Virus record (IMG/VR): IMGVR_UViG_3300042261_002385 | Span: 124,001 to 188,000 of that record | Direction: 5' to 3' (one strand) | Length of the DNA: 64,000 bases | In this document: positions 1 to 64,000 of the stretch, one piece after another | How the letters are laid out: each line of letters opens with the position of its first letter | Numbering within the stretch: the first letter of the stretch is position 1 | The notes under the pieces: model-generated | What the model was told of the DNA's origin: nothing | Seen by the model: only the letters and a program-made list of their open reading frames with translations | The model's database searches: none | Position numbers and translations under genes: made by a program

Positions 1-1875
1 TTTACCGATATTTAATATAAGTGATGATACCGCAATGACACCTGCTAAGATTAAAATAACAAGTCCACCTTTTAGTGCATCAACTGGTTTTAGAACTTTA
101 CCTATGATCTTAGTCGCAAAGGCGTAAGCAACAAATATAATTGCTGTTACTAATCCAAAAACTAACAACTTTAGTATCATACCAAGTGTGAGTTTGTCAA
201 ATGATGATTTAAACTTGGCGAATATAAAAGCTGACAACGCCAGTGATAGTGCCATCAAAGTAAACAACACCGGTAGTAGAATTACTTGTTTAAGAGACAA
301 TTTACCTAAGAATTTTGAGGCAAAAGCCACTATAAAAACTACTACACCCATAGCAAACCCTAAGAAAAGTATTCTTAATATTGTTCCATAACCTAATGCA
401 TCAATTGACTTTTTAAACATAGGTTTAGCAAATATAAATGCTGAAAGAGCCAAAGCTAATGACATAGTCGTCAAGAAAAGAGGTAGTAGTAAAACTTCTT
501 TTATACTTAATTTACCTAATTTATTAGTTGCCATAGCCATTAAAAACGCAACAACACTTATACTAGCTCCTAAAAATAATATTTTGAATATTGTGCCATA
601 TCCAAGTTTATCAAACGAAGATTTGAATTCTGAAAATATCGCAGCAGAAAGTGCGATAGCTAATGCAATAGCAACCATCGCAATAGGTAATAGTAATATA
701 GCAACTGGATTTGTTTTTTCTAATGAGTTTATCAGTTTCGCAATACCTAACGATACAACAGCAAACATACCGGCGATTAATATTGCGGTGATTGCTTGCA
801 TAAATCCGATAGGTTTAATCTGGTTTAAAGCGTGAGATGACCATGTGATACCTTTAGCAATCATAAACATTATCAGTGGTAGACCTAAAATAATTGCAAA
901 CATTTTACCCATTCCAATTGAAGTAGTCTTAAAACCAAAACCTCCACCACTCGCCTGTTGTGAGGTTGTTAAAGACGTAATCAAACCAGCGATACCTCTA
1001 GCGACTATAGCAAACATTACACCAATCAAAATTGCAGTCAATGCTTTCGGGATTGATATAGGTGTAATTTGTGCCAAAAATTTAGATGACATCATAATCC
1101 CTATTGACATAGAGACCATAAGAAGAGGAAGCATCACAGCTGCTTTTAGAACTGTTCCAAATGACATACTTTGCGTCTTCATCTTCATACCTCTGAACTC
1201 CACATCCTGAGATGTTGTCATCGCAGCAATTAATTTTGATATAGCCGGAGCTACTAAAGTGAAGAGTAGAGCTATTGAAGCAGCGGTCAAAATTTGAGGT
1301 ATAGTTATTGGTTTAATCTTTGATAATAACCAAGAAGAAACCATAATACCTAAAGATGCGATGACCATTATCGCCGAAGTAATTGCAGCTTCTCTTATAG
1401 TCATTGGTCCACCAGTTGCGCCCGTAATTTTAGCTACTCTTTCAAACGCAAAAGCTACTAACATAATACCAATTCCAAGTGCAATTACGGAAAGAATATT
1501 TACTTTACCTACAATTTTAAATGCTAAACCTATTGCTAATACGGCTATTGCGATTAATAAAATAGTTGCTACACCTTTTTTGAGTTGAGATTCTTTCTTA
1601 GGATCTCCACCTTCCATAGGTTCAGTTTTTTTATCATCATTTTTTTGTTTACAAAGACCAATTATGGTTTGTTGATTTTTAAGAATCTCTTGAGTATCAG
1701 TTTTTATAGATTTAATTTCAACACTTATTTGTTCCAAAGATTTACCAAAATCTCCAGATTGTAAGGCAGCACCCGTGTCTGACTTCTTTCCATCATCTTT
1801 CTTCTGTAAAGCCTCAACTAATGCTTCCAGTCCGAGTGATAAGTTATCTAATGCTGCTAATAATTGTTTATCCAT
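1..1875 (-). CDS. Tape-measure-like protein, 3'-truncated by window edge (not in ORF track)
   Basis: ATG at 1875 (MDKQLLAALDNLSLGLEALVEALQKK...), open to position 1; long Ala/Ile/Leu/Gly-rich hydrophobic helical repeats (e.g. SSFDKLGYGTIFKILFLG / KSIDALGYGTILRILFLG); late-type promoter at 1899-1909. The + strand ORFs at 188-1588 are its antisense shadows. Confidence 0.7.
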   Translation of the reverse strand, partial: MDKQLLAALDNLSLGLEALVEALQKKDDGKKSDTGAALQSGDFGKSLEQISVEIKSIKTDTQEILKNQQTIIGLCKQKNDDKKTEPMEGGDPKKESQLKKGVATILLIAIAVLAIGLAFKIVGKVNILSVIALGIGIMLVAFAFERVAKITGATGGPMTIREAAITSAIMVIASLGIMVSSWLLSKIKPITIPQILTAASIALLFTLVAPAISKLIAAMTTSQDVEFRGMKMKTQSMSFGTVLKAAVMLPLLMVSMSIGIMMSSKFLAQITPISIPKALTAILIGVMFAIVARGIAGLITSLTTSQQASGGGFGFKTTSIGMGKMFAIILGLPLIMFMIAKGITWSSHALNQIKPIGFMQAITAILIAGMFAVVSLGIAKLINSLEKTNPVAILLLPIAMVAIALAIALSAAIFSEFKSSFDKLGYGTIFKILFLGASISVVAFLMAMATNKLGKLSIKEVLLLPLFLTTMSLALALSAFIFAKPMFKKSIDALGYGTILRILFLGFAMGVVVFIVAFASKFLGKLSLKQVILLPVLFTLMALSLALSAFIFAKFKSSFDKLTLGMILKLLVFGLVTAIIFVAYAFATKIIGKVLKPVDALKGGLVILILAGVIAVSSLILNIGK

Positions 1876-1898
1876 AAAAAACTTTTAGTATTCACAAC

Positions 1899-1909
1899 TA
1901 TATATTAAA
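1899..1909 (-). promoter_or_regulatory. Putative phage late promoter TTTAATATATA
   Basis: Exact copy of a motif recurring upstream of ~25 genes in this window. Confidence 0.65.
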
Positions 1910-1956
1910 ATCAACATACTCTTTAGAATATATAATTAGAAGGAGAATGATTAATT

Positions 1957-2421
1957 ATGAAAATAAAACGACTTATTAAATATTATCTTTTAGGTGAATC
2001 TCTAAAAGAAATAGAAATGAATAGAATTCTAGATAAAATATCAAAAAAAGTAAAACTTACTGACAGAGAAAAGGGATTCTTAGAACTTTATAATCTAACA
2101 GTAACTAAATCAGAAGATAAAGATTGGATGATGTTATCAAAAAGTGCAACCTCAACAAAGGTAAAAGAACTAATCGACTCAAATAGAAAAGTAATTTGTG
2201 ACTTACACGATAGAAATGGAAAAATAGGTCTTCAAATTATAAATGTTTTAGATAGCATAGAAGAAGAATTCTCAATTTTAGAACTCAAAGGTGAAGAAAA
2301 TCACAAATTACAGGATAAATTTCTTTACAATTTAATATATAGTGTAAAGAAAAATGAATATTCTCTACAAGAACACGATGAGTATTTCGAAAAATTAACC
2401 GTAGAAGGTGGTGAAAATTAA
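1957..2421 (+). CDS. Hypothetical protein with DUF6576-like helical hairpin
   Basis: 154 aa; MNRILDKISKKVKLTDREKGFL resembles the ILDKIS..LT..E..FL motif; basic N-terminus weakly resembling the CTS-like peptide. Confidence 0.55.
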   Translation: MKIKRLIKYYLLGESLKEIEMNRILDKISKKVKLTDREKGFLELYNLTVTKSEDKDWMMLSKSATSTKVKELIDSNRKVICDLHDRNGKIGLQIINVLDSIEEEFSILELKGEENHKLQDKFLYNLIYSVKKNEYSLQEHDEYFEKLTVEGGEN

Positions 2422-2725
2422 AAAGTATCAAAATTTTATCTCTGAAGAAATATCAGGAACCGAGTTAGTTGGTCCAGTAGGACCGGCGTATGGTGAAACG
2501 AGAACTCAGAACAAAACAGTAAATAAGTCTCACACATCTCTTGTTGGAGTAGAAGATAGAAATAATCCAAATTCTCAGAACAGTCTCACAAGTGATCTTT
2601 TCTTTGAAGATGATTACAATAAAATACATAATGATTATCTGAAATCCGGTGGAAATCAGAATCAACTTACAGGTAACAAACAAGATGATATAGCTATAAT
2701 GTTAGATTTTTTACAAGAAAACTAA
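2408..2725 (+). CDS. Putative internal head protein (CTS-like N-terminus)
   Basis: Starts MVKIKKYQNFISEE, like T4 capsid-targeting sequence MKTYQEFIAE. Confidence 0.55.
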   Translation: MVKIKKYQNFISEEISGTELVGPVGPAYGETRTQNKTVNKSHTSLVGVEDRNNPNSQNSLTSDLFFEDDYNKIHNDYLKSGGNQNQLTGNKQDDIAIMLDFLQEN

Positions 2726-2765
2726 CTTTTTATATATAATTTGATAAAAACAGAAATCAAAATTT

Positions 2766-4112
2766 ATGAGTAAATTAATTAAACTAAACACAAGTGAGGA
2801 TAAAGCCCTTTTAAACGATATCTTAAATGATGAGTTAATAGTAATTGAAGACATACAGGGTTCTAAAATCTGGATTAAATGGGATGGTCAAAATTTTGAA
2901 ATAAGACCAAAGTCAATAACGAATGAACCAATCAATTTAATCGATTTAGCAATGCAGAATTACTATAATCCTGTCACTAAATTCTTCTCAGAATTAGATG
3001 ATAGAGTTAAAAGTTTACTTAATCGTAAGTGGTGGTTTTGTTTTGAGTATTTTCCTGATGAACAACCGGCTAATATTGAATATTCTAGAGTTCCAAAGAA
3101 TCATTTAGTATTGAGTTCTATAAATAAAGGTGGTAAATTTGAATTTAATATTGAAGAACTTGATGAATACGCAAGATTATTTGATGTAGATTTGATTCCA
3201 GTTATTTATCAAGGTCAATTGACCGAGACTATGAAAGAAGCAATTATCTACTTTCTAAACACATCTGAAGAAGATTTAGAGTATGTTTTTGGTGATAAAT
3301 CATTTTCTTACTTTTTTTACAAAATATTGAATCCAATTTCTGAAAACTCATTTTTGATGGAAGAAGATTTTCAACAGAATTTAGAAAAATTAATAATTCG
3401 AAGTTCAAAAAGAGATATATCTTTCGAGTTACTGAATCCACTATACAAAAGAATGAATGACTCAAACACAACTGAGTTTGTTGAAATCTACACACTAATA
3501 CTAATTAATTTCTTAAATTTCTGTCAATCAGTGCAATTAGAAAGTGTGAAATTAAAAGGTGATACAAAAGAAGAGATGTATATTTACTTAATTTGCAAAT
3601 TATTCAATATTTATGTATCAGAAGTAAAAGAAGACCTACTTAATTTTGATTTTGTTGTTCCGGAATTTTTTGATAAAGAAAAATTTAAAATAAACACTGA
3701 GTTAATTAAAAATAAATTGACTAAAGATTATCTTAAAGAAGATGATAAACTTGAATACATCTTCAAAGTAATTTTAGGCTCATTTAACAAGAAAAGAAAA
3801 AAACCAATTGGTATCTTTACAGAAAATACCGTAAAACTATTTAATAAATTTGTTGATGATATTGAAGTCTATTTAGGTCGATATCTAAATAAAATTCAAG
3901 AAATTGAACTTGGAAGAGCTGGATTGTTAGACTTTGGTGATTTCTTTGACATTCAGTATGATACAGATGCAGAAGGTCAGGTTTATCCAGATGTTTATGA
4001 TGAGTTTGAAAAAGAAGAAGAAACTGGTAAAAAGAAAAAAGGTAAAGGTGGTAAATTTCCAGTAGGAGCTCCAACTAAAGAGGCACCATCTAAAGAAACA
4101 CCTACTAAGTAA
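2766..4112 (+). CDS. RNA ligase 2-like nucleotidyltransferase-fold protein, probably catalytically degenerate
   Basis: IEDIQGSKI (motif I position, Lys absent), FCFEYF, HLVLSSI, ARLFDVDLIPVIYQG, LEKLIIRS follow Rnl2-type motif order; acidic/basic C-tail. Confidence 0.5.
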   Translation: MSKLIKLNTSEDKALLNDILNDELIVIEDIQGSKIWIKWDGQNFEIRPKSITNEPINLIDLAMQNYYNPVTKFFSELDDRVKSLLNRKWWFCFEYFPDEQPANIEYSRVPKNHLVLSSINKGGKFEFNIEELDEYARLFDVDLIPVIYQGQLTETMKEAIIYFLNTSEEDLEYVFGDKSFSYFFYKILNPISENSFLMEEDFQQNLEKLIIRSSKRDISFELLNPLYKRMNDSNTTEFVEIYTLILINFLNFCQSVQLESVKLKGDTKEEMYIYLICKLFNIYVSEVKEDLLNFDFVVPEFFDKEKFKINTELIKNKLTKDYLKEDDKLEYIFKVILGSFNKKRKKPIGIFTENTVKLFNKFVDDIEVYLGRYLNKIQEIELGRAGLLDFGDFFDIQYDTDAEGQVYPDVYDEFEKEEETGKKKKGKGGKFPVGAPTKEAPSKETPTK

Positions 4113-4312
4113 TGAACTCAATAAATCTAAATATGACTTCACTAGAAGTTAAAGCAGAGTTAAGACCCTTAAAGTGCGAATGGACACGTGAAATGGCTAA
4201 AGATTTACAACATCATAGAGATGTGGATATGAGTTCCTTTGAACTGTTTATTGCAAAACAAATAAGAGCTAATAATCGCAAAAATTCAATCAAAAATATA
4301 TTTCTTAATTAA
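4112..4312 (+). CDS. Small protein containing a gp23-type major capsid protein segment
   Basis: VKAELRPLKCEWTREMAKDLQHHRDVD resembles gp23-family AKSRQLKAxWxxELAQDLxAxHGxD; ends NRKNSIKNIF. Confidence 0.6.
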   Translation: MNSINLNMTSLEVKAELRPLKCEWTREMAKDLQHHRDVDMSSFELFIAKQIRANNRKNSIKNIFLN

Positions 4313-4344
4313 AAACCATATCTTCTATTCCATATATAAATTAT

Positions 4345-5574
4345 ATGAGAATCTCAAACGAATTAGAGTCAGTATACCGTTCCACAATCACTCAAAAGTT
4401 AGACAAAAAAACTAAATCTCTACAATTTTTACCAAAAAGTTTAGAAGAAATCAGTAAGAAAAAACATTTCTATTTTTCGGAAAAAAAACTGAAAACAGCT
4501 TATATTATTGACATCGTTCATAATATGATACTTAAGTACTACTTCAAAAAAGAAAACAAATTTACGATTAATGCGACTGTTTTAAAACAGAAATATGGAC
4601 ACGAGTATAAAGCTTATGTTGATTTTTTGATTTATAAACAAATTATAAAAATGAAATGTAACTATAAAGCAGGTGTTACTTCTAGAATTTATGAATTAAA
4701 TCCAATAACTTTTAAACAACCAATAAGTCGAGTAAAAAATGACGATAAGGTTCTTTTAAAAAAATATAAGAAAAAAATATACGACACAATAGATTTTGTT
4801 AAAAAAGATGACTCTTCAATTCAACCAGAAATTAGAGAAAAATTAATTTCAGACCTTTTTAGTGTTGATATTGACTTTCAAAGAAGTATATTCTTTTTGA
4901 ATTGCTTGAAAAAAGAAGATATTGACATATATAATAGAAATATCTATTCGGTAGAGTCTATTAACGACAAGCACATATTTTATCACTTCGATAACTATGG
5001 TAGATTACATACAAATTTTACAATACTAAAATCATTCATTAGAAAAAACTGTTTACTAATTGATGGAGAAGAAACTTGTGAGATTGATATCAATAATTCA
5101 CAGCCTCTTTTTTTGTGCAAGTTGATACAAGAAAGTGAAACTAATTGGGTGAATAAAGATGAATTTGATTTCTTTAGAAATTTAGTAATGAATGGTAACT
5201 TTTACCAGTATTTAATTCAAATTACCGGTGAAAAAGATAGAAATAAAGTCAAAGAAATGACCTATAAAGTTCTTTTTGGTCACAATAGAATAAACTCAAA
5301 ATCTGATAAAATATTTTCACAGTTATTTCCAACAATACATCATTTTATTAAGCTTTATAAAAAAGAATGGGGTAATCATAAAATAGTAGCTCATGACCTA
5401 CAAAGAGCAGAGTCAAATTTAGTCTATAACAAAATTATTAAAAAGATAATGTTACTACATCCAGAAATAAAGATTATCACAGTTCATGACTCAATAATAT
5501 TTGCAAAAAAATATAGACAAATTGTCCAATCTATTTTTGACTATGAATTATCAAATGAATTTAATTTAAAGTAA
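4345..5574 (+). CDS. Minimal family-A/T7-type polymerase-like protein with N-terminal winged-helix-like region
   Basis: HFDNYGRLHT, EIDINNSQPLFL (motif A), RNKVKEMTYKVLFG (motif B), TVHDSII (motif C); 409 aa, no exonuclease motifs seen. Confidence 0.6.
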   Translation: MRISNELESVYRSTITQKLDKKTKSLQFLPKSLEEISKKKHFYFSEKKLKTAYIIDIVHNMILKYYFKKENKFTINATVLKQKYGHEYKAYVDFLIYKQIIKMKCNYKAGVTSRIYELNPITFKQPISRVKNDDKVLLKKYKKKIYDTIDFVKKDDSSIQPEIREKLISDLFSVDIDFQRSIFFLNCLKKEDIDIYNRNIYSVESINDKHIFYHFDNYGRLHTNFTILKSFIRKNCLLIDGEETCEIDINNSQPLFLCKLIQESETNWVNKDEFDFFRNLVMNGNFYQYLIQITGEKDRNKVKEMTYKVLFGHNRINSKSDKIFSQLFPTIHHFIKLYKKEWGNHKIVAHDLQRAESNLVYNKIIKKIMLLHPEIKIITVHDSIIFAKKYRQIVQSIFDYELSNEFNLK

Positions 5575-5597
5575 ATTCAAAATTTAATATATAATTT

Positions 5598-6137
5598 GTG
5601 ATAGATTTAAACAGTCCTAGATTATCTTTTATTCTAATTTCATCTAATTCTTTAGATGATATGATGTCTATATTGTGGGCAAAAAACTACCAGATTATTC
5701 CTATCAAAGGATACTATAAAGGTCAGTATGAGGACTCTGCAATGGCTTTTGCTCCTGTTGATAATGATGAGCTAAGAAAGGAATTAATATTTTTATTAAA
5801 TCACTTTAAACAAGAATGTGGATTTATTAAATACTTTGGAGAAACTGACGTAACAAAAGTTTTTGCAGATGGTTCTGAAAAACCAATGGGTATAACTCTC
5901 TACAATACAGATGAAGAAAATATATCCTATCTTTATAACGGTATGAGTTTTTCATTTGTTGAAAAAGTAAGATATTGGAAACCTACAAAATTAGAAGATT
6001 TTAAAGTAGGAATGTTAGTTGAATATCTAAACAATAATAAGTGGTATCAGAAAAAAATTGAAGATCCAAAGAGTGACTGGGATAGTATGTTCAAGCTACT
6101 GACTAAATACGATAAAGTAAGAGTAGCTTCAATTTAA
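5598..6137 (+). CDS. Hypothetical protein
   Basis: 179 aa, GTG start 4 nt after TTTAATATATA (5583-5593). Confidence 0.6.
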   Translation: MIDLNSPRLSFILISSNSLDDMMSILWAKNYQIIPIKGYYKGQYEDSAMAFAPVDNDELRKELIFLLNHFKQECGFIKYFGETDVTKVFADGSEKPMGITLYNTDEENISYLYNGMSFSFVEKVRYWKPTKLEDFKVGMLVEYLNNNKWYQKKIEDPKSDWDSMFKLLTKYDKVRVASI

Positions 6138-6478
6138 TATTGTAGACTATCATATGTCTGTAGTAATCTCTGTGACAATTGTTCTTTTTGTTCTTCTGTG
6201 AGCTCCTGACTAAACTCATCTTCAAACCACTCAACTAACTGGTCAGCAACTACTTCTTCAGCCTCACCAGAACCGTGTTCATCATACCATTCTCTTTTAG
6301 TCTCGTATTCGTATCCGCCTCTACTAATTTCTTTGAGGTTTTCATCATCAACCCAGTTTTCGATTTCGTCATCTACTTTATTTTTAACATCATATTCAGG
6401 AAAATGGTGTTTTATCTTAGCCATCGTGAAATCAATGTCAAAGTCTCTAAAATTTTCATATTTTTTTAATACTCTCAT
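6134..6478 (-). CDS. Acidic putative internal head protein (CTS-like)
   Basis: Starts MRVLKKYENF; ATGA overlap with upstream gene. Confidence 0.6.
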   Translation of the reverse strand: MRVLKKYENFRDFDIDFTMAKIKHHFPEYDVKNKVDDEIENWVDDENLKEISRGGYEYETKREWYDEHGSGEAEEVVADQLVEWFEDEFSQELTEEQKEQLSQRLLQTYDSLQY

Positions 6479-7239
6479 AGTTGAAAAAAATCTTTTAATG
6501 ATTTAAGGAAATTATTTATTTGTTGAATCTCTTGTTCATTTCCTTCCTCTAATATATATTTAATAGTTTCATTTTCAGAAACATATTTATAAGCTCTTAA
6601 TTTGTCACCATATTCAAATTCACCAAGAGATTTACCGATATATCTTTCTAAGTCTTGTTGTAAACCCTCTGAAGTTTCCCATCTTTCGAATACATCTGAA
6701 TCATCTTCATCATTATAATCTAATTCTTCTAAATCTGTAGTATCTAAGATATCAATTGATTTTTTGACAGAATCACCGAATCCTTCTCTATATACCCAAC
6801 TGTCATCACACATGTCTAATATATCCTGAGCGGTTTTGTTAAGGTGATTGATTCGTCTTTCGGTTTTATCTTTAACAGTTGCCCAAAGAGAAGTAGTAAG
6901 GTCTTCAAATAAACCAAACATTGAATAGTCATCATCAGAGTCAATTCCAAATTGATTGTCATTGTAAAGTTTATTTTCATAATCTTTTACTAAGTCAAGT
7001 AACTCATCAAGACCACCTTCACCAGTCAATTTTGAATCTATGAAAGATTTCAAATCAGATTGAAAATCTTCACTATTAACAATTTTTGTATCATGATAGT
7101 AATGTTTTTCATGAACATCAATTACCTTATTAATAGCATTCTTACATCTACCAACAGCTACCAAAAAATCAAATTCTAAGTCTTCATTTTCTGAATTGGA
7201 TTTACCCCAGAATTCCTCATATAGTTTAATAGTTCTCAT
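6475..7239 (-). CDS. Acidic putative internal head protein (CTS-like)
   Basis: Starts MRTIKLYEEF; 254 aa, Asp/Glu-rich. Confidence 0.6.
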   Translation of the reverse strand: MRTIKLYEEFWGKSNSENEDLEFDFLVAVGRCKNAINKVIDVHEKHYYHDTKIVNSEDFQSDLKSFIDSKLTGEGGLDELLDLVKDYENKLYNDNQFGIDSDDDYSMFGLFEDLTTSLWATVKDKTERRINHLNKTAQDILDMCDDSWVYREGFGDSVKKSIDILDTTDLEELDYNDEDDSDVFERWETSEGLQQDLERYIGKSLGEFEYGDKLRAYKYVSENETIKYILEEGNEQEIQQINNFLKSLKDFFQL

Positions 7240-7242
7240 TTT

Positions 7243-8247
7243 TTATTTTATTTTTAAATGTATATAAAGCCAAAATGATTCTGGTTTAACGCTAATCAAT
7301 ACTTTATTAGACCATTTTTTTGTCATTAACCAATTTGTAAAATTGTTTTTGATATTTTGATATTCACCTTCATCAAGTTTTCCATTATCCCAACGACCAA
7401 CTCCGTAGTATCCAAAAGTTATAACTCTATCTCTCAACATAGGAGTAAGTTTTTTTTCAAAATAACCAGGAGTAAAAGTCTTCATATCTAGTTTAATCTG
7501 ACCTATTGTCAAAATATCTAAATAATTTAGATTGACTATCTCTTTCTTTAAGGAAGAGGCCGATTTTGATTCTAAACTTAGAATCCATTTTACAACTGAT
7601 TGTGATAGTTTAAATTGACCAATTGGAAATCTCATATCATATTCAATACCATATTCAAACTGACCAGAACAATTTAGTCCAAAATATAAACCAAGTTCAT
7701 TCTTACCATAGTCTATTAAATGAGTATATCTATCTAAACTTCTAAATCTTGCAAATATTTGTCTAACGAATTCAGAATTTAAATTCTGAAAAGAATAATA
7801 AAGTAGAAAATCTTCAGGACATAAAGACCAGTTAGGATTTGATTCTTTCAGACCCAAAGCTGTAAGTGACTTTAAAAATGAATTAAAAATACCTTTACCA
7901 GCTACACTCACTTCAGATTGAACCTCAATTGATTCACCCAATAACTCAGTTGTATCAGTAGAAGGTGTGACTACAGGTTGTTTATCCTGTATACCATTTT
8001 GTAGATAGTTTTCTATTTGAAGTTTTATTTCAAGTTTTGCTCTATCGTCTAATAAATTTACCGCATTTACTAAATCAATTGTTGGATTAATATCCTCTCC
8101 ACCATATAGTTTATTATGATCATCAATATATCTATTTACAATATTCAATATATATTCATCTTCACAAAGTGATTCTATCCACTTACCAAAAGACTCGAAA
8201 TCTTCAACAGATTCGGAAATAAATTGTAAATATCTTTTTATCAACAT
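7243..8247 (-). CDS. Putative internal head protein (CTS-like)
   Basis: Starts MLIKRYLQFISES; late-type promoter at 8252-8262, 4 nt from ATG. Confidence 0.6.
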   Translation of the reverse strand: MLIKRYLQFISESVEDFESFGKWIESLCEDEYILNIVNRYIDDHNKLYGGEDINPTIDLVNAVNLLDDRAKLEIKLQIENYLQNGIQDKQPVVTPSTDTTELLGESIEVQSEVSVAGKGIFNSFLKSLTALGLKESNPNWSLCPEDFLLYYSFQNLNSEFVRQIFARFRSLDRYTHLIDYGKNELGLYFGLNCSGQFEYGIEYDMRFPIGQFKLSQSVVKWILSLESKSASSLKKEIVNLNYLDILTIGQIKLDMKTFTPGYFEKKLTPMLRDRVITFGYYGVGRWDNGKLDEGEYQNIKNNFTNWLMTKKWSNKVLISVKPESFWLYIHLKIK

Positions 8248-8261
8248 AGTCTATATATTAA

Positions 8262-8894
8262 TTATAAATTTTGAAAGTATTTCAAAATTCTTTTACTTAG
8301 TCTGACTCTTGGATCTTCTTCATCTCTACCAAGGTCTTGATAACTCAAAATAAATCCAAAACTTAATAACATTCTATCAAATTTGAATTCTTCTGACCAG
8401 TGTTTATATAATGAGGCCTCAAAGCAGTATAAATCTTCTTCATCAATATTTAAAATATCTTTGTCTACATAAAAATCATAATTCTCTGATTTTAGACTAA
8501 TATTACATTTATAATTTATAAAACCATCAACAGTAGCATCATAATGTGGTCGGACTTTTCCACCAGAATTCATTTCAATTATTTGAAAAAAAACTCTATT
8601 TTGAGGTATTTCAATTGTCTGTGAAATCCTCTCAATAACACTATAGATTACACCAGGTATCTCTTGGTTGATAACATTGTTACTTGATTGAAATTTACAA
8701 ATTTCTATTGTTTCTTTTGTTTTAGAAACATCAAACATATAAGAATTTCCTTTTAATTCTTTACGAACCTCTTTGATGTGATTATTTGTCACTACCTGAT
8801 TTTCTATAGATAGTGAATTTATCCAATTAATAATTTCCGTCTTTTCATCTGAAGAGATGAATTTTTTTATTACTTTATGATTTTTAGATTCCAT
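8262..8894 (-). CDS. 2-oxoglutarate/Fe(II)-dependent oxygenase
   Basis: GGKVRPHYD (HxD) ... YKCNI ... LYKHWS (distal His) double-stranded beta-helix pattern. Confidence 0.7.
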   Translation of the reverse strand: MESKNHKVIKKFISSDEKTEIINWINSLSIENQVVTNNHIKEVRKELKGNSYMFDVSKTKETIEICKFQSSNNVINQEIPGVIYSVIERISQTIEIPQNRVFFQIIEMNSGGKVRPHYDATVDGFINYKCNISLKSENYDFYVDKDILNIDEEDLYCFEASLYKHWSEEFKFDRMLLSFGFILSYQDLGRDEEDPRVRLSKRILKYFQNL

Positions 8895-9115
8895 TTTGTC
8901 AAGAATTCTTTTGGTCCTGATATTTCCATAGTAGTTATTTCTGCCTTACTTAATAATTCCTGAGCTTTCTTCCCATCGACTACCATACTACAAAATCTGT
9001 GTGTTACTGGAAGTTCTCCAGATTCTGAACAAGGTATTGTTAAGATATTATCTCTTTTCATTTTTTCTCTCACTTGTTCTAATTTAGACTCCTCACATAA
9101 TATACAAATTCTCAT
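8870..9115 (-). CDS. Hypothetical protein
   Basis: 81 aa ORF in a tightly packed operon. Confidence 0.55.
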   Translation of the reverse strand: MRICILCEESKLEQVREKMKRDNILTIPCSESGELPVTHRFCSMVVDGKKAQELLSKAEITTMEISGPKEFLTKWNLKIIK

Positions 9116-9123
9116 ACATTTAT

Positions 9124-9372
9124 TTATTTTTTTAAAAGATTTCTTATTTCTCTAGCTTCAATTAGCGTCATTGGTTTTCTTTTTGAAAAATCTACAATTT
9201 CTTTCAAATCTTCGATTGAGTATGAATTTAATAATAGTTCTTTAATACTTTCACACTCATGATAAGTCATGAGTAAAGCTTCTGATATACTATCGCTCCA
9301 TGTATTATCTTCAGATGAAACTAGAAATTTATTATCCGATCTTCTTTTTATTAGTTTTACCATTTTTGTCAT
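9124..9372 (-). CDS. Hypothetical protein
   Basis: 82 aa ORF in operon; ends EAREIRNLLKK. Confidence 0.55.
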   Translation of the reverse strand: MTKMVKLIKRRSDNKFLVSSEDNTWSDSISEALLMTYHECESIKELLLNSYSIEDLKEIVDFSKRKPMTLIEAREIRNLLKK

Positions 9373-9378
9373 TTATTT

Positions 9379-10353
9379 TTAATCATTGAATACTTCAAAT
9401 GTTAGTTGATTTTCTTCAACAAATTTTCTTTTAAGACCAGCCTGCATAGTCAAAACAATATTTCCGTTATCAATTGAATAAGTCCCAAGATGGCTTGTGT
9501 CTGGATCTGTGTTTAGAGATGTGACTACTTCTGATAGATCATTAGAAGTCAAATTAGAGTAAAAAGTAGTAATTAGTTGAGAATCTCTGAGTAAATTTAT
9601 TGATGTATTGACAATTGGATAAGAACTAGAGACAGTGCCAGTTATTGTTATTGGAGTTGTATCTAAATCTTGTTTAAGATAAATTTCAACTGGAGTGTAG
9701 TATAGTCTATCACTCAAATAATCTACAGCTCCATAATCGTATACGTTGAGAATTATTGAATCATCTTTAAAAGACAAACTGTATATTTGAATCCACATTT
9801 GTAATTGTTCGGTTGTCATGTAATTCCAGTTATTTTTCTCTTGAGTGGAAACCATAACTTTATTTCTTGGAAAACTATTATAAACTGGACCAAAATCCTC
9901 ATGAAAAGCTACATAGTAACCTTCCCCACCAAAAGGTGTTTTGACCCAAGATAAATTAAAACCTAAATTGTTCTCTAAAACTTCAACAACAAGTGTTCCG
10001 CTTGAAATAATTGTAGAACCATTAGAAAAATTTGTTGGATAGCTACCATTCGCTATAAATACACAACCTGTTTGATTTATTGTTCCAGAAGTGACTGTAG
10101 CAATATTACTAAAATCATCACCAGACACATAATTAGATATTGTGTATTCCTCACCAATTATTAAAGCGTAGTCAAAAAAACTCATATCAGTGCCAGTAAT
10201 TACTTCTGTCTGGGTTAGTAGAGCCTTATAACTAGAAATACTATATGTTCCATCAGTGACAATAAGACCACCATCTACTCTAAGATTTCCACTAAGAGTT
10301 AGATCACCGGAAAGTGTCTGATTAGCTAAATTATCAACGATATATTTTCTCAT
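9379..10353 (-). CDS. Putative virion structural/fibre-associated protein
   Basis: Thr/Ser/Gly beta-rich composition; LSGDLTLSGNLRVDG fibre-like start; in structural cluster. Confidence 0.55.
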   Translation of the reverse strand: MRKYIVDNLANQTLSGDLTLSGNLRVDGGLIVTDGTYSISSYKALLTQTEVITGTDMSFFDYALIIGEEYTISNYVSGDDFSNIATVTSGTINQTGCVFIANGSYPTNFSNGSTIISSGTLVVEVLENNLGFNLSWVKTPFGGEGYYVAFHEDFGPVYNSFPRNKVMVSTQEKNNWNYMTTEQLQMWIQIYSLSFKDDSIILNVYDYGAVDYLSDRLYYTPVEIYLKQDLDTTPITITGTVSSSYPIVNTSINLLRDSQLITTFYSNLTSNDLSEVVTSLNTDPDTSHLGTYSIDNGNIVLTMQAGLKRKFVEENQLTFEVFND

Positions 10354-10368
10354 TCTATTTTTTAATTT

Positions 10369-12891
10369 TTATTGGTTTATATTTATAATTGTTAACACAT
10401 CATTCTCATCATAATAAGATAATCTATCTAATCCATTTGAATTTTTAAAAATATTACAACTATAATCTTCATAGACAGATGGAGTTCCTGAAACAGAAAG
10501 AACAGTCAATGTCAAATCAGTTTCACCACCAAAAGAAGCAGAAGCTATTGTAAGAGTATCATTAACAGAAAATCCAATTCCTGACGCACTGATAATAACC
10601 TGTGAGACAACACCGGATGAAACTTGTACATCAAAATATGAGTTTATACCAGAACCACCTGTTGCACCAACCGCCAAGTGTAATGTGTCAGGTGAAGCCG
10701 TGGCCGAGCTCCAAGTTATTGACGTGACTGTATTGTAATATGTAAGAAAATTATATTCATTAAGATTGTGAATTTTTACATCATTGTTTCTAAAATAGTC
10801 ACCAATTTCGTTGCCATTGAAAAGATCTTGAATAAAATTATTATAAAAATATTCCCCTACTGTATTTTGATTAAAATAGTTACCAATGATGTTACCAAAC
10901 GATTGAGCTCCACCATATCCGAAGTCATTCTGAATATTATTGTTGTTAAAATAATTACCAATTTTATTAAATGCAAAATTGTTAGCTAAAGTATTACTAT
11001 AAAAATTATCACCGATGGTATTAGAGAAAAAGTCATTACCAATATTATTATCATAAAAATAAGAACTTATTATATTTTTCTCAAAATTATCACCTATAGT
11101 ATTATAAATAGATTCACATCCAATTATGTTTTGATGTATGTTATTACCTAAATCATTATATGAAAAATTTTCTCCAAATTCATTACCAGTGGTATGACCA
11201 AAGAAAAGATTGCCTTTGACATTAGATTTACAAGAATTTTGTCTGAAATCATTAGCTCCATAGTTTTCAAAATCTCCTACAATATTATCATTGAAGTTAA
11301 ATCCAATTTCATTTCTGTAAAAGAAATTATAAATATCATTACTCACAAAATCATTAAAAATTTTGTTTTCATAGAAATCTCTATAAATATTGTTGTTTTC
11401 AAATCCATTACCAATATGATTTTCATAAAATTGAACTTCTCCAAAGTTTGCAATATCACCTATGATATTATTATAAAAGTAATCTCCTATCTTATTGTCT
11501 CTAGTAGTAGAGTAAAATTTATTAGCATTTCCTCCATTACCAAGAGTATTAGACTCAAACTCTCCACGAATTTCATTATTATTAAAACCAACACCAATAA
11601 TATTTTTTAAGAAACCATCAGAAAGAGTATTTATAATATTATTATTAAAGCCATTTCCAATTATATTATTTTGAAAGTCTTGTCCTGAGATTTTATTATT
11701 ATCAAATTGATTATTAATTCTATTTCTATAGAAACTACCAACAGTAATAATATTATCATTAAAATCTTCACCAACTGAGTTTCTTTGAAAATTAGCAGTT
11801 ATAATATTTCTTTGAAAATAATTTCCTATCTGATTCTGGTCAAAGTCATCATCTGTGATATTATGAGAAAAGAAATTACCTATTGTGTTATTGCTACAAT
11901 CATCATCAAAAGTGTTATTGTAACAATTATTTCCGAATCTGTTATTATAATAAGAACCATCTAAGAAAACGTTGTTTGATAATACAAAATTTCCTATACC
12001 GTCCTGTAGGTAAGAATTAGCATGATCCCCGATGTAATTATTAAAAGCAGTAACACCATCAAAAGTTCTAATATTATAGGATTCACTATCAACATTGGTC
12101 TTTTTAGGACTACCGAAGTTCATTATATAGTTGGCAGAATAGTATTTTATATCATTAGCAGTAACATCCCAAACTGAACCAGTCAATGACATGGCGGTAG
12201 CACTTGTTATTGTATCAATTTTAAAAACCTCTTCACTAAAGTATGGTAAAGCAATTACATCACCTTCTGAAAAGTTTGTGAAAACAGTATCAACACCAGT
12301 GACTATACCACCTACTACACTAACTGTTCCTGCCTGTGGATTATTTATATCATATAAATAATAATCATATCTCTTAAAATAAACTTCTCTATGGTCATAG
12401 TCAGTTCTATTATTCCACTCATCTATTCTTTCTGTAATTCTACCATATGCTGTTCCACCGGTATGCTCAGACTGAGTAAACGATATATCATATTTGATTG
12501 AATCTTTCGGAAAATCAGGCTGATATGCATCAATAGACAGAGCCGTGGCACTTATAGCCATCACAATAATTGAATGTGTACTACCGACTTTGTAACTATC
12601 TTCACTGTGAGTTGGATTTCCATAAATGTCATAATCTGGTTGGTCATAACAAGTTTTAAAATCCGATATTTCATAAAATCTACCAGGAACTAAATTTTCT
12701 GAAGTCACTAAACTAAGTAATGAGAAATATGTCACTATTGAATATGAACTAGAACCCCCTCCAGTATTGTTAGTATTTCCATTTTCATCTTTTTGACTGA
12801 AATTAGGCCCATCAAAACCAATATATTTAAATCCTGCTGGTGGGTTTGGCAAAGATGCGAAATCTGTCTCTTGAAAAATTAATCTTCTCAT
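10369..12891 (-). CDS. Putative tailspike/receptor-binding protein with Asn-rich parallel beta-helix repeats
   Basis: Dozens of ~10-11 aa N-x-I-G-x-x-F-x-x repeats (e.g. NNTIGNFFSHN, SNTIGDNFYSN); late-type promoter 12915-12925. Confidence 0.65.
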   Translation of the reverse strand: MRRLIFQETDFASLPNPPAGFKYIGFDGPNFSQKDENGNTNNTGGGSSSYSIVTYFSLLSLVTSENLVPGRFYEISDFKTCYDQPDYDIYGNPTHSEDSYKVGSTHSIIVMAISATALSIDAYQPDFPKDSIKYDISFTQSEHTGGTAYGRITERIDEWNNRTDYDHREVYFKRYDYYLYDINNPQAGTVSVVGGIVTGVDTVFTNFSEGDVIALPYFSEEVFKIDTITSATAMSLTGSVWDVTANDIKYYSANYIMNFGSPKKTNVDSESYNIRTFDGVTAFNNYIGDHANSYLQDGIGNFVLSNNVFLDGSYYNNRFGNNCYNNTFDDDCSNNTIGNFFSHNITDDDFDQNQIGNYFQRNIITANFQRNSVGEDFNDNIITVGSFYRNRINNQFDNNKISGQDFQNNIIGNGFNNNIINTLSDGFLKNIIGVGFNNNEIRGEFESNTLGNGGNANKFYSTTRDNKIGDYFYNNIIGDIANFGEVQFYENHIGNGFENNNIYRDFYENKIFNDFVSNDIYNFFYRNEIGFNFNDNIVGDFENYGANDFRQNSCKSNVKGNLFFGHTTGNEFGENFSYNDLGNNIHQNIIGCESIYNTIGDNFEKNIISSYFYDNNIGNDFFSNTIGDNFYSNTLANNFAFNKIGNYFNNNNIQNDFGYGGAQSFGNIIGNYFNQNTVGEYFYNNFIQDLFNGNEIGDYFRNNDVKIHNLNEYNFLTYYNTVTSITWSSATASPDTLHLAVGATGGSGINSYFDVQVSSGVVSQVIISASGIGFSVNDTLTIASASFGGETDLTLTVLSVSGTPSVYEDYSCNIFKNSNGLDRLSYYDENDVLTIININQ

Positions 12892-12943
12892 TTAATAAAA
12901 TTATTTTAATAAACTATATATTAAATGTTAAACTAAGACATTG

Positions 12944-14062
12944 TTAAAATCCTAATGCTTGTTTAATTCTTAGTGTAAAATTACTAACTACTGTCTTACA
13001 TTCTTCAGAGGTCACTAAAACACCACCTGATTTACTGAGTAATGTGTGTATTGCTAAAATGTTACTAGCTGTGGTTGAATAATAATAAATTCCATTTCCA
13101 CCATTAGCAGCTGTATCAGAAAAACTATTTAAAGTTCCGAATTGAGAATCCCAGTTTGTATGCCCTAAGAGTATTATTAAATTACAGTGAGATGGGTCAG
13201 TTGCATTATAAGTTTCTCTAAAGTATGCGTAGGTCGAAAATCCATTACTTTGAGTGCCATTCCAAATAACACTCGCAGTCATAAGACCACCACCATCAGC
13301 TCCTGAGTTACCACCTGACTGCCAACCAATTGGCCCAGAACCACTTCTACTACCTAATACAGTAAGTGGATGATATGTGCCACTTTGACTAGAACCATTA
13401 AACTGAGTATATCCTAAACTTGTGTAATAAAAATCCGTATCTACTAAAGTAGAAGTATCATTTGTGTAAAAAATAGACTGAGTAAAAGATGTTGTTGCAC
13501 CAGAAGAAGATGTGTAATTGACACCACTTCTTAACCATGGAGTCGTAAAGTTTCCAGAATCATACATGTCTCCACCTCCATCACTAATATAACTACCATT
13601 TCCATCAAGTCTATAAAAGTAAAAACTTGGATTTCTAAAATCAGACATATAGTTTCTTAGATATGAAGCAATAGTGTTTAAAGATAGGTATGGAGATGAA
13701 CTATAAGAAGTCCAGTAGCCATTAGTATTCAACCAAGCTGTGGCTTGTGTTGCAAAAACGAAATTCTGTGGACTACCGTGTTTGTTAGAAACATAATTTG
13801 CAATACTAATAAAAGATTCTCTGCTTGAAGTAGCACTACGCCAAAACTGCACAGATGCCGTTCTTCCATCAGGAACTGTCGTATCCCCTAAAACATTTTG
13901 ATTAGCAATGACATAACCTAGCTCTTCATCGGGCCCAGCAAACCATTCTAAAGAGGTAGTCAGTCCGGCAAAATTCGTTTCAGAAATAGATATATTCCCA
14001 ACTTGATTTAGACCAGGTATAGCCGTTCCACTATTATATGCAAATGCTCTTGATGTTGCCAC
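12944..14062 (-). CDS. Putative virion structural protein
   Basis: GTG start 4 nt after ATTAATATATA (14067-14077); Gly/Ser/Thr/Tyr-rich. Confidence 0.55.
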   Translation of the reverse strand: MATSRAFAYNSGTAIPGLNQVGNISISETNFAGLTTSLEWFAGPDEELGYVIANQNVLGDTTVPDGRTASVQFWRSATSSRESFISIANYVSNKHGSPQNFVFATQATAWLNTNGYWTSYSSSPYLSLNTIASYLRNYMSDFRNPSFYFYRLDGNGSYISDGGGDMYDSGNFTTPWLRSGVNYTSSSGATTSFTQSIFYTNDTSTLVDTDFYYTSLGYTQFNGSSQSGTYHPLTVLGSRSGSGPIGWQSGGNSGADGGGLMTASVIWNGTQSNGFSTYAYFRETYNATDPSHCNLIILLGHTNWDSQFGTLNSFSDTAANGGNGIYYYSTTASNILAIHTLLSKSGGVLVTSEECKTVVSNFTLRIKQALGF

Positions 14063-14101
14063 GTAGTATATATTAATTTTTAATAATATAGTTAGTGACT
14101 A

Positions 14102-16831
14102 TCAACTAAATGGATTTATCTGACCTAATACTTGACTCCAAGTAGCAGAAGTTCTTAAAAATGTGAATCCAACTACATCAACTTTATTAGCAGAGGCAGA
14201 ATAAGTTCCACCAGCCCATTTAACACTCTGTGTGACTCCCTCAATATGAACAATTGTTGGTGAGTAAGCTGTAGCTCCTTGGCTAATAATAATAGTAGCT
14301 GTGACCGCTCTGTTATTAGTTGTTGGAACATTGACAAATTTAGCTGTGTAATTAGTTGAAGCCGTTCCGTGATACCAAATCGAACCTAAAGTGAAATCAT
14401 AAACAACATTAGATGCTGTAGCACCTGTTGGTTCTGAGCCGATAACTTCTATGACTTCAGCCAACTCAGATAAACCTGTAGATGAGAATGTGGCAGTAAG
14501 AGTCAAACTGTCACCTACTGATGTTCCACTTGTTCCAGCAGTACCAGAAGTGCCATTTGTTCCAGAAGTACCATTAATTCCAGAACTACCACTTGTGCCA
14601 GAAGTTCCTGCCTCACCACTTGTTCCAGAGGTTCCGGTCGTTCCGGATTCACCACTAGTGCCAGAAGTTCCAGTAGTGCCAGAAGTTCCAGACTCACCAG
14701 TAGTCCCAGAGGTTCCCGATTCACCGCTTGTGCCAGAAGTTCCAGTGGTTCCAGATTCTCCACTTGTTCCAGACGTTCCAGTAGTTCCTGCCTCACCACT
14801 TGTGCCAGAAGTTCCTGCCTCACCACTTGTGCCAGAAGTTCCTGCCTCACCACTTGTGCCAGAGGTTCCTGTATCACCACTTGTTCCGGACGTTCCAGAT
14901 TCCCCGCTTGTTCCAGACGTTCCAGTAGTTCCAGATGTTCCTGCCTCACCACTTGTGCCAGAGGTTCCCGTATCACCACTTGTTCCGGACGTTCCAGATT
15001 CCCCGCTTGTTCCAGACGTTCCAGTAGTTCCAGTAGTTCCAGATGTTCCTGCCTCACCACTTGTTCCAGAAGTTCCATTATCACCGGAAGTTCCGGATGT
15101 TCCTGTATCACCACTTGTTCCGGATGTTCCTGTATCACCACTTGTGCCAGAGGTTCCAAGACCACTACTTCCAGAGGTTCCATTTAAACCACTAGAACCA
15201 GAGGTTCCAGTAGAACCATCTATTCCATTGACACCACTTAGTCCGCTTGTTCCGCTTGAACCAGAGGTTCCTCGAGTACCGGAAGTTCCGGAAGTTCCAA
15301 CCGTTCCAGATACACCACTAGAACCAGAGGTTCCTCGAGTTCCAGAAGTTCCGGAAGTTCCTAAACCAGAAGTACCACTAGAACCAGCAGATCCGGATGT
15401 TCCAGACGTGCCACTAGCACCTGACGAACCAGAAGAGCCACTGCTACCCGAAGTTCCGGAGGTTCCGGAAGTTCCTTTAGTTCCGCTAGTTCCAGATGTG
15501 CCATTATCACCTGAACTACCAGATGTTCCGTTGATACCTGAGCTACCGGATGTTCCGGAAGAACCATTAAGACCAGCGGGTCCTTGAATGGCTCCCATAT
15601 CAACCCAACCATCAGCATTTGAGGCGGCTGACGTTGGATCATATATGTATAGATGACTAGTATCTTGTAAGATATATGTATCTAAAAGATTTGGTTGTGG
15701 TATAGAATAGGATGTTCCTCTACTTTGAGTTAGTGATGAGTATGATGCTTCTACACCCTGTGGACTTAAAGTCTGACCAGGTATACCCTGTGCACCAGAT
15801 GTTCCAGAAGTGGCGGAAGTTCCACTTGTTCCAGATGAACCTCCACCAGAAGTTCCAGATGAACCGCTAGTTCCAGATGAACCGCTAGTTCCAGTTTCAC
15901 CACTAGAACCTGATGACCCACTAGATCCAGATGACCCACTAGACCCAGATGAACCCGAACTGCCGGATTCACCACTTGTGCCGTTTTGACCAGAAGTTCC
16001 GCTTGAACCCGAAGAACCAGTTTCGCCAGAAGTTCCAGATTCACCAGAACTTCCACTTGAGCCAGAAGAACCGGAAGTTCCGTATTCTCCTGAAGTTCCC
16101 GATGTTCCATCAACACCTGATGAGCCAGCATCACCTTCTGCGCCACTTATACCAGAAGTTCCGGAAGTTCCGGTCACTCCGGAGCTTCCTGAGCTACCAC
16201 TTGTTCCAGTTGTTCCACTTTGACCAGAACTTCCAGAAGTGCCATTTGTGCCGTTTACACCTGATGAACCACTTGTTCCAGTTTCACCGGAACTACCACT
16301 TGTTCCAGTTGTTCCACTTTGACCAGAACTTCCAGAAGTGCCACTAGATCCTGACGATCCACTAGACCCTGAAGAACCCGAAGCACCGGACACACCTGAA
16401 GTTCCTGACGTTCCACTTGTGGTGCTAGAACTACCACCAGCAAAAGCTGTACCGTTAATTATCAAAGATGATGTATCAGAAGATAAAATAAATGGTTGAG
16501 ATTCACTACCAAGATTGATGCTATTCATCATAACAGAATTTCCATCTGTTGATATAGTGACACCACCTATATAGATTGTATTACCAGAAACATGAAGACT
16601 CTTCCATCTCAAACTAGATGTTCCCAAATCATATTGAGAGTCAACATCCGGTAAAACATGACCTGAGACGACTGTATTACTTGAAAGTATGCTAAATGTT
16701 GGAGAAGTCACTTCGGTAAACTGAAATGGAACTCCAGCTACCCAACCTCTTCCATTCCATTTGTATCTTACACCTTGAGCATTTACATAAACGTCTCCAA
16801 CATTCGGGTTATTTGGCCAATTTGTATTCAC
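14102..16831 (-). CDS. Collagen-like (Gly-Thr/Ser-Ser) fibre protein
   Basis: N-term WPNNPNVGDVY..YKWNGRGW and HVLPDVDSQYDLGTSSLRWKSLHV fibre-type domains; two long G-X-Y tracts (GTS/GSS/GES); C-terminal beta domain (YDFTLGSIWYH...VKWAGG). Confidence 0.75.
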   Translation of the reverse strand: MNTNWPNNPNVGDVYVNAQGVRYKWNGRGWVAGVPFQFTEVTSPTFSILSSNTVVSGHVLPDVDSQYDLGTSSLRWKSLHVSGNTIYIGGVTISTDGNSVMMNSINLGSESQPFILSSDTSSLIINGTAFAGGSSSTTSGTSGTSGVSGASGSSGSSGSSGSSGTSGSSGQSGTTGTSGSSGETGTSGSSGVNGTNGTSGSSGQSGTTGTSGSSGSSGVTGTSGTSGISGAEGDAGSSGVDGTSGTSGEYGTSGSSGSSGSSGESGTSGETGSSGSSGTSGQNGTSGESGSSGSSGSSGSSGSSGSSGSSGETGTSGSSGTSGSSGTSGGGSSGTSGTSATSGTSGAQGIPGQTLSPQGVEASYSSLTQSRGTSYSIPQPNLLDTYILQDTSHLYIYDPTSAASNADGWVDMGAIQGPAGLNGSSGTSGSSGINGTSGSSGDNGTSGTSGTKGTSGTSGTSGSSGSSGSSGASGTSGTSGSAGSSGTSGLGTSGTSGTRGTSGSSGVSGTVGTSGTSGTRGTSGSSGTSGLSGVNGIDGSTGTSGSSGLNGTSGSSGLGTSGTSGDTGTSGTSGDTGTSGTSGDNGTSGTSGEAGTSGTTGTTGTSGTSGESGTSGTSGDTGTSGTSGEAGTSGTTGTSGTSGESGTSGTSGDTGTSGTSGEAGTSGTSGEAGTSGTSGEAGTTGTSGTSGESGTTGTSGTSGESGTSGTTGESGTSGTTGTSGTSGESGTTGTSGTSGEAGTSGTSGSSGINGTSGTNGTSGTAGTSGTSVGDSLTLTATFSSTGLSELAEVIEVIGSEPTGATASNVVYDFTLGSIWYHGTASTNYTAKFVNVPTTNNRAVTATIIISQGATAYSPTIVHIEGVTQSVKWAGGTYSASANKVDVVGFTFLRTSATWSQVLGQINPFS
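14510..16440 (-). repeat. Gly-X-Y (GTS/GSS) coding repeat tracts, ~14510-15585 and ~15775-16440
   Basis: 9-nt periodic, GC-richer sequence (e.g. ccacttgtgccagaagtt units) standing out from the AT-rich background; boundaries approximate. Confidence 0.85.
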
Positions 16832-16847
16832 TATTCATTTCTTATTT

Positions 16848-18479
16848 TTATATTACTCCATATACTCTTAAGCTATCTACTGTCCAAGTTCCACCAGAAG
16901 AACTTGTAGTTGTTATTGTTATAGTGGCTCCAGCAGCTATAGCCTCTGAATACTTTAAATTTCTACCAACATCATGTTGGTCAGATGTTCCAGTAGCATC
17001 GAGTCTAACTATTTTACTTCTTTTATTAACACCACCAACGACTATATTGAATGTTACTGTGGCATTAGTATTAGCATTAGTAAACAGACCACACTCTGAT
17101 TCAATTATAATTTTTGAATATGCATTTGCAGCTAAAGTATAGCTAAAAGCTGTAGTGTTTGTGCTACCACTCACCGGAGTTTCGTTTGCACTTAATAACA
17201 TAACTGTGCCAGAAGCTGGACTTAAACCTGAAGTTCCGGATGTTCCGGTGGTTCCTTGAGCACCTGAGGATCCACTTGTTCCTGATGTTCCTCTTGTTCC
17301 TCTTGTTCCTGATGTGCCATTCACACCACTGCTACCGGATGTTCCTGAGGTGCCACTGGAACCTAAGAAGTTCCCATCTACCCCAGAGGTTCCACTAGTA
17401 CCTATAGTTCCAGAAGTTCCACTGGTTCCTCTAGTTCCAGAAGTTCCCATAGTTCCTCTTGTTCCAGATGTGCCGTTTACACCAGAAGAGCCAGATGTTC
17501 CTCTTGTTCCACTTGTTCCTGATGTTCCGGTGCTTCCGGAAGTTCCAGAAGTGCCATTAACACCAGAAGTTCCACTGGTTCCTCTTGTTCCTGATGATCC
17601 ACTTGTTCCAGAGGTTCCTCTAGTTCCAGAGGTTCCGTTAACTCCGCTAGTTCCTGATGTTCCATTAATACCACTAGTTCCTGAGGTCCCTGATGTTCCA
17701 TCACCACCAGCAGCTCCATCAAGATTGACAACCCAATTTGAGTACGAAGATGAACCATATTTAGCCAATACTTCATATACTAACTCACCAGTAGAAGAAT
17801 TATAGCTTTCTACCTGACCTTCTATATAATTTGATGCATCATAAGATATTATTATTAATTGAGCGGCACTATATGATAAAGAAGGATCTACAGTAATACT
17901 ATATGTTGATGAAACAGCTGTAGTTGATAAATCAATAGCTGAGTTATATTCTACTCTAAATGAATCACCATCATAACCTGATGTTCCTGAAGTTCCAGCT
18001 GGACCTGTTCCACCAATAGGTCCAATTTCACCTACTGCAGTAACCCATTGATAATAGTCACCGTCATAAATATAGGTGTATAAGTTACCATATTCAGCAT
18101 CATACCAAAAAGAACCTGTTTTAATTTGACTTGTTCCAGTGCCTGTGGGTGTAGTTGATTGATAAAAGAATTTAGCAGATACAGCTGTTATGTAATTTTT
18201 AATTTCGTTGTTTATAAAAATTGGTGAGTTTTGTTGTAAAGTGTCTATCAGTTGTTTGATTCTTGGTAGTCCGAGTTTAGCTTCGTTATTAGAAGAAAAC
18301 GGAATATTTATCAATCTTTGACTTTTAAGACTGATAACAACCATATTGTTTTTTACATAAAGATTTATTACTGTAAATGGATTGACGGTGTATGTGACTA
18401 CTCCAGTATTATCCATTATTTGAATATTCGTATCGTTTGTTCCTAAAGGTCTTAAAAATTTATCCCAACTATAACTCAT
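16848..18479 (-). CDS. Second collagen-like (GTS/GTR) virion protein
   Basis: G-X-Y tract ~17215-17710 (GTSGTRGTSG...), GSFWYDAEYGNLYTYIYDG fibre-type domain. Confidence 0.7.
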   Translation of the reverse strand: MSYSWDKFLRPLGTNDTNIQIMDNTGVVTYTVNPFTVINLYVKNNMVVISLKSQRLINIPFSSNNEAKLGLPRIKQLIDTLQQNSPIFINNEIKNYITAVSAKFFYQSTTPTGTGTSQIKTGSFWYDAEYGNLYTYIYDGDYYQWVTAVGEIGPIGGTGPAGTSGTSGYDGDSFRVEYNSAIDLSTTAVSSTYSITVDPSLSYSAAQLIIISYDASNYIEGQVESYNSSTGELVYEVLAKYGSSSYSNWVVNLDGAAGGDGTSGTSGTSGINGTSGTSGVNGTSGTRGTSGTSGSSGTRGTSGTSGVNGTSGTSGSTGTSGTSGTRGTSGSSGVNGTSGTRGTMGTSGTRGTSGTSGTIGTSGTSGVDGNFLGSSGTSGTSGSSGVNGTSGTRGTRGTSGTSGSSGAQGTTGTSGTSGLSPASGTVMLLSANETPVSGSTNTTAFSYTLAANAYSKIIIESECGLFTNANTNATVTFNIVVGGVNKRSKIVRLDATGTSDQHDVGRNLKYSEAIAAGATITITTTSSSGGTWTVDSLRVYGVI

Positions 18480-18494
18480 TTTTTATAATTTTTT

Positions 18495-19637
18495 TTAAAT
18501 TATTATATCCAAATTTACATTCACTCCACCTAAAGTATTATGAGCCAAGTCTGTAAAATTGAATGTAAGAGAATACGTTCCTACTACAGATATTGAATTA
18601 ACAAGACCTTGAGTGCCCATAATTAATAAATCAGAAGCCATTATGTTTATATTTCCATCTCTATTATCATCAATATAATCAATTAATAAATCAGTCAATT
18701 TATCTTTATAAATTACACTTGAGGTTCCCCAATTTACTAATGAGATAGTCGTTGAATAAGTTAAACCATCAGTTCCAGTGTTGTAAGGAGTTCCTGAAGT
18801 AGCTCCTGTGTAGTTAACAATATAACTACCAGTAGCACCGGATCTAGAATTAAAATAAATGACCGGTGGTGTTTCATCCGGCAGAGTAATTGTATCAATA
18901 TCAACATTAGGATGTTCTAAAACATAATTTATTAAAGAAAATGCTTGATTAGCATGAAACTCACTAATAAAATTTAAAAAAACAGTTCCATAAGTTTGGT
19001 CATCAATTATTATAAAGGTAGAATCAATTGATAGTGATTCTATGTAAGGTAGACCAAAATAAACTAAAGCTCTTTTTGGTGTTCCTTTATCGTATATAAC
19101 AATAGACTCACCTACAACATAAGATTTTATATCTGTATATTCTAAACCGGTAAAAGAAGTCGCACTTTGATTCAAATCATCATTAAAGAATGTATAATTA
19201 TCATCAATGACCCCTATCATCAAATCCAATATAACTGGATATTTAGAATTTGGATTTGTTAAATATAATTGAGGTATTCTATTAGAAGAATTACCAGTCA
19301 ATACTAACATTTGTGCGAAAGTATAGCTTTTTACTGGATAGTCATAGTAAGAATAATTAACATAATTATCAGCTTCAATGACTGACTTTGGATCGAAAAT
19401 TGCTTTTATTGCTAAAAAAGTTGCATTGTCTCCTAATCCTAAATGATTGAGTAAATAATTTGTTTGTCCTTTCTTTAAAATAACTCTACCTTTGAGTAAT
19501 TGTTTGTAAGGCATTCTGGAATCAGATACAAGTAATCTATCTCTACTTGTTGAGCCTTCTATTGCAACAAACTCACCATTAGTTACTTTGATATATTGAC
19601 TTGAGTTTCCAAACAAGGATGAACCACATACTGCCAT
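18495..19637 (-). CDS. Putative virion structural protein
   Basis: 380 aa beta-rich ORF in structural cluster; late-type promoter 19659-19669. Confidence 0.55.
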   Translation of the reverse strand: MAVCGSSLFGNSSQYIKVTNGEFVAIEGSTSRDRLLVSDSRMPYKQLLKGRVILKKGQTNYLLNHLGLGDNATFLAIKAIFDPKSVIEADNYVNYSYYDYPVKSYTFAQMLVLTGNSSNRIPQLYLTNPNSKYPVILDLMIGVIDDNYTFFNDDLNQSATSFTGLEYTDIKSYVVGESIVIYDKGTPKRALVYFGLPYIESLSIDSTFIIIDDQTYGTVFLNFISEFHANQAFSLINYVLEHPNVDIDTITLPDETPPVIYFNSRSGATGSYIVNYTGATSGTPYNTGTDGLTYSTTISLVNWGTSSVIYKDKLTDLLIDYIDDNRDGNINIMASDLLIMGTQGLVNSISVVGTYSLTFNFTDLAHNTLGGVNVNLDIII

Positions 19638-19676
19638 AATAAAATTATAATTTTAATCTATATATTAAAATTATAA

Positions 19677-22430
19677 TCACATAATATCGTTTACTTCAAT
19701 ATAATATCGTTCCTCAAGATTTGTTGAATTAGAAATTCTTGTTAATGTCAATTTTTTTCCTTTGTTTAAAGACAAATAAGGAATATTAGACAAAGTTGTT
19801 GAACCTGTGCCATGTATTTCATATGGAAGTGTCACAGAAGAACTAAAATCCACTAAGCTATTATTTGGACTAACATCAAATACCACATATGAAGAAGTTA
19901 TTCCAGTGACAGAAGCAACTTTATACTGACCAGAAAAGTCATACACAGAAGATGTTCCAACAAATAAATTATTCATTACGTAAGCATCTCCAACTTTTAG
20001 AGTATTTGATAAAATATTCACATCACCTTCAAAAGCTACTTCAAGTAGATTATCTTGTAGCAAGTTTATTGGTTTTGTGAAATCTATATCTAAGTTAGAT
20101 GATTTCCACAAATATGCTGAATTCTGAAGTCCTAAGTCTTTATTATAACTTACTGGTAAATCTATATCACCTAGTAACAAAGTTTCTGATGTTATTCCTG
20201 AAAAATTAGTTCTTATAAAGACATCTAATTTTTTATTTTCACTAGAAAACTGACTCGGAACAATATTCAAATCCATACTTTGTCTCAAATCTAAATCCTT
20301 ATCCATTACAAGTGTCAATCTTTGACCTTGGGGAAGCTCAAGTTCTACTTCATCATTATTTACAATTTGAATTAAAAATTTCTTGTTGAATGGAACATTC
20401 AATACCACAGGAACTGAGCCTTGAGCATTATACATTGAAGATGTATTTACAACTCTAATTTCACTGTATGTAGTATCTACTGTTTCTAGAGCTATTTGAG
20501 GAGGTGAACCAGGTATTAATCTTGACCTTACAGAAGTCGTGTCAGTAATCTGCATAGTGGAGTATAGCCTCAAAAGGTTCTCTAAATTCTGAATTTTACT
20601 ATTCAATACATTAATATCTGTTTGTGTATAAAGAAGAGTTTTTATGTTCTGAAGTTCTTCTTTGAATAAGAAATTATCAGCAATAATATTTACAAAGCTA
20701 TCATTGAAACTTGCTAATCTTTGCATAGCTTCATTGAATCTTATCATATTGAACTGAGAATTTATCGCCTCTGGATTATAAGCAGGAACTGTATTATCAT
20801 TAATAATGTTAAAATTTAATAATAAATTAAAAGCGTAAGATGTTCCGTCTTGTTGTTTTGTGTCGTTTGCCACTAATTTTTTATAAGTTGGAAATCTTAG
20901 ACTTGTCTCACCCTCTGTTTGGTTCTGATCCGGATGATTTAAAAACGATATACCATAAAGATTAGTAGCAGATGAGAAATTAGTTGTTCCATCTGCATTT
21001 GTAGTCTCTTTTTCTACTGTATAATACCAAAGAATTGCATTAAACTCAAAATCTTGAGGAACTTCCTCATTTACTGCTAATGAATTAAATTCATCAAATG
21101 TAGTTAAATTTCTACCTGTAACTGATTTTGGTGTATTCATTTTAGCATAGTGTCTGTAATCGAAATCAATGTTTAATCCATCTAAAGAAGATCCATCATA
21201 TACAGGAACACTTGTATCACCAGTAACACCAAAGTAATCTCCCGATCTTCTCTGTGAGTCACCTGTAGAAGTTTCATAAGTAAAATCATTTGTGTCAAAT
21301 TGTCCATAATATGAACCTGGATAATCTTGTGGATCCGAAACAATAGGTGAATTAAAAGTCTCAGCTCCCATTATTTCTGATTGATATTGTCTTGGTAAAA
21401 TAGGATATGTTAGATTCGGACCATAGTTATAATCAACCATAGTTCTAAATAAAATATCAGGAGTCTGGCCTGTATGATCTGGTATGTGAGCATAGACTTC
21501 AGTATAAGCTCTATTTGCTTCTTGAACGTTTGATAATCCATTTACTTCACCTATATACTGAATTAGCTTATTATAAACCAATTTAAATGTTCCAATTCTA
21601 TTTCCAGAATCATTAACGTTTGTTCCAAAACCTATGTCAAAAACAACAGTCTGACCAGCAGTTGGACCTGATGGAGCTATAACTTCTAAAACCTCTAAGT
21701 TTAATCCAGTTTCTGCTGTGTATCCATAATCATCTATTTCATTCAAAATCGAAACTATTTCAACACCTGATAGATTGACAATGTCACCAACTTTGAAATT
21801 TGTAAGTTCAGTATCTGGTCCTTCAAAATCTACTTCTAATAAGTTAGAAAATGGAGCAGGTAACCCACTTTGTTTAAAGTTAATACCATAATAAGACTTA
21901 GTAGTTCTTTCTTTCCAAAGTTGTTCTTTAAAAAAATCTGTTCCACCTTGTCCTAAAGAATTTGGAGAAAAGTCAGCTAAATCTCCAACGTATTCATTAT
22001 CTGGATCAGCAGGTTCAAAATCGATTAAGTTTAATTTTCTACACCATTTAAAAAAAATCTTTTCAGAGGTCGTTTCTAAAGACTCAGTTTTGTAGTTATA
22101 CTCATTTGAATTTAGACGACTCTCTCTTAAAACAACTTCATGATTGGCAACATAATTTCTTAAAGATTCTACTACTCCTTCAGCGAAGTTTGTAACTGGT
22201 GTTGCTATTCCACTTTTACTAAATGCGTTATCAAAATCCCAATAAAGAGGTTTTGAAATTGTTCCCGAAATTAAATTCTGTTTAGGAAAGTTTACTAAAA
22301 CATACTTTGAAAAGTACATTTTATAAAGTGGATTCTGATATGAAGCAGAAATATCTTCAGCTGCACTTGGAAATGCATAAAATGAAGTTCCATTAGGTTT
22401 TAGTGATTTATAAAGTGGTGTAGACGCCAT
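19677..22430 (-). CDS. Large putative baseplate/tail structural protein
   Basis: 917 aa; central coiled-coil (FKEELQNIK...IQNLENLL); late-type promoter 22456-22466. Confidence 0.5.
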   Translation of the reverse strand: MASTPLYKSLKPNGTSFYAFPSAAEDISASYQNPLYKMYFSKYVLVNFPKQNLISGTISKPLYWDFDNAFSKSGIATPVTNFAEGVVESLRNYVANHEVVLRESRLNSNEYNYKTESLETTSEKIFFKWCRKLNLIDFEPADPDNEYVGDLADFSPNSLGQGGTDFFKEQLWKERTTKSYYGINFKQSGLPAPFSNLLEVDFEGPDTELTNFKVGDIVNLSGVEIVSILNEIDDYGYTAETGLNLEVLEVIAPSGPTAGQTVVFDIGFGTNVNDSGNRIGTFKLVYNKLIQYIGEVNGLSNVQEANRAYTEVYAHIPDHTGQTPDILFRTMVDYNYGPNLTYPILPRQYQSEIMGAETFNSPIVSDPQDYPGSYYGQFDTNDFTYETSTGDSQRRSGDYFGVTGDTSVPVYDGSSLDGLNIDFDYRHYAKMNTPKSVTGRNLTTFDEFNSLAVNEEVPQDFEFNAILWYYTVEKETTNADGTTNFSSATNLYGISFLNHPDQNQTEGETSLRFPTYKKLVANDTKQQDGTSYAFNLLLNFNIINDNTVPAYNPEAINSQFNMIRFNEAMQRLASFNDSFVNIIADNFLFKEELQNIKTLLYTQTDINVLNSKIQNLENLLRLYSTMQITDTTSVRSRLIPGSPPQIALETVDTTYSEIRVVNTSSMYNAQGSVPVVLNVPFNKKFLIQIVNNDEVELELPQGQRLTLVMDKDLDLRQSMDLNIVPSQFSSENKKLDVFIRTNFSGITSETLLLGDIDLPVSYNKDLGLQNSAYLWKSSNLDIDFTKPINLLQDNLLEVAFEGDVNILSNTLKVGDAYVMNNLFVGTSSVYDFSGQYKVASVTGITSSYVVFDVSPNNSLVDFSSSVTLPYEIHGTGSTTLSNIPYLSLNKGKKLTLTRISNSTNLEERYYIEVNDIM

Positions 22431-22486
22431 TATAATAAGATTTTATTTTACAATCTATATATAAAGAAATCACGTTCTCTTTTTAA

Positions 22487-22906
22487 TTACTTAATCATTT
22501 TGACTATTTCGATAAAAGCCTTTTCTGTTCCTTTTATAACATATTCATACAAACCGAATGCATTATTTTTAGTTGGAACTTCATCGAAAAATTTAAGATT
22601 GTTTAAAATCTCATCTATATCATTTCTCCATTTTAGATAAAACTCATAAATATCAGCATCATTTATAAAACCTCTTACTTTAACATCTTTTGGATTCTTT
22701 GTATATGATTTCATAAATGAACTAAATTCACCACCTGACTCTTCAATTGTCTTTTCAATCATTGATTTAACTTCTTCAATAACCTCGGTGTATTTTGAAG
22801 AATCAGACGCATCAGTTTCTTCCGCGGTGGCTTGGCTTTCCTCTGGAACTTGAGCTTCGGTCTCATCCGCTTCTGTTAAAAATTGAACGTATTTTCTAAG
22901 TTTCAT
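22487..22906 (-). CDS. Putative internal head protein (CTS-like)
   Basis: Starts MKLRKYVQFLTEADE; ATTAATATATA at 22911-22921. Confidence 0.6.
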   Translation of the reverse strand: MKLRKYVQFLTEADETEAQVPEESQATAEETDASDSSKYTEVIEEVKSMIEKTIEESGGEFSSFMKSYTKNPKDVKVRGFINDADIYEFYLKWRNDIDEILNNLKFFDEVPTKNNAFGLYEYVIKGTEKAFIEIVKMIK

Positions 22907-22934
22907 ATGTTATATATTAATTTATGAAATTAAA

Positions 22935-25900
22935 TTACATCCAAGTTGCTTCAAATACACCATTATACCAGATTCCACCTTCCCACAATCCTTTTTTGTA
23001 AATACCATTTGTCCAGATACCTGACTTCCAATTACAATCAGAAAACTTACTGACTACTCTAAGATTTAAGTCAACTGGTGGTGCTTGAACAATCGAAAAA
23101 GCAGTGGCTACATATACTTTCGTCCACTTATTAACTACATCTTCCTCTCTATAAAGAACTTTATAAGTTTTAGGAGAAGTATTTCTTCCGAATGTTGCGC
23201 TAATTGGAGAATTAGAGTTGTTATCGATAATAGTAAGTTCATCACCAGTATTAAATTTAAATATTCCGTTCAAAGTCAAATAGTAAGCACCGATTCCATC
23301 ATTACCATAACCAATCATCTGTATATCCTCTAAAATACCACCATGCCAAGTTCCGGTTTTCCAATTCATATTGTAGGCGACTCCACCATAGAAGTCACCA
23401 TCAAACCAGTTACCAGTATACCAAATTGAATATTTATGAACATCTGATACATCTTCTTCACCTCTATCATTTATGTTTAATCGTGAATGAAATTCACCAT
23501 TCAACCAGTTACCACTATGCCAAATTGATGTTCTACTGTTAAACGAATTGACTCCAAATCTTGATTTTTTTCCTTCTCTTTGATTCCAAGTTCCATCATA
23601 CCAAATTCCATTTTCAAAATCACCAGCATACCAATTACCATCTAACCAGAATGATGGTTCATTATCTGTATTGAAAACACCGTCATTCCAGTCACCTAGA
23701 ACCCAGATTCCACCTCCAAACCTACCTTGGTCCCAAGTTCCATCATTCCAGATACCTCTATACCAAGTTCCATTCTTCCAATTTCCACCATACCAACGAC
23801 CATCAACCCAAATTCCTTGATTCCATGTTCCATCAAACCATCGACCATTATACCATATAGATGCTGATGGTGATGGCACACTTCCATATCTTATTTCACT
23901 TACCCTATCTTCTATATCTTTAGAATCCCATACTCCACTATACCAGTCACCAGATATCCACTGACCACTAATCCACTTACCACCAAACCATCGACCGCTT
24001 TCCCAGACACCTTTATACCAAATTATATCATTGTCGACTCCAATTACAGCTTCAGATATTTCAGCCTCAAGTATCCAAGAGAATTTTTGATAAATTTGAT
24101 TCAAATCAAGACCATCAATTAGTCTAAATCTATATCTTGAAAAGTCAACATTTGTTAGTGCATAAGTTTTGTTTGTCAGTATTTGATTATCAACACTTAA
24201 TTCTATTGATTTTTTTCCCATTTTATTGACACTTACATCAATTAAGTCAACTGGACTAAATTCGAAAAATGGATCTTGTCTTGAATATTTAACAAAACCC
24301 GTATCATTTCCAGACAATGGAACATTTCCATATGGGAAGTCTATATAGAAATTAAACTCATTTACGACTATCACTGGATGATAACCAAAATAATTTTGAT
24401 TAATTTCTTGAGAAGAAGCAGTTCCTCCATTAAACTCTAAAACAACACTATCATTTGTCTTTAGACCGTGTTTTTCAGAACAAAATATAAATAGATTACC
24501 TAAATAATTAGCAGTATTTTTTATCGGAACTGTAACTTGCTCTTCAAGATTCAAAATGTTCATAGACATTTCATTTTTGTAGTCAATATACATTATTGCA
24601 GATAGAGCTTGAAATGTCTCAGCATCAGACAACAATATCTTAGCGTAAGAATCTGTAGGTATTTTAAAGTTTAATTCTCTTTCATAATTGTAGTATTCAT
24701 TACCTGGAGGATAAACTATTTCTCTTCTCTGAAAAGCGCCCTTTTGAATATTATTTAATTCTTGTAAATCATCACTAATTTGTTTTAGTTTTCTTCTAGA
24801 AACTATATCTATGAAGTAATGAAAATCACCAATAGTATAATTTATATTTTTGTGAAACTCTATTATATACAATTCATCAGCAGAGTCATAATATTTATTC
24901 AAAACCAATAATCTTTCAGTTGTTGAACTTGGATTTCCTGCGACGTAAGGTGTGGAATTCCACAAATGGATATCAACAAATGTATTTATGAAAATTGATT
25001 GCCATTCTAAAACTAAATCCTTACCAAACTTTAAAGTATTTGAAGTTTTTTGTATTGGTGAAGTATAATTTGAATATGTGATTCCATTACTAGCTAAGTA
25101 TACAACAGAGTTTGTAGCAATACCTACACCATTACCAGACATTGGAATACCTCTAAAATCAGGCATCGCGAAATATTCTTTGTCTGCTGTAAATTTCGGA
25201 TTAGGATTACCTACGTCATTTAGACCTTCTAAGTAACTTAAAATATTATAAGTTGGTGTGTATTTAAAATCTAAGAATCCTTCTGTATAAGACATTGTAA
25301 ATTGGTTACCGGTCAAATACACGTTAGTTGCTAAGTTATAATATGCAGTGTAGTTATTAAATTTTGGAGATAAATTCAATATTCTATTATTTGAATAAGT
25401 GATTCCATAATTTCCAATTTCGACATCTAAAAAACTCTCGGTGTAAAGACTAATATCTTGAATTGATATCCACATATATCCAGTTCCTAACGGATCTCTT
25501 TCTGCCACCGTAAAGTCAAATTTAAACTGTGAGAATGAACCATTCAAAGTCAAATCTATATGAGTAGGAGTTGAACTAAGTGAATAAGGTATGCTATATG
25601 TTGCTAACTCTATCCAGGAAGAAGCTGATAAACCCTGAACACTAATACTTGAATATGTTCCTGTCGTTGCGTAAGTTCCTGATTGATAGTCATATGAAAA
25701 AGATACATTAGTGACGCCACTCATTGTAGGACTTATTATAGAAGCTGTTTGAGCTCCTGAACCAGAAGATGGTGAAATTTCAAGTGAGTTAGTTGATGAA
25801 GTCGTAAAACCAGTTACATTAAAAGTAGCAGCATGTGTCAAGCCTTGAACTAACCAATTTGAATAAGTAGCTCCTGTTTGTGGGTAAAGATTTACAGCTG

Positions 25901-28622
25901 TAATTTCATCAACATAGTTAGATTGAATTGCATAAGCTAGCGAAATAGGATGTGAATTAAATCTATTTTCAAATTCATCAACATCAGTATAAACGTTCAA
26001 ATTTACAATTGAAGCGGTGTAACCTTTCATATTGGTTATGATTGTGTCATTGAATTCAGTAAACATATAAATGAATTTACCGGATGCTAAAACGACTATT
26101 TTGTTTACAGTAAAATTACCATTTACATATGATGAAGATAATTTCATAGTATCTCCTACTTTTACTGGATATCCAAAATCAGTAGTTTTAAATATCATTA
26201 AATATTTGTAAATATAAAGTTCATCATTTGTTAGTGGATCACTAATCGCGGTAAGACCCATCGCGTTGTATCTTGATAGGAAATGATTATAAGTCGCTCC
26301 AAAAGTATCAGTTATCGTCGGAGCTAAAGGTTGTATTATTGAAGCCGTATTTGTAATTCTAGTAATTAAAGTCTCAGATTGAGTTGGTGAATATGAAAAA
26401 GTAGGTGAAATTAAAACCATAGACGATTGGTCTAAAGGATTACTACTATTATAATACTCAAATGTTTTTTGATTATCTGTCCAGTATGTCCACCAGTTTG
26501 TTTCACTTTGAGTCAAATAATCTGGAAAATCAGCAGGATATGTTATTGTTTCAAAATATAAATTACTGTTATTTGAAAATGATTTACCTCTTAAATTTAT
26601 TTCGTTTGGTAATCTATAGTCGCCAAAATCAGTAAAGAAATTAAGTTTAGAAGCAGCGTCATAGTCTAAAAATAAAAATTTAGATTTCAATCTGTTTTCA
26701 AAAGAATCATCTAATTTTATAAAATCTCCTGACGAATAAGTAGCATATCTATAAAGAGATTCATTACCACATATCATCAACTCTGTTCCATTGTAGTCAA
26801 AAATTTCATTTGGAAAATACGTTGTCAATATCGATGGATTAGAAGAGGTTATAGATATTGTGTTAGAGTATGAATTACCATATCCTATTGTTGGAAAGTT
26901 ATTTATATTGAAAGTGAAAATTCCGGTTTCGGATGATGACATTTTCATACCAGTATAGATGAAATTATCAGTTGTTCCTTTTCTTGTAATATTAAGTATA
27001 TCACCAAAATCTTCACCTAAGTCAAGATATAAAAAATCGAACAGACCATTTGACTTATTTACATCATAAACAATTATTTTACTATCATCCGTAGTTATAA
27101 ATACTAATTCTTTATTGGCTGGTATAGATTGTGTAAAATATTGAAAGCTTAAATTCCAAGTGCTTGTATTAGTATAATATAAATCATTTATATTATCTAA
27201 TAATAAATAATCGTCATCATCATCAATAATTTGTGATATTCTTCTTCTGTAGGCGGTCCATCCAGCTATTGTTTCTTTGAATTCAATAAAAACACCATTT
27301 CTACCACCAATTATAAAGTTGTTGTTTTGATTAAAAATAACTTTGTTATAATAGAACGTATCAAAATCTCTAATTCTTAATCTTCTCCAGTTATTACCAC
27401 TATCATCTGTCAAATAGATAGAGTTCAAATCACCAACTACCACACCTCTTAAATCACTATAGAAAGATATAGAACGTAGGTTTATCGAATATTTATTGTC
27501 TAAATCTAAATTATATTTCTGAATCTGAAAATCATGTTTTCTTATTCTTAGTAATATACCAGTATCTCCACATATCCAGTAATATTTAGAAGTCTGTGAA
27601 ATACTTCTTAAGTTAAGTTTGTATTTGTTAGAAATCAAATTTGAGACGCCATTTTGATGACAAATTATTGTTCCAAATTCACCAATTGTTATAGTTCTTT
27701 CAGGAATGGAGTATGTTATTCCATCAAGTGCATAAGACTGAGTGCCGTGTTTAATGATATCATAATGATTTATTTCAAATAGGTTATTATAATTAACTTT
27801 ATTTCTTAGCATCCAGTTTTTGTTTTGAACAAACTCAAATGGATCGCCAAAGTCAATAGGATAATATCCTTTTCTTAATCTTTGTAGATGAAATTGTCTT
27901 CCCGCATTTACATTACCCAGTTTTACATAAACACTGTATCTGACACAGTTCTGATAGTTTTGAAAAATAGTGCTTCTCACTAAGAAACGATTCTCAACGG
28001 TGTATATTCCATTCTGTTCATCTAAATACTCATACTCAATAGTTGAACCCAAATTTCTAAGTATTGTATATTCACCTTTGAAATATACCTCAGGGTCTAT
28101 TGTATTGGCTAAAACAATTCTTGTTTTTTGGTCTTTAAGTAGAATTCTGTGCCCCTCTAAAACTAAAACACCGTCAATAGTAAAGTTATCTTCAAGTCTT
28201 GAATCCAAGTCTGTAATTTCAATAGTAGATGCAATATCAACTTGATTATAATTTTTTATTGAATCATCAATCAATCTTCTTGGTGTAAATAAAGTTTTTA
28301 ATGAAAGTCCATATTCACCTAAATACTTGTCATAATATTCTACTGAAGTTGTCGCATTTATTGGCTCTGCGTTAAATGCCGGTATTAAAGTGTTTGTATA
28401 TTGAGAACCATCAATGCTGATATACCAAGATCTTGGAGTGTGAGCTCCTAAGACATCATAAATGTTATTAAAATTATTTATTGGTAGATAAGTTGCACCA
28501 CTTAGTGCTTTTGAATAAAATCTTACTAAAGATAACTCCTGTAAATAAAATTGATAGTCATCATCTATCAAGTTATCACTAGACATATTCCATCTATTAT
28601 ACTCTGAGTTATATTCCCACAT
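22935..28622 (-). CDS. Very large virion protein with beta-propeller-like and W-x-x-G-x pentapeptide repeat regions
   Basis: 1895 aa; TIGEFGTII / ICGDTGILL / VVGDLNSIYLTDDSGNNW (BNR/Ycf48-like propeller); C-terminal WYNGRWFDGTWNQGIW... repeats. Confidence 0.65.
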   Translation of the reverse strand: MWEYNSEYNRWNMSSDNLIDDDYQFYLQELSLVRFYSKALSGATYLPINNFNNIYDVLGAHTPRSWYISIDGSQYTNTLIPAFNAEPINATTSVEYYDKYLGEYGLSLKTLFTPRRLIDDSIKNYNQVDIASTIEITDLDSRLEDNFTIDGVLVLEGHRILLKDQKTRIVLANTIDPEVYFKGEYTILRNLGSTIEYEYLDEQNGIYTVENRFLVRSTIFQNYQNCVRYSVYVKLGNVNAGRQFHLQRLRKGYYPIDFGDPFEFVQNKNWMLRNKVNYNNLFEINHYDIIKHGTQSYALDGITYSIPERTITIGEFGTIICHQNGVSNLISNKYKLNLRSISQTSKYYWICGDTGILLRIRKHDFQIQKYNLDLDNKYSINLRSISFYSDLRGVVVGDLNSIYLTDDSGNNWRRLRIRDFDTFYYNKVIFNQNNNFIIGGRNGVFIEFKETIAGWTAYRRRISQIIDDDDDYLLLDNINDLYYTNTSTWNLSFQYFTQSIPANKELVFITTDDSKIIVYDVNKSNGLFDFLYLDLGEDFGDILNITRKGTTDNFIYTGMKMSSSETGIFTFNINNFPTIGYGNSYSNTISITSSNPSILTTYFPNEIFDYNGTELMICGNESLYRYATYSSGDFIKLDDSFENRLKSKFLFLDYDAASKLNFFTDFGDYRLPNEINLRGKSFSNNSNLYFETITYPADFPDYLTQSETNWWTYWTDNQKTFEYYNSSNPLDQSSMVLISPTFSYSPTQSETLITRITNTASIIQPLAPTITDTFGATYNHFLSRYNAMGLTAISDPLTNDELYIYKYLMIFKTTDFGYPVKVGDTMKLSSSYVNGNFTVNKIVVLASGKFIYMFTEFNDTIITNMKGYTASIVNLNVYTDVDEFENRFNSHPISLAYAIQSNYVDEITAVNLYPQTGATYSNWLVQGLTHAATFNVTGFTTSSTNSLEISPSSGSGAQTASIISPTMSGVTNVSFSYDYQSGTYATTGTYSSISVQGLSASSWIELATYSIPYSLSSTPTHIDLTLNGSFSQFKFDFTVAERDPLGTGYMWISIQDISLYTESFLDVEIGNYGITYSNNRILNLSPKFNNYTAYYNLATNVYLTGNQFTMSYTEGFLDFKYTPTYNILSYLEGLNDVGNPNPKFTADKEYFAMPDFRGIPMSGNGVGIATNSVVYLASNGITYSNYTSPIQKTSNTLKFGKDLVLEWQSIFINTFVDIHLWNSTPYVAGNPSSTTERLLVLNKYYDSADELYIIEFHKNINYTIGDFHYFIDIVSRRKLKQISDDLQELNNIQKGAFQRREIVYPPGNEYYNYERELNFKIPTDSYAKILLSDAETFQALSAIMYIDYKNEMSMNILNLEEQVTVPIKNTANYLGNLFIFCSEKHGLKTNDSVVLEFNGGTASSQEINQNYFGYHPVIVVNEFNFYIDFPYGNVPLSGNDTGFVKYSRQDPFFEFSPVDLIDVSVNKMGKKSIELSVDNQILTNKTYALTNVDFSRYRFRLIDGLDLNQIYQKFSWILEAEISEAVIGVDNDIIWYKGVWESGRWFGGKWISGQWISGDWYSGVWDSKDIEDRVSEIRYGSVPSPSASIWYNGRWFDGTWNQGIWVDGRWYGGNWKNGTWYRGIWNDGTWDQGRFGGGIWVLGDWNDGVFNTDNEPSFWLDGNWYAGDFENGIWYDGTWNQREGKKSRFGVNSFNSRTSIWHSGNWLNGEFHSRLNINDRGEEDVSDVHKYSIWYTGNWFDGDFYGGVAYNMNWKTGTWHGGILEDIQMIGYGNDGIGAYYLTLNGIFKFNTGDELTIIDNNSNSPISATFGRNTSPKTYKVLYREEDVVNKWTKVYVATAFSIVQAPPVDLNLRVVSKFSDCNWKSGIWTNGIYKKGLWEGGIWYNGVFEATWM

Positions 28623-28624
28623 AT

Positions 28625-28855
28625 TTACTTTTTAACTTTTAAAGTCCAAATGGCTGTTTTACTATCAACAGTTACCACAGATTTTAATACTTTAACTTTT
28701 GATTTTTTAAGTATAATTTTCATTTCCTCTATGAAGTCGTCATATTGATAAATATCTTCAACGTATTCAGCAATGTCAATTTTAAACTCAAATTTTTCTG
28801 AAAAAATTAAGTCATAAATTAATTCCTCTTTATTTCCCACGTTGGAAGCTACCAT
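28625..28855 (-). CDS. Small hypothetical protein (start revised to 28855)
   Basis: MVASNVGNKEELIY...; TTTAATATATA at 28864-28874 lies inside the longer ORF call, favouring the downstream ATG. Confidence 0.55.
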   Translation of the reverse strand: MVASNVGNKEELIYDLIFSEKFEFKIDIAEYVEDIYQYDDFIEEMKIILKKSKVKVLKSVVTVDSKTAIWTLKVKK

Positions 28856-28932
28856 TTTCAGTTTATATATTAAAACTTTGAAGTTCTTAATCAAATATAA
28901 TTGGGTAAACAAAAACTAATGATATATAAATT

Positions 28933-29019
28933 ATGAAACTAATCAACTTTTTTCTAAAACCATTTGATGCTATAATGAGATGGAAAATTAAAAAACAATT
29001 AAAAGTGTATAAAAAATAA
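28933..29019 (+). CDS. Possible 28-aa cationic peptide (not in ORF track)
   Basis: MKLINFFLKPFDAIMRWKIKKQLKVYKK*, a few nt after a TGATATATA promoter variant, directly before phoH. Confidence 0.3.
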   Translation: MKLINFFLKPFDAIMRWKIKKQLKVYKK

Positions 29020-29028
29020 TCTTTTTTT

Positions 29029-29784
29029 ATGAGTAAATCTAAGTCCGAATTAAATCGTGAAATCCAAGAAGGAGTAAACGACTATGAGTATAAAAAAAAT
29101 ATTCGAAAGAAAAATTCTCTAACTAAAGAAGAATTTCAAAAAAATGGAGTTAGATTGTCTGATAAACAAAATGACTTATACAAAGGAATCAGAAATAACA
29201 TTTTGACTGTTGTGCATGGACCAGCTGGAACAGCAAAAACTTTTGTGACTTGTTATACTGCTCTCGCGTTACTTGCAGACAAAAAAATTGAAAAAATAAT
29301 TATTACAAAACCTATACAAGAAAGTGGCGAAAACTTAGGATTTCTACCAGGATCATTAGAAGATAAATTACATCCATACAAACAATCCTACTACACTACA
29401 TTTTGTAAAATTATAGGTAAAGTTACAACTGACTTTTTGTTTTCTACTGAAGAAATAATTTTTGAACCATTAGCTTATATGAGAGGTTCAACTTACGACA
29501 ACTGTATTATGTTATTAGACGAGTGTCAAAACGCATCAATCAAACAATTGATGTTATGGATAACCAGATTAGGAACAGATTCACGAGCCGTAATGATGGG
29601 TGATACTTCACAATATGATGTAAGAAAAAAAGATTCAGGATACAACGACTTCATCAAAATGGTTGATGGGATGGTTGACCTAAATCTTTTTGAATTTACG
29701 AATGAAGATATAGTTAGAAATAAGTTTCTTATTGAGATCGCTAACAGATACGATAAATATCGAAGTGAGCAGAAGGATTTTTAA
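29029..29784 (+). CDS. phoH: PhoH-family ATPase
   Basis: GPAGTAKT Walker A, PLAYMRGSTY, LLDECQN, GDTSQYD, IVRN. Confidence 0.92.
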   Translation: MSKSKSELNREIQEGVNDYEYKKNIRKKNSLTKEEFQKNGVRLSDKQNDLYKGIRNNILTVVHGPAGTAKTFVTCYTALALLADKKIEKIIITKPIQESGENLGFLPGSLEDKLHPYKQSYYTTFCKIIGKVTTDFLFSTEEIIFEPLAYMRGSTYDNCIMLLDECQNASIKQLMLWITRLGTDSRAVMMGDTSQYDVRKKDSGYNDFIKMVDGMVDLNLFEFTNEDIVRNKFLIEIANRYDKYRSEQKDF

Positions 29785-30737
29785 TCTTCTTCTTCATCAT
29801 AATATTCTTCAGTATCTTCTTCTCTTTGAACACGTCCGCTGCTTTGAATTAAAACATAATCAAAGTTATAGTTTTGAGAGTTTGAAAATCTTCCCTTATA
29901 AGTATCATAGAATTTGAAGGTGTCTAAATAAGGATAATAACTTAGATTATGGTTTTCTAAAATAACATAGAGATGTCTTCTCTCGGGATTCCCATCAATA
30001 TCTACATAAAGTTCAGACTTTGCGTTTTGTTCCCATTTTGTAAGATAACCATTATCTTTTGCCCACTTTTTAAAAATATCTACATCGTGATCGTAGACAG
30101 TGTAGATACGGTCCATAAATTTATAAACATTGTCTGAATTAAATTCTTTTATTTCATCCCACAAAAGAGCTCTAGCTCTGACTTGTCCATCATCAGTCAG
30201 TAGGACTAACATTTTGACTGGATTTACAGCGTATAGAGTCATGAATTTATTTCTATCGGGTTGTCTCATACAAGAATTCCAAAGAGAACCGTATCGACAA
30301 CCATCTGGTCTAAAATAATTATCTTCTAAATAGTATTTTTTTATATCTTCACCTTCAACAACGATAAGTTTTTTTGGATCGTAGTTGAAATATGATTTGT
30401 AGTAGTTAACAAACTTCTCTACATCAGAGTCAGCAATTCCGAATTCATTAAATGCTTCTTTAGACAAAAATCGTTTTATAAAACGACCAACTTTAATTTT
30501 AGTTCTACCCACACCATCACCAAAAGGATCTTTTCCTTCATCATTTTTGATGATGTCGTATTTAGATTTAGGCAGATAAGAAAGAGTATCAATTTCATCA
30601 TCTTCTCTTTTAACAAAGTTTCCTTCTTCTTTTATCAATCCACTCATGCCGTGAATTAAAATTTGAGAGATTCTAAAATGTGTGCTTCTATCTAAGAAGT
30701 TCATCATTTCATGGTCAAAAATAAGTCGATTATACAT
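29781..30737 (-). CDS. Conserved phage hypothetical protein
   Basis: GSLWNSCMR, RARALLWD, FMDRIYT, YYPYLDTF pattern recognised from large-phage hypothetical proteins; function unknown. Confidence 0.55.
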   Translation of the reverse strand: MYNRLIFDHEMMNFLDRSTHFRISQILIHGMSGLIKEEGNFVKREDDEIDTLSYLPKSKYDIIKNDEGKDPFGDGVGRTKIKVGRFIKRFLSKEAFNEFGIADSDVEKFVNYYKSYFNYDPKKLIVVEGEDIKKYYLEDNYFRPDGCRYGSLWNSCMRQPDRNKFMTLYAVNPVKMLVLLTDDGQVRARALLWDEIKEFNSDNVYKFMDRIYTVYDHDVDIFKKWAKDNGYLTKWEQNAKSELYVDIDGNPERRHLYVILENHNLSYYPYLDTFKFYDTYKGRFSNSQNYNFDYVLIQSSGRVQREEDTEEYYDEEED

Positions 30738-30754
30738 TTTAATATATAGTTTAT

Positions 30755-30967
30755 ATGCAGTTTATTGTAGAATTTAAGTCTTTTTATAAAGTAGGTGATG
30801 TAGTCAAAATTGAATACTGGTGGGATGATATGATCACACCTGTAAAAGTTATTGAACAAACATCACCAAGAACAATCAAAGTTACTCATAATATTCCAGA
30901 ATCTAAAATTCAAAATGCTCCTGATGAAATCATTAGCACTTCAGATATTATAGATATTGCTAGATAA
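30755..30967 (+). CDS. Small SH3-like hypothetical protein
   Basis: YKVGDVVKIEYW; TTTAATATATA at 30738-30748; N-term MQFIVEFKSF. Confidence 0.55.
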   Translation: MQFIVEFKSFYKVGDVVKIEYWWDDMITPVKVIEQTSPRTIKVTHNIPESKIQNAPDEIISTSDIIDIAR

Positions 30968-32159
30968 TCTCACCTTTTCCATCTTCATACATTTTATCTA
31001 AAAGATAATCATAGAAGAATTTATCATATTCAAGATTCATATCTAAATATTGTTCTTTAATTATTTGTAACTCCCAATATTCTAAATTAGAATCGGTGAA
31101 CTTACTCATAATCCAATCATACTTAGGATCTTTATTCGAAACCGAATCAATGTTTATAATATTAGAAATTGGCTTGATGTCATAAAAATCATCATATTGG
31201 TCATAAGCATATGACATATCCATTAAACCGGAACCACTGTCGTAATATTTTTTACCACTTCTTCGATTTCTCTTCTTCTTTTTACCTCTGTTTGAGTAAA
31301 TTTCAGACATACTATCACCATATCCGACACTATCATCATATTGACCATAGTCATATGTTTCATATCCATAATCTTTACGACCGTAGGTAGGGTAAGAATA
31401 ATCTTTCCATTCGTGAACCTCAGGATTACGTTTTGTAGGAAGACTTTCCCAATTAACTTTTACACAAGCTTCAGCCAAATCTGTTAAGTGAAGAATATCT
31501 TGAGACTCATTAGTAGTATGTTCTTTGTAATAACCAACAGAAACATTAGTACACTCTGGAATTAAGTGAGTAAACTCAGCAGAGTCGGTATAAACACCAC
31601 CTGTATCTTTTTTATAAGACAAACTACGAGTCTGATTTAATTCTTGACACAGTGCGTCAGCGAAATCATCAGAACAACAACGAGAAGAAGATTGATAAGT
31701 AATAATAGAAGATACATCACGTCGGTCAAAAGAAATGATGCGGTCATAATTTCCTTTGAAGAATCCGAATTTAGCGGCATTTCCCGAACCAATACATCCA
31801 ACTTCCTCACCAATGAAGAAATAGTAAAGACCTGGAACTTCATTTTTAATCATCCAAAGAAGAACTGTGATACCAGCTTTGTCGTCAGCTCCTAAAGTAG
31901 TTTTACCATCAGTTTTGATTAAATTCTGGTCAAAAACGTGAGTTACTGTGACATAGTCTTTTGATACCGTATCTAGGTGAGCTGCGAAAATTGAACGACT
32001 TTCACCAATTTTATAAAAGTAGTTTCCCCACTCGTCTTTTTGCATACCTTTTGGAAACAACTCTCTCATTGATGCTACGAGTTGGTCCTCGTGTCCATAA
32101 GGAACTGTTTTAGAGGTTAATCTTAAAAATGTTTCAAATACAAATTCTTCTACTTTCAT
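30960..32159 (-). CDS. M20/M28/M42-clan zinc peptidase
   Basis: AHLDTV, LGADDKAG, GEEVGCIGS, ISFDR, YTDSAEF, NVSVGYYKEHT; Tyr/Asp/Gly-rich C-terminal half. Confidence 0.8.
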   Translation of the reverse strand: MKVEEFVFETFLRLTSKTVPYGHEDQLVASMRELFPKGMQKDEWGNYFYKIGESRSIFAAHLDTVSKDYVTVTHVFDQNLIKTDGKTTLGADDKAGITVLLWMIKNEVPGLYYFFIGEEVGCIGSGNAAKFGFFKGNYDRIISFDRRDVSSIITYQSSSRCCSDDFADALCQELNQTRSLSYKKDTGGVYTDSAEFTHLIPECTNVSVGYYKEHTTNESQDILHLTDLAEACVKVNWESLPTKRNPEVHEWKDYSYPTYGRKDYGYETYDYGQYDDSVGYGDSMSEIYSNRGKKKKRNRRSGKKYYDSGSGLMDMSYAYDQYDDFYDIKPISNIINIDSVSNKDPKYDWIMSKFTDSNLEYWELQIIKEQYLDMNLEYDKFFYDYLLDKMYEDGKGEII

Positions 32160-32163
32160 ACTA

Positions 32164-32195
32164 CAAAGATACGGAACTTATTAACAAAATACAAA
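32164..32195 (-). promoter_or_regulatory. Bacteroidota-type primary-sigma promoter
   Basis: TTTG-N20-TATCTTTG, ending 4 nt before the peptidase ATG. Confidence 0.7.
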
Positions 32196-32361
32196 TATTC
32201 CTCTATAAATATCATTGTTTATAAGAAAAATACTCAAACAAACAAAATATTTTTTGATATATAACATTAGCTGTTCGCTAACTTATGTCGGGTATCAAAA
32301 GGATACCTTTGAGATTTAGAAATGAATCAAAGATATAGGTCTAAAAATAAAATGAATAACT

Positions 32362-33294
32362 ATGGCAAAACAAATTGCAAGTAGCAATTCCAAGCCAGGA
32401 GCTTGGATTGTATCTCCTAAAGATAGGGGAAGAAAACAAATCAAAAGTGGAAAAGTCTTCTTAAAAGACGGAGACGAATTCGAAATCGAATTATTTAACT
32501 CACTAACCGTTTCAGTTCTGTCTGATATAAAATTAAACGGTCAATCAATCTCAAAAACAGGATTAGTCATAAAACCAGGTCAACGTGTTTACTTAGACTG
32601 CTTTATTGATGATAGAAAAAAATTCAAATTTTCAACATACGAAATTGAAAACTCTGGAGAAGCATTAGATGCTACTCAGAACAATGGTGTATTAGAAGTT
32701 TTCTTTTATAAAGAAGATGTTATTACTTTAGATAACTGGCAAAGAAAGTTTGATAGAGTGATAGTTGAAAAATACTACCCTTATAATCCTTACCCGTGGT
32801 ATAATCCATATAGAGTCTATTGTGGTTCAGGAACAATTAGTGGTGGAACAGTAGTGACTACAAACGGTAATCCTTTTAATATTAATGCTTCTAGTGGTCT
32901 AATTGGTGAAACAACAACTGCTTATAACTCATCAAATAATATAAATTGTAGTTATACTTCTCAAGTTGATTTATCTAATTTAAATGTTGCTGGTTCTCTT
33001 TCAACAAACTCTATTGAAACAGGTAGAGTTGAAAAAGGTGAAAAATCAAAACAACAATTCACTGAGGTAGATATGGAATTTGAGAAACATTATATTGCTT
33101 CTACTATTATACAAATTCTTCCAGAAAGTAGAAAACCAGCTGAAGTAAAGCAAATGAAAACTAAACAAAGTCAGTTACTTTCTTCAGATGAAGTGATTAA
33201 TCTTATCAAAAAGTTAGGTGATTTACATTCATCAGGAATCCTAACAGATGAAGAGTTCTCAAAAAAGAAAGCAGAACTACTTTCTAAAATCTAA
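32362..33294 (+). CDS. Hypothetical protein with C-terminal SHOCT domain
   Basis: C-term INLIKKLGDLHSSGILTDEEFSKKKAELL fits SHOCT; N-terminal beta-sandwich-like region of unknown function. Confidence 0.65.
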   Translation: MAKQIASSNSKPGAWIVSPKDRGRKQIKSGKVFLKDGDEFEIELFNSLTVSVLSDIKLNGQSISKTGLVIKPGQRVYLDCFIDDRKKFKFSTYEIENSGEALDATQNNGVLEVFFYKEDVITLDNWQRKFDRVIVEKYYPYNPYPWYNPYRVYCGSGTISGGTVVTTNGNPFNINASSGLIGETTTAYNSSNNINCSYTSQVDLSNLNVAGSLSTNSIETGRVEKGEKSKQQFTEVDMEFEKHYIASTIIQILPESRKPAEVKQMKTKQSQLLSSDEVINLIKKLGDLHSSGILTDEEFSKKKAELLSKI

Positions 33295-33321
33295 AACTAA
33301 ATAAACGAACAGCTATAAATG

Positions 33322-33349
33322 AAAAGAGAGACTTAGGTCTCTCTTTTTT
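33322..33349. terminator. Intrinsic terminator, probably bidirectional
   Basis: aaaagagagac-ttag-gtctctctttt between convergent genes. Confidence 0.8.
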
Positions 33350-34213
33350 TTAGAAATGTTTTTTGACTTCCGATGAAACCTCATCAATAGTCATTTGACC
33401 ACCTGATTTATTTCTTGTATTTACAACAACATCATAATTTCCTTCAGGTTGAGGTTTAGTATAAATCCAATACTCTTTTTCATCTTCTTTTATACCTAAT
33501 TTATTTAAGAATTCATCAACCCAAGATTGATCTGTAAATAACTCTTTTACAGAATTTTTATTCCATGATTTTTCACTATCTACACCACCCTTCTCAGGTT
33601 TTGCCTCATACTTAAAACAATAAGCACCAACAAAAACTCCTTTAGGATCTCTAGCATCAGTTCCTTTTCTTCTTTCTATATTCAAAATTAAATGATCAAT
33701 TGGAGCATGTACTAAAATCCATTTTGGTTTTGATAGTCCTGATTTAGTAGCGCACTCTAATATTGTTCCTTGAACATCATCATATATTACATTTTTTTGT
33801 TGATTAGTTCTTCCAAATGTTCCATTTTTATCTTTAAGACCTATTTTTGATATTTTACCACTTTTTGCTTCTTGTGCCATAAACCATCTAGCCGCTTTTT
33901 CAAAATCATCAGTACCGGGACTTGTTTTATAAGGACATCCAGGATATATTTCAGATAACTTAGGTTTATCTTCATTACCAAAATTTTCCATTCCCGCCTC
34001 CTCATACATCAAATTATAAAATGAGTCTACGGCTAGAACACACCAATCAGGTGATAGATTTTTAAGAGCTGCACTTTTACCAGAACTAGAAGTTCCATCT
34101 AAAAGTATTTGTTTTGATGGATTTGATAATTCTTCAATGCTTGATTGTTTGACATCAATCCCCGGAAGTGATTCACCTTCCATAAAATTTTCGTATAACT
34201 TTAAGTATTTCAT
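33350..34213 (-). CDS. P-loop kinase (chloramphenicol-phosphotransferase-like) with CTS-like N-terminus
   Basis: ILLDGTSSSGKSA Walker A, LAVDSFY, IYDDV; starts MKYLKLYENFME. Confidence 0.65.
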   Translation of the reverse strand: MKYLKLYENFMEGESLPGIDVKQSSIEELSNPSKQILLDGTSSSGKSAALKNLSPDWCVLAVDSFYNLMYEEAGMENFGNEDKPKLSEIYPGCPYKTSPGTDDFEKAARWFMAQEAKSGKISKIGLKDKNGTFGRTNQQKNVIYDDVQGTILECATKSGLSKPKWILVHAPIDHLILNIERRKGTDARDPKGVFVGAYCFKYEAKPEKGGVDSEKSWNKNSVKELFTDQSWVDEFLNKLGIKEDEKEYWIYTKPQPEGNYDVVVNTRNKSGGQMTIDEVSSEVKKHF

Positions 34214-34215
34214 AA

Positions 34216-34233
34216 TTTTAATATATATTAAAA
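34216..34233. promoter_or_regulatory. Palindromic bidirectional late-type promoter
   Basis: Perfect 18-bp palindrome ttttaatatatattaaaa in the 21-bp gap between two divergent start codons. Confidence 0.7.
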
Positions 34234-34234
34234 G

Positions 34235-35596
34235 ATGAAACTTAAAAGATATTTACAATTTATAAAAGAATCTCTTAAAGAAGATTTAGAGTCAGGTAAA
34301 ATCTGGGAATTAGATGAAGACCAGATTCGTGAATATCTAATAGAATTAGATGATGCTGGATATTTAATCACTGTAGGTTTTGGATTTGTAAAAAGAGAAA
34401 CTATACATCGTTACCATAGACCTTCAGTAGAAAAAGATTTTTATACTGAAAAAATGCTTGCTGGTGAAGAAATTAGACCAGCTTACAATATAGTAATAGA
34501 AAAATCAAGTGATTTAAGTAAAGAAGATGTGACAGACTCATTGAAGTTTGCTTGCTCAATTATAGAAGGAGAAGGTGACTGTGATGTAGAATTAATAGCT
34601 GGTGATGGTGGAGTTTTAGATATAGATGCAGTATTAGTTCAGGGTGGATTTTTTACTGATGTTGATCCAGAAGATGAAAATTCTGGTATAGAATTAGAAG
34701 GATATAATGCATCACTATCAATTTTTGCTAAACAAAAAAACACAATTAAAATCAAACCACAAGATTTAGAAGACTATTACGGATGGGATGTTTCAGTAAA
34801 AAAAGAAGGTCAGTTATGGGCTGAAATTGATTTAGAAGACTTAGCTGATTTTATCCTATCACCAAGATCCGAATACAAAGATTCTTTAGTTAAAGGACAA
34901 GAATATATGTGGGATTATTATGATATTTCAGCTTACTATCCAGATATAATTTCGCTTTTTAATTATAGTGTAGATAAAGAAAATGAAGTTTTAGTAGTCA
35001 AAGCAATAATTAAAGAATTAGGTGGATATGAACAAGCTATAAATCATATCGGAGATGAATGTGATAATCAAATTTATGAAGAGGTTAAAGATATGACAGA
35101 AGAAGAACTTATTGAATATCTGCTATCAGAAAGGTTTTATAAAACTATCAAACAATTAGCAAGTCATTCAATGGTCCTACAAGAAATCAGGGACACAATA
35201 GCTAACTGGGAGATGTCAGCTCATTGTGACGAAAATTATGACCAAATAGTAAGTAATTTTGATGGTATAGTTAATGATGAATTAGGTCAATATGAAAAAG
35301 TAGTGAAAGAAGTCACTAAATATTACAACTCAAAAGACGCTGAAGGAAATCAAGTAAGAAGAGAGTATAAAGATAATGTTACTTATTATCAATTTCCATA
35401 TAGTAATGATTGGATTTCGGAAACGGATTCTGAATATTTATACAATAAAGAATTAGATGACCTTTTTAGAGACTTTGTTAGAGAATCAGATATTGATAGA
35501 ACTTTAAATCCAAGAATTTCTGACTACGGTGATGTCAATAAAGAAGAAATGAATAAAGATATTAAAGCTTACTTAACTAGATACTTATCTGAATAG
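34235..35596 (+). CDS. Acidic putative internal head protein (CTS-like)
   Basis: Starts MKLKRYLQFIKES; 453 aa. Confidence 0.6.
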   Translation: MKLKRYLQFIKESLKEDLESGKIWELDEDQIREYLIELDDAGYLITVGFGFVKRETIHRYHRPSVEKDFYTEKMLAGEEIRPAYNIVIEKSSDLSKEDVTDSLKFACSIIEGEGDCDVELIAGDGGVLDIDAVLVQGGFFTDVDPEDENSGIELEGYNASLSIFAKQKNTIKIKPQDLEDYYGWDVSVKKEGQLWAEIDLEDLADFILSPRSEYKDSLVKGQEYMWDYYDISAYYPDIISLFNYSVDKENEVLVVKAIIKELGGYEQAINHIGDECDNQIYEEVKDMTEEELIEYLLSERFYKTIKQLASHSMVLQEIRDTIANWEMSAHCDENYDQIVSNFDGIVNDELGQYEKVVKEVTKYYNSKDAEGNQVRREYKDNVTYYQFPYSNDWISETDSEYLYNKELDDLFRDFVRESDIDRTLNPRISDYGDVNKEEMNKDIKAYLTRYLSE

Positions 35597-36166
35597 TTAC
35601 ATATTCAAATATTCCTTTAATTTCATTAACATATAGTCTGTAATTAAATCAGATGAGTTTACTGAATTAATGAACTTAATATCTACTTTGACGGATTTAC
35701 TAATCTTCTCTTCTTCAGAACCATCCCCTTTCGGTATTACTTCGTGGTAGTCTCTTTCGTTTAAAGGTAGAATAAAAGGGTGATATCTATTAGTATGACC
35801 TTTACTAATATAAAGAGGTTTATACTCTTCTTCAATTTGAAAATCCTCTCTTAAAACAATTCCAGCTTCTTCTTCTAATTCTCTTAAAAGAGCCATTTTC
35901 GGTGTCTCACCTGTTTCAATTCCACCACCAACAACAGTTGCATGGAATTCCTGACTATCTACATACTTAAATGTTGGAATATATTCATATCTTAAAACCA
36001 TTTGATTTGATTCAATTAAGTAAGGAATACAAACAACACAATCTTTTTCTTTAATAAGTGACCAGTCTTCATATTTGACGACCTTCATTTTATCATCTTG
36101 ATAAAGGATTTCATCATCTGGTTCAGTGAATTCGTTTTTTGGTTTAAGTTTTGAGAATTTTTCCAT
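35597..36166 (-). CDS. Nudix hydrolase
   Basis: Nudix box GGGIETGETPKMALLRELEEEAGI; ATTAATATATA at 36171-36181. Confidence 0.88.
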   Translation of the reverse strand: MEKFSKLKPKNEFTEPDDEILYQDDKMKVVKYEDWSLIKEKDCVVCIPYLIESNQMVLRYEYIPTFKYVDSQEFHATVVGGGIETGETPKMALLRELEEEAGIVLREDFQIEEEYKPLYISKGHTNRYHPFILPLNERDYHEVIPKGDGSEEEKISKSVKVDIKFINSVNSSDLITDYMLMKLKEYLNM

Positions 36167-36169
36167 AAA

Positions 36170-37366
36170 TTATATATTAATTTCTGGTTTAATAAAATTA
36201 TTGTTTTGTATACAAAGTTTAATCTTTTCAATAACCATTTCGGATGATATTTCAGTTGAACACTCATAATTTTTATTTCTTGGGCAATATGACCAACCAT
36301 TTTGACTATGATTTGGAACAGTTATATCATTCCAACAAGAATTACAAACATTAGGATTGAAGACTCTATATGGATTTGAAAACTCACTGTTTGGATTTGA
36401 AAAACCTGAAATCATAACAACTGGTTTATTGAGAGCCCAAGCTAACCATGAAAGACCAGAACCAAGACCAATAAAAAAATCACAATGAATTAAGTCCGTA
36501 ATTCTTTCTTGTAATGGAAAATCACCAGTTTTATTAACAACTCTATTGGGTGCTGAGTTGACAATTCCATCTTTTCCGAAATTGTCATTTTTATCTATAC
36601 ACAAAACATCATAACCTATTGATACTAAATAGTCAACAACTTCTTGCCAACCAGTTTTATTGTTCCAATATTTATACTGTGCCGTGCTTTGAACTCCAAT
36701 ACAAACATATGGTTTTTGATGGAACCTATCAGTGTTCTCAACAAATATATTTGGTCTTTCTTCAACATAATCCATACCCAACATATCAGAAGCAACTTTA
36801 GAAAGAGTTACCGTTCTAAGACTTGGAATTCGAGAGTAGAAACCTAAATCAAAACTAGCATAATAACAATGACATGGTGTATAAAAACAAAAGAATTTTC
36901 TACAAGAACTATTTTTTAGACCAGGAATTATTGTATTATCACCTCTATCTGGATTTGGTTCAACATCAGTAAATGAAATATCAGTATAGACATTTTCAAA
37001 CAAGTCTTTGAATGCGCAACTAACATATAATTCACATTTATGAAGTTTTTGAAATCTATCTACTTGAGCCATCCATGCAATACAATCACCTAAAGCGTGG
37101 CTATCAAAATTCAATTTAACTTTTTTTCCTTCTAAATTCATTTCATCAGAAAAAATTAAATTATCTTCAAAATATACTTTTACTTGATATTTTGTGAATT
37201 TATAATTGATAGAGTGAGGATCGTAACTAGTCAAACTCTCATTTGTAACAACATTTAAAAGTTCAGTCTTACCATCAGTGATTATTATGTTATATGACCT
37301 CCAATTAGGACAAATGATTTGAATATGACAACCATCGCAATAACTAACTGTAATTTTTGGACTCAT
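36170..37366 (-). CDS. Autotransporter O-heptosyltransferase-like (TibC/Aah, GT9-like) glycosyltransferase
   Basis: ALGDCIAW, KPYVCIGVQSTAQYKYWNN..GWQEVVDYL, FFIGLGSGLSWLAWA, PVVMISGFS, and Cys cluster CNSCWND...CPR...EC. Confidence 0.82.
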   Translation of the reverse strand: MSPKITVSYCDGCHIQIICPNWRSYNIIITDGKTELLNVVTNESLTSYDPHSINYKFTKYQVKVYFEDNLIFSDEMNLEGKKVKLNFDSHALGDCIAWMAQVDRFQKLHKCELYVSCAFKDLFENVYTDISFTDVEPNPDRGDNTIIPGLKNSSCRKFFCFYTPCHCYYASFDLGFYSRIPSLRTVTLSKVASDMLGMDYVEERPNIFVENTDRFHQKPYVCIGVQSTAQYKYWNNKTGWQEVVDYLVSIGYDVLCIDKNDNFGKDGIVNSAPNRVVNKTGDFPLQERITDLIHCDFFIGLGSGLSWLAWALNKPVVMISGFSNPNSEFSNPYRVFNPNVCNSCWNDITVPNHSQNGWSYCPRNKNYECSTEISSEMVIEKIKLCIQNNNFIKPEINI

Positions 37367-37396
37367 TACAATTATATACTAATAAATGATACAGGT

Positions 37397-38035
37397 TTAG
37401 TATTTATAGTTCTTAGTAGATTTACGACACTTAATTTGACTTTTCACATTATTCATTTCTGAACTACCAAACTCAAGTCTAGCATTTTTTCTTTTCATTA
37501 CTAAGCCTTCAATCATATCAATTGGTGTTAGTTGATTGAAAAGATCGTAGAATCCATTAAGATAAGATTTGACTCGTAATACATTTTCAGAAACTGTGAA
37601 TAAGTAATCTTTTTCTGAATTAATTTGACCATAAAGCTGGTCTAAAAGACTGACTCTTTCTTCAAATGTTTTACCAACTAAATATTCGCCATCAAAGCAT
37701 AGAATATCAAAAATTACAAACTTATGATTGAATGGTTGACTAGTTTCATCCAATTTTGATTTATTGAGATATTCGCCATTAAGTATCATCCATCCACCAT
37801 TTCCTCTATAAAGAGACTTGACTTCTTCATCGGTCAGTCTAAAATTAGTTAGTCTTTGATTGTGACGGTTCATCACGATAAATTTAAGACCATTTGTAAA
37901 AATCAAACAGTTAGAACCATTGAGTTTTGGCTGTGCTAAAAGACTATCATTGTCCCAGAAGTTTAAATCATCCGGCGATATAGCATTTTTAGGTCGAGGA
38001 GGATAAATATAACGATAGTTTATATATTTTGGCAT
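37397..38035 (-). CDS. ATP-dependent ligase, adenylation domain only (RNA or DNA ligase)
   Basis: QPKLNGSN (motif I, Lys intact), LNGEY (III), FVIFDIL (IIIa), IEGLVMK (IV), KCRK (V); 212 aa. Confidence 0.8.
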   Translation of the reverse strand: MPKYINYRYIYPPRPKNAISPDDLNFWDNDSLLAQPKLNGSNCLIFTNGLKFIVMNRHNQRLTNFRLTDEEVKSLYRGNGGWMILNGEYLNKSKLDETSQPFNHKFVIFDILCFDGEYLVGKTFEERVSLLDQLYGQINSEKDYLFTVSENVLRVKSYLNGFYDLFNQLTPIDMIEGLVMKRKNARLEFGSSEMNNVKSQIKCRKSTKNYKY

Positions 38036-38039
38036 ATCA

Positions 38040-38071
38040 CAAAGATAGTAAATTAGGTATTAATTGACAAA
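38040..38071 (-). promoter_or_regulatory. Bacteroidota-type primary-sigma promoter
   Basis: TTTG-N20-TATCTTTG, ending 4 nt before the ligase ATG. Confidence 0.7.
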
Positions 38072-38091
38072 TTTGTAAAATAAATTTTTAG

Positions 38092-38162
38092 AGGTTGGGG
38101 ATAGAATTTCACTACCGTAATGGACTTTGCGAGTCCACGCCTAAATACTCAGCCACCCAACC
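38092..38162 (-). tRNA. trnC: tRNA-Cys(GCA), non-canonical
   Basis: GGTTGGG/CCCAACC acceptor stem, D arm GCTGAGTATTTAGGC, anticodon arm TGGAC-TCGCAAA-GTCCA, T arm GGTAG-TGAAATT-CTATC, discriminator U73; CCA not encoded. Confidence 0.8.
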
Positions 38163-38169
38163 GTGTTTA

Positions 38170-38310
38170 TTAAGAATTAATTTCCTCTTGAAGTTGATAC
38201 ATTAATTGTTGATACTGAAAATCTTGAGCCATTGATATCAAATCAGGTAGATTTTCAAAATCAATTTCAGGATTTTCTAAATAATCATTGATAACTTGAG
38301 TAGTGTCCAT
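38170..38310 (-). CDS. Small acidic hypothetical protein (46 aa, not in ORF track)
   Basis: MDTTQVINDYLENPEIDFENLPDLISMAQDFQYQQLMYQLQEEINS*; TATATTTG promoter box at 38325-38332; would be co-transcribed with the tRNA. Confidence 0.55.
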   Translation of the reverse strand: MDTTQVINDYLENPEIDFENLPDLISMAQDFQYQQLMYQLQEEINS

Positions 38311-38356
38311 TTTTTTTATTTATACAAATATACAAATAAAAATTAAAAGTCAATAA

Positions 38357-39178
38357 TCAATTAAATATATTTTGTTTAAATCTCATGGTCCCATCAGGAT
38401 TTAAGGTGCAAATAAATTGAAATTGTGTTTGATAAAATCCATCGATTTCTTTATCCGAGATGAATTTATCAGAAACGCCTTCGAAGACTGACCAATTCTG
38501 TTTACTTATTAATTCACAACTATAAGAGTCACAAACTCTTACCACTAAATATTCACTACTACCAATATTTAGATTTATTATCTGACCTGGTTCAAATTTT
38601 AGATTTGAAGTAAATGCAACTTTATATTCATTTTTAATTAAATCAAAGTAATTGAAAACTGACTTCTCTAAATATTCACTTCTGAAATAACTATTATTTA
38701 CCGGAATTAAGCAATCTGATATATTTACATATTCAGCTAAGTTAAATTCATCAAAAGATGGAATATATTTCCAATTTTTACCAGTATCATTATCATATCC
38801 AAAAAAACTTCTTAGAGAGTTTAGTAGGAAGTCATAAGTTTTTGGCGCTTTTTGTTTTAACATAGAAAGACCAGTTCCATACCCACCATCGGATAAAACT
38901 ATTTGAACACCAGAAAGTTGGTAGAATTTTATTTGTAGAATATCTTGTAATATTTTTTGTGTATTAAATTCATACTCAGTATCAGAGTAGTAAGAATCAT
39001 CAGTAATAGAGGGTCTTTTTTTAGTTCTTATACCATAGGTGTTAGAATTATTTCTTATTACAGCTTGTCCACCGGTTCCTATTCTTAAGTCATTATCACC
39101 AAAGATAAATAACTTTTCAGGAGTGGATTTTACATCATCAACTGACCAATATCCGTTAAAAATTTCAATTTCTTTCAT
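38357..39178 (-). CDS. Conserved phage protein with FIFGDN..GGQA..R motif (possibly macro-like N-domain)
   Basis: FIFGDNDLRIGTGGQAVIRNNSNTYGIRTKKRP, GYGTG; fold assignment tentative. Confidence 0.5.
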   Translation of the reverse strand: MKEIEIFNGYWSVDDVKSTPEKLFIFGDNDLRIGTGGQAVIRNNSNTYGIRTKKRPSITDDSYYSDTEYEFNTQKILQDILQIKFYQLSGVQIVLSDGGYGTGLSMLKQKAPKTYDFLLNSLRSFFGYDNDTGKNWKYIPSFDEFNLAEYVNISDCLIPVNNSYFRSEYLEKSVFNYFDLIKNEYKVAFTSNLKFEPGQIINLNIGSSEYLVVRVCDSYSCELISKQNWSVFEGVSDKFISDKEIDGFYQTQFQFICTLNPDGTMRFKQNIFN

Positions 39179-39530
39179 TTGTATTTTTGTAATTTATGTG
39201 ATCTGAAATTGTTGGTAGTTTTGTTTCTTTCCACTTATCAATTCCAAGTAAATAGTCTATTTTCTTTTGTCTGAGTGTTTGTTTATCATAAATACTCATC
39301 ATATCGATATAATTTCCAATTAATTGTCGGTCAATAGAACACCTAATGCCTCTTTTTGAAACATATTCTCTATAAACAGGTGTGTGATATTCATAGGCAT
39401 AGTATTGACCATAATCGTGGTCAAAATAATCCCCATCATCATACCAATAATAAAACCAATCATTATACTCTTGATAACTTTCTTTATAAATATCTCGAGC
39501 TAAAATGTCCCATTTATTCTTTTTCATCAA
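39165..39530 (-). CDS. Hypothetical Tyr/Asp-rich protein
   Basis: 121 aa; contains LRQKKIDYLL motif. Confidence 0.55.
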   Translation of the reverse strand: MMKKNKWDILARDIYKESYQEYNDWFYYWYDDGDYFDHDYGQYYAYEYHTPVYREYVSKRGIRCSIDRQLIGNYIDMMSIYDKQTLRQKKIDYLLGIDKWKETKLPTISDHINYKNTNERN

Positions 39531-39861
39531 CTAGTTTTCCTATTCTCCAATCTCTTACATTAATCTTGAAGTCCTCAAAAGAATGAGATTGTGACATTAT
39601 TTCTATTTTAGTATTTATTTCTTCTATTAAGTCTTTTAATTCCGAATCTCTTACTCTACCCCATCCATCATAAACACAAACTATTTCGTCTCTTTTAGAT
39701 GCGACAAACCACATAGTTGCGTTTTTATAGATATCTAAATATTGTTGAGTTTGTTGGACATACTCAATTCCCGATTGACGAGTTTTACCATCAACGTTAA
39801 TATAAACTACAAATATAGGATTGTTTAGGTCTAGCTCTTGATTTTTTTGAGATTGAAACAT
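39514..39861 (-). CDS. Hypothetical protein
   Basis: 115 aa; ends VRDWRIGKLV; TTAGTATATA promoter variant upstream. Confidence 0.55.
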   Translation of the reverse strand: MFQSQKNQELDLNNPIFVVYINVDGKTRQSGIEYVQQTQQYLDIYKNATMWFVASKRDEIVCVYDGWGRVRDSELKDLIEEINTKIEIMSQSHSFEDFKINVRDWRIGKLVDEKE

Positions 39862-39897
39862 AAGTTTTCTCTTTTATATACTAAAAAAGAAAAAAAG

Positions 39898-40377
39898 TTA
39901 ATCTAGATATCTTACGTCTTTATGTGGGTCTTTAGATTGACCAGAATGTGTCCATAGTCTAGCAAATGGTGTAGTGAAAAAATTGTTATAAATTAATGTA
40001 TCATCTATATGTAGGTTTATTCCCATCTCTTTACAATATTCACCTTTGACTTTGTCCCAGTCTTCTGGATTAAATTTTCTTTGAACTGTGCCATCAGGAA
40101 ACTGAATTTTTCCAGTCTGTTCAGCTCCAATGCTTTTTAAATAGTCATATACTGAAAATTTGTGCGTCCATTTAATACCAAAGTCATTTAATTGTTTTTC
40201 AAATTCACTATCCCAACGACCACCTGTAATAATATGGACTTCACCTCCTGAGTTTACAAAAGATTGTGTAAGAAATGCGAAGAACTCTGGCATTCCATCA
40301 ATAACACCGTGAACATCAAGTCCAATTTTAAATTTAGAACCTAATTCTTCATTTACCATATTAGTAAATTTTTTCAT
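39898..40377 (-). CDS. HAD-superfamily phosphatase (nucleotidase-like)
   Basis: IGLDVHGVID (motif I, DxH variant), K..YC, LHIDD (motif IV); N-term MKKFTNMVNEE; TTTAATATATA at 40384-40394. Confidence 0.7.
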   Translation of the reverse strand: MKKFTNMVNEELGSKFKIGLDVHGVIDGMPEFFAFLTQSFVNSGGEVHIITGGRWDSEFEKQLNDFGIKWTHKFSVYDYLKSIGAEQTGKIQFPDGTVQRKFNPEDWDKVKGEYCKEMGINLHIDDTLIYNNFFTTPFARLWTHSGQSKDPHKDVRYLD

Positions 40378-40396
40378 AGAAAGTATATATTAAATA

Positions 40397-40789
40397 TTAA
40401 AAATATCTTCTTAAAACCTTATTCAGCTTAGCTTCTCTTATTTCATCAGGTTCAAGTGACAATTCAGTATATTCAATAAATATAGTAAAAATTAAACCAG
40501 GTAAAAAGAAAAATAAAAAACTTATCAAGTATCCTAAAAAAATTGATACTATCACATTTAAACTTAAATAACTATCAACTAAATAGATAGAAAAAAAATT
40601 GATAGAAGTAAATAACAAAGAAAATAATACTAGATATTTTTTTTCAGATTTTGCAAAATCATCACTGTAAATTGAAAAGAAGATACCTGCAAAAGAACCA
40701 AAAGATGCTAATGCTGATAAAGATAGAGCTGATATCAAAAGATTTTTAAAGCTTTTTCTGAAAATCTTTTGCATTTTATAAAAGAACAT
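40397..40789 (-). CDS. Membrane protein (about 3 TM helices)
   Basis: Hydrophobic stretches; ends EIREAKLNKVLRRYF. Confidence 0.6.
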   Translation of the reverse strand: MFFYKMQKIFRKSFKNLLISALSLSALASFGSFAGIFFSIYSDDFAKSEKKYLVLFSLLFTSINFFSIYLVDSYLSLNVIVSIFLGYLISFLFFFLPGLIFTIFIEYTELSLEPDEIREAKLNKVLRRYF

Positions 40790-40793
40790 TAAT

Positions 40794-41420
40794 TCAATTA
40801 TTTTTTTCTAAGAATGTCTTAGTGTAGACATCTTTTATAGCTTGAACACCATTTGGTTTAATTTCTCGAGTTCCTATTCCAGCAAAATTTTGATATAGTA
40901 TTTTTGGACAATTACACTCAACATATGACAATGAAGAATAAGACCACCTAAACCATTTGTCTCTCATTTGGTCAAAAACATAAACTTCTTTTTGATTATT
41001 TATAGCCATTTGACAAGCGTATCCGGTTCCACCGTCTACCATATCATATTTTCCTTTATTGTAATATCCTTTTGGATTCTTTTCACCTTTTTTTACAATT
41101 GAACCAATTGCGATTACTTGTTCAGAATACTTTACTTGTGCCCAATTACGAGCAAGTAGATTCATATATTTATGAATACCATATCGATTTAACCATTTAT
41201 TTGCCCTATTTACCTCAACAACGCCTTCTTTATAATCATCTTCTGATATTTCAACTTTATTATCCGAGACGTGATAAGATGTTTTGTAAGAGTAAGCACG
41301 AGTTTTGACTCCAAATTCTTTTCCAATATTTTCCCATTCAGTGTCTGAACCAACAGCACCTCCGGAATGACAAACAATATTTGTCAAATCTAACTTTTTG
41401 TTATCAAAAATATCAATCAT
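40794..41420 (-). CDS. SLOG-superfamily (DprA/YspA-like) nucleotide-binding protein
   Basis: CHSGGAVGSDTEW, VDGGTGYACQMA, FAGIGTR. Confidence 0.65.
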   Translation of the reverse strand: MIDIFDNKKLDLTNIVCHSGGAVGSDTEWENIGKEFGVKTRAYSYKTSYHVSDNKVEISEDDYKEGVVEVNRANKWLNRYGIHKYMNLLARNWAQVKYSEQVIAIGSIVKKGEKNPKGYYNKGKYDMVDGGTGYACQMAINNQKEVYVFDQMRDKWFRWSYSSLSYVECNCPKILYQNFAGIGTREIKPNGVQAIKDVYTKTFLEKNN

Positions 41421-41673
41421 CTAACAATTCTCTTAGTAAAAATTCTCTGTTAAGTTCAGTATTTTTGTCGAAAATGACACTAATTTGTGAAAAAACTCTT
41501 CCTTCAAAATAAGTATTTGATACAGTGATTTTATATTTTGAATTAAGATAAAATGGATTAACATACTTTATAAGTAACATTCTTGCATTGTCTATATTAG
41601 TTACAACTTCCGGAAAGGTGTATGTTTTTAAAATCTGTTCTTTATTTTCTAAATATAAATTTACCTCTGTCAT
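41413..41673 (-). CDS. Hypothetical protein
   Basis: 86 aa; ends LNREFLLRELLDD. Confidence 0.5.
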   Translation of the reverse strand: MTEVNLYLENKEQILKTYTFPEVVTNIDNARMLLIKYVNPFYLNSKYKITVSNTYFEGRVFSQISVIFDKNTELNREFLLRELLDD

Positions 41674-41858
41674 ACACCTAAATTTTTTTTATATATTCTT
41701 TTTATTTTCAAAACTCTACTTTGTATTTTAAAAAACTTATTTTTTTTATTTATCATTTCATCATAAAGAGAAATACTTACACCACCCATACCATAAGAAG
41801 AGTTTATTTGCATCTTTAACAACATCAATTCATTCCTTAGTTTATTCATGATGGTCAA
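41670..41858 (-). CDS. Hypothetical protein
   Basis: 62 aa; ends SRVLKIKRIYKK. Confidence 0.5.
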   Translation of the reverse strand: MTIMNKLRNELMLLKMQINSSYGMGGVSISLYDEMINKKNKFFKIQSRVLKIKRIYKKNLGV

Positions 41859-42441
41859 TTTGATGAATTTCTCTTTTTTCCATAATTCTCATAATATCTC
41901 CTATATTAAAAGGTCGATATTCTCCAAAAATTCTATAAGCTACATCTACTCCGACATCCATAGAACGACCGTAATCAGGAATTGAACCGTGACTGTGTCC
42001 ATAAAGATGAATTACTCCTTTGTGACTTCCATTCCAAACTCTATGTGAATAGTGTGAAAGGAATAACTCAGTTTTTCCTAAACTAAGATGTAAAACATCT
42101 TGAACAGATGAAAAAAGGTCGATGGGATTAAAAGTAGTGTCGTGAAATTTTACTTCTTTGTCAACAATATGTTGGTCGTGATTTCCTAAAATAAGATGTA
42201 TATTCTGACAAACAATTGAGTCTCTGAACAATTTGATATTATGTATGCCTCCAAAACTCCAGTCTCCTAAATGATAAAGTATATCGTCTTCTTTTACATA
42301 GCGGTTGATACCATCAACTAAAGCTTGGTTCATTTCCCAAACAGAATTAAAGTTTCGATAACCTCTTTGCCAACGAGAAACACCGGGTCCGGCTATATTT
42401 GTATGGCCATAGTGAGTGTCTGATGTTATCCATATATTCAT
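41842..42441 (-). CDS. Calcineurin-like metallophosphoesterase
   Basis: SDTHYGH, HLGDW, LILGNHD, SHY, HLYGHSH; TATATTTG box at 42446-42453, 4 nt before ATG. Confidence 0.88.
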   Translation of the reverse strand: MNIWITSDTHYGHTNIAGPGVSRWQRGYRNFNSVWEMNQALVDGINRYVKEDDILYHLGDWSFGGIHNIKLFRDSIVCQNIHLILGNHDQHIVDKEVKFHDTTFNPIDLFSSVQDVLHLSLGKTELFLSHYSHRVWNGSHKGVIHLYGHSHGSIPDYGRSMDVGVDVAYRIFGEYRPFNIGDIMRIMEKREIHQIDHHE

Positions 42442-42514
42442 AAGACAAATATAGTTATTTTTTTAGAACTTTAATAATGTCAATATATAAAATATAAAAA
42501 TTATTAATCACTTA

Positions 42515-43387
42515 ATGAAAAAACTCTCTTCTCAAGTCGGTAACACTCCTCTTTTAAAAATCTCAGATAGAATATTTGCAAAATTTGAAGGTCAAAATCC
42601 TTCTGGTTCAGTGAAAGACAGAATGGCATCTTATATTATAAATGACGCCGAAGAAAGGGGATTAATAAAAAAAGGTGATACAATTATTGAAGCTACTTCT
42701 GGAAACTCTGGTATTGCTTTTGCTTTTTTGGCTTCCGAAAGAGGATATAAGTGTATTATTGTTATGCCAAGAAATATGTCAGAAGAAAGAAAACAAATGT
42801 TAAGACTATATGGGGCAGAATTAATCGAAGTTGAAGATGGTAAATTTGATGAAGCAATTGCACTCAGAGATAGATTAGCTGAAGAAAACGGATACTTCAA
42901 TCCAAATCAATTTCACAACCCACTCAATATAGAAGCTCATATAAAAGGAACAGGAGTTGAGATTTTATATCAACATACAAACACTATTTTAGCTTTTGTT
43001 GATGGAACAGGAACAGGTGGAACTCTTATGGGAACTACAAGACTTTTAAAAATGTATCATCCAAATATGCACGTTGTAGCAGTAGAACCAGCAGAATCTC
43101 CAGTAATGTCTGGTGGAGAACCTGGTTTACACGGAATTCAAGGAATCGGAGATGGTTCTAAATTTATGGTCGATTTGAAAGAAGTTGATGACATTATTGT
43201 TATATCTACAGAAGAAGCCATTCAAAGAGCAAAAAGACTTGCTACTGAACAAGGTCTATTTGTTGGAATAAGTTCTGGGGCTAACATCTTAGCGTCTGAA
43301 AGATTTTTAGAAAAGAACAGTCACTTAGAAGGTAATATCATAACTATTCTTTGTGATAGAGGTGAGAGATATCTTTCTTGTTTTTAA
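42515..43387 (+). CDS. cysK: Cysteine synthase (PLP-dependent, CysK/CysM family)
   Basis: VGNTPL, AKFEGQNPSGSVKDR (PLP Lys), EATSGNSGI, GTGTGGT, HGIQGIG, GLFVGISSGAN, DRGERYLS. Confidence 0.93.
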   Translation: MKKLSSQVGNTPLLKISDRIFAKFEGQNPSGSVKDRMASYIINDAEERGLIKKGDTIIEATSGNSGIAFAFLASERGYKCIIVMPRNMSEERKQMLRLYGAELIEVEDGKFDEAIALRDRLAEENGYFNPNQFHNPLNIEAHIKGTGVEILYQHTNTILAFVDGTGTGGTLMGTTRLLKMYHPNMHVVAVEPAESPVMSGGEPGLHGIQGIGDGSKFMVDLKEVDDIIVISTEEAIQRAKRLATEQGLFVGISSGANILASERFLEKNSHLEGNIITILCDRGERYLSCF

Positions 43388-43427
43388 TTTTTTAAAATTA
43401 ATATATATCTAAAACTTATTGATAATA

Positions 43428-43952
43428 ATGAGATATTTACAACTATTTGAAAACTTTGACGATAATAAGCCAGTAATCGATGCTCTTAAAACTATCCTAA
43501 GATGCATTAATAGTGGAAAAAAAATATCATCTGAAATAAATGGCGGTAAGTTAATGGACTTACACGATAAGTGTGAAGATCCGCAAGTGCAAGAATTTTT
43601 AGTGAAAGCAGCTGAAGTAGCAGGAGAAGAAATTCAAGGAACTATTATTGATTTAAATTTTGAATTTGATAAAAATGAATTAGAAGGTTTAATTAGAATA
43701 TTAGAGGCGAATCCAGAAAAAGATGAAGATTCTAATTTTAAAATCGAAAGATTTACAAAATTAACAAATGAGTCTTTACACAATTTTCATCATATATCCG
43801 AAGAAGAGTTAAATCTATTTTCTCAAGTTCCAGCCCTCGAAGAACTAATTACTAAAATGAAAGTTAGACTTGAAAAAGATGGTATACATTTCGATGAAAA
43901 CGATTTAGAGACTGTAGAAATTCTTAAGTCACAAGGAATAATCACTGAATAA
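43428..43952 (+). CDS. Putative internal head protein (CTS-like; start revised to 43428)
   Basis: MRYLQLFENF; second internal copy KIERFTKLTNES; ATTAATATATA at 43397-43407. Confidence 0.55.
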   Translation: MRYLQLFENFDDNKPVIDALKTILRCINSGKKISSEINGGKLMDLHDKCEDPQVQEFLVKAAEVAGEEIQGTIIDLNFEFDKNELEGLIRILEANPEKDEDSNFKIERFTKLTNESLHNFHHISEEELNLFSQVPALEELITKMKVRLEKDGIHFDENDLETVEILKSQGIITE

Positions 43953-44646
43953 AAGATTTTAGACTATCCCAAAGTATTCTAAAAACATCATCTATCTGAT
44001 CATATCTAATTTTAATTAGATTAATAAAATTCTCTTCAGAGAATATTTCTTTCTTTTTATCTAATTCTTTGAATTTATCAAAAGTCTTTACACCACCGAT
44101 TTCACTTATCGGTTCAAAATGGTGTCTACCTAAAAAATCAACACAAATAATATATTTAGGTAGATAAAAACTGAAACCATTCCAATTTTCAATATATTCT
44201 ACATTCCATTTATTTAGAAAATCTTGGATCTCTTTTTTTCCGACTAAATCTGATTGAGTAATTTTATCTAAAATAATTGACTCTTCATTTTGTCGAAATT
44301 CAGGTGCTTTTCCTTCTAAGTGACTTGTGGGCCTTTGTTCATATACGACTCCATTATAAACAATTTTAATATTATTTAAAGCACCTGTATATTGAGTCAA
44401 TGAGTAATCATATTTTTCTCCCCAAACTTTTTTAGATTCTTTTATAAACTCTTCAGTTGTTTTTTTATCAATTTTTTTCTCTGGGCATCTTCCAGATAAA
44501 TGCTTGGAAACATTTTGATTATAAACTACACCATCAAGCTCAATTTGAACTTGCTCTGTAAGCGTAATTTTATCAGGTAAGTTAGGATAATTATACTTAT
44601 ATCCGTGTTTATTTCTAGCCTTTTCTAAGAAATCTCGTTTTTTCAC
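43942..44646 (-). CDS. Homing-endonuclease-like protein (DUF723-type repeats plus Vsr/PD-(D/E)xK-like domain), possibly inactive
   Basis: FLEKARNKHGYKYNY and EEFIKESKKVWGEKYDYSLTQY repeats; FSFYLPKYIICVDFLGRHHF where FDFYLP...IEYDG.QH is expected. Confidence 0.6.
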   Translation of the reverse strand: MKKRDFLEKARNKHGYKYNYPNLPDKITLTEQVQIELDGVVYNQNVSKHLSGRCPEKKIDKKTTEEFIKESKKVWGEKYDYSLTQYTGALNNIKIVYNGVVYEQRPTSHLEGKAPEFRQNEESIILDKITQSDLVGKKEIQDFLNKWNVEYIENWNGFSFYLPKYIICVDFLGRHHFEPISEIGGVKTFDKFKELDKKKEIFSEENFINLIKIRYDQIDDVFRILWDSLKSFIQ

Positions 44647-44752
44647 ATATTATATATAAAAAATCCTCACCCTCTTTCAAGATTTTTTTTATTTTTATTG
44701 AAAGGGGGTGTTATTAATTTAATATATAAAAATAAAAAAATAGAATTTAATT

Positions 44753-45973
44753 ATGGCTAAAAAACAAGAATCGGGCAAAAAATTTGAATTCTCTAAGATT
44801 GGAAATATTATGAACAACATTGCTAAAAATGTTCCAATTATTATTGATGACAAAATCAAAGAAAAAAGTTTTATCTCTACAGGAGTTTATTTATTAGATG
44901 CTGCATTATCAGCTAAATTACTCGGAGGTGGAATTCAATCAAACAGAATCACTGTATTCGCAGGTGAGTCTGGAACAGGTAAATCATTCTTAGCATACTC
45001 AGTTGCTAAACACGCACAAAAAGCAGGATATGGTATCGTCTATATCGACACAGAATATTCAGTAGAATTAGGAGAAATTAATAAATTTGGAATTGACGCA
45101 TCACCTGAAAAATTCATTTTAGTTCGTTCAAATAAAGTAGAAGATATCAATATTACATTGAGTCAATTATTAGACGAATTGAAAGAAGCTAAATTATCAG
45201 GTCAAGAAGTTCAACCACTTATGATTGTATTAGATTCAATTGGACAGATGGCTTCTAATAAAGAAAAGGCTGACTTACTTAAAGGAGATATTAAACAGGA
45301 TATGACTAAAGCTAAAGCAATTGGTTCACTATTCCGTTCAATTAATACAGACTTAGGATTCTTAGAAATTCCTATGGTGGTTTGTAACCATACTTACTTG
45401 ACTCAGGATTTATTTCCACAAGAAGTACTAAAAGGTGGTCGTTCATTAGTTTACTCAGCATCTGTAATTGGTATGATGTCTAAATCAAAACTTAAGACAG
45501 GAGAGGAAGATGATATGGACTTAGGTCAATCTGGTATTAATGTTCTCTTCAAGACAGCTAAAAATCGTTTAGCGAAACCTAAGAAAATTAGATTTGATAT
45601 CTCTTTTAATCATGGTATGAATCCTTATACAGGACTTGATGCTTTCTGTCGTCCAGAATACTTTGAACAAATTGGAATTGCTCAAGGTAAAATGGACGTA
45701 GACAAGAAGACCGGAGAAATGAATTTCACACCAGGTGGAAACAGATGGTATGTAAGTCACTTAAGTAAGTCGTTTACAACTAAACAATTATTTACACAAG
45801 AAATATTTACAGAAGAGGTTCTTAAAAGAATGGAGCCTATCGTGAATGAATATTTCCGTTACAAATCTTTAGATGAAATTGAAGAGATTGAAAAACAATT
45901 TACAGAAATTGAAGAAGAAGATGATACAAACGGATTTGTAGATTCAGCAGATGCTGATGATATCTTTGGATAA
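44753..45973 (+). CDS. recA: RecA/UvsX recombinase
   Basis: ISTGVYLLDAAL, FAGESGTGKS Walker A, IDTEYS, IVLDSIG, VVCNHTY, GGRSLVYSAS (T4 UvsX-like); TTTAATATATA at 44718-44728. Confidence 0.92.
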   Translation: MAKKQESGKKFEFSKIGNIMNNIAKNVPIIIDDKIKEKSFISTGVYLLDAALSAKLLGGGIQSNRITVFAGESGTGKSFLAYSVAKHAQKAGYGIVYIDTEYSVELGEINKFGIDASPEKFILVRSNKVEDINITLSQLLDELKEAKLSGQEVQPLMIVLDSIGQMASNKEKADLLKGDIKQDMTKAKAIGSLFRSINTDLGFLEIPMVVCNHTYLTQDLFPQEVLKGGRSLVYSASVIGMMSKSKLKTGEEDDMDLGQSGINVLFKTAKNRLAKPKKIRFDISFNHGMNPYTGLDAFCRPEYFEQIGIAQGKMDVDKKTGEMNFTPGGNRWYVSHLSKSFTTKQLFTQEIFTEEVLKRMEPIVNEYFRYKSLDEIEEIEKQFTEIEEEDDTNGFVDSADADDIFG

Positions 45974-46011
45974 ACTAAACCTAATAAGGTTATAAAAAAT
46001 AAAAAGCTAAA

Positions 46012-46182
46012 ATGTCAAAACAAGAAGTTTATGAACAATTGAAAGCACTGTGGGCTGAGTTTGAAGCAAACCACAACGCAACAAGCAAAGTTTCTGATAC
46101 AAGAGCGCGTAAAGCTTTAGGTGAAATTAAGAAATTGGTTACTCCTTATAGAAACGCATCTGTTGAAGAAGCAAAAAAATAA
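46012..46182 (+). CDS. Histone H1-like (Hc1-family) small DNA-binding protein (not in ORF track)
   Basis: MSKQEVYEQLKALWAEFEANHNATSKVSDTRARKALGEIKKLVTPYRNASVEEAKK*; the RARKA..E..KL...YR..S signature matches Bacteroidota Hc1-type proteins. Confidence 0.72.
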   Translation: MSKQEVYEQLKALWAEFEANHNATSKVSDTRARKALGEIKKLVTPYRNASVEEAKK

Positions 46183-46192
46183 TTTTCAATAA

Positions 46193-46411
46193 ATGAAATA
46201 CAAGATTAAAGAGATTCTTTCAGAAAGAAATGTTAATGTTGATAACTTTCCAATTGAGACCCTATATAAAGTAGGAATGGACAATGTGAAAGAAAACATT
46301 GAGTTTTATTTTGATAAGACTTATACTTGTGAATCAGTTATAAAGGAATTATTTATTCGAGGTATAATTAATTATATCCAGAAAAAGAGTTTTCCTTATT
46401 TAGAAAAATAA
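46193..46411 (+). CDS. Hypothetical protein
   Basis: 72 aa ORF following the Hc1-like gene. Confidence 0.5.
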   Translation: MKYKIKEILSERNVNVDNFPIETLYKVGMDNVKENIEFYFDKTYTCESVIKELFIRGIINYIQKKSFPYLEK

Positions 46412-46451
46412 GGTGGTGGAGTCGGAAGTAATTTCGAGCCTTTTTACAGTT

Positions 46452-46482
46452 AAAACCTTCAGATTATTCTGAAGGTTTTTTT
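46452..46482. terminator. Intrinsic terminator, probably bidirectional
   Basis: aaaaccttcaga-ttat-tctgaaggtttttt between convergent units. Confidence 0.8.
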
Positions 46483-46934
46483 ATTGAAATAAAATATAAT
46501 TTATAAAAAAGTATTGAGTAGAAAATTATATTCAAAGTTCCATAAATTGGCCACAAATGTAATCTATGACCAAAAAAAATACTTAAAACATCAATTAAAA
46601 TTATTGAACCAACAAAGAGAGGAAAAATCCAGTAAATTTTTTTAAAACTTTTTGAAACAATATAATTGTGAAATTTATATTTCCATTTTAGATACGGATT
46701 TTGTAGTTGAGATATTTTGATTTCTCTATCACAAGATTTACAAAGAATTTTAAAGTCTTTAAGATCAAGAATCCTTGATAGTAGGACACCATCTACCAAG
46801 TCAATTTCTTCTTTACAGTTGTAACAAACTTGTCCTTTTCGAATATTCCACTCTAAGTTTTTTCTCCTATTTGAATAAAACATAAGAATAAAAAACAATA
46901 GTATTGGAAGTAAGCAATAAATTAAACTAAACAT
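46464..46934 (-). CDS. Membrane protein with Zn-finger (CYNC...CKSC)
   Basis: N-terminal TM, two CxxC, two C-terminal TM helices. Confidence 0.6.
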   Translation of the reverse strand: MFSLIYCLLPILLFFILMFYSNRRKNLEWNIRKGQVCYNCKEEIDLVDGVLLSRILDLKDFKILCKSCDREIKISQLQNPYLKWKYKFHNYIVSKSFKKIYWIFPLFVGSIILIDVLSIFFGHRLHLWPIYGTLNIIFYSILFYKLYFISIKKPSE

Positions 46935-47389
46935 TAAGCTAAAATTAATTCTAAGAATTTATCTCTTTTTTCAGATTTAGAGAGTTTTTTTATACAATCT
47001 GGACCAATTCCGGACAAAATTGAAGTTGGAACTGTCAATCGCTTACCACATTTTCCACAAAACCCTTCGTGCCAAACTTCTAAAAAATCACTTACACTGT
47101 CATTGATTAGATTCTTCAACATATAGGTAAAAACTTTTACTGATTGTGAATTTTCACTTATCGGTGATTTTTTTCCGTGTTTAAAATTTCCCTGTATACA
47201 AGTTCCAATATATGTATACTGGTCAGGACCAGTAAGAACACTCACAAAAAATAGATTAGAATCTTTAGCTTGTTTTATTTTGTAAGTAAATCTATTACTT
47301 GTTTGAGTATTCAAAAAAGTAACAACTGATTTACCAGAAAACATAAATTTGAGAGCATCTTTTGAGTTAGAAATTTTGTGACCGTTCAT
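46934..47389 (-). CDS. DUF6011-like Zn-ribbon protein (start revised to 47389)
   Basis: CGKCGKRLTVPTSILSGIGPDC; TTTG-N19-TATATTTG promoter at 47407-47437 lies within the longer ORF call. Confidence 0.65.
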   Translation of the reverse strand: MNGHKISNSKDALKFMFSGKSVVTFLNTQTSNRFTYKIKQAKDSNLFFVSVLTGPDQYTYIGTCIQGNFKHGKKSPISENSQSVKVFTYMLKNLINDSVSDFLEVWHEGFCGKCGKRLTVPTSILSGIGPDCIKKLSKSEKRDKFLELILA

Positions 47390-47406
47390 AGTGGAATTAT
47401 TTACTA

Positions 47407-47437
47407 CAAATATAATATAAATAAACGTCAAATCAAA
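47407..47437 (-). promoter_or_regulatory. Bacteroidota-type primary-sigma promoter
   Basis: TTTG-N19-TATATTTG. Confidence 0.6.
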
Positions 47438-47445
47438 ATTTGCAT

Positions 47446-47473
47446 AAAAAAACCGAGATTAAATCTCGGTCTA
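47446..47473 (-). terminator. Intrinsic terminator
   Basis: On - strand: accgagatt-ta-aatctcggt-ttttt (small loop) after ORF 47476-48036. Confidence 0.75.
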
Positions 47474-47475
47474 AA

Positions 47476-48036
47476 TTATTCAGAATATCTTTCTTTATGA
47501 AGCTCTTCAATTTTTTGAATTTCTTCTTCAGTCAATTTATCCCATATTGAACTTAATGACTCTTTAACGCCTTCTAAGCTGTCCCACTCACACTGATAAC
47601 CAATCTCTTCCCAGAAGTATTCTGTATCAGTCTCAATCATATATTCCCAGTAGGTCATTTCTTCTCTTGCTATTTCTTCACCATCGTTCCATCTAGTAAT
47701 TCCAGCAAAGTCCATGCCTCTTTCAGAATATTCACATTCAAGAGAAACTTCAAAATCTTTAGATATTTTTTGCCAAAGTCCTTCAGTTGGTGACCAAGCA
47801 GAATAACCTTCAATAAACATCATTGAGTCTCCTTCATAATATTCAATGTTAGAAAAAACAGTCCATTTTGAACCCCAGTCTTCAACGTCTTCACAAGATT
47901 CAAAAAGTATATTGTAGTTATCAGCATGAAGAGAACCTTTAGTTTCAATTTCTTCACATTTTAAAGATTGGTTTAATTTTGTAAGATTTTCTGGTTCTCC
48001 AGTAATTCTTACTTTGTAGTCACAGTCATTTGCCAT
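47476..48036 (-). CDS. YubB/DUF1281 ferredoxin-like domain protein
   Basis: WGSKW, YSAWSP, YSERGMDFAG. Confidence 0.65.
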   Translation of the reverse strand: MANDCDYKVRITGEPENLTKLNQSLKCEEIETKGSLHADNYNILFESCEDVEDWGSKWTVFSNIEYYEGDSMMFIEGYSAWSPTEGLWQKISKDFEVSLECEYSERGMDFAGITRWNDGEEIAREEMTYWEYMIETDTEYFWEEIGYQCEWDSLEGVKESLSSIWDKLTEEEIQKIEELHKERYSE

Positions 48037-48120
48037 AATTTATAAGATTTAGATATTTTCTATCATATAACTTATGATATGGAAAGTTTAATATATACAA
48101 TAATAAAAATAATTTTAATT

Positions 48121-48414
48121 ATGAAAATATTAAAATATGAATCTTTCTTAGAAACCATGCAGTTTGCAGCTCTTACAAATGCTCAGAGATTAGCTAAACA
48201 AGAAGCTGAAAGAAGAAAAGCTAAAAAAGAGGAAGAAGACTCTAAGAAGAATATTCCAGCAGAAGATAAGGATGATTCTAAATACATTAGTCATCATGAT
48301 GTTCAAATGGAAGGAGAAGAAGGCCAAACTCAAATGGAAGGAGAAGAAGGCCAAACTCAAATGGAAGGAGAAGAAGGCCAAACTCAAATGGAAGGAGAAG
48401 AACCAGAAAGATAA
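48121..48414 (+). CDS. Small acidic CTS-like protein with tandem repeat (start revised to 48121)
   Basis: MKILKYESFLE; TTTAATATATA at 48087-48097 lies inside the longer ORF call. Confidence 0.6.
   Translation: MKILKYESFLETMQFAALTNAQRLAKQEAERRKAKKEEEDSKKNIPAEDKDDSKYISHHDVQMEGEEGQTQMEGEEGQTQMEGEEGQTQMEGEEPER
48304..48402 (+). repeat. Perfect 27-bp tandem repeat, ~3.7 copies (QMEGEEGQT)
   Basis: caaatggaaggagaagaaggccaaact x3 plus 18 nt. Confidence 0.95.
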
Positions 48415-48443
48415 GGAAAACATGAACAATTCATATATAGTTT

Positions 48444-49151
48444 ATGAATATTGTAGCAATTGACCCCTCACTTATATCAACAGCACTTGTGGTAAGTTCA
48501 GGTGATACATTCAAAATCTATAATTATTGTAGAGAGTCTAAAGTTTATGGTAAAAAAGGAATTACCAAATGGTTTAAGTCTGCAGAAGAATTTGTAGAAT
48601 ATAAGTTCATAGAATATAGAGAATTTCAAGACTATTCAGAAGGAGAGTTAACAAAACTAAAAGACTATGATAAAATTACTGACCAAATTATAGTAGATAT
48701 CTTATCAAATATAGATCCATCAAAAGAAACTAAAGTAGGTATCGAAGGGTATAACTTTGGAGCTCAAGTAGGTGACCTTATTGATCTAGTAACTTTTTCG
48801 ACACTTTTAAGAAAAAAACTTTATGATAAAGTTAGTAAAGACATATGGGTAATGTCACCATCTACTTTAAAACTAGAATCCTGTAAATTAACTTATGAAC
48901 CAATTAGAACTGAAATTGGAAAAAAAGTAGTTAAAATAAAAGAAGAGTATCGAAATAAAATAGGTATACCTGGTGGTAAATTCACTAAGAATGATATGGC
49001 ACTTGCAATAATTGAAAATGAAAATCTAAATGATTATTGGTCTAAACATTGCAAATTGATTAGAGATGACCTTAATTCTGTATCAACAATACAAAAACCC
49101 TATGAAGATGTGAATGACGCTTATCTAATCTATCAAATACTAAACAAATAA
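48444..49151 (+). CDS. RuvC-like (RNase H fold) nuclease / Holliday junction resolvase
   Basis: IVAIDPSLISTAL, VGIEGYNFG, EDVNDAYLI. Confidence 0.72.
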   Translation: MNIVAIDPSLISTALVVSSGDTFKIYNYCRESKVYGKKGITKWFKSAEEFVEYKFIEYREFQDYSEGELTKLKDYDKITDQIIVDILSNIDPSKETKVGIEGYNFGAQVGDLIDLVTFSTLLRKKLYDKVSKDIWVMSPSTLKLESCKLTYEPIRTEIGKKVVKIKEEYRNKIGIPGGKFTKNDMALAIIENENLNDYWSKHCKLIRDDLNSVSTIQKPYEDVNDAYLIYQILNK

Positions 49152-49173
49152 ATAATTTTTTGATAAAATTCAT

Positions 49174-49893
49174 ATGAAAGAAATAGTCTATCCATATGGA
49201 TCTAGTCACTTAATTGGTGAAAAAACAAGAGAAAAACTTTTAGCTAATAAGATTGATAAAATTGAGATACCGAGTTCCAAAGACGCAACACAAGCCACAA
49301 CTTTAATACAATTTAGTGGAGGAATTGACTCAACTTTTGTGCTTTGGTGGTGGCTTTTAAATCACCCGGATGAGTATTGTGTTGTGCATCATATTGATAT
49401 GATGCATTTTGAAAAAAGAAACAAAGAAGAATTAGATGCTGTTGATAGAGTTTTGAGATGGTTGGATTCACAAGGTCTTAAAAACTATTTTTATTTGCAA
49501 AATCCATTTGATTATGGTAATATACCGGGTGTAGTTTATGACGTAGAAGTTTGTGGTTTTTTAGCTGGAATAATTTTGTATTCAGAAAGATTCAAATCAA
49601 TATCCAAAGTTTTTTTTCCAATATATGGACATGAGACAACAAGAGAACAAATCAGAAAGGAAGTTATGCATTTGACTGCGAAAAGAAAAGTAGAGTGTAT
49701 TTATCCACTTGTTGGTTTATCAAAAACAGATGTTATGAAAATGATGCCTTATGAGCTTTTAAAACTGTGTTGGTATTGTAGAGTTCCCTTAGATGGTAAA
49801 GCTTGTGGTAATTGTCATACTTGTGAACAAGTTCTTAAAGGAGAACCTGAAGTCATAGAAGAAAATCTAAAAAACTATTTAAAAGATTTCTAA
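49174..49893 (+). CDS. QueC-like PP-loop ATPase
   Basis: FSGGIDST PP-loop; CWYC...CGNCHTC Zn motif. Confidence 0.7.
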   Translation: MKEIVYPYGSSHLIGEKTREKLLANKIDKIEIPSSKDATQATTLIQFSGGIDSTFVLWWWLLNHPDEYCVVHHIDMMHFEKRNKEELDAVDRVLRWLDSQGLKNYFYLQNPFDYGNIPGVVYDVEVCGFLAGIILYSERFKSISKVFFPIYGHETTREQIRKEVMHLTAKRKVECIYPLVGLSKTDVMKMMPYELLKLCWYCRVPLDGKACGNCHTCEQVLKGEPEVIEENLKNYLKDF

Positions 49894-51960
49894 TTACATT
49901 TCATCGACCCAAGGTTTCTTACCTCTTCTATCTAATTTAGCTAATAATTCTTTCCACTCTTCCGGTTCAAATTTAATAGCATTTTCTTTTAAGAATGTTC
50001 CAATTTGTTTCTTAATATCCTCATTAGGTAGTTTAGTAGTGTGTCCCATCCAAGCAAATGCATCAACAAAACCACTTTTACAACCTCTATTCATTTGGTC
50101 ATTTATGATGTCCATTCTACCATATTCTGCAGCCCATTTGATTACGAAGTTTTTACCATTTTCCTCTTGTTTAACACCATACTTTAGAAGCATTTGATAC
50201 CCAGCAAAATAAGATTCACCAATCTCAGTTCTACTTTTCCAAGAACCTTTACAAACTTTTCTTATTGGTAAATTAGAATTGAAATTAGGATCGGCTCCTG
50301 CTTTCAGACAAAATTCTAAAGCGTCCTCATCACAAACTATATTATTGAACACATCACCAGTTAGAACTGCGTGATTTTGAACTAAAAGTTTTATCATTTC
50401 CATATTCTTAGCCTTAGCTATTGCTGAATCTGAACCTTTTTGAAGATTTGCAGTTCCACCTAAAGCGAATATCATTTTAACTCTTTCAATATCATCATCT
50501 TCTACAGCATTTATCAAAGCTTTTCCATTGTCTCTGTTAATATCAGCTCCGTACTCCTTAACATATCTTTGTAAATCCTCGGCTGTTATCTGTCTTTCTC
50601 TACCGGTCTCTGGGTCTGGAATTGTTTTTTTGATAATAAATTTCTCGGCTTCTTTTGCCTTTTTTCTTCGTTCAATTTCATCTTGACTAAGAGGCTGTAA
50701 AATGTCCCAAATACTATCACTTATTCCATACTCACTTTCCCATTGTCTTAAAAGAGATTTAAACTCACCACCAATATAACTGTTATTTACAGTCTGACAA
50801 GCACCATTTGAATAAGTTCTATCAGGTTTGATAGTAACTCCAAGAGTCCACCTACTATTTGTGGATGATAAGTTAAAATTATAAATATAATATTGAATGT
50901 TATACTCACCAAGATAGCTATTCCAGTAGCTTTCAGAATTTACAATACAGTGAGAACAGTGAGCATTTAACATTTTATTAGCAGCATATGAATTTACTTC
51001 AACTACCATAATACCAGATTCATTATAAAGAACTTTACAACCTTTTACACCAAGTAAATCATTAACTTTATTTATCTTTTCTACTCTATCTGAATAACCT
51101 TCAGAGCCAGATGCATCTAAGTGTTGTTTAGCGGCTCTAATAAATTCAACAAGTGGATTATCCATTGTAGTGAATCTAAATAAACGGCTTCTCCATACTA
51201 ATTTACCAAAATTAGGATTTGGTTTTCCATCTCTTGTAGTTTCATATCTATCTTCTAACATCTCACCAAAGAAAGTTTTCCAAACGATTTCTTTCTTTTC
51301 TTCTGGTTCGATACTTTCAAAACCATTAGCAATCTCCACAAGCTGTTCCATTTGAAGTTCAGTAGCAGCATTAGCAGCTTTCTTTAACTTTGGAGGAAGA
51401 GTATCAACAATCTTTTTAACTTTTCTATACTCACCCAATTTATCTAACTCATCAGAGAGAATTTCAGCATTTGTATGATTGTTCGAAGGATTCGGAATTG
51501 ATTCATCTATAAAGTTGATATCAAACTTCTTAGGTAGTTTATCTAAAAGGTCTTTATATTCAATTAGAAGTGCATAAAGTCTTTCAACTTCTTCGTAAGA
51601 AATATTCTCAACAAAATACATATAAACAAAGTTATAAAGATATCCAATGTTTGGTTGAAACAACTCTCTTAGTTTAACAAACTCTTCATTTCTTTCAAGA
51701 TTTCTTACTTGTTCATCTGTAAGTCTAACATCTCTCATTTTCATTCTGATTTCGTTATACTGTTCAGGTGAGAAATCTCCTTTAGAAAGACCTCTCTTTT
51801 CACCGTGTCTAAGTTTATAATCTAATTCGGAATCGATTAATTTTAAATCTGTAGCCAATTTTTTAATAATAAATTGGTCTTTCAAAAACTTTTTAGACTT
51901 ATCTAAATTTTCATTTAGAGGTTCTAAATTCCTAAATTGATTATATCTAAATAATTTCAT
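49894..51960 (-). CDS. Ankyrin-repeat protein with CTS-like N-terminus
   Basis: C-terminal GADINRDNGKALINAVE, GADPNFNSNLPIRKV, IKWAAEYGRMDII; starts MKLFRYNQF...LNE. Confidence 0.7.
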   Translation of the reverse strand: MKLFRYNQFRNLEPLNENLDKSKKFLKDQFIIKKLATDLKLIDSELDYKLRHGEKRGLSKGDFSPEQYNEIRMKMRDVRLTDEQVRNLERNEEFVKLRELFQPNIGYLYNFVYMYFVENISYEEVERLYALLIEYKDLLDKLPKKFDINFIDESIPNPSNNHTNAEILSDELDKLGEYRKVKKIVDTLPPKLKKAANAATELQMEQLVEIANGFESIEPEEKKEIVWKTFFGEMLEDRYETTRDGKPNPNFGKLVWRSRLFRFTTMDNPLVEFIRAAKQHLDASGSEGYSDRVEKINKVNDLLGVKGCKVLYNESGIMVVEVNSYAANKMLNAHCSHCIVNSESYWNSYLGEYNIQYYIYNFNLSSTNSRWTLGVTIKPDRTYSNGACQTVNNSYIGGEFKSLLRQWESEYGISDSIWDILQPLSQDEIERRKKAKEAEKFIIKKTIPDPETGRERQITAEDLQRYVKEYGADINRDNGKALINAVEDDDIERVKMIFALGGTANLQKGSDSAIAKAKNMEMIKLLVQNHAVLTGDVFNNIVCDEDALEFCLKAGADPNFNSNLPIRKVCKGSWKSRTEIGESYFAGYQMLLKYGVKQEENGKNFVIKWAAEYGRMDIINDQMNRGCKSGFVDAFAWMGHTTKLPNEDIKKQIGTFLKENAIKFEPEEWKELLAKLDRRGKKPWVDEM

Positions 51961-51962
51961 AA

Positions 51963-53651
51963 CTATCTTCTTATGTGTAATTTTTCAAATATTCTTTTTA
52001 GTTCCATATCCCAAACTTTCTTGGATTCTCCTTTGAGATATTTATTTTTTAATTCAGCAGCTAATTCATAATTCTCTTCTTCAACTGCGTTTTCAATTTC
52101 TTGTTGAATTTCACTAATCGTCATCTCATCATAAGACTTTTTCTGAACAGGTTGTTCCTCATCTTTATTTTGTAAAGACTGTCTAACAAGTCTATCTACA
52201 TCAGATTCTTCTTCAGACTCTGTTTGAGTTTGTTTCCATCTTTGCTCATCTTCAATTTCTTTTTGTTGTCTTTCCCACTCTTCAATTTCTCTTTTGTAAT
52301 CTTCAATATCATCAACAATATATTTGATAATCTTTTGAATTTCTGATTTAGCGTGTGAGGAACTAAATCTTTCTTGATTAATTACAAAACGACCACCTTG
52401 TAAGTCAAAACTTGAAAATATGCTATTCATAATTTCTAAGAATTGTTCATCAGTTCTACAAACATCTGCTCTTTTCTTCAAATATTCTTTAAACTCAGGT
52501 GATGATTTTTCAGCTTCTGAATATGCTCTTTCTTTATCATAAGCTAAAATTGTGAAAACTCTTGTTTCTAATCTTTTATATTGATTAGACTCTGGAAACA
52601 TATTTACGAATGTCAGTAACATTTCAAGTGCAGGTGGACCATATCTAAAATCCTGAGCTTCATCTTTAAAAGAAGAAGTAGCTTTTTTAATAATTTTAGC
52701 AGTTTCTTTATCCTTTTTGACAGCTCCTGATTGTAAAAATAAGTATATGCCTTTAATAGTTTCATGAATCAACATTGGAAAATCAATACCAGCTGCTTTA
52801 ATTACAATTTTAGTAGCTTCTTTTTCCAATAACATTGACATTTCATAATAGTTACCAGATTGACTTTCCCAGATTACTTGACAAGCACCTGCCATACCCT
52901 GAGGCATATTTTTCATCATCTCTGACTTTCTATTGATTGGAATAACCCAGTCCATTTTATCAGCTAAGTCAGACATTCTAACCCAACAATCTAAAATTTG
53001 TTTTCCTCTATTTCCAAAAATATTTTGTAATTCAGTCTCAACCGTTTCAGAAAATCTTATGATATCTTTAGTTGCTTTACCAGCAGCTTGAGTAATCATA
53101 TTTAAAATCTTTTTCTTTTCAATTGCTGCAACTAAATTCGTTCCAGGAGTCTGTTCTCCTTCTTCTTGAGTCTGTTCTGCTTGTTGTCTTCTATTTTCTT
53201 CATCTCTTTCATCCTGTTCTTCTTGTTGCTCAGGAGTAGGTTGTTGAGATTGTTGAGGCACTTGTCTAACATCAGATATCTCAGAAGAAACCTGACCTTG
53301 TGGAACTAATTTTATTTGTAATTCAATAGGCTTTATAGATGTCTGTAGAATTTCATCAAACTCTTCTCTAACGACTGTCTCTGCTAAAACCTCTAAACTT
53401 CTAATTCTAGCTGACATTTGTTCAGGATTAAGTTGCCGACCATCTTGAGATGTCATCAATATTTGATTAGATTGTCTCATATTCTGGTCAAACTCTGGCC
53501 AAATTCTTGGCATTTGACCTCTTTCATCATCAGGACTAACACCCAATGCTCTTCTGGCTTGTTCTTCAGATTTAGCCATAAAATCCGATGGAACACCTTT
53601 ATTACCTTCTAAATCAACTTCTTCATTTATAAATTTATCAAATGATTTCAT
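51963..53651 (-). CDS. Putative internal head protein (CTS-like), helical, Gln/Glu-rich
   Basis: Starts MKSFDKFINEE; C-term UVR-like IENAVEEENYELAAELK. Confidence 0.6.
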   Translation of the reverse strand: MKSFDKFINEEVDLEGNKGVPSDFMAKSEEQARRALGVSPDDERGQMPRIWPEFDQNMRQSNQILMTSQDGRQLNPEQMSARIRSLEVLAETVVREEFDEILQTSIKPIELQIKLVPQGQVSSEISDVRQVPQQSQQPTPEQQEEQDERDEENRRQQAEQTQEEGEQTPGTNLVAAIEKKKILNMITQAAGKATKDIIRFSETVETELQNIFGNRGKQILDCWVRMSDLADKMDWVIPINRKSEMMKNMPQGMAGACQVIWESQSGNYYEMSMLLEKEATKIVIKAAGIDFPMLIHETIKGIYLFLQSGAVKKDKETAKIIKKATSSFKDEAQDFRYGPPALEMLLTFVNMFPESNQYKRLETRVFTILAYDKERAYSEAEKSSPEFKEYLKKRADVCRTDEQFLEIMNSIFSSFDLQGGRFVINQERFSSSHAKSEIQKIIKYIVDDIEDYKREIEEWERQQKEIEDEQRWKQTQTESEEESDVDRLVRQSLQNKDEEQPVQKKSYDEMTISEIQQEIENAVEEENYELAAELKNKYLKGESKKVWDMELKRIFEKLHIRR

Positions 53652-53659
53652 ATAATTAA

Positions 53660-54031
53660 TTATTTTTCAAAATAAGAATCAATCTTTTCTTTTTCTTCTT
53701 TAGAAACTTCTGTGTAGATTCTCTCAAATCTATCCATCACTTCTTTTGCTGCGGCTAATGGAGCATCTTCTTCAGATGGAATTTCTGTTGGGGTAATTCC
53801 TGGACGAGTTGGTCTTGGAATTGTAGTTGGAGCCGGAGTTGTAGTCGGAGATGGTTTTGTCTCTGTTCCAGCCAACGGAGCATCTTCTTCTGACGGAATT
53901 TCTGTTGGTGTGATTCCTGGACGAGTTGGTCTTGGAATTGTAGTTGGAGCCGGAGTCGTAGTTGGAGATGGTTTTGTTTCCGTCATCACAAACTCTTCGA
54001 CAAATCTCTGATATTTTTTGATATAACCCAT
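53660..54031 (-). CDS. Pro/Thr-rich CTS-like protein with internal duplication
   Basis: Starts MGYIKKYQRFVEE; TTTAATATATA at 54051-54061. Confidence 0.65.
   Translation of the reverse strand: MGYIKKYQRFVEEFVMTETKPSPTTTPAPTTIPRPTRPGITPTEIPSEEDAPLAGTETKPSPTTTPAPTTIPRPTRPGITPTEIPSEEDAPLAAAKEVMDRFERIYTEVSKEEKEKIDSYFEK
53760..53983 (-). repeat. 117-bp-period tandem duplication (TETKPSPTTTPAPTTIPRPTRPGITPTEIPSEEDAPLA x2)
   Basis: Copies begin at 53760 and 53877; peptide identical, about 8 nucleotide differences, all silent. Confidence 0.92.
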
Positions 54032-54139
54032 TGTTATAATTTATTTTTAGTATATATTAAAAATGAATATTTACTTTTTTAGACTAAAAAAAGAGTTTTA
54101 CATTTAAATATATAAGTAAGAAAAAATTAAATATTTAAA

Positions 54140-54718
54140 ATGAAAAGATTTTCAGAATTACAAAAGAAATCAAAAGTTAGAAGAATTTTCGAAGCAGAAG
54201 AAGGAGCAAATCTTCCATCTAACTACAAAGATATGTCAAAAGAAGAACTTATAAAATTGATGTCAGGTCAAGCTGGTAAAGAAGAAGATAATGAAAAAGA
54301 AGATGAAAAAGAAGACAAACAAGAATCATCAAAAGAAGGTGGTGATGTGGTAAAATTCTTTTCTAAATTATTCGAAAGTAGAGAAATGGCTCACATATAT
54401 CACTTAACGGTAAAAGGTGAGATGGGTTCACACGCAGCTCACTTAGCACTAAATGAATACTATGATGGAATTCTTGGTTTTATTGATGAAATGATTGAAG
54501 TTTATCAAGGTCAATATGGTATAATTGAGGGTTATGAAACAATTGATACTTCGGAGACTCAAAGTAAAGATAAAATTGATTATTTTGAAGAACTTGTTAA
54601 ACAAATCAGAGAAGATAGAAAATCAATCAATAGCGAAGATACTCATATTCATAATATCGTTGATGAAGCAATTGCTTTAATGTATAAAACACTATATAAG
54701 TTAAAATATAACAAATAA
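54140..54718 (+). CDS. DUF5856-type ferritin-like protein with N-terminal extension
   Basis: AHIYHL...SHAAHLALNEYYDGI..FIDEMIEVYQGQYG four-helix pattern; starts MKRFSEL. Confidence 0.68.
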   Translation: MKRFSELQKKSKVRRIFEAEEGANLPSNYKDMSKEELIKLMSGQAGKEEDNEKEDEKEDKQESSKEGGDVVKFFSKLFESREMAHIYHLTVKGEMGSHAAHLALNEYYDGILGFIDEMIEVYQGQYGIIEGYETIDTSETQSKDKIDYFEELVKQIREDRKSINSEDTHIHNIVDEAIALMYKTLYKLKYNK

Positions 54719-54722
54719 AAAT

Positions 54723-54750
54723 AAAACCCACTTACAGAGTGGGTTTTTTT
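54723..54750. terminator. Intrinsic terminator, probably bidirectional
   Basis: aaaacccact-tacag-agtgggtttttt between convergent genes. Confidence 0.8.
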
Positions 54751-55031
54751 ATTTCTATATTTTTGTAATATCTAATTTTTATAATATTTTTAGAGTATCT
54801 ACTCATTATTGATTTATTTAATGAAAATTCATCTTTAACATTTAAACCTAAATCAAATATCTTACTAATCGTTCTTTTTCTATTTACATTTTTAGAACCA
54901 TATTCAACTATTTCTGAGGAAGTAGTCATTGGTATATAAGGTACCCAAACGTATCCAGGTTCTAAATTAGAACTCTTCTTTCCTATTTGAATTTTCTGTT
55001 CACCAGGTATTTGATTTTGGTTAACAAACAT
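54732..55031 (-). CDS. Small protein containing the C-terminal segment of a gp23-type major capsid protein
   Basis: LEPGYVWVPYIPM ... KSIMSRYSKNII..RYY resembles gp23-family GYVYAPYxPL ... KGxMTRYAKxxV...FY; interrupted by NRKRTISKIF. Confidence 0.65.
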   Translation of the reverse strand: MFVNQNQIPGEQKIQIGKKSSNLEPGYVWVPYIPMTTSSEIVEYGSKNVNRKRTISKIFDLGLNVKDEFSLNKSIMSRYSKNIIKIRYYKNIEIKKPTL

Positions 55032-55227
55032 TTTTGTAGATTTTATTTATAGAACTTTTTCTTCTTAAAGGTCTTTCGAAAATACCTAACTTTCTGAGTA
55101 TTTCTAAGTCTATTTCTTTTGCTACTTGCTCAGATAAAATTTTAGTAAGTTCAGATTCTATGTCTCTTGTAGAAGTAGAAACAGTATTATTACTATCAAC
55201 CACACCTTTGACTTTATACTTTTTCAC
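55021..55227 (-). CDS. Small protein containing the spine-helix segment of a gp23-type major capsid protein
   Basis: DIESELTKILSEQVAKEIDLEILRKL resembles gp23-family DAEAELxxILSxxIxxEIxREIL; ends RRKSSINKIY. Confidence 0.65.
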   Translation of the reverse strand: MKKYKVKGVVDSNNTVSTSTRDIESELTKILSEQVAKEIDLEILRKLGIFERPLRRKSSINKIYKNVC

Positions 55228-55250
55228 TAATTATTTTAGTATTAGATAAG

Positions 55251-55568
55251 TTATTTGTTTTCAGTATAAAGATACTTTCTACCTTCATCATTATAACTAT
55301 TCATGTTTTGTAGAAAAGTATCTAATTTATCTTGTGTATCGTCTAAATTTTTTTTAATTACTTGAAGAGCAAAAATTGAATCATCTATCTGATCATTACC
55401 TTTTTGAGAATCACTTACATAATTATTTAACTCACTTGTTAAAGACTCAATAGTTTTAGTCTTATCTTTGATAGAATCCGATATTTCAGTAATCTCTTTT
55501 ACAATTTCTTCAATTCTGTCAGGTGATATATCAACCTCTTCAGTCTCATAAAATCTTTTAATTCTCAT
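55251..55568 (-). CDS. Coiled-coil CTS-like protein (start revised to 55568)
   Basis: MRIKRFYETEE; palindromic promoter at 55583-55604. Confidence 0.6.
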   Translation of the reverse strand: MRIKRFYETEEVDISPDRIEEIVKEITEISDSIKDKTKTIESLTSELNNYVSDSQKGNDQIDDSIFALQVIKKNLDDTQDKLDTFLQNMNSYNDEGRKYLYTENK

Positions 55569-55582
55569 AGAAAGTGTTTTAA

Positions 55583-55604
55583 AATTTAATATATATATTA
55601 AATT
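55583..55604. promoter_or_regulatory. Palindromic bidirectional late-type promoter
   Basis: Perfect 22-bp palindrome aatttaatatatatattaaatt between divergent genes. Confidence 0.7.
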
Positions 55605-56285
55605 ATGAAACGTAGAAATAAACATCTAATACTAGAGTTCACCGAATTCAATCTTCAGCGTTTTAATCCTGACTCAGCTAGAGCATCAGTTCATGTTGAC
55701 GATCCTAAATTGAGTATCGATGCATTTGATAAACATCAAGATGCAATTAGAGCAGCGATGTCAAGAATCACTGATATCTTAATGAATGTTAAGGGAACAA
55801 CTGCTTACTCACAACTGAGAAGTAAACTAGCTCTCGAAAAACAAGATATTCAAAATTTAAAAATTCAGAAAATTGTTAAGAACGGTATTAAATATGATTG
55901 TTACGTTGTAGTCACTATTGATGATGAAGATTATTGGGGCGTAGTTGAAGATATTTTAGGTCAAAATACAGAATTTACTTCAGAATTGTTTAAAGATATG
56001 GACCTTTATCAACCAATAGAATGGACTATTAAAATTAAAGGTCTTGTAATCAAAACAATTAAAGAGTGGTTGAAACCAGAACCCGGAAATTATAGATTAT
56101 TAAATAATGAAGTAATTTGCTATTCACAAGAGACAGGAAAACTCTTAAAAATGGAACAGGGAATTGAAATAGAGTTGATAAGAGCCTATGACGAAAAACT
56201 ACTTATTCGTTATGAGTCGAATGTTTATAGTTTAGTAAATGATAATTATATCTATTTTAATTGGTGGTTTGAAAAAATAGATTAA
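55605..56285 (+). CDS. Hypothetical protein (CTS-like variant HLILEFTEF)
   Basis: 226 aa ORF starting immediately after the palindrome. Confidence 0.55.
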   Translation: MKRRNKHLILEFTEFNLQRFNPDSARASVHVDDPKLSIDAFDKHQDAIRAAMSRITDILMNVKGTTAYSQLRSKLALEKQDIQNLKIQKIVKNGIKYDCYVVVTIDDEDYWGVVEDILGQNTEFTSELFKDMDLYQPIEWTIKIKGLVIKTIKEWLKPEPGNYRLLNNEVICYSQETGKLLKMEQGIEIELIRAYDEKLLIRYESNVYSLVNDNYIYFNWWFEKID

Positions 56286-57553
56286 ACTATTCTAACTCTC
56301 AAAGCTCCAGCATTATGATAAAACTCACCTAAAGATATACCACCAGCAGCGGCTGCAGCATCATTAGCATAGTTTCGACCGGAAGCGTAACTTGACATCT
56401 TAAGTCTATCCGCAGAAAATGTTCCATTTACTTGCAAATTTGTATGTATGTATATACCATATCCACCAACTGTAGGAACGGTGGAGCTATTTCCTATCAT
56501 GTAAAATCTGATTTCGCCTATTGCAGGGTTGCCAAATGTTATTAATCTTGAATCACTAGTTCCACTTCCAGTTGTATTAATATAAGCGCGACTGCCAAAA
56601 TAAAGTTCATCATATGGACTTGTAATACCAGCCGGGACCGAATAACCGTACGAAATAAGACCGGATGATTGTGAAGCACCTGTGCTAAGTTTTTTCCAAA
56701 GTCTTATTCCCGCGCTTTCATTGGTCTGTGTAATTTCAAAATTTGTCCAACTATCCGACACACCAGTAGTAAAAGGCGAAAAAGAAGATGACGTTTGCAC
56801 TCTAAGCTGTGACCTAGACAAATTTCCGGTAGTTGAAGATCCTATAAATATTCTACCATTACTTGGATTAATTTTCGGAGAAACAGTTGTATTAGTATAT
56901 AAAAGTGTAGTTCCAGTCGAATTTGCAAATATTAGATATGAAGTACCAGACACTGAGTAAGAATTAACACCAACATTTGTAGCATTTGTGGCAAATGTAG
57001 AGTAAACAGCACTTGTTGCGTTACCTACTGTAATAGATCCAGGGGCAATCCAAGATGATTGACCAGAACCACCAACACCGGAAGTCATTATATAGTTTGC
57101 GTTTGAAGAATTTTGTAGTCTATTCAAAGTCAAAGTTCCAGACGTCACATGGTCTGCATCTAAGTTTGTGATTAAAGAACCGTCTCCTATAAAATTGCTT
57201 GAGGATTTTATAACTCCAGTCACATCTAATGCGTATGCGGGTGAGTTATTTCCAATTCCAACATAAACACCGTCATCATAAATATTTGAGTCAGCTACAG
57301 TAGTCGATGTAGTAAATTTAGGTATTTTATTCACCGTTCCTGAGCCACCAATTGAAACAGAATTCTCACTACTATAAGTAGAACCATCCCAAACATAAGG
57401 TAGTCCATCATTTAAGTCCCAGACTCTCATACCTACATATTTCCATTCAATAAAGTCACGATGAGTGTAAAAAGATTGAGAACCAACAACAAATCTATTA
57501 TCTATTGGAACTGATGAATTTAGATAAAACTGGTCTATAATCTGTATTGCCAT
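56282..57553 (-). CDS. Tail-fibre-like virion protein
   Basis: PIDNRFVV..YVGMRVW, GTVNKIPKFT, VGIGNNSPAYALDVTG, NLDADHVTSGTL fibre-type motifs; TTTTATATATA at 57558-57568. Confidence 0.68.
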   Translation of the reverse strand: MAIQIIDQFYLNSSVPIDNRFVVGSQSFYTHRDFIEWKYVGMRVWDLNDGLPYVWDGSTYSSENSVSIGGSGTVNKIPKFTTSTTVADSNIYDDGVYVGIGNNSPAYALDVTGVIKSSSNFIGDGSLITNLDADHVTSGTLTLNRLQNSSNANYIMTSGVGGSGQSSWIAPGSITVGNATSAVYSTFATNATNVGVNSYSVSGTSYLIFANSTGTTLLYTNTTVSPKINPSNGRIFIGSSTTGNLSRSQLRVQTSSSFSPFTTGVSDSWTNFEITQTNESAGIRLWKKLSTGASQSSGLISYGYSVPAGITSPYDELYFGSRAYINTTGSGTSDSRLITFGNPAIGEIRFYMIGNSSTVPTVGGYGIYIHTNLQVNGTFSADRLKMSSYASGRNYANDAAAAAGGISLGEFYHNAGALRVRIV

Positions 57554-57583
57554 ATACTATATATAAAATTTTAATTACTCATA

Positions 57584-59107
57584 TTAAAAATTAAACTCAT
57601 ATAAAGTAGAGTTTGTAAATGTTGGAGGTGAAGTCCATTTATAAATATAAAATTTCTTACCAGCCCATAGACCAGTAGGAGAAGAAAAAATAGATGAAGT
57701 AGCTGAAAAGGAGGCCGAGAACGTTACTCCGAAATCATCATAAATATTTGATAGTGTTCCCCAATCAAAATCATAAATAAAATAAAAATAAGCCCCTGAA
57801 CCAAACAAATCTAGTTCTTTATTTTGTTTGAAAGACAATTCTTTATTCAAAGATAATAAACCTATATTTGTCATAGTAGCTAAAGTAGAATAACCATAAA
57901 AATATGGATATATCCCTGTTAAGGTTGTAGAAGCAGAGCCCGACTGTGTTCCATCACTAACTACTATTTTAAATTCAGTCGAAGTCGCTGATATAGGTGA
58001 TATTACTATTCCAGTGGAAGTTCCTTCAACATTTTGTTCTCCTACTCCTGATATAGCAGGGTAAGCTCCCGGTATCATGTTTTGTAAAGATGTAATAAGA
58101 GTTGGAAAAGTTCTTTTTTTAATTTTCCATTTGACTTGAGGAGATGGAAAAGTTCCAACTTCAGCATATCCACCAGAATAGGCACCAGTCAACTCAATTT
58201 GACCTTCAGGTGGTAAGTAAGGAAAAACAATTCTTTTTAACATCTCAACAATCGGTGATGAAGAAAAAGTAGAGCCAATAGCCAAATCATTAAAATCTAT
58301 AGGCATCATTCTACTATCTGTAAATTCAAGAGGATAGTCATTCATATAAACTGGCTGACCATAAAAATTTAATGATGATCCAGTTACTCCTAAAAATCCT
58401 CCAAGTGCTGAAAGTGGTGGAAATGAAATCTGATCCCAGCTAGTAGAAGCAGTTGACCCGGTCAATCCACTAAACATCAGTGTCTCTAAGTTACCTGGAT
58501 TATTAGAAGATAATGGAAAATTTATTTCATTAACAGAAACTGTTCCATAGTCACTTATCACTGAAATATTTCCGGAATTTATAAAATCTAATGATGTTGA
58601 GTTCTGTGTCAATCCGGTCACTATCTGAGATTGTATCAGCGGAGAATCCTGAAAAGTTGACGCACCAGTTCCGGATATTATTAGAATTTTAGTCGCCTCG
58701 TTTGATACTGTATCTAATTTAGTATTATAAAAAAAATGGTCAGTATCACTAGATAATAATGTAGAATCCATTATATTCACTGTTTGAGGATCAGTATAAG
58801 AATACGTTCCAGAATAAGCTCTTTTTCCGAAATATAATTTCCGACCTTTCAAATCTCTACTAGATGGATTGAGAGTGTCTATTCCAATGTATGAAACTGT
58901 TGAACCTGTTGTGTTTTTTGTTTCTTTGAATGGAAAACTTACATTTAGTGAGAATACCGCATTTCTAACAGATTCTGCTAAAATTAAACCAGAAGTATTG
59001 TTTCTTAGATTATAAAGAATTACATTGTTTAAATCAGAGCTTGTTCCACCAAGCTCGTAACCAGTAGATTGAGTAGCGGTTCCTATATTTATACTAAATG
59101 TAGCCAT
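57584..59107 (-). CDS. Virion structural protein (paralogue of 59110-60765)
   Basis: Shares YIGID..NP..RD.K, FFYNTK, PIVE....PY..P and YAEVGT with its neighbour. Confidence 0.6.
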   Translation of the reverse strand: MATFSINIGTATQSTGYELGGTSSDLNNVILYNLRNNTSGLILAESVRNAVFSLNVSFPFKETKNTTGSTVSYIGIDTLNPSSRDLKGRKLYFGKRAYSGTYSYTDPQTVNIMDSTLLSSDTDHFFYNTKLDTVSNEATKILIISGTGASTFQDSPLIQSQIVTGLTQNSTSLDFINSGNISVISDYGTVSVNEINFPLSSNNPGNLETLMFSGLTGSTASTSWDQISFPPLSALGGFLGVTGSSLNFYGQPVYMNDYPLEFTDSRMMPIDFNDLAIGSTFSSSPIVEMLKRIVFPYLPPEGQIELTGAYSGGYAEVGTFPSPQVKWKIKKRTFPTLITSLQNMIPGAYPAISGVGEQNVEGTSTGIVISPISATSTEFKIVVSDGTQSGSASTTLTGIYPYFYGYSTLATMTNIGLLSLNKELSFKQNKELDLFGSGAYFYFIYDFDWGTLSNIYDDFGVTFSASFSATSSIFSSPTGLWAGKKFYIYKWTSPPTFTNSTLYEFNF

Positions 59108-59109
59108 AT

Positions 59110-60765
59110 TTAAAATATAAATTCAAATTCACCAACACCGATATAACTACAAGTTCCTAAAGTCCTATACAAATAGTAATTTCCAAAATAAGTATAAGGA
59201 GTTGCTATAGTAATAGAATTTGAATAAGTAAATGATGAATATGTAAAATTGTTATAATCATGTAAGTAAAAGCCATTTGGGTCCTTAATATATTTTAGGT
59301 ATCCATACGTTGAAGGATAAGCAAAATATAAATATCCACTACCATCAACATCCATATTAATAGATTGGCTTAGACCAGGATAAGGAACAATTTTCTTTGT
59401 AGAAGAAATAGTCACACCAGTAAGAATACATCTTACCGAATCAGCTCTATCTACTTGCTGTTGAGCAGTTCCATCAACAACTAAGAAGTCTAAACTACTA
59501 GTTCCAACAAACGCACTCACAAACGGTTGTATAAAATTAATTGAAGCAGTAGCACTATATGAATAACCCCAAGGAGCTATCCATTGGTTTGAAACCTGTA
59601 GTCCATAATCAATCGAACCAGTTGCTGAACTATAGGTCGAACCACTAGCAGATAAGATAAGAGTGTTACCTGGAGCAGCCGAGTAACTGTAACCACCAAC
59701 ACTAAATGTAGGAGTAGAATAAGTTACTGAGTTTACTATGTAATAGTCTCTTATGTATTCATTTGAATCTCTAGCATAAGTCTTGATAGAAAAATTCAGT
59801 GTTATTGAAGGAGTTGTTCCAACTTCAGCATATGTTGTTCCAGTCACATTATTTACTGCAGTGATGGATAAGTCTGGAGCTATATACGGATATAATAACT
59901 TCCTAATCACTTCAACTATAGGCCAATTTTGATAAGCAGAGTTTATTGTTGAGTAATATGATGATGAAGTAAATGAGTCACCTTGTAAGATTCCACCAAT
60001 AGTCTCAGGAACAACTTGTCCATTTACTATAAACTCTAGAGGATATCCATTTACATAGCTTGAGCTACCATAAATGTAAGTTGGTGAACCAGTAGAACCA
60101 ATTACCGATGTTGTGACATCAGGATCAGCCCATCTCAAAAATCCGTTAGGATAAGTTCCATAATATTTTAAAATTTTACCATTAGATGCAGTGGCATTAG
60201 TTTCAGCAACTGTTGGAAAAGCTACTCCATTTATTCCTACTCTGCCAGAACTGGAATAAATATTTATAGCCCCACCTGCTAAAGACGGATTTTTAATGTC
60301 TAGATTTATCGCACTTTGAGTTAAACTATAACTAGCAGCTATAAAAGGAGCTGTATAAAAAAGACTAGAATCAGTTCCAGCCAATATGGAAATTTTCGTT
60401 TGGTTCTGTGAAACACTCTCTGGTTTTGTATTGTAAAAAAAGATATCGGCATCTGACGTATTAAGTAATGCATCACTGACGACATCTAAATTACCAACAG
60501 TTCTTTTACCTAAAAGAATTTTTTTCTTTATGTCTCTGTCTTCTGGATTTGCCGAATCGATTCCAATGTATTCAGTAGATATTGCATCTGGTGTGGTAAG
60601 TTTAAAAGCAGCTGAGGCCCAAGATGTAAAAATTGCGTCTCTTAAGTCCTTAGGAGATATTTTTTTCTGAACGTTATCAGGTAAATCAATTAACGCTGAG
60701 TAAATATCTGTTTTTCTTAGAGATTCTGTTATAGTTCCTACATTTATACTATAAGTTGCTGACAT
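59110..60765 (-). CDS. Virion structural protein (paralogue of 57584-59107)
   Basis: Same shared blocks; TTTAATATATA at 60785-60795. Confidence 0.6.
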   Translation of the reverse strand: MSATYSINVGTITESLRKTDIYSALIDLPDNVQKKISPKDLRDAIFTSWASAAFKLTTPDAISTEYIGIDSANPEDRDIKKKILLGKRTVGNLDVVSDALLNTSDADIFFYNTKPESVSQNQTKISILAGTDSSLFYTAPFIAASYSLTQSAINLDIKNPSLAGGAINIYSSSGRVGINGVAFPTVAETNATASNGKILKYYGTYPNGFLRWADPDVTTSVIGSTGSPTYIYGSSSYVNGYPLEFIVNGQVVPETIGGILQGDSFTSSSYYSTINSAYQNWPIVEVIRKLLYPYIAPDLSITAVNNVTGTTYAEVGTTPSITLNFSIKTYARDSNEYIRDYYIVNSVTYSTPTFSVGGYSYSAAPGNTLILSASGSTYSSATGSIDYGLQVSNQWIAPWGYSYSATASINFIQPFVSAFVGTSSLDFLVVDGTAQQQVDRADSVRCILTGVTISSTKKIVPYPGLSQSINMDVDGSGYLYFAYPSTYGYLKYIKDPNGFYLHDYNNFTYSSFTYSNSITIATPYTYFGNYYLYRTLGTCSYIGVGEFEFIF

Positions 60766-60798
60766 TAAGAATTACTTTTTTGATTATATATTAAAAAG

Positions 60799-60825
60799 AA
60801 AAAGCCTGATGATGTCACCAGGCTT
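60799..60825 (-). terminator. Intrinsic terminator
   Basis: On - strand: aagcctg-gtgacatcat-caggcttttt after ORF 60841-61242. Confidence 0.6.
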
Positions 60826-60840
60826 AAAATAATTTTCTTT

Positions 60841-61242
60841 TTAATTAAATAGAAACTCTAGCTTCATTAAGTCTTTAACTTTAGCAGTTTGTAGTTCTAA
60901 ATCTTCAAAGTTTATTTTTTCAAAAGGAATTTCATTCTCTACATCCATAAGACTTTTCATCTCCTGAGTAAAAGATTCAGGATCTGTCAGACTTACAGCA
61001 CCTGTAATTGTATTACCATCATTGTCTAGTGCTGGTCTAGGAATTCCATTTTCATCTTTTTCTACCCACTTATCTAAAATTCTCTTTTCCATTTTTAGCT
61101 TATCCTCAACAATTGAAGAAAGTTCTTTAATTATTCTGGATAAACGAAAAGCTGTTGATGCTTTAATATCTAATTCTATAAGAATATTTAAAGACTCGAT
61201 AGTTTCATTAGTTAGTTGAGAATTTTTTACTATTATTGACAT
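60841..61242 (-). CDS. DUF1617-like hypothetical protein
   Basis: TAFRLSRIIKEL...ILDKWVEKDENG pattern recognised from phage proteins near fibre genes. Confidence 0.5.
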   Translation of the reverse strand: MSIIVKNSQLTNETIESLNILIELDIKASTAFRLSRIIKELSSIVEDKLKMEKRILDKWVEKDENGIPRPALDNDGNTITGAVSLTDPESFTQEMKSLMDVENEIPFEKINFEDLELQTAKVKDLMKLEFLFN

Positions 61243-61266
61243 TGTTGATTTTTTTTTATTTTTATA

Positions 61267-61974
61267 TTATTTAATTGACAAATTGTTTAACCTGTTTTTC
61301 ATCATTTCAAAATAAGATTCTTCTTTTTCTATAAGAATGAAATCTCTTTGTAACCTCTGACATGCTTCTCCAACAGTTCCAGTTCCAGCAAAATTATCAA
61401 GAACAATATCACCTATATTAGAGTGCTTTTCAATCAAATTTGTTATAAGTGAAAGTGGTTTTTGAGTAGGATGTTTAAGTCTCTCTTTACCATGACAAAT
61501 AGGATACTTGTAAAAACCATTATCATATTCTGAATTAAATACAGGCTTGCTATCTTTTACAAAAGTAAAGAAATACTCAGTAGCGTTAGATAAATAATTT
61601 ATTTTAGAGTTAATTGGAACTGGGTTTGTTTTAATCCAAGCACAGACTCTTGGTTGTTTAAAGTCAAATTCTTCAGCCGCCTCTTTTATCTCATTCGATT
61701 TCCATATATCATAAAATACGATAAGAGTTCCTCCTTTTCTAAGAATTCTAGACCATTCTCTGAACAAACTTCTAAAATCAAGTTCGATTTTATCCCAATC
61801 ACCAAAATCTATTGATATATTATATTTTGTTGCCATTTCTTCCGGTGTGTCTTGAGAAATTTGTTTAAAGTTTGAACTTCTAGATATCAAATATGGTGGA
61901 TCTGTGATTATTAAATCAACACTTTCACTGTTGATTTTTGGTAATTCTTGTAAACAATCCCCTAAAATAATCAT
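61267..61974 (-). CDS. DNA N4-cytosine/N6-adenine methyltransferase (beta class)
   Basis: LIITDPPY (motif IV) precedes HPTQKP and VLDNFAGTGT (motif I). Confidence 0.9.
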   Translation of the reverse strand: MIILGDCLQELPKINSESVDLIITDPPYLISRSSNFKQISQDTPEEMATKYNISIDFGDWDKIELDFRSLFREWSRILRKGGTLIVFYDIWKSNEIKEAAEEFDFKQPRVCAWIKTNPVPINSKINYLSNATEYFFTFVKDSKPVFNSEYDNGFYKYPICHGKERLKHPTQKPLSLITNLIEKHSNIGDIVLDNFAGTGTVGEACQRLQRDFILIEKEESYFEMMKNRLNNLSIK

Positions 61975-62025
61975 TAACTATATATTTGAAAGACATGTTC
62001 TCTACAATTTAATATATAAATATAA

Positions 62026-62811
62026 ATGAAGAAAATTATGTTATCTGTTTATAACATACTCAAAGACTTGATTTTTTCTCAGAAGAAAATTGATAAATCA
62101 AAACTTCCATCTCAAGGACTTTTTTATAAAGATGACCTTAATATATTTATTAAAAGGGCAAAAGAAGAGGATATAAACGAGTATGAAAGAAATTTCGTAA
62201 AGAATAATTTAGGTCTAATAATTCAAAAAGTAAAACAGATAGTTGAAAATAATATTATTTTATCTAAAGGTTATTTATTTGAAGACCTAAAAAGTATAGA
62301 CGTTGTTTTCATTTTTCTTGAAATTGTAAAATATACTAAAAACCAAAGCATTGTCATAAATTATGTTGATGAAATTAATAACAAACTAGACGATATTGAG
62401 TTTAATCAAACTACATTTAACTATCATAAATTAAGTGACGAAGTTATGAAAAACTATAACCGTGAAGAAAAAAACTTTAAACTTAATGGATACACATACA
62501 CATTACCTTCAATTGGAGTAGAAAATAGTTTAACCTTCTTTTTGTTCCACAAATCAACATCACAAGATTCTCACGTTTATCAGAATCTTTTCTATGACTT
62601 CACATATTTTGTTGGAGATAAAAACTTTTTGACTTTTCAAGAGATTGAAAATCTGATACAAATTTTCAATCAAGATATTGAAAAAGAAGAATTAGAGAAA
62701 GTTAAAAAAACCTTAGAAGTCTTTATTCCGCTACAAAAATATTCTCTAATAAAAGACGGCAAAGAAATAGATATAAATTCTAAAATAGATTTAGAAAATA
62801 TCTGGAAATAA
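62026..62811 (+). CDS. Putative baseplate hub / tail assembly protein (T4 gp26/gp51-like)
   Basis: LPSQGLFY motif, DVVFIFLEI; TTTAATATATA at 62008-62018. Confidence 0.5.
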   Translation: MKKIMLSVYNILKDLIFSQKKIDKSKLPSQGLFYKDDLNIFIKRAKEEDINEYERNFVKNNLGLIIQKVKQIVENNIILSKGYLFEDLKSIDVVFIFLEIVKYTKNQSIVINYVDEINNKLDDIEFNQTTFNYHKLSDEVMKNYNREEKNFKLNGYTYTLPSIGVENSLTFFLFHKSTSQDSHVYQNLFYDFTYFVGDKNFLTFQEIENLIQIFNQDIEKEELEKVKKTLEVFIPLQKYSLIKDGKEIDINSKIDLENIWK

Positions 62812-62836
62812 AAAAACCTCCCAATATGAGAGGTTT
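62811..62836. terminator. Intrinsic terminator, probably bidirectional
   Basis: aaaaaacctc-ccaatat-gagaggttt between convergent genes. Confidence 0.65.
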
Positions 62837-62840
62837 GAAG

Positions 62841-64000
62841 TTAAACGAGTGATATAGATTTAATATCATTATATAAAGCCATTTTATCAGTCTCCATAAG
62901 TTTCATAATATCAAAAACTTTATCAGAAAAACCAGCTAAACAAAAAACATTACTTTCAGGTAACTGTAAAGTTCCATAACCAGCCAAGTCCCAAGAGTAA
63001 ACAAACGGATTAGCATCAAATCTTTTCTTGTAAGCTTTGAACTCAGAAGAAGGACTAGTATAACCCACCCAACCTTGCATATCACTTAAAATAATAACTC
63101 GGTCATATTTTTTGTTTGCTTTTTGAAAAATTGATTTAAAGTTAGTTCCACCACCAGAATACTTGAAGCTGTTTCTGATAGACATAACAGAATCTAATGG
63201 ATTATATGATTTATAATTAGCATTTGTTGCAAAAGTCATAACATCACAGTTATTAACTTTAGCTAAAATAGCACCAAATAGTGACGCTATTTCAGATGCT
63301 CTACCCATCATAGAACCAGAAACATCCATAACTACTAGTGTTTCACCATCAAATTTAGGAACGTTCTGAACAGAAATTTCCAACGCTTGGTTGATAGCAA
63401 CTAAGACCTCTCTAACTTCTTTTGATTGACCAACTTTTTCAATCTCATCAAAAGCTGTAGTGAAACGAAAAGGTAAAACTCGTGATTTTTTAATTAAATT
63501 CTCATCAACTAACATCTCACAAGCAGCCTTAACAGATTGAGGAGACTGAGTAATTATGTTTCTTAGATTTCTAAGAAGAGCAAAATATCCAATCTTTCTA
63601 GTTTCAATCAACTCAGACCAAGCATTTGATTTTAAATCAGCTAATTCTTCTTCAGACTCAGCAACTTGACCAACTTTAGACAATTTAGCTTCCCAAGTGT
63701 CTGTATTTTTAAGTTCACCTTTAATAAGTAACTCAAGTGCCTCTTTATTTCTAAATGTAGGAACCGGGTGAACTAAATTTACAATATCCACAAGTTTAAC
63801 TTCTTTATTCTCACCTTTATACTTAGCTAATTGATAACCATCAAATTTATCAAAAGCCTTAGCAAATCCTTTTTTCAAAGCATTTGGAAACTTTGGATTG
63901 TCTTTTTCGGTTTTATAAGCCAAATAATAAGAAAGAATTTCGGTCATATCATCAACTCTAACGACAACTTTGTTGTAAAAATCTTTACCCCAATCAGCCC
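62841..64000 (-). CDS. TROVE-domain (Ro60/Rsr-like) RNA-binding protein with vWA domain, 5'-truncated
   Basis: Frame open to window edge (ADWGKDFYNKVVVRVDDMTE); YQLAKY, LVHP, YFALLRNLRN, VLPFRF, DVSGSM (MIDAS), GGGT, LSDMQ. Confidence 0.88.
   Translation of the reverse strand, partial: ADWGKDFYNKVVVRVDDMTEILSYYLAYKTEKDNPKFPNALKKGFAKAFDKFDGYQLAKYKGENKEVKLVDIVNLVHPVPTFRNKEALELLIKGELKNTDTWEAKLSKVGQVAESEEELADLKSNAWSELIETRKIGYFALLRNLRNIITQSPQSVKAACEMLVDENLIKKSRVLPFRFTTAFDEIEKVGQSKEVREVLVAINQALEISVQNVPKFDGETLVVMDVSGSMMGRASEIASLFGAILAKVNNCDVMTFATNANYKSYNPLDSVMSIRNSFKYSGGGTNFKSIFQKANKKYDRVIILSDMQGWVGYTSPSSEFKAYKKRFDANPFVYSWDLAGYGTLQLPESNVFCLAGFSDKVFDIMKLMETDKMALYNDIKSISLV

Follow-up and report, generated by a model that had tools for sequence, protein, structure and literature searches.

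The predicted 5' end of an mRNA in a huge phage is complementary to a stretch located just before the terminator of the same transcription unit, and the pairing has been maintained by matching mutations in dozens of related phages, which supports the reading of a closed-loop transcript, whose likeliest role is stabilisation of the mRNA. The window that we analysed is a stretch of 64,000 nucleotides, at positions 124001-188000 of the 436,265-bp virus record IMGVR_UViG_3300042261_002385. The 5' arm, TAGCTGTTCG, lies at 32268-32277 and its reverse complement, CGAACAGCTA, lies at 33306-33315, and the pairing is exactly 10 bp, because the neighbouring positions 32267/33316 (T/T) and 32278/33305 (C/A) do not pair. 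The 10-mer occurs only at these two places in the window and in the whole genome. Between the arms, on the plus strand, lies one ORF (32362-33294) of 310 amino acids with a C-terminal SHOCT domain (PF09851, residues 282-307, E 8e-8). Upstream, on the other strand, is an M28-peptidase-like gene, and downstream is a convergent gene (33350-34213) resembling a CPT-type kinase, which shares with the SHOCT-domain gene a two-way intrinsic terminator (33322-33351) consisting of an 11-bp stem (AAAAGAGAGAC/GTCTCTCTTTT, 33322-33332/33337-33347), the loop TTAG, and a T-run. The 3' arm is therefore not the last nucleotides of the RNA, as had been proposed in a preliminary description of this locus, since the terminator hairpin and the U-tail follow it.

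Within this window alone, the pairing is not beyond chance. When the 120 nt upstream of each of 58 ORFs were compared with the 60 nt downstream, the locus was placed in a three-way tie for second at the 95th percentile, and the support for the pairing comes from comparison with relatives. The nearest public relatives are metagenomic huge phages of 460-735 kb and, more distantly, the Prevotella Lak megaphages, and the sequencing runs containing this DNA are lake, freshwater, estuary, and aquaculture metagenomes. Protein-guided searches of IMG/VR and of JGI and ENA metagenomes returned 160 loci, of which 124 had both flanks after removal of duplicates. In the close relatives, the leader of approximately 95 nt is almost invariant, although the proteins are only 49-56% identical by tblastn, and the motif ACGAACAGC is located between the stop codon and the terminator, whether the next gene is convergent or co-directional. 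In more distant relatives, both arms change, and they change together while staying at the same two places, as in GCTGTTCG/CGAACAGC, CAACTGTTCATAT/ATATGAACAGTTG, TGCTGTTACAC/GTGTAACAGCA, TTTTAGATGTTCGC/GCGAACATCTAAAA, TTATAGCTGATTA/TAATCAGCTATAA, GAAACCTTGTT/AACAAGGTTTC, GACCTTGTGGTT/AATCACAAGGTC, GGAACCTCAC/GTGAGGTTCC, TGGAACCTCGT/ACGAGGTTCCA, and AAAGCCTCGTGTGGC/GCTACACGAGGCTTT.

Of the 124 distinct loci, 78 have a helix (P1) scoring at least 9 within the fixed windows, against 3% of shuffled 3' UTRs, and there are 54 distinct arm-pair sequences. These fall into 10 arm groups that share no 7-mer. When one representative of each group was paired with its own 3' UTR, the mean score was 10.6, while pairing with the 3' UTR of another group gave 5.96 (sd 1.1), and only 2 of 90 swaps reached 8.5. 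In contrast, a column-wise count within the close class gave only a modest excess (68.5% paired against 61.6% shuffled, with 0 of 500 shuffles as high); most arms in that class are identical and loci without P1 were included, and the alignment-free swap test is the better measure. Furthermore, when whole transcripts of 870-1215 nt were folded, P1 was present in the minimum-energy structure in 49 of 51 cases with distinct arms. In the window, the ten pairs have probabilities of 0.84-1.0, and the duplex energy is -14.3 kcal/mol. An excess of G.U over A.C mismatches, which would prove pairing in plus-strand RNA, was indecisive (24 against 15 with a permissive extension, and 6 against 3 in clean helices). 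Nevertheless, we consider it almost certain that the pairing is real and under selection.

The position of the arms relative to the predicted transcript ends is also conserved. The sequence TTGATATATA ends at 32263, 4 nt before the 5' arm, and the promoter-like element TTTTTTGATATATA (32250-32263) contains the recurrent phage motif [ATG]ATATATA (32256-32263). This motif occurs 45 times in the window, and 35 of the copies are within 150 nt upstream of an ORF start. In many of these cases the ATG follows after only 4-9 nt, which implies that transcription starts about 5 nt after the motif, and by this inference the +1 of the gene is 32268, the first base of the 5' arm. The next ORF start usually lies 4-9 or 16-27 nt downstream of the motif, against 98 nt here, confirming that the leader is unusually long for this genome. 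Across relatives, the 5' arm starts 0-6 nt after the ATATA[TA]A motif, with a mode of 4, and the 3' arm starts a median of 10 nt after the stop codon (11 nt in the window), which is roughly the reach of a ribosome standing on the stop codon, so that termination might not need to open P1. The terminator helix, when pairing of the A-tract with the U-tail is counted, begins 0 nt after the 3' arm in 23 of 67 distinct UTRs and within 3 nt in 41 of 67, while in the window the gap is 5-6 nt. One strand of the 3' UTR would therefore template both the 5' end and the 3' tail, and the closed form would resemble a long hairpin with a nick or small gap where the two RNA ends meet. The transcript ends are predicted, since the only RNA data were assembled contigs of relatives of the gene and leader from four metatranscriptomes, and one contig runs on for 98 nt upstream of the predicted start, which could be due to carried-over DNA or read-through.

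The leader also contains a Y-shaped three-way junction. The leader alone folds at -22.1 kcal/mol (z = -3.4) into a closing helix, P2 (ACTTATGTC, 32281-32289, with GATATAGGT, 32332-32340), and two hairpins, P3 (GGGTATC-AAAAG-GATACCT, 32290-32308, pairing 32290-32296 with 32302-32308) and P4 (GATTTA-GAAA-TGAATC, 32313-32328, pairing 32313-32318 with 32323-32328), which are joined by the junctions TTGA (32309-32312) and AAA (32329-32331). The hairpin GGTATC-AAAAG-GATACC (32291-32307), which had been noted in the preliminary description, is thus one arm of this conserved junction. In 36 hand-picked leaders, and then in 70 distinct matches to a covariance model, the junction was 95.9-96.3% paired, 17 of 22 pairs showed compensatory changes, and 0 of 500 shuffles reached the observed values, nor did any slid control come near. 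P2 was 97-98% paired, with compensatory changes in 5 of 9 pairs; all 7 pairs of P3 showed changes on both sides, while its loop sequence varies freely; and P4 was 96-99% paired, with compensatory changes in 5 of 6 pairs (for example, GATT/AATC changing to GGTT/AACC and GAGT/ACTC). RNAalifold gave no structure for a mixed alignment of the two leader classes, which MAFFT misaligned, but when the classes were treated apart the same shape was found independently in the distant class, with 14 of 18 pairs compensatory. The Y shape is the minimum-energy form of 117 of 124 leaders, against 56 of 620 shuffles, and is also present in Lak-A2, LR756504, and LR756500. With the first G of P4, the junction TTGA forms a nearly invariant TTGAG (T54, T55, G56, A57, and G58), which is conserved in at least 90% of 73 leaders, including homologues with only about 30% protein identity. 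The model finds one copy in the phage genome. No Rfam 15 family matched 32264-32345 even at E up to 10, and no match to the leader was found in 20 diverse loci at gathering score. A hammerhead ribozyme, another Y-shaped three-way junction, was rejected on its core sequence, because the junctions here are UUGA and AAA/CGAA/CAAA instead of CUGANGA and GAAA, and the position equivalent to G12 is often A. A local 5' mini-hairpin (UAGC/GCUA) that might serve as a co-transcriptional placeholder was only weakly supported, with 68% paired. The A-rich translation-initiation region (32341-32361) is predicted to be unpaired both in the leader-only fold and in the full-length fold.

The encoded protein has an Ig-like beta-sandwich, a disordered Y/P/N/T-rich linker, a beta-hairpin, and the SHOCT domain, which about half of the family replaces with a zinc ribbon. 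It belongs to a virus-only family, and no function could be assigned: Pfam identified only the SHOCT domain (zinc ribbons in relatives), PHROGs gave families of unknown function, a sequence search of solved structures gave nothing, Foldseek gave nothing at E <= 0.001, VIA-align gave only generic Ig-like sandwiches at Z <= 7.3, and the ESM Atlas gave virus-only hypothetical families.

Lineages without the 3' arm were informative with regard to function, because most of them are not bare at the 5' end. Nine have a local hairpin of 5-7 bp directly 5' of P2, and two others, and probably a third, pair the 5' end with the stretch just before the ATG. The constant feature is therefore a base-paired 5' terminus next to P2, of which the long-range version is the commonest form, and this is what would be predicted for a 5'-end protection device, and not for start-stop proximity, RNase III processing, or ligation. 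However, a few homologues, including Lak-A2, have the Y leader without a recognisable P1 of any kind, and thus end-pairing is not indispensable to the gene. Of the four functions suggested in the preliminary description (stability, RNase III-type processing, ligation to a circular RNA, and translational control), we favour stability, although in the absence of half-life and expression data we regard it as only about as likely as not. In this view, the gene is transcribed as a monocistronic mRNA of about 1.08 kb, in which the 5' terminus is buried in a helix lying end-to-end with the terminator helix, so that both RNA ends are double-stranded and adjacent. This could shield the full-length transcript from decay that depends on a free 5' end (pyrophosphate removal followed by RNase E/G- or RNase J-type attack) and from 3' exonucleases, and would give a long-lived, continuously translatable mRNA, because the start region stays open and a ribosome at the stop codon just fits in front of P1. 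The nearly invariant TTGAG suggests that something binds the leader, which stability alone does not explain.

A less likely alternative is that the leader is a translational operator or serves ribosome recycling. The Y-shaped leader could be the binding site of a host factor or of the encoded SHOCT/zinc-ribbon protein itself, in an autogenous control such as that of T4 gp32 or RegA, with P1 holding the operator in shape, or P1 could bring the stop codon (about 10 nt from P1) next to the start codon (about 20 nt from P2) so that terminating ribosomes re-initiate. The leader is found once per genome, only in front of this gene, and has travelled with the gene down to about 30% protein identity, including the gut Lak phages, and its junction nucleotides are conserved while the helices covary. 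However, the start region is predicted to be open with or without P1, and thus no on/off switch is visible, the protein is a generic Ig-like sandwich with no recognisable RNA-binding fold, and the lineages with a local 5' hairpin in place of the 3' arm lose the start-stop proximity yet keep the gene. Cleavage by a host RNase III, which would trim both ends at once or trigger decay as with icaR (PMC3868564), appears more doubtful. P1 (9-16 bp) lies directly against the terminator stem (11-15 bp) in many loci, giving more than 20 bp of stacked helix, and rRNA precursor stems offer a likely precedent, but P1 alone is shorter than the approximately two helical turns usual for RNase III substrates, the stack is interrupted by the RNA ends, no RNase III was found in the phage, and the local hairpins of 5-7 bp that substitute for P1 would be poor RNase III sites.

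Circularisation by a nick-sealing ligase is improbable. The geometry is nick-like in the 23 UTRs without unpaired nucleotides between the 3' arm and the terminator helix, Rnl2-type enzymes seal such self-templated nicks (PMC3884662, PMC7229815), and a ligase-type nucleotidyltransferase gene lies 4 kb away (37397-38035, minus strand). However, this ORF, which the preliminary description called RNA-ligase-like, is only 212 amino acids and scores better as an ATP-dependent DNA-ligase adenylation domain (38.2 bits) than as RNA_ligase (27.3 bits, cut-off 27), no Rnl1 or RtcB was found, and no joined form appeared in the four metatranscriptomes, as far as contigs alone can show. In addition, the 5' end would be a triphosphate, requiring conversion to a monophosphate, the U-tail length is heterogeneous, and in the window the two ends are separated by a gap. 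It is very unlikely that the arms are instead a DNA-level inverted repeat bracketing the gene as sites for a DNA-binding protein or a recombinase. Although they form a perfect inverted repeat flanking one gene and the G.U against A.C asymmetry is weak, the arm sequences differ completely between lineages yet stay complementary, which is the mark of base-pairing rather than of recognition by a conserved protein. The arms always lie inside the transcription unit, G.U oppositions are tolerated (AGTGAACAGCT, AATCAC/GTGGTT), local RNA hairpins replace the 3' arm in some lineages, and no inverted gene orientation was seen in any locus. A more speculative possibility, which we consider unlikely although the evidence does not rule it out, is that the Y leader and the ORF-spanning helix together form a new, widespread class of phage cis-acting RNA, which brings the 5' end, the 3' U-tail, the start codon, and the stop codon to one point, and that this arrangement is used actively, either sealed into a circular mRNA or used to hand terminating ribosomes straight back to the start codon in a bacterial-type closed-loop translation device.

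Pairing between the two ends of a bacterial-type mRNA is known from only a handful of single-gene cases, hok, hbs, and icaR, and our literature searches found no earlier description of the present element. Here, the pairing is conserved with abundant covariation across a broad radiation of huge (jumbo and mega) phages from lakes, estuaries, and the sea, and is accompanied by natural experiments such as arm swaps, replacement by a local 5' hairpin, and homing-endonuclease insertions, which make the rules of mRNA end protection directly testable. It also offers a compact natural design (10-16 bp plus a terminator) for stabilising transcripts in hosts that lack Shine-Dalgarno-led initiation.

The closest known cases are hok and hbs. 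In the hok mRNA of type I toxin-antitoxin systems, the extreme 5' end pairs with a 3'-UTR element of the same mRNA (the tac/fbi stem), the closed full-length form is very stable, and the pairing was established by nucleotide covariation across a gene family (PMC9841398). However, the closed form of hok hides the ribosome-binding site, and 3' trimming triggers refolding and antisense control, while the start region is predicted to remain open here. In the B. subtilis hbs mRNA, a 14-bp 5'/3'-UTR interaction just upstream of the terminator, which was proven by compensatory mutations, modulates RNase cleavage (PMC5737220), and the placement of its 3' arm is the same as here. In contrast, the hbs 5' arm is internal, downstream of two hairpins, and masks an RNase Y site, whereas the arm in the phage is at the predicted +1 and is coupled to a Y-shaped leader, and the hbs case is a single gene in one lineage. 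The two UTRs of the S. aureus icaR mRNA also pair (PMC3868564), but there the 3' UTR pairs with the Shine-Dalgarno region, which blocks translation and invites RNase III, while the pairing described here lies about 85 nt upstream of the start codon, with the 5' arm 94 nt upstream of the ATG, and leaves it free. Complementary 5' and 3' flanks also enclose rRNA precursors and flavivirus genomes, but those are RNase III substrates longer than 20 bp or replication signals of RNA genomes, and not mRNAs of a DNA phage. Finally, 5'-terminal stem-loops such as that of the E. coli ompA leader, in which a helix beginning within a few nucleotides of the 5' end seems to protect against 5'-end-dependent decay (Emory, Bouvet and Belasco 1992), are exactly the arrangement of the lineages that have a local 5' hairpin, whereas in most lineages here the second strand of the terminal helix is supplied from beyond the ORF, about 1 kb away.

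In two independent relatives, a free-standing GIY-YIG homing-endonuclease gene is inserted between the Y-shaped leader and the SHOCT-family gene (positions 313-1131 of locus L099 and 383-1108 of locus L106), an insertion that has no counterpart in the window. A partial copy of the 3' part of the leader remains in front of the displaced gene, and in L106 the end-pairing is degraded. Two other related loci, L120 and L128, have no 3' arm, and instead the loop of the leader hairpin P3 (CCACAGAT) is complementary to the loop of the terminator hairpin (ATCTGTGG). L178 (LR756500) contains two separate 5'/3' complementarities, TGTTAAGG/CCTTAACA and TCTCACTTTGTT/AACAAAGTGAGA, whose order does not allow one continuous helix, and the second of which overlaps P2, the closing helix of the leader. 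Within the window, three other ORFs, at 49894-51960 (-), 7243-8247 (-), and 54732-55031 (-), have upstream/downstream complementarities scoring as high as the one studied, for example AAAGGAGAATC/GGTTCTCCTTT.

The promoter-like motif TTTAATATATA, for which 45 sites were found in the window (for instance, at 22918 (-), 36178 (-), 57565 (-), and 8259 (-)), often lies only 4-9 nt before an ATG. Many genes of this phage would therefore be transcribed as leaderless or nearly leaderless mRNAs. An out-of-frame ATG is located at 32351-32353 of the window, 11 nt before the start codon of the gene studied. This ATG alternates with AAG in relatives and is thus not conserved.

When members of the protein family were aligned, it was found that the C-terminal module is swapped within the family: of 96 members, 44 end in a SHOCT domain and about 50 end in a CxxC...CxxC zinc ribbon, on the same Ig-like core. 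In addition, a match to tRNA-Sec (47.2 bits, against a gathering score of 47) is located at 561-653 (-) of L157, next to a distant homologue of the gene. The ORF at 37397-38035 (-) of the window, which was referred to as an RNA-ligase-like gene in the preliminary description, encodes only 212 aa and is located next to a heptosyltransferase-like gene at 36170-37366. This ORF matches the adenylation domain of ATP-dependent DNA ligase (38.2 bits) better than RNA_ligase (27.3 bits, with a cutoff of 27).

What the first reader, a model, noticed from the sequence alone, without database searches (positions are those of the whole stretch)
36170..37366. Phage-encoded TibC/Aah-type protein O-glycosyltransferase with in-window Ser/Thr-rich candidate substrates
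Seen: a complete BAHT-like signature including the CxxC...CPR...C cluster, behind a late-type promoter variant (37373-37383). The same window encodes two fibres with hundreds of Ser/Thr in G-T-S repeats and a Thr/Pro mucin-like protein. Established: TibC/Aah heptosylate Ser residues of autotransporters using ADP-heptose, and virion glycosylation is known in some actinophages. Inference: late glycosylation of virion fibres (shielding, stability, host range). The adjacent Nudix hydrolase could trim the NDP-sugar pool.
Basis: partly seen in the sequence, partly recalled or inferred. Interest (0 to 1): 0.64.

Follow-up and report, generated by a model that had tools for sequence, protein, structure and literature searches.

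The report
Phage TibC-like fibre glycosyltransferase
A 436-kb freshwater phage carries two genes of the TibC/Aah family, enzymes that bacteria use to coat adhesins with heptose sugar. In many phages such genes sit right beside giant serine-rich collagen-like fibre genes, so these fibres are probably sugar-coated, a link I could not find in the literature.

Summary
ORF 36170-37366 (-) is a full-length BAHT (TibC/Aah-type protein O-heptosyltransferase). It scores 307 bits on TIGR04414 (cut-off 200) and its model has TM 0.80-0.84 to TibC. The catalytic Asp, the four donor-binding residues and the four iron-binding Cys are all present.

The window lies in a 436-kb T4-like huge phage from freshwater.

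New findings outside the window:
- A second BAHT, fused to a GT8-like domain, sits in an operon with an FkbM methyltransferase protein and a GT1/GT25 protein. This operon lies between the head genes and two giant (G-[ST]-S)n collagen-like proteins (1695 and 3055 aa).
- At least five phage BAHT lineages, including the sister group of the window gene's clade, lie directly beside such collagen-like genes.
- 7 of 120 viral stretches picked only by a (G-[ST]-S)4 DNA pattern hold a BAHT, against 0 of 118 (G-[AP]-Q)4 controls.

The fibre-glycosylation idea is therefore supported as guilt by association, but mainly for the paralog. The window gene belongs to a stand-alone clade with an extra Cys4 insert. 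That clade's conserved neighbours are a Nudix and a ligase-like gene, not fibres. The role proposed for the Nudix is untested, and the Thr/Pro protein is an unlikely substrate. Nothing has been shown biochemically.

The parts
36170..37366 (-). BAHT1: stand-alone 398-aa TibC/Aah-family protein O-glycosyltransferase. It has an N-terminal beta-barrel, a GT-B catalytic domain and an iron-finger Cys4 (C341/C344/C361/C369). It also carries a clade-specific extra Cys4 insert (C155/C160/C165/C167).
   Evidence: TIGR04414 307 bits against cut-off 200. TibC match at E 4e-62. Fold TM 0.80-0.84 to 4RAP. Residue positions. Conservation of those residues.
37373..37383 (-). Promoter-like motif ATTAGTATATA, a one-mismatch variant of the phage's structural-gene motif TTAATATATA. 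It lies 14 nt before the BAHT1 ATG.
   Evidence: The core AATATATA is upstream of 125 of 506 crudely called genes against about 5 expected. Positional classes are 12-15 and 24-34 nt before the ATG. The motif is present upstream of portal, protease, MCP and fibre genes. A one-mismatch match is weak on its own.
35597..36166 (-). Nudix hydrolase (189 aa) with a canonical Nudix box. It has its own exact TTAATATATAA motif, which lies inside the 3' end of BAHT1. Its adjacency to BAHT1 is conserved in relatives.
   Evidence: PF00293 37 bits. Only weak, sub-threshold hits to MutT, NudE and YffH/AdpP models. PDB hits are limited to the Nudix box. Synteny is kept down to 76% BAHT1 identity.
37397..38035 (-). 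Ligase-like nucleotidyltransferase domain protein (212 aa), directly upstream of BAHT1. It is preceded by a Bacteroidota-type -33 TTTG / -7 TAnnTTTG promoter-like pair, so it is probably in a different (early) expression class.
   Evidence: PF01068 38 bits and PF09414 27 bits. Promoter pattern. Conserved synteny.
14102..16831 (-). Collagen-like tail-fibre-type protein, 909 aa. About 180 G-X-Y triplets in four blocks: X mostly Thr/Ser, Y 73% Ser, no Pro. Candidate acceptor.
   Evidence: Triplet counts. PHROG tail fibre / collagen-like minor tail families at E down to 4e-75, matched mostly through the repeats.
16848..18479 (-). Collagen-like tail-fibre-type protein, 543 aa. About 58 G-X-Y triplets, mostly GTS. 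Candidate acceptor.
53660..54031 (-). It is Ser-poor and therefore an unlikely BAHT acceptor.
   Evidence: T+P is 53% in the best 40-aa window, while Ser reaches at most 7%. TibC/Aah modify Ser, not Thr.
38091..38162 (-). tRNA-Cys (GCA), between the ligase-like gene and the DUF7831 gene. Context only.
   Evidence: ARAGORN.

Best explanation
BAHT1 is an active, phage-encoded member of the TibC/Aah family of cytoplasmic protein O-glycosyltransferases.

Most likely mechanism:
- It is made together with the structural genes.
- It uses host-derived ADP-heptose. All TibC donor-contact residues are kept.
- Asp94 acts as catalytic base, and heptose is transferred onto many Ser residues of the phage's own proline-free collagen-like (G-[ST]-S)n fibre proteins before or during their assembly.

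The genome holds four such proteins with about 980 triplets, and the Y position is about 87% Ser. It also holds a second BAHT, fused to a GT8-like domain and followed by FkbM-methyltransferase and GT1/GT25 proteins. That cluster lies next to the two giant fibres and probably builds and extends the same kind of O-glycan.

Shown: family membership, fold, conserved residues, and the gene-neighbourhood statistics.

Inferred: enzymatic activity, heptose as the sugar, Ser of the collagen-like repeats as acceptor, late timing, and the biological purpose. Possible purposes are stabilising or stiffening a Pro-free triple helix, shielding from proteases, or host recognition.
For: (1) Membership.
- TIGR04414 at 307 bits against 200; TibC at E 4e-62; TM 0.80-0.84 to 4RAP, including the N-terminal barrel.
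- D94, T228, K232, R288, W307 and the Cys4 are all kept. Their roles follow PMC4358343.

(2) Acceptor pool.
- Only the four collagen-like proteins reach 40% Ser or more per 40 aa in the whole proteome.
- Y is Ser in 64-93% of triplets, depending on the protein.
- BAHTs are Ser-specific.

(3) Own genome.
- BAHT2 scores 275 bits.
- It lies in a co-directional run: 3055-aa and 1695-aa collagen-like proteins, three small ORFs, GT1/GT25, FkbM, GT8-like-BAHT2, and then the portal.

(4) Other phages.
- BAHT genes sit 13-420 nt from, and co-directional with, (G[ST]S)n genes in L185, L243, L272, L038 and L056. In L072/L076 the gap is about 0.4-1.3 kb.
- This mirrors the bacterial aah-aidA arrangement.
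- The cultured Microcystis phage Mel-JY01 has the pair as well.

(5) Statistics.
- 7 of 120 stretches chosen only by a (G[ST]S)4 DNA pattern carry a BAHT, against 0 of 118 (G[AP]Q)4 controls (p = 0.014).
- Counting any gene of the cluster gives 10 against 0 (p = 0.0016).

(6) Close relatives (portal 74-92% identical).
- The BAHT island upstream of the portal is present in only 5 of 80 loci.
- All 3 with enough flank also have the collagen-like gene. Only one other locus has one, and that locus is truncated.

(7) Phylogeny.
- The sister group of the BAHT1 clade (P0060/P0067/L437/L438; 98/92 support) is collagen-adjacent wherever context is known.

(8) Expression class.
- The motif class upstream of BAHT1 is that of the portal, protease, MCP and fibre genes.
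Against: - No member of the BAHT1 clade with known context (L409, L410, L411, L431-L436) has a collagen-like gene within the fetched flank of up to 10 kb.
- In the window the nearest fibre gene is about 19 kb away.
- The clade's conserved partners are a Nudix and a ligase-like gene.
- Only about 15-20% of BAHT-centred viral loci show a (G[ST]S)n gene within 10 kb. One BAHT-bearing huge phage (LR756504) gave no hit to the strict DNA pattern, which also missed the collagen-like gene of Mel-JY01, and has no collagen-like ORF within 10 kb of its BAHT. Many phage BAHTs therefore have other or distant substrates.
- Known BAHT acceptors are beta-helix strand-loop-strand motifs, not collagen-like repeats.
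- The phage lacks GmhA and GmhB. It is not known whether the presumed Bacteroidota host makes ADP-heptose.
- The promoter match has a mismatch.
- There are no expression, mass-spectrometry or activity data.
Confidence: 0.55

Rival explanations
1. BAHT1 glycosylates a host protein rather than virion parts. The target could be a surface adhesin, an autotransporter or a gliding/T9SS repeat protein. The effect would be to remodel the cell surface (superinfection exclusion, receptor masking) or to disable a host factor.
For: - All characterised BAHTs act on bacterial surface adhesins (PMC4358343; aah-aidA pairs).
- BAHT1 is not next to any fibre gene, and its clade sits in non-structural neighbourhoods in other huge phages.
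- Phage glycosyltransferases that alter host surfaces are well known (reviewed in the papers read).
Against: - No host is known and no autotransporter-like gene is nearby.
- The motif upstream is the structural-gene type, not the host-type promoter seen on presumably early genes.
- The sister lineage is embedded in collagen-like fibre operons.
- The phage's own proteome offers about 850 Ser acceptors in exactly the repeat type that recurs next to BAHTs.
Confidence: 0.15
2. BAHT1 works with its conserved neighbours (Nudix, ligase-like protein) in a pathway unrelated to fibres. For example, it could modify another phage or host protein or a nucleotide-linked molecule. The Nudix would then hydrolyse an ADP-linked by-product or donor.
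For: - The ligase-like / BAHT1 / Nudix trio is conserved in all close relatives with context, down to 76% BAHT1 identity.
- The Nudix start lies 3 nt from the BAHT1 stop.
- The Nudix gives weak hits to ADP-compound and ADP-sugar hydrolase models NudE and YffH/AdpP.
- The clade-specific Cys4 insert hints at a specialised partner or acceptor.
Against: - The synteny does not extend to more distant clade members at 46-52% identity, so it may simply reflect recent common ancestry.
- The ligase-like gene has a different, host-type promoter pattern.
- The Nudix matches only through the generic Nudix box.
- None of the 80 BAHT-centred viral loci holds a Nudix or ligase homologue.
Confidence: 0.15
3. 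BAHT1 is an LPS or polysaccharide heptosyltransferase (classical GT9 role) that alters host lipopolysaccharide.
For: Pfam places it in GT9 (PF01075). The genome carries many polysaccharide-type glycosyltransferases and a sugar-nucleotide locus.
Against: - WaaC/WaaF/WaaQ models score 16-30 bits against cut-offs of 135-569, whereas the protein-O-heptosyltransferase model scores 307.
- Fold similarity to WaaC/WaaF is TM 0.4-0.5, against 0.8 for TibC.
- The BAHT-specific N-terminal barrel and iron finger are present.
Confidence: 0.05

Closest known systems
TibC / Aah (AAH) / BAHT family of bacterial autotransporter heptosyltransferases (Yao et al. 2014, PMC4358343; PDB 4RAP, 4RB4)
   Same: - 31-40% identical over the full length.
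- Same fold, including the N-terminal beta-barrel.
- Catalytic Asp, donor-binding Thr/Lys/Arg/Trp and the Fe-binding Cys4 are all conserved.
- In other phage lineages the gene sits directly upstream of a long repetitive Ser-rich structural gene. This matches aah upstream of aidA.
   Different: - It is encoded by a phage, and there is no autotransporter anywhere nearby.
- The candidate acceptors are collagen-like G-X-Y repeats, not beta-helix strand-loop-strand repeats.
- TibC Pro300 (Ser in AAH) is Gly302 here.
- The window clade has an extra Cys4 insert, C-x4-C-x4-C-x-C, that is absent from TibC.
- Phage homologues form a clade separate from the three plasmid-borne enterobacterial sequences used as outgroup (100/100 support).
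- Most phage homologues are fused to GT1, GT2, GT8-like or FkbM domains.
Mycobacteriophage virion O-glycosylation (Freeman et al. 2023, PMC10527164, as cited in PMC12619734)
   Same: Phage-encoded glycosyltransferases decorate the phage's own structural proteins. This is the proposed role here too.
   Different: - Those glycosyltransferases belong to other families (from memory), and there the glycans were found at the C-termini of the capsid and tail-tube subunits.
- Here the enzyme is a GT9/BAHT and the proposed acceptors are hundreds of Ser residues in collagen-like fibres.
- Here nothing has been demonstrated experimentally.
Glycosylated collagen-like proteins: Bacillus exosporium BclA (GXT repeats, O-linked rhamnose oligosaccharide), Mimivirus collagen-like fibril proteins, and Riftia cuticle collagen, where Gal on Y-position Thr stabilises the triple helix. 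All three are recalled from memory, not tested here.
   Same: G-X-Y repeats with a hydroxyl amino acid in the Y position that carries O-glycans. The sugar can take the stabilising role of hydroxyproline.
   Different: - The enzymes are different and unrelated.
- The repeats here are Pro-free and Ser-dominated.
- Neither triple-helix formation nor glycosylation has been shown.
LPS heptosyltransferases WaaC/WaaF (GT9)
   Same: Same CAZy-type superfamily (PF01075) and GT-B fold. They use ADP-heptose as donor.
   Different: - Far below the family cut-offs, with TM only 0.4-0.5.
- They lack the N-terminal barrel and the iron finger.
- They act on lipid-linked acceptors, not protein.

Membership tests
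BAHT (TibC/Aah; TIGR04414) | Whole-protein score above the curated equivalog cut-off, with end-to-end coverage | tested here: met
   307.1 bits against 200, model positions 13-372 of 374. The second genomic copy scores 275 bits.
BAHT (TibC/Aah; TIGR04414) | TibC protomer fold: N-terminal beta-barrel, GT-B catalytic domain and inserted modules | tested here: met
   AF2 model with pTM 0.81. Foldseek top hits are 4RAP/4RB4 at TM 0.80-0.84 over about 400 columns, E 1e-32. The insert and part of the iron finger are modelled with low confidence.
BAHT (TibC/Aah; TIGR04414) | Catalytic base Asp (TibC D110) and donor contacts T226, K230, R286, W305 | tested here: met
   D94, T228, K232, R288 and W307 are present. 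D, K and W are invariant in all 75 homologues and T in 73 of 75 (Ser in two). Arg is kept in 6 of 7 members of the BAHT1 clade.
BAHT (TibC/Aah; TIGR04414) | Iron-finger Cys4 (TibC C339/C342/C358/C370) | tested here: met
   C341, C344, C361 and C369 are invariant in all 75 sequences. Metal content itself cannot be tested with these tools.
BAHT (TibC/Aah; TIGR04414) | Beta-hairpin thumb with two hydrophobic tip residues (F265/V266) plus F368, needed for the dodecamer | tested here: inconclusive
   The tip reads G-I-V (I268, V269) and the aromatic before E-C is Y367. A hairpin is predicted at residues 262-271.
BAHT (TibC/Aah; TIGR04414) | Gene adjacent to an autotransporter (AIDA-I/TibA/Ag43-type) substrate gene | tested here: not met
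   The neighbours are a Nudix and a ligase-like gene. Bacterial members sit directly upstream of AIDA-I/autotransporter genes. In other phage lineages the adjacent gene is collagen-like.
BAHT (TibC/Aah; TIGR04414) | Transfers heptose from ADP-heptose to Ser | not testable with these tools
   Only inferred from conserved residues. The phage encodes sub-threshold HldE-kinase-like and adenylyltransferase-like proteins but no GmhA or GmhB.
LPS heptosyltransferases (WaaC, WaaF, WaaQ) | Score above the equivalog cut-offs | tested here: not met
   16-30 bits against cut-offs of 135-569. TM 0.4-0.5.
Collagen-like (G-X-Y)n proteins (the candidate substrates) | Long uninterrupted Gly-X-Y runs | tested here: met
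   Runs of up to 71 triplets (window) and 86 triplets (giant paralogs). Triple-helix formation was not tested. The repeats contain no Pro.
ADP-sugar pyrophosphatase type of Nudix (the neighbouring gene) | Nudix box plus family-specific regions above threshold | tested here: inconclusive
   The Nudix box is present and PF00293 scores 37 bits. NudE and YffH/AdpP score only 21 bits against cut-offs of 80-169. PDB hits cover the box only.

The most novel reading that the evidence does not exclude
Phage BAHTs would define an unreported virion-glycosylation system. In it, ring-forming TibC-like enzymes, often fused to extending glycosyltransferases and methyltransferases, hyper-O-glycosylate the Y-position Ser of proline-free collagen-like (G-[ST]-S)n fibres up to 3000 aa long. 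The sugar would take over the helix-stabilising role that hydroxyproline has in animal collagen. The window's clade would be a specialised stand-alone version with a second Cys4 metal site. The paralog's clade has lost the adenine-reading Arg and may use a different nucleotide sugar.
Probability: 0.35. Interest if true: 0.8.

Novelty: new variant of a known kind. Interest (0 to 1): 0.64.

Why it matters
- BAHTs are known only as virulence-associated modifiers of enterobacterial and Burkholderia autotransporters. Here the family turns out to be abundant in phages: at least 570 IMG/VR contigs and at least 539 metagenome contigs.
- The family is repeatedly wired to a different class of repetitive substrate, Ser-rich collagen-like fibres. 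If confirmed, this would widen the acceptor range of a structurally unusual enzyme family.
- It would also give a first mechanism for how Pro-free collagen-like phage fibres could be stabilised or shielded.
- Virion protein glycosylation would extend from actinophages to huge freshwater and cyanobacterial phages.
- A cultured phage, Microcystis phage Mel-JY01, carries the same gene pair, so the hypothesis can be tested directly.
- It would also correct current annotations. BAHT domains in phages are labelled 'FkbM methyltransferase' or left unnamed, and the Mel-JY01 collagen-like gene is not called at all.

Tried and rejected
- **Complex prediction.** No result either way.
- **The genome search on metagenome contigs.** Whole-genome co-occurrence for the BAHT1 clade could therefore not be measured.
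- **Strict DNA pattern on five phage records.** It found (G[ST]S)4 only in LR756501. It missed the Mel-JY01 collagen-like gene that the protein-level scan found. The pattern under-counts, so I did not use it for absence claims.
- **'Maximum Ser per 100 aa' metric over six-frame ORFs.** It did not separate BAHT loci from controls, because off-frame translations of GC-rich repeats also score high. Dropped.
- **PHROGs.** No family for BAHT1 or BAHT2.
- **Pfam and PHROGs on the other large proteins** of the window's fibre block. Nothing found.
- **ADP-heptose pathway.** No GmhA or GmhB. Only sub-threshold HldE-domain-like proteins. I rejected the idea that the phage makes its own ADP-heptose from scratch.
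- **Nudix as ADP-sugar hydrolase.** Left unresolved.
- **Thr/Pro protein as BAHT acceptor.** Rejected because it is Ser-poor.
- **Literature.** No paper in the searchable library links BAHT or heptosyltransferase with phages or with collagen-like proteins. That library is incomplete.
Full report
**1. What is at the coordinates**

The minus strand of 36170-37366 holds a 398-aa ORF with an ATG start.
- Pfam places it only in GT9 (40 bits).
- The NCBIfam equivalog model for Aah/TibC, TIGR04414, scores 307.1 bits against a cut-off of 200. E is 1.5e-91 and coverage is end to end. The LPS heptosyltransferase models stay at 16-30 bits against cut-offs of 135-569.
- phmmer against PDB sequences finds only TibC (4RAP, 4RB4; E 4e-62).
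- An AlphaFold2 model built on a 13-sequence alignment (pLDDT 78, pTM 0.81) has TibC chains as its first 20 or so fold matches (TM 0.80-0.84, E 1e-32). WaaC and WaaF reach only TM 0.4-0.5.

The residues that Yao et al. (PMC4358343) showed to matter are present:
- catalytic base D110 corresponds to D94;
- beta-phosphate contacts T226/K230 correspond to T228/K232;
- adenine contact R286 corresponds to R288;
- heptose contact W305 corresponds to W307;
- Fe ligands C339/C342/C358/C370 correspond to C341/C344/C361/C369.

In 75 non-redundant homologues, D, K, W and the four Cys are invariant and the Thr is kept in 73 (Ser in two). The stereoselectivity position (TibC P300, AAH S294) is Gly302.

**2. 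Where the window lies**

- The window is bases 124001-188000 of a 436,265-bp virus record, estimated 95% complete and labelled 'provirus' by IMG/VR.
- The genome encodes a T4-type portal (PF07230, E 5e-59), a head maturation protease and a major head protein.
- It has weak DNA similarity to the huge phages of the LR7452xx/LR7565xx series.
- Near-identical DNA occurs in freshwater, lake, estuary and lagoon metagenomes from 16 studies.

Two promoter-like classes stand out.
- The core AATATATA of the motif TTAATATATA precedes 125 of 506 crudely called genes, against about 5 expected. It lies 12-15 or 24-34 nt before the ATG. It precedes the portal, protease, major head protein (one mismatch), fibre genes and the Nudix.
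- A -33 TTTG / -7 TAnnTTTG pair lies 12 nt before the ATG of other genes, including the ligase-like gene just upstream of BAHT1. From memory this is the Bacteroidota sigma-A consensus, which hints at the host phylum.

BAHT1 has ATTAGTATATA 14 nt before its ATG. This is a one-mismatch variant in the right place. 'Late-type' is thus reasonable, but weak for this gene alone.

**3. The candidate acceptors**

- The 'G-T-S fibres' are collagen-like G-X-Y proteins: 909 aa (14102-16831) and 543 aa (16848-18479). X is mostly Thr or Ser, Y is 64-73% Ser, and there is no Pro.
- They hit PHROG tail-fibre and collagen-like minor-tail families, largely through the repeats.
- Genome-wide, exactly four proteins have long G-X-Y runs, and only those four reach 40% Ser per 40 residues.
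- The other two are giants of 1695 and 3055 aa outside the window, with Y = Ser in 91-93% of triplets.
- The Thr/Pro protein (53660-54031) is Ser-poor. Since TibC and Aah modify Ser and not Thr, it is a poor candidate.

**4. A second BAHT and a glycosylation operon next to the giant fibres**

TIGR04414 finds a second copy at G000:278601-279659 (275 bits). It is the C-terminal half of a 770-aa protein. The N-terminal half has a DxD motif and resembles viral GT8-domain clusters (atlas score 0.92).

The co-directional gene order, in the direction of transcription, is:
- 3055-aa collagen-like protein;
- 1695-aa collagen-like protein;
- three small ORFs;
- 549-aa GT1+GT25 protein;
- 524-aa FkbM methyltransferase protein;
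- GT8-like-BAHT2 fusion;
- a nucleotidyltransferase-like protein and two unknowns;
- portal;
- further on, the protease and the major head protein.

The two BAHTs are only 31% identical. A third glycan locus at G000:16-27 kb holds:
- an epimerase/dehydratase;
- three glycosyltransferases;
- a PfkB kinase whose best hit is HldE domain I (94 bits against 345);
- E1 alpha/beta TPP enzymes;
- a Zn-dependent alcohol dehydrogenase;
- another FkbM protein.

A 140-aa nucleotidyltransferase elsewhere has HldE domain II as its best hit (74 bits against 181). GmhA and GmhB are absent.

**5. Comparative test of the BAHT / collagen-like link**

(a) *Abundance.* At least 570 IMG/VR contigs and at least 539 JGI metagenome contigs encode BAHT relatives.

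(b) *BAHT-centred loci.*
- Of the best 80 IMG/VR loci, 16 have a G-X-Y ORF within 10 kb, and 12 of those are of the (G[ST]S) type.
- After collapsing at 90% identity this is 7 of 49 clusters.
- In the metagenome set it is 16 of 80.
- 65 of the 80 IMG/VR loci also carry a GT1/GT25 homologue and 28 an FkbM homologue. None carries a Nudix or ligase homologue.

(c) *Reverse test.*
- 120 viral stretches (1.10 Mb) were picked solely by a DNA pattern encoding (G-[ST]-S)4. Seven non-redundant ones contain a BAHT, and three more contain another gene of the cluster.
- 118 stretches (1.11 Mb) picked by a (G-[AP]-Q)4 pattern contain none.
- Fisher p = 0.014 for BAHT and p = 0.0016 for any cluster gene.

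(d) *Geometry.* The BAHT ORF and the collagen-like ORF are co-directional and 13-420 nt apart in L185, L243 (flanked on both sides), L272, L038 and L056; in L072/L076 the gap is about 0.4-1.3 kb. This is the arrangement of aah upstream of aidA on E. coli and Salmonella plasmids.

(e) *Close relatives.*
- 80 loci were centred on portals 74-92% identical to this phage's portal. The BAHT island upstream of the portal is present in only five.
- The three with enough flank all have a (G[ST]S)n ORF just beyond it.
- Of the others, only one truncated locus has a small one.
- These five loci represent about two lineages, so I treat this as supporting evidence, not as a statistic.

(f) *A cultured phage.* In Microcystis phage Mel-JY01, the BAHT domain ends a 1226-aa protein annotated 'methyltransferase FkbM'. 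A 1016-aa open frame of (G[ST]S)n lies 1.7 kb upstream on the same strand. It is not annotated, and minus-strand 'hypothetical' CDSs are called over it.

**6. Phylogeny, and what it means for the window gene**

- In a careful ML tree (43 sequences), the three plasmid-borne enterobacterial autotransporter BAHTs used as outgroup form one clade and the phage sequences form the other side (100/100).
- A 9-member phage clade is entirely collagen-adjacent (100/98). It includes BAHT2, Mel-JY01 and LR756501.
- The L072/L056 pair is also collagen-adjacent, as are scattered members elsewhere.
- The window's BAHT1 falls in a separate clade of stand-alone proteins of about 395 aa (100/99). The clade is defined by a C-x4-C-x4-C-x-C insert (C155/C160/C165/C167) that no other sequence has.
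- No member of this clade with known context has a collagen-like gene within the fetched flank of up to 10 kb.
- Close relatives keep the ligase-like / BAHT1 / Nudix order down to 76% BAHT1 identity. More distant members do not.
- The sister group (P0060, P0067, L437, L438; 98/92) sits in a run of collagen-like gene, glycosyltransferase/methyltransferase gene and BAHT wherever context is known.

The link to collagen-like proteins is therefore strong for the paralog and for the nearest outgroup. For BAHT1 itself it is indirect.

A further difference concerns the donor:
- The adenine-contacting Arg is kept in BAHT1 and most phage BAHTs.
- It is replaced by Val/Thr/Leu/Ile in the BAHT2 clade and the Mel-JY01 pair.
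- TibC R286A is inactive or strongly impaired.
- ADP-heptose is thus the parsimonious donor for BAHT1, but it is less certain for BAHT2.

**7. Mechanism proposed**

Shown:
- A complete BAHT with intact catalytic and donor-binding residues.
- A structural-gene-type motif upstream (with one mismatch).
- A proteome whose only Ser-rich proteins are four collagen-like fibres.
- A recurrent, specific and operon-like association of phage BAHTs with such fibres.

Inferred:
- BAHT1 acts in the cytoplasm late in infection.
- It takes ADP-heptose from the host pool, perhaps topped up by the phage's HldE-like kinase and adenylyltransferase.
- It heptosylates Ser in the G-[ST]-S repeats.
- The BAHT2 operon primes, extends and methylates glycans on the giant fibres.

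From memory, O-glycans on Y-position Thr stabilise the triple helix in Riftia cuticle collagen, and BclA's GXT repeats are O-glycosylated. A Pro-free (G-[ST]-S)n helix may need such help. TibC's ring threads a rod-like repetitive substrate, which would also suit a collagen-like chain. The oligomeric state could not be tested.

**8. Rivals**

- A host-protein target, an unrelated pathway with the Nudix and ligase-like neighbours, and LPS heptosylation are set out in the Rival explanations section.
- The first two cannot be excluded for BAHT1. LPS heptosylation is disfavoured.
- The Nudix has a canonical box but no assignable specificity.

**9. Novelty**

- IMG's automatic annotation already names some metagenomic homologues 'autotransporter strand-loop-strand O-heptosyltransferase'.
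- I found no paper in the searchable library connecting BAHTs with phages or with collagen-like proteins.
- Virion glycosylation is documented for mycobacteriophages with other enzymes (cited in PMC12619734).
- I rate the finding a new variant of a known kind: a known enzyme family in a new carrier with a probable new substrate class.

Noticed in passing
outside the window: G000:278553-300200 (loci L007, L008): A second BAHT, fused to a GT8-like domain, lies in an operon with an FkbM protein and a GT1/GT25 protein. The operon sits between the portal/head module and two giant (G-[ST]-S)n collagen-like proteins of 1695 and 3055 aa.
   Followed up: yes
outside the window: G000:16000-27000 (L407) and G000:46193-46615 (L006/L408): A sugar-nucleotide/glycan locus holds an epimerase/dehydratase, three glycosyltransferases, an HldE-domain-I-like PfkB kinase, TPP-dependent E1 alpha/beta, a Zn-dependent alcohol dehydrogenase and an FkbM protein. 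A separate small HldE-domain-II-like nucleotidyltransferase lies elsewhere. All are below equivalog cut-offs. GmhA and GmhB are absent.
   Followed up: partly
window, e.g. upstream of 37397-38035, 30960-32159, 41842-42441 and 46934-47389: A -33 TTTG / -7 TAnnTTTG pair lies about 12 nt before the ATG of a subset of genes. From memory this is the Bacteroidota sigma-A promoter consensus. It suggests a Bacteroidota host and an early gene class distinct from the TTAATATATA class.
   Followed up: partly
window 36170-37366, residues 154-167: A C-x4-C-x4-C-x-C insert is invariant in the BAHT1 clade and absent from TibC, BAHT2 and all 68 other homologues compared. It may be a second metal site. It is modelled with low confidence (pLDDT 41-59).
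   Followed up: partly
L007:12554-13720 (BAHT2 domain) and its clade: The Arg that reads the adenine of ADP-heptose in TibC (R286) is Val/Thr/Leu/Ile in the collagen-adjacent BAHT2 clade and in Mel-JY01. It is kept in almost all other BAHTs. The nucleotide-sugar donor may differ in that clade.
   Followed up: partly
L413 = PP395634.1 (Microcystis phage Mel-JY01) 2-3049 (+): A 1016-aa open frame of (G[ST]S)n collagen-like repeats is not annotated. Minus-strand 'hypothetical protein' CDSs are called over it, and the record start cuts it. The BAHT domain downstream is hidden inside a 1226-aa 'methyltransferase FkbM'.
   Followed up: partly
window 14451-15587 (+) and other ORFs overlapping 14102-18479: Long open frames, such as a 378-aa 'PEVP' repeat, lie on the opposite strand of the GTS repeats. 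They look like by-products of the repeat's codon structure rather than genes.
   Followed up: no
window 10369-12891 (-): An 840-aa protein has dozens of Asn-rich repeats of about 11 residues (N-x-I-G-x-x-F type), suggesting a beta-helix/solenoid fibre. It follows an exact late-type motif and has no Pfam or PHROG match.
   Followed up: no
L410:11165-11839 (ENA 258-kb contig): In a distant member of the BAHT1 clade, the gene next to the BAHT is a 2OG-Fe(II) oxygenase of the PF13640 type, a prolyl-hydroxylase-like family. This is curious next to an enzyme suspected of modifying collagen-like proteins.
   Followed up: no
L016/L018:1107-3741 and L011-L013:2-1252: Some BAHT-centred viral loci that lack G-X-Y genes carry other Ser-rich repeat ORFs on the same strand, of the (P-S)n and poly-S/T types. 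These may be alternative acceptors.
   Followed up: no
whole record G000: IMG/VR labels this 436-kb record 'provirus'. Yet it has a T4-like head module, two phage-specific promoter classes and no obvious host flank in the regions read. The label may be wrong.
   Followed up: no
window 38091-38162 (-): The only tRNA in the window is tRNA-Cys. It lies two genes upstream of BAHT1, which has 18 Cys (4.5%).
   Followed up: no

Follow-up and report, generated by a model that had tools for sequence, protein, structure and literature searches.

The window (the whole stretch of DNA analysed, 64,000 nucleotides) carries on its minus strand a real, structurally intact tRNA-Cys gene of unusual type, with C at position 33 and a remodeled elbow, and sequence comparison places this gene in a distinct "C33-type" tRNA-Cys subfamily of cells and phages. 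The chief interest of the gene is twofold: a cultured bacterium has genes of the same type, and position 33 is C, U or G in different alleles, against an unchanging background of GCA-A37 and U73. To our knowledge, phage tRNAs are seen as counters to tRNA-cutting defences; few cases have been resolved, and these include neither cysteine nor the Bacteroidota. The locus constitutes a defined natural series of variant tRNA-Cys alleles, and because relatives of the gene lie next to a canonical one in cultured Aquiflexum lacus, the question is testable at the bench.

An intact tRNA-Cys gene with C33

Read directly from position 38162 to position 38092, the element is 71 nt long and comprises a 7-bp acceptor stem, a D stem with three pairs and a G13·A22 mismatch, a 5-bp anticodon stem, a 4-nt variable loop and a 5-bp T stem in which one pair is G·U (Table 1). 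The core nucleotides U8 and G26 are present, the anticodon loop reads U32-C33-G-C-A-A37-A38, and the discriminator U73 is followed by CUAA, with CCA absent from the gene. This cloverleaf is the minimum-free-energy fold of the element (−25.8 kcal/mol, z = −2.65). The original prediction, which had been made from the letters of the DNA, had correctly read the paired stems, the GCA anticodon, U73, C33, the UGAAAUU T loop and the unencoded CCA. With stems of 7/3(+1)/5/5 bp, anticodon and T loops of 7 nt and a score above the RF00005 threshold, the element falls among tRNAs, and it departs from the general tRNA pattern in two respects: C33 stands in place of the U33 of the U-turn, and the elbow signature of G18G19 with U54-Psi55-C56 is replaced by a AGUAUUUA D loop without G18G19 and the UGAAAUU T loop. 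Compared with canonical tRNA-Cys, the anticodon loop is UCGCAAA rather than CUGCAAA, and the anticodon stem and D loop differ too.

Table 1. Features of the tRNA-Cys locus in the window.
Feature	Position	Strand	Basis or remark
tRNA-Cys(GCA) gene, C33 type	38092..38162	minus	ARAGORN, RF00005, MFE fold, covariation, independent assemblies
Anticodon of the tRNA gene	38130-38128	minus	
C33 of the tRNA gene	38131	minus	
T loop of the tRNA gene	38111-38105	minus	
U73 of the tRNA gene	38092	minus	
3' trailer C-U-A-A directly 3' of U73	38088..38091	minus	kept in 12/15 alleles
Acidic 46-aa ORF	38170..38310	minus	ORF list; ends 7 nt 5' of the tRNA
TATATTTG, Bacteroidota-type −7 promoter-like motif	38325..38332	minus	14 nt before the small-ORF ATG
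TATCTTTG motif	38040..38047	minus	4 nt before the ligase ATG; present at all ligase loci
Stand-alone ligase adenylation (nucleotidyltransferase) domain, 212 aa	37397..38035	minus	motif I KLNGSN; ATP-dependent ligase type
Insertion/deletion site	38077..38085	.	contigs from runs X4 and X6 show joints here

In the window, ARAGORN calls a tRNA-Cys(gca) at 38091-38162. In a search of an isolated 84-base piece, the Rfam tRNA model RF00005 scores the element at 42.0 bits (E 2e-8), above its gathering score of 29, and the other tRNAs of the genome score 33.8-71.8 bits with the same model in a whole-genome search. With default filters, RF00005 left the element unreported in scans of 64 kb, of 501 bases and of the whole genome (E up to 10). 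Thus, the covariance model accepts the element and the speed filters lose it; these filters use sequence only, and the loss is probably due to the T loop. The expectation that automated scanners might miss the gene therefore held for the filtered Rfam scans and failed for ARAGORN and for the covariance model, and real phage tRNAs with deviant T loops can go unreported, without warning, when covariance-model scans are filtered.

Independent assemblies reproduce the element. Contigs from three other studies span it, with letters that agree with the window; within the element, the list of differences has only C11→U and U12→C, two D-stem changes that preserve the pairing, and C33 and the T loop are unchanged among the differences listed (33 weaker ones over 901 bases lie beyond that list). 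The locus was found in freshwater, estuarine and marine metagenomes from 16 studies, and a search of sequencing runs found it in no RNA sequencing run. From the syntenic locus upstream of a ligase gene, huge-phage contigs, including LR745206 and LR756502, yield 15 alleles that differ from one another. When these 15 alleles are aligned on the cloverleaf, 97.8% of the cells are paired and compensatory changes occur in 13 of 21 pairs, among them all five pairs of the anticodon stem; the observed covariation was reached by none of 500 shuffles, and slid controls were 27-56% paired. The element is neither a chance match nor a sequencing error: the call of a real gene of the tRNA-Cys type is borne out by ARAGORN, by RF00005 and by covariation in related phages, and the deviations from the canonical pattern agree between independent assemblies and recur, as non-U33 and a deviant elbow, as traits of the family. 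The silence of the default-filter Rfam scans would be expected if ARAGORN had called the element by chance or if it were a dead pseudogene; this explanation is scarcely credible in view of the score with the full model, the covariation in 15 alleles, the GC-rich composition of the element within its intergenic gap and the identical element in independent samples.

Megablast found no match to the region in the phage collection. One further record, L012, came up when the letters of the anticodon arm were searched for exactly; it was a chance match, and the covariance model found nothing in that record. A pattern scan of metagenomes returned three matches, all GC-rich and due to chance.

Alleles of the phage locus and relatives in bacteria

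The major identity elements recognized by CysRS, as described for the E. coli enzyme, are the anticodon GCA and the discriminator U73. The element has both, and both are fixed, together with A37, in 15 of 15 alleles (as G34, C35, A36, A37 and U73); U8, A14, G15, A21 and C48 are likewise invariant, as are most positions of the acceptor and T stems. Position 33 is C in nine alleles (the window, L004, L006, L007, LR745206, LR756502, L088, L106 and L110), U in five (L008, L018, L019, L020 and L100) and G in one, which is identical in six contigs from six samples (L068-L073) and has the same UGAAAUU T loop as the window. These changes do not track the ligase tree, in which the deep branches are C33 and U33 arises in at least four places. 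Relaxed constraint explains the variability of position 33 as well as selection does.

The elbow varies along other lines. The UGAAAUU T loop occurs in two alleles only, those of the window and of L068, and the L068-type ligase is ∼20% different; T loops beginning with UGA are confined to these two and those beginning with UGC to L130, and near-canonical T loops (UUCAAAU and UUCGAAU) occur in other alleles. G55 is accordingly restricted to two or three alleles, with U54-U55 in most. C56 is replaced in most phage alleles, mostly by A and in two by U or G, and is retained in four. G18G19 is found only in L110, which combines C33 with this canonical GG D loop and with a UUCGAAU T loop, indicating that C33 is older than the elbow changes. 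Positions 19 and 56 align as U:A in nine alleles and as A:U in one, with other combinations in five, a pattern that hints at a replacement tertiary pair. In the type-B alleles, which have UUAGUUA T loops, the U54-A58 pair is also gone, and this loss may impair elbow-dependent steps. The deviations singled out in the original prediction are thus maintained in relatives as far as the type is concerned, while position 33 is variable and the exact T loop of the window is confined to the two alleles.

The tRNA allele types are discordant with the ligase phylogeny: the tRNA of L006 resembles that of L018, yet its ligase is 92% identical to that of L007, suggesting an exchange of tRNA alleles. Divergence between alleles amounts to 65% in the anticodon stem, 15% in the other stems and 45% at fourfold sites of the ligase gene. 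A claim of positive selection on the anticodon stem was dropped, because anticodon-stem positions of the array tRNAs also differ by 36-42% in a loose cross-genome comparison, so that the excess is not decisive. Natural deletions exist as well, in that L074 lacks the tRNA and L063 lacks its first 20 nt; some backgrounds, at least, can therefore do without the tRNA. Populations showed too little diversity around the gene for a test of constraint.

A pattern scan of species-representative genomes picked out Aquiflexum lacus CUG 91378, of the Cyclobacteriaceae (Bacteroidota), as a carrier of this family; three tRNA-Cys genes, two of them C33 and one canonical (U33, GG), lie inside 700 bp of its genome and are flanked by housekeeping genes (cytochrome c, molybdopterin oxidoreductase). 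The two C33 copies have D loops without GG and canonical T loops, and they share the acceptor stem, a UUAC variable loop and a GGUGG T stem with the phage alleles. Among 51 genomes of the Cyclobacteriaceae, the canonical tRNA-Cys type is present in 49 and C33-type copies in three, where they are extra genes in tandem with the canonical one; one genome has four different C33-type copies. Across the phylum, 2 of 401 genomes matched the strict C33 pattern. Outside the locus, the best match of each phage allele is a bacterial C33 copy (identity up to 83%), whereas the mean identity of the phage alleles to the phage's own array tRNA-Cys is 48%. On these sequence comparisons, the element belongs to a distinct C33-type subfamily, of which we found no description in the literature. 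Since the same type is chromosomal in Cyclobacteriaceae, C33 is a trait of the subfamily and not a phage-specific rewrite.

The Cyclobacteriaceae copies and the phage alleles have in common a GGUYGRG/CYCRACC acceptor stem, U73, GCA, A37, C33 and the lack of GG in the D loop. Unlike the window allele with its G55, the bacterial copies have a canonical T loop (UUCGAAU or UUCAAGU) and mostly G38, and they lie in tandem with the canonical tRNA-Cys in a housekeeping context.

Genomic neighborhood of the phage gene

The window belongs to a 436-kb virus record of 31% G+C whose ordinary tRNA genes, about 28-33 in number (28 by ARAGORN), lie at 36-75 kb, with a canonical tRNA-Cys(GCA) in this array at 63.6 kb of the record. 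All canonical tRNAs of the genome have U33 and C56, the element being the exception; the C33-type gene is the sole gene without U33 among the tRNAs of genome G000, and among those of G006 and G007 as sampled. The element is isolated, 87 kb from the tRNA array, and is flanked on its own strand by a 46-aa ORF and by a 212-aa ligase adenylation-domain protein. It forms a GC-rich island inside the intergenic gap.

The coexistence with a canonical gene raises the alternative that the element is an ordinary redundant tRNA-Cys, which works and whose neutral deviations have drifted after the array gained a canonical copy. G000 and G006 carry a canonical tRNA-Cys in addition, and in G008 and G009, where the gene of the C33-family locus is the only tRNA-Cys, the allele has U33 and a near-canonical T loop. 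The flips of position 33 among C, U and G regardless of the ligase tree and the deletion variants would also suit redundancy, as would the near neutrality of C33 in yeast tRNA-Leu(GAG) (PMC13492127). Nevertheless we consider such drift unlikely: C33 is found in the deepest-branching alleles and, in L110, with a fully canonical elbow, so it predates any decay; bacterial chromosomes keep several diversified C33 copies beside the canonical gene; the stems are 98% paired, with compensatory changes; and two lineages that have diverged share one and the same deviant T loop.

Upstream, a 45-46-aa homologue of the small ORF occupies the same position in L004, L008 and L058-L084. The 46-aa ORF matched no Pfam family and is probably co-transcribed with the tRNA. 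The TATATTTG motif is a candidate promoter of this small-ORF/tRNA transcript, and the TATCTTTG motif a candidate promoter of the ligase on its own; since the motif TANNTTTG shows no enrichment in the window (107 found versus 99 expected), both assignments are made from position. In L088, the same promoter-like motif as TATATTTG lies directly 5' of the tRNA, and in L110 the element has a terminator-like hairpin of its own.

This arrangement, with the element between two same-strand genes, short spacers on either side and CCA unencoded, would also fit a tRNA-like processing signal at which RNase P and RNase Z cuts split the small-ORF and ligase messages. We regard this as very unlikely, because the invariant GCA, A37 and U73 would be superfluous for punctuation, the promoter-like motif of L088 and the hairpin of L110 belong to the tRNA itself, the ligase has a conserved upstream motif of its own, and the bacterial relatives lie in a tRNA cluster and not between protein genes.

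Downstream, the ligase protein is the conserved neighbor of the tRNA. It matches Pfam families PF01068 (38 bits) and PF09414 (27 bits) and has 1727 homologues, and the best structural matches of its AlphaFold model (pLDDT 94) are the adenylation domains of DNA ligases, with a TM of about 0.7. Its closest database relatives are in the huge-phage genomes LR745206 and LR756502 (635 kb and 642 kb), whose group, the Mahaphage clade, is predicted to infect Bacteroidetes (PMC7162821). Given that the best structural matches are DNA ligases, the adjacency is unusable as evidence for tRNA repair, and an argument for an "RNA repair cassette" was dropped. The genome has no match to RtcB and none to the Rnl1 model, which also found nothing in 14 control genomes. 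In close relatives (L004, L008 and L058-L084), 528-531 extra bases at the insertion/deletion site encode a 181-aa nucleotidyltransferase-like ORF between the tRNA and the ligase; this ORF is absent from the whole of the present genome.

The genome also encodes a Ro60/TROVE protein, as do all five relatives tested, and tRNA-like modules occur in bacterial Y RNAs; the element and the YrlA-type Y RNAs thus have in common a tRNA-like fold in a genome with such a protein, and the original prediction had proposed a Y-RNA-like ligand of the phage protein as one possibility. Y RNAs form a Ro-binding helix from their ends, lack a genuine anticodon arm and are usually encoded next to rsr. In contrast, the element is a full cloverleaf with an anticodon, its ends form the acceptor stem only, with no helix beyond it, and the TROVE gene lies at a distance of 25 kb in this genome and of 30-36 kb in the five relatives. 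No Rfam Y-RNA family, at any threshold, matches the element or the DNA around the TROVE gene, and the relatives of the element lie in bacterial tRNA clusters. The co-occurrence itself says little, since TROVE and the element are both clade-wide. We consider a role as a Ro60 ligand highly improbable, and this part of the original prediction is set aside.

Maturation, charging and possible roles

Nearly all 28 ARAGORN tRNAs of the genome read N73-C-(A/U)-A-A, and only one of them encodes CCA, a pattern which points to a 3' maturation route for the element like that of the regular tRNAs. Neither a CysRS nor a class II CCA-adding enzyme was found in the phage genome, so that charging and CCA addition depend on the host. 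A weak match to the CysRS-domain family PF01406 proved to be a PPK2 kinase.

Our preferred reading, to which we give an even chance, is that the element is a genuine C33-type tRNA gene that supplies a second cysteine tRNA, alongside the canonical one of the phage array. The element would be transcribed, probably jointly with the upstream 46-aa ORF, trimmed by host enzymes in the manner of the other CCA-less tRNAs of the phage, provided with CCA by a host enzyme, and charged with cysteine by the host CysRS through U73 and G34-C35-A36-A37. From the sequence, we infer expression, charging and use on the ribosome. The traits of the family, namely non-U33, a D loop without G18G19 that is matched by A56 instead of C, and a fast-changing anticodon stem, would alter surfaces read by tRNA-targeting nucleases or other tRNA-binding factors but not the synthetase identity set. 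The advantage would most probably be a cysteine tRNA that can still be used while the ordinary tRNA-Cys is under attack or in short supply. We know of no tRNA-Cys-cutting nuclease in these hosts.

By analogy with natural tRNAs that work without U33, we infer that decoding need not be prevented by C33: the C33 found naturally in yeast tRNA-Leu(GAG) hardly affects its function, and Candida tRNA-Ser(CAG) has G33, which is reported to lower decoding efficiency (PMC13492127). These tRNAs are eukaryotic single genes in a fixed state, whereas in the C33-type lineage the nucleotide changes between C, U and G and the elbow is remodeled as well.

Defence nucleases read the anticodon stem-loop and the D loop, and T5 tRNAs escape through changes there (PMC12409363, PMC13056530, PMC10264068); T5 tRNA-Lys evades the PARIS nuclease AriB by changes in the anticodon stem, with D-loop contacts also mattering (PMC12409363), and mutations in the anticodon loop have been proposed as a means by which phage tRNAs evade anticodon nucleases (PMC10264068). 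The element resembles the escape pairs of T5 tRNA-Lys and AriB, T5 tRNA-Tyr and retron PtuAB, and mycobacteriophage C1 tRNAs and VapC-type toxins (PMC12409363, PMC11555353, PMC10264068), in that it is phage-encoded, keeps its anticodon, is changed in the anticodon stem-loop and coexists with a canonical tRNA of the same specificity, which in those systems is the sensitive one. In those cases the nuclease, the cleavage site and the rescue are established, whereas the element is known from its sequence, and the published escape cases consulted have no such changes of position 33 or of the elbow. A nuclease-escape model, one of the possibilities raised in the original prediction, is plausible and would fit, because the identity elements are kept while nuclease-read surfaces vary and because bacteria have diversified copies beside the canonical gene; by this analogy, we put escape as the purpose of the variant at about one in three. 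A little more tentative is the proposal that the C33 type is an undescribed specialised tRNA class of Cytophagales and their huge phages, which would be either a cysteine acceptor whose anticodon arm and elbow go on diversifying in an arms race with a nuclease or toxin aimed at tRNA-Cys, or a tRNA withdrawn from the ribosome for a non-translational use of Cys-tRNA.

A purely non-ribosomal role, in which the charged or bound tRNA-Cys would be a cysteine donor for a transferase or a decoy for a nuclease, toxin or modification enzyme directed at tRNA-Cys, appears unlikely to us, to about the same degree as neutral drift. The synthetase identity set is invariant while the ribosome-related position 33 is free (C, U or G), and the variable nucleotidyltransferase-like ORF adjoins the element in relatives, as might be expected for such a role. 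Against it, no Fem, PEARL or L/F-type aminoacyl-tRNA transferase was found among the near neighbors scanned, and a decoy would not need the U73 and the 3' trailer that the element shares with working tRNAs. A precedent for a donor is the non-proteogenic tRNA-Gly of Staphylococcus, which has UGC or UGU for UUC in the T loop, lacks pseudouridine 55 and has D19 for G19 (PMC7826273). This tRNA-Gly feeds the Fem transferases that build peptidoglycan bridges, and its T-stem pairs weaken EF-Tu binding. The window allele resembles it in U54-G55-A56 and in having U at the places of G18G19; it differs in that no Fem-type transferase lies among the neighbors scanned and in that G55 is not family-wide, most alleles having U54-U55 and several C56. 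The bacterial C33 copies mostly combine Y32 with G38, and their anticodon loop could close to 5 nt, which would be in keeping with a non-ribosomal role.

Variation between the flagged tRNA gene and the ligase gene

The interval separating the C33-type tRNA-Cys(GCA) gene from the downstream ligase gene differs among closely related strains, in which a 181-aa nucleotidyltransferase-like ORF is intact, truncated (133 or 79 aa) or missing. This ORF has a weak match to DUF6036, and its Atlas neighbours include Bacteroidota nucleotidyltransferases. Two contigs carry natural deletions that reach the tRNA itself: in L074 the tRNA is gone and the upstream small ORF runs on into the nucleotidyltransferase-like ORF as a single fused frame; in L063 the tRNA lacks its first 20 nt. 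The ligase consists of the adenylation domain, the OB domain being absent, and belongs to a family that is very large in aquatic metagenomes (1727 matches).

Coordinates of the features compared (G000, the whole virus record; G007, a related phage; LR745206 and LR756502, huge phages; G429, a Cyclobacteriaceae genome; L numbers, individual contigs or loci)
Feature	Location	Remark
Ligase, 212 aa	window 37397-38035	adenylation domain only
Nucleotidyltransferase-like ORF, 181 aa	window 38077-38085; L004:2432-2977; L058-L084	presence/absence site; ORF lacking in the window
Natural deletion variants	L074:871-1476; L063:849-913	
tRNA-Cys-like gene, 87-88 nt	G007:257262-257349; LR745206:388655-388741 (L053); LR756502:402192-402278 (L054)	tRNA arrays
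tRNAs with deviant T loops	G000:63953-64025 (Asn), 75336-75409 (His), 75487-75560 (Phe)	array
tRNA, four-base anticodon (agta), 87 nt	G000:37118-37204	adjoins a tRNA-Met; ARAGORN call
TROVE (Ro60)-domain ORF, 492 aa	window about 63399-64000 = G000:187399-188157	minus strand; extends past window end
Five tandem tRNA-Cys genes	G429:C1:3047951-3048717	180-nt spacing

tRNA arrays and the TROVE gene

The array slot between tRNA-Ile and tRNA-Thr, which holds the canonical tRNA-Cys in G000, is occupied in three relatives by an 87-88-nt tRNA-Cys-like gene with GCA, U73 and a canonical T loop, whose D loop is enlarged by an additional small hairpin. This gene was misread by ARAGORN as having a four-base anticodon, and it was not among the listed matches to RF00005.

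Because several array tRNAs have T loops such as AUCGUAA and CUCGAUA, in which position 54 is A or C and position 58 is U, deviant T loops extend beyond the flagged gene; these tRNAs retain C56, and many G007 tRNAs have T loops of the same kind. Across the G000 genome, almost every tRNA gene (e.g., those at 36956-75560) ends in the same 3' trailer, N73-C-(A/U)-A-A, which looks like a genome-wide 3'-processing signature, and a single gene (Leu-UAA) encodes CCA.

The roughly 1.5 kb of DNA flanking the TROVE ORF on each side contained no match to the Y-RNA families of Rfam. Five related phage records were tested for this ORF, and each has a homologue.

tRNA-Cys genes in other contigs and genomes

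A C33-type tRNA-Cys allele with the T loop UGCAAAU is carried by PLXT01000115.1 (L130), a 170-kb contig labelled as a Methanobacterium MAG that has 34% G+C and a phage-like tRNA cluster. This is probably a huge-phage contig mis-assigned to the archaeal MAG by binning. Separately, one Cyclobacteriaceae genome contains a tandem of five identical canonical tRNA-Cys genes, in contrast to the diverged C33 copies of other genomes.

Follow-up and report, generated by a model that had tools for sequence, protein, structure and literature searches.

A proteome-wide C-terminal tag, predicted to be helical, on otherwise unrelated proteins of huge freshwater phages

Results

Tag-bearing genes in the analyzed window

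We examined a window of 64,000 nucleotides (IMGVR_UViG_3300042261_002385:124001-188000) from a 436,265-bp freshwater phage genome. The initial annotation had noted that about 10 small, otherwise unrelated proteins of this window share a helix of the pattern R-x-x-[KRS]-[IL]-x-x-[IL], usually near the C-terminus. All 10 peptides are present in the sequence and lie in called ORFs, although only 6 fit that pattern strictly; the other four have V at position 8, or L, F, or T at position 4. Seven end within 2 to 7 residues of the stop codon, whereas three are internal. Genes were called with a simple codon-usage caller of our own, and while stop positions are unambiguous, some start sites, and the status of some very short ORFs, are not.

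Five of the C-terminal peptides lie on the minus strand in ORFs between 39514 and 47431. The tag RDWRIGKL (39532..39555) is located 5 residues before the stop of a 115-aa ORF (39514-39861), where F-E-D-F-K-I-N-[IV]-R-D-W-R-[IL]-x-x-[IL] is the best-conserved stretch among 10 orthologues, and an AlphaFold2 model places it in the last helix, residues 95 to 114, with a pLDDT of about 85. The tag REAKLNKV (40415..40438) lies 5 residues before the stop of a membrane protein (ORF 40397-40789) for which at least two membrane helices are predicted, with the tag on the soluble tail after the last one; the orthologue in the relative L165 ends in ...TRDAKLNSLFRNLF. The tag REFLLREL (41425..41448) is found 3 residues before the stop of an 86-aa ORF (41413-41673), and its orthologues end in REFLINKIL, RELLIRKIL, REIKLRKIF, and RELKLRQIL, so that position 4 alternates between K and L. 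The tag RVLKIKRI (41694..41717) precedes the stop of a small ORF (41670-41858; 47 to 62 aa, depending on the start chosen) by 7 residues; the L165 orthologue has RVFKVKRVF, and contigs from three other runs carry a 1-nt deletion at 41680, inside the tail after the tag. Finally, a degenerate tag, RDKFLELI (46943..46966), lies 2 residues before the stop of a DUF6011 protein (ORF 46934-47431). This protein matches PF19474 at 1e-10, and the phrog_20259 profile ends before the tag. Its orthologues have RDKKLKTILG, RDSFLKSILG, and RDKFLELILA, but the more distant orthologues in the relatives L160 to L162 stop right after the Zn-ribbon domain and have no tag.

Two internal tag-like peptides, also on the minus strand, are conserved. 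RQKKIDYL (39249..39272) in a 120-aa Tyr-rich ORF (39165-39530) is followed by a 27-residue extension, and the motif is retained in 3 orthologues as RQKKIDYLL, RQKRINHIL, and RNKLIDSLF. REIKISQL (46704..46727) in ORF 46464-46934 is positioned directly after a CxxC...CxxC Zn ribbon and before two membrane helices, and C-x-x-C-x-R-[DE]-x-K-[IL]-x-x-[IL] is conserved in 10 orthologues.

The three remaining, capsid-fragment examples form a variant class with S or T where K normally stands. RKNSIKNI (4277..4300, plus strand) lies 3 residues before the stop of a 66-aa ORF (4112-4312) whose body matches PF07068 Gp23 (5.5e-5) and phrog_138; the orthologue in the relative W02 ends ...RKESINKIFKTKK... 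RKSSINKI (55039..55062, minus strand) lies 5 residues before the stop of a 68-aa capsid-fragment ORF (55021-55227), and orthologues have RRKNSINRIYKNVC in the relative L163 and RRSNSINKIT in the relative W01. RKRTISKI (54858..54881, minus strand) is internal to a 99-aa ORF (54732-55031), with 41 residues after it. This is the weakest of the 10: the ORF resembles the C-terminal part of a gp23-type capsid protein only by eye, searches against protein families gave no hit, and no orthologue was found among the relatives.

The motif is enriched at C-termini across the genome and in relatives

To determine whether the motif exceeds chance, we compared its frequency at C-termini with that in composition-matched shuffles. 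In the whole genome, R..[KRS][IL]..[IL] ends within 5 residues of the C-terminus in 34 of 533 proteins, whereas shuffling of whole proteins gave 0.70 and shuffling of only the last 25 residues gave 1.17 (standard deviation, 1.06; maximum of 5 in 500 shuffles). The reversed motif occurs once. In the window alone the count was 3 against 0.16 expected, and no shuffle reached 3. A motif-free test anchored on the C-terminus recovered the same pattern, with R at -10 (z = 7.9), K at -7, and I/L at -6 and -3. By contrast, internal occurrences in this genome were at expectation (19 observed against 23.5). Most often exactly 2 residues follow the motif (20 of 34 proteins here and 59 of 112 in W01), with an overall range of 0 to 7 variable residues. 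The observation in the initial annotation is therefore confirmed, but the number of carriers was greatly underestimated: there are 34 to 38 in this genome, about one protein in fourteen, and 87 to 128 in each of three relatives, about one in eight in these 640-kb genomes. By the strict count, the relatives LR756502, LR745206, and LR756504 have 112, 106 to 108, and 87 such proteins, respectively, against about 3 expected, while the 735-kb relative LR756501 has 2 against 1.4. Relatives in IMG/VR with a UvsX identity of 57% or more also carry the tag.

The carriers are otherwise unrelated. The 38 carriers of this genome share no BLASTP similarity once the tag is cut off, and the carriers of four genomes fall into 324 BLAST clusters, 262 of which have only tagged members. 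Almost all are small proteins without a Pfam family, and Pfam and PHROGs searches found almost nothing in about 60 carriers. Carriers make up 7 to 13% of all genes and cluster in arrays of small genes far from the head genes.

Selection acts on the protein

We next asked at which level the motif is maintained. Codon use at R and K equals genome usage (P = 0.21 and 0.12), and I and L are used about equally and independently at both positions (80/73/61/61). In 89 orthologue pairs, R is kept in 79 and the two hydrophobic positions in 86 and 84; key positions are 67% identical, compared to 39% for the body of the protein and 39% for the variable tag positions. The motif is anchored to its own stop codon whatever follows, and tagged genes that end a transcription unit in front of a terminator hairpin still carry it. 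The existence of DUF6011 orthologues with and without the tag shows that it is portable.

Of the carriers, 3 to 9% per genome are predicted membrane proteins, and on N-terminally anchored carriers the tag is cytoplasmic by the positive-inside rule. Proteins with membrane anchors carry the tag at about the background rate.

A second C-terminal tag in LR756501

LR756501 lacks the tag described above (tag A). Instead, about 30 to 40 of its unrelated proteins end in ...R-[IV]-[FY]-[ST]-x-x-DPYGEE-x-W-x-x (tag B). Fragments derived from the capsid protein and from the neighboring 699-aa gene carry tag A in one lineage and tag B in the other. We found no description of either tag in the literature that we consulted.

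Discussion

Comparison with known peptide signals

The T4 capsid-targeting sequence, on internal proteins and Alt, is likewise a short portable peptide shared by unrelated proteins of T4-like phages that sends them to one destination. However, it is an N-terminal peptide of about 10 residues, is cleaved by the prohead protease at an L/I-x-E site, and marks a handful of virion proteins, whereas the tag is C-terminal, has no evident cleavage site and no conserved E at a fixed offset, and occurs also on membrane proteins. C-terminal degrons of bacterial AAA+ proteases (the ssrA tag and the MuA-type ClpX motif) and their adaptors (SspB) also lie at the C-terminus, face the cytoplasm, and let one machine read many unrelated substrates, and these phages encode Clp components. 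Known degrons are nevertheless unstructured and depend on the last three to five residues and the free carboxylate, whereas the tag is helical in the model, has a variable tail and conserved internal copies, and is encoded in each gene, whereas the ssrA tag is added by tmRNA; ARAGORN found no tmRNA in any of the five genomes.

Clamp-binding C-terminal peptides (the PIP box and the tails of T4 gp43, gp33, and gp55) are short hydrophobic motifs by which many proteins dock on one hub; the T4 type is an extreme C-terminal hydrophobic or aromatic peptide of the form L-D-F-L-F or S-L-F-D-M-F, found on the polymerase and the late-transcription factors. In this phage and its relatives the polymerase C-terminal half ends in ...SVVMDIF(S/G)G... 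and the gp33-like protein in KL(E/D)FLF(N/D) (KLEFLFN in this phage), the classical T4 type, which does not fit the tag. The tag has an invariant R and K and no aromatic pair. Encapsulin cargo-loading peptides and cohesin-dockerin modules are C-terminal add-ons that bring unrelated proteins to one scaffold, but the sequences are not similar, dockerins are domains of about 70 residues, and encapsulin peptides bind the inside of an HK97-fold shell that membrane-anchored carriers could not reach. Finally, the second helix of the UVR hairpin (PF02151; UvrB and UvrC, the ClpC middle domain, and McsA) reads [IL]-R-D-x-[IL]-x-x-L, close to hydrophobic-R-D-x-K-[IL]-x-x-[IL], and such a hairpin is present in both the phage's ClpC-like protein and a clade-specific 129-aa protein. 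The spacing differs by one residue, however, the first helix with E-E-A-A is absent, and no carrier matches PF02151.

A putative docking helix and its possible partner

Taken together, these data identify a portable tag that acts at the protein level, with the consensus [K]-x-x-[IL]-R-[DEN]-x-K-[IL]-[NKDE]-x-[IL]-[L/G]-x, appended to hundreds of otherwise unrelated proteins in one clade of freshwater huge phages related to the 'Mahaphage' genomes. In our view it is a short amphipathic helix that, where G-[IL] follows, would form a classical glycine helix cap. The conserved residues (the hydrophobic residue before R, then R, K, and the two I/L) fall on one face of this helix and the other face varies freely, which is the signature of a peptide read by one binding site. 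We hypothesize, with moderate confidence, that the helix docks its carrier, whether soluble or membrane-anchored, onto one shared cytoplasmic partner. Our analyses establish the existence of the tag, its enrichment and portability, selection on the protein, a helical propensity, and a cytoplasmic side, whereas docking itself, a single receptor, the identity of that receptor, and the consequences of binding, including any effect on half-life or any contact with lipid, are inferred or conjectural. The interpretation in the initial annotation, a portable address tag (docking helix, degron, or localization signal) complementary to a capsid-targeting tag, is thus partly supported: portability and action as a peptide hold, but docking, degradation, and localization all remain possible.

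As to the partner, our best but tentative guess is the phage's own Clp machinery, a ClpC-like double-ring unfoldase that has lost its N-terminal adaptor domain but keeps a ClpP-binding loop, possibly reached through a small UVR-hairpin protein, so that tagged accessory proteins would be unfolded or degraded on schedule. Both leads rest only on which genomes carry them. The ClpC-like protein is present in every tag-positive genome tested and absent from the tag-negative genomes G011 and G012, and no Clp_N domain occurs in any tag A genome. The UVR-hairpin protein is present in all 9 tag-positive genomes, is absent from the genomes G010 (also tag-negative) and G011 and from LR756501, and gives only a marginal hit in G012. 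However, all tag-positive genomes form a single clade, so any clade-specific gene would show the same distribution, and the phyletic argument amounts to about one independent event. ClpP is missing from tag-positive G004 (95% complete) and ClpS from tag-positive G005, both are present in tag-negative G010 to G012, and LR756501 has a tag but no ClpP or ClpS. A complex prediction for the Clp pair gave no answer. The predicted helicity, the 0 to 7 variable residues after the motif, and the conserved internal copies also do not fit a classical degron that depends on a free, unstructured C-terminus. Only the proteins absent from LR756501 were screened as candidates, and a core phage protein or a host protein is equally possible as the receptor.

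Alternative explanations

The alternative that survives best, although we consider it unlikely, is a C-terminal degron read directly by a host AAA+ protease such as ClpXP, which would give early accessory proteins a short, uniform lifetime without any phage-encoded receptor. The anchoring to the C-terminus, the nature of the carriers as small accessory proteins in arrays, and the cytoplasmic orientation are consistent with this, as is the phages' investment in proteolysis and ribosome rescue (ClpP paralogues, ClpS, and SmpB). The tag is, however, predicted to be helical and partly packed, its terminal residues and tail length vary, conserved internal copies exist, the motif does not resemble ssrA, and two lineages with different tags would need different host recognition sites. 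Slightly less likely is a self-association helix, through which tagged proteins would bind one another or themselves to give dimers or a mixed assembly. The helix is amphipathic, with paired basic and acidic positions (R, D/E, K) that could form salt bridges between helices, and many small phage proteins act as dimers, but 8 to 10 residues are short to drive association, and the strict conservation of R fits a defined pocket better.

A cargo-loading signal that takes proteins into the capsid for injection, as a C-terminal counterpart of the T4 sequence or of encapsulin peptides, is less likely still. The capsid is T4-like (PF07068 major capsid protein and PF07230 portal), several fragments of the capsid protein and of the neighboring 699-aa gene carry the tag, and the initial annotation reported N-terminal capsid-targeting-like peptides on other proteins. 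Nevertheless, the membrane-anchored carriers with a cytoplasmic tag make a capsid-related role unlikely to be general, carriers lie far from the head genes, and none of the 22 genes preceded by a T4-type TATAAATA box is a carrier. A membrane-binding helix like the C-terminal amphipathic helices of MinD or FtsA, which have a broad hydrophobic face and net positive charge, also appears unlikely: the putative helix is amphipathic and has basic residues, but only three or four hydrophobic residues are present, D/E/N are frequent at positions 1, 5, and 6 so that net charge is near zero, and some carriers already have membrane anchors. Least likely, and already largely refuted, is a nucleic acid signal at gene ends (translational coupling, termination, recombination between gene cassettes, or a promoter for the next gene) with the peptide as a by-product, because although 14 of 38 carriers overlap the next start codon, ...GGNATATGA (G-I-stop with an overlapping ATG) is common, and ATA and TTA codons are somewhat preferred at the two I/L positions, codon choice at R and K equals genome usage, I and L interchange freely although their codons differ, the tag is also present where a terminator or a convergent gene follows, and the backwards-read control pattern is rare.

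In the reading that we favor, the motif is a lineage-specific docking helix, and tag and partner change together between lineages, which would explain why the 735-kb relative uses a different C-terminal tag (DPYGEE-x-W) on a comparable set of proteins. The finding points to an undescribed address tag that hands many small phage proteins to one common partner.

Genomic context and gene content

We first placed the phage among its relatives by means of its UvsX protein (window 44753-45973). The genome is a single contig of 436,265 bp with 31% G+C in IMG/VR, of which the window is bases 124001-188000, and its UvsX is 75% identical to those of the uncultured phages LR756502 (642 kb) and LR745206 (635 kb), 60% to that of LR756504 (636 kb), 49% to that of LR756501 (735 kb), and 32% to those of the Prevotella Lak phages, which places it among the huge "Mahaphage" genomes of Al-Shayeb et al. 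2020 (PMC7162821). Near-identical DNA occurs in lake, freshwater, and drinking-water metagenomes from at least 11 studies, but it was found in no RNA data set. Genes were called with a simple codon-usage caller, which gave 533 genes at 94% coding density for this genome and 925-1,004 genes at 92-94% for the four relatives, all under table 11, and no other genetic code was needed.

In the middle of the tagged small genes is a gene (window 42515-43387, +) that by its sequence is a full-length cysteine synthase (CysK-like) gene, is 77% identical to the copy in LR745206, and looks like an auxiliary metabolic gene. A very strong upstream motif, (T)T-AATATATA, lies in front of 139 of 532 genes (in the window, for example, upstream of the genes starting at 44753, 42515, 54140, and 55605) at two preferred distances from the ATG, 12-14 nt or 25-33 nt, and is probably the main promoter element of the phage. 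Only one tag carrier has it directly upstream. A T4-type late promoter box (TATAAATA) precedes 22 genes, none of them a carrier, but because the dominant motif AATATATA precedes genes of all classes, carriers could not be assigned to early or late expression.

Enrichment of the motif at C termini

The initial annotation had listed ten peptides that share a short helix-like pattern, usually near the C terminus, in about 10 unrelated small proteins. All ten peptides are present, although only six fit the stated pattern strictly. We expected a loose pattern in an AT-rich, K/I/L-rich proteome to be due to chance, but this was not the case. Genome-wide, R..[KRS][IL]..[IL] occurs 53 times against 24 expected, and the whole excess lies at C termini. 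In 34 proteins the motif ends within 5 residues of the end, whereas whole-protein shuffles gave 0.7 and shuffles of only the last 25 residues, which keep the local composition, gave 1.17 with a maximum of 5 in 500 shuffles. Internal copies are at expectation (19 against 23.5), and the reversed motif occurs once. A test that uses no motif at all, residue enrichment at each position counted from the C terminus, recovered R at -10 (z = 7.9), K at -7, and I/L at -6 and -3. Most often exactly two residues follow the motif (20 of 34). The refined consensus from 254 instances is [K]-x-x-[IL]-R-[D>E>N>K]-x-K-[I/L]-[N/K/D/E]-x-[I/L]-[L 49%, G 24%, I 13%]-x, and typical endings are RDSKLDDLGI, RNKKLNALGI, and REEKIQNIIK. 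The observation thus holds and is the visible tip of a proteome-wide feature, to which we refer as tag A.

With the tag removed, the 38 carriers of this genome share no BLASTP similarity with one another or with any other protein of the genome. Across four genomes, 388 carriers fall into 324 clusters, 262 of which have only tagged members. Carriers are short, with a median of 92-111 aa against 141-188 aa for other proteins, and 25 of the 38 lie in the small-gene arrays at 360-436 kb of the genome. Scans of about 60 carriers against Pfam or PHROGs gave almost nothing, the only hits being DUF6011, Gp23 fragments, GH108, an acyl-carrier-like domain, riboflavin kinase, and BtpA. Besides the full-length gp23-type capsid gene (genome 267436-269208), the phage and its relatives encode many small free-standing ORFs that are fragments of that protein (window 4112-4312, +; 55021-55227, -; and, by eye, 54732-55031, -), several of which carry the C-terminal tag. 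These fragments could represent decoys, assembly factors, or decaying copies.

Constraint on the peptide, conservation, and portability

We next asked whether the constraint acts on the protein or on the nucleic acid. At the R and K positions, codon usage is the same as in the rest of the genome (p = 0.21 and 0.12), and I and L, whose codons differ at the DNA level, are used about equally and independently at both hydrophobic positions (80/73/61/61), with only a mild preference for ATA and TTA. The motif keeps its distance to its own stop codon whatever follows, whether an overlapping start, a gap, a terminator hairpin, or a convergent gene. The constraint is therefore on the peptide, although the frequent G-I-stop ending with an overlapping ATG may add a small contribution from translational coupling to the last two residues only.

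In 89 ortholog pairs among the tag-positive genomes, R is kept in 79 and the two hydrophobic positions in 86 and 84. Key positions are 67% identical, while the protein bodies and the variable tag positions are both 39% identical. For the ORF at window 39514-39861, the stretch F-E-D-F-K-I-N-I-R-D-W-R-I-x-x-L is the best-conserved part of the protein in ten orthologs. In the DUF6011 protein (window 46934-47431) the tag is present in most orthologs but is missing in the more distant ones (those at loci L160-L162), which stop right after the Zn-ribbon domain, and it lies outside the PHROG profile; it is therefore an appended module. Two examples from the initial annotation are internal but still conserved: in the ORF at window 46464-46934 the motif follows a Zn ribbon and precedes two membrane helices in all ten orthologs, and in the ORF at window 39165-39530 it is followed by a 25-27-residue extension. 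A free C terminus is therefore preferred but not obligatory. We also compared contigs from four other freshwater runs over window 39165-45000; none of the 40 differences inspected, of 453 in total, falls inside a tag, which gives too little power for a population-level test. Contigs from three other freshwater runs lack one base at window 41680, in the few codons after the tag of the ORF at 41670-41858, and this deletion would change only the tail after the tag and the overlap with the next gene.

Predicted structure and topology

An AlphaFold2 model built on ten sequences (mean pLDDT 81) places the tag of the ORF at window 39514-39861 in the last helix, residues 95-114, with pLDDT about 85. 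A Foldseek search of this model against the PDB found no match at an E value of 0.001 or better, and an ESM Atlas feature search gave no usable hit. On a helical wheel the conserved residues (the hydrophobic residue before R, then R, K, the two I/L, and the following L) lie on one face, as we infer from the consensus. About 3-9% of carriers have predicted membrane helices, similar to or slightly below the background. The N-terminally anchored carriers have no basic residues before the hydrophobic segment and a cluster of them after it, so that by the positive-inside rule the soluble domain and the tag are predicted to be cytoplasmic.

Distribution of the tag and a second tag in LR756501

The strict motif at C termini was found in 112 of 971 proteins of LR756502, 108 of 947 of LR745206, and 87 of 925 of LR756504, each against about 1.5 expected. 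In LR756504 the offset is mostly one residue rather than two, and LR756501 has the motif in 2 of 1,004 proteins. A degenerate DNA pattern for tag plus stop codon, compared with its backwards control, confirmed this result and extended it to six larger IMG/VR contigs (G001-G006, of which G003 and G006 overlap) whose UvsX is 72-85% identical. The W03-like contig G009 (UvsX 57%; W03 is our label for one of the relatives) gave a weaker signal, 18 against 11. The 21-kb loci around uvsX in dozens of further contigs also show the tag. Contig G010 (597 kb, UvsX 55%) has a variant in which K is not kept, R-x-x-x-I-x-x-[IL]-[IL], and G012 (391 kb, complete) shows nothing. In L224, an IMG/VR contig of 597 kb from a more distant relative (locus 2173-3593 and 6955-16581), there is an array of five small paralogs ending in a variant tag, R-x-x-x-I-x-x-[IL]-[IL], as well as a separate paralog family with a shared C-terminal ...(C)DG-x-(D/E)-x-(I/V)-x-x-(L/F)... 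segment.

The C-terminus-anchored profile of LR756501, in contrast, showed W at -3 (z = 9), E at -5 and -6, Y at -8, and D at -10. About 30 proteins by inspection, or 42 by a looser pattern, end in ...[KE]-[IV]-x-R-[IV]-[FY]-[ST]-x-x-D-P-Y-G-E-E-x-W-x-x (tag B). These otherwise unrelated proteins, for example at record positions 145891-146127, 197630-197863, and 555792-556034 of LR756501.1 (loci L051-L087), include membrane proteins and range from 55 to 843 aa. Small proteins that cluster with the major capsid protein or with the neighboring 699-aa gene carry tag A in the A lineage and tag B in LR756501, although this clustering is single-linkage and should be read with care. Two sister lineages with different tags on comparable sets of proteins is what co-evolution of a tag with its receptor would produce. 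Literature searches on the DPYGEE sequence, on C-terminal motifs of jumbo phages, on Mahaphages, and on ClpP in huge phages returned no description of either tag in the literature that we could search.

Search for a receptor

To identify candidate receptors, we looked for proteins that are shared by the tag-positive genomes but missing from LR756501, a screen that left out core phage proteins and host proteins. Of the 533 proteins, 23 have reciprocal best hits in the three tag-positive relatives but not in LR756501, and 15 of these have no hit there at all. Among the 15 are ClpS, a ClpP paralog, a retropepsin-like PF05618 protein, and a 129-aa protein with a UVR motif (genome 93717-94106). The phage encodes a proteolysis and rescue set (genome 32044-34176, -; 249289-249573, -; 326476-327138, +; 385810-386535, +; 81465-82031, -; 79290-79724, -) that comprises a ClpC-like unfoldase without an N-domain, ClpS, two ClpP paralogs plus a shorter ClpP-like protein, and SmpB, which was recognized by eye. 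The tag-A genomes encode two or three ClpP paralogs, ClpS with its N-degron pocket residues intact (by eye), SmpB (by eye), and a 710-aa double-ring ClpC-like unfoldase that has no Clp_N domain, has a UVR-type middle domain and, by eye, a G-V-G-F loop of the kind that binds ClpP. LR756501 has a ClpB-like protein with a Clp_N domain and, by eye, no such loop, and it has no ClpP and no ClpS. No tmRNA was found, and no Lon or FtsH is encoded in the five genomes.

An association of the tag with ClpP or ClpS looked promising because both are absent from LR756501, which lacks tag A, but it failed on a wider sample: ClpP is missing in the tag-positive contig G004, ClpS is missing in the tag-positive contig G005, and both are present in the tag-negative contigs G010 to G012. 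Other clade-specific candidates, namely the PF05618 protein, unknown proteins of 167, 148, and 217 aa, and a 554-aa multi-copy protein, also do not track the tag. The 554-aa protein (genome 432903-434567, -) has no Pfam match, is conserved in most tag-positive genomes with six paralogs in LR756504, and is absent from all tag-negative genomes tested. Two proteins still track the tag. The ClpC-like protein is present in all tag-positive genomes tested and in G010, which has the variant tag, and is absent from G011 and G012. The UVR-hairpin protein is present in all nine tag-positive genomes, is absent from G010, G011, and LR756501, and gives a marginal hit in G012. Because the tag-positive genomes form one clade, so that the sample is effectively one gain event, this is weak evidence. 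A single-sequence AlphaFold2 model of the UVR-hairpin protein, of low confidence (pLDDT 59), is all-helical with a terminal hairpin. A complex prediction with the ClpC-like protein, ClpS, and a 67-aa carrier (genome 417168-417371) together returned no answer (score 0.00) and counts neither for nor against binding.

Alternative readings and possible roles of the tag

Among alternative readings, a membrane-binding helix is not convincing, because the tag has too few hydrophobic residues and a near-neutral charge. The tag is unlikely to be a general capsid cargo signal, because membrane proteins carry it, and it is not an ssrA-type tag, since no tmRNA was found, it is gene-encoded and predicted to be helical, and its tail varies. 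It is also not the clamp-binding tail. The polymerase and the gp33-like protein of these phages have classical T4-type tails, ...VMDIF... and ...KLEFLFN. The latter ends a 133-aa protein (window 60841-61242, -; KLDFLFD in relatives), as expected of a gp33-like factor, and the family B DNA polymerase is split into two distant genes (genome 317542-318975, +, and 203521-205047, -), with a C-terminal half that ends ...VMDIFSGFGKGGF. The gp45 C-terminal domain family PF09116 was not found, so the clamp gene was not located. The tag is not the T4 capsid-targeting peptide, which is N-terminal and cleaved, and a nucleotide-level signal is largely ruled out.

Taken together, these data partly support the interpretation in the initial annotation: the idea of a portable address tag is supported, whereas its proposed role as a docking helix, degron, or localization signal is not established. 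The analysis itself demonstrates that the tag exists, that it is enriched at C termini, that it is appended to unrelated proteins, and that selection acts on the peptide, with its helical and cytoplasmic placement resting on predictions; a single receptor, the identity of that receptor, and any binding or turnover that would follow are inferred. We consider it about as likely as not that the tag is a docking helix read by one shared cytoplasmic partner, and within that reading the ClpC-like machinery of the phage is a possible but doubtful partner.

More tentatively, huge phages of this clade may run a proteome-wide "postcode" system, in which a short C-terminal peptide marks roughly a tenth of all phage proteins, chiefly the fast-evolving accessory genes of unknown function, for one phage-encoded receptor. 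That receptor could be an unfoldase or protease acting as a timer, or a scaffold that gathers client proteins. Tag and receptor would co-evolve, so that sister lineages would use mutually unintelligible tags, R-D-x-K-L-x-x-L-G-I in one and DPYGEE-x-W in the other.

The existence of a second, unrelated tag in a sister lineage suggests that such tags are common in very large phages, where they can be found with a simple residue-enrichment scan anchored on the C terminus. The tags could serve as markers to classify these uncultured phages and as portable peptides for engineering. Most genes of huge phages have no known function, and a tag on 7-13% of them would link hundreds of such proteins to one partner and probably one fate, so that a single peptide could be used to fish for that partner. 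If the partner is the phage's own Clp machinery, this would be a virus-encoded system for timed protein turnover, and if it is a scaffold, it would be a client-recruitment code in a phage.
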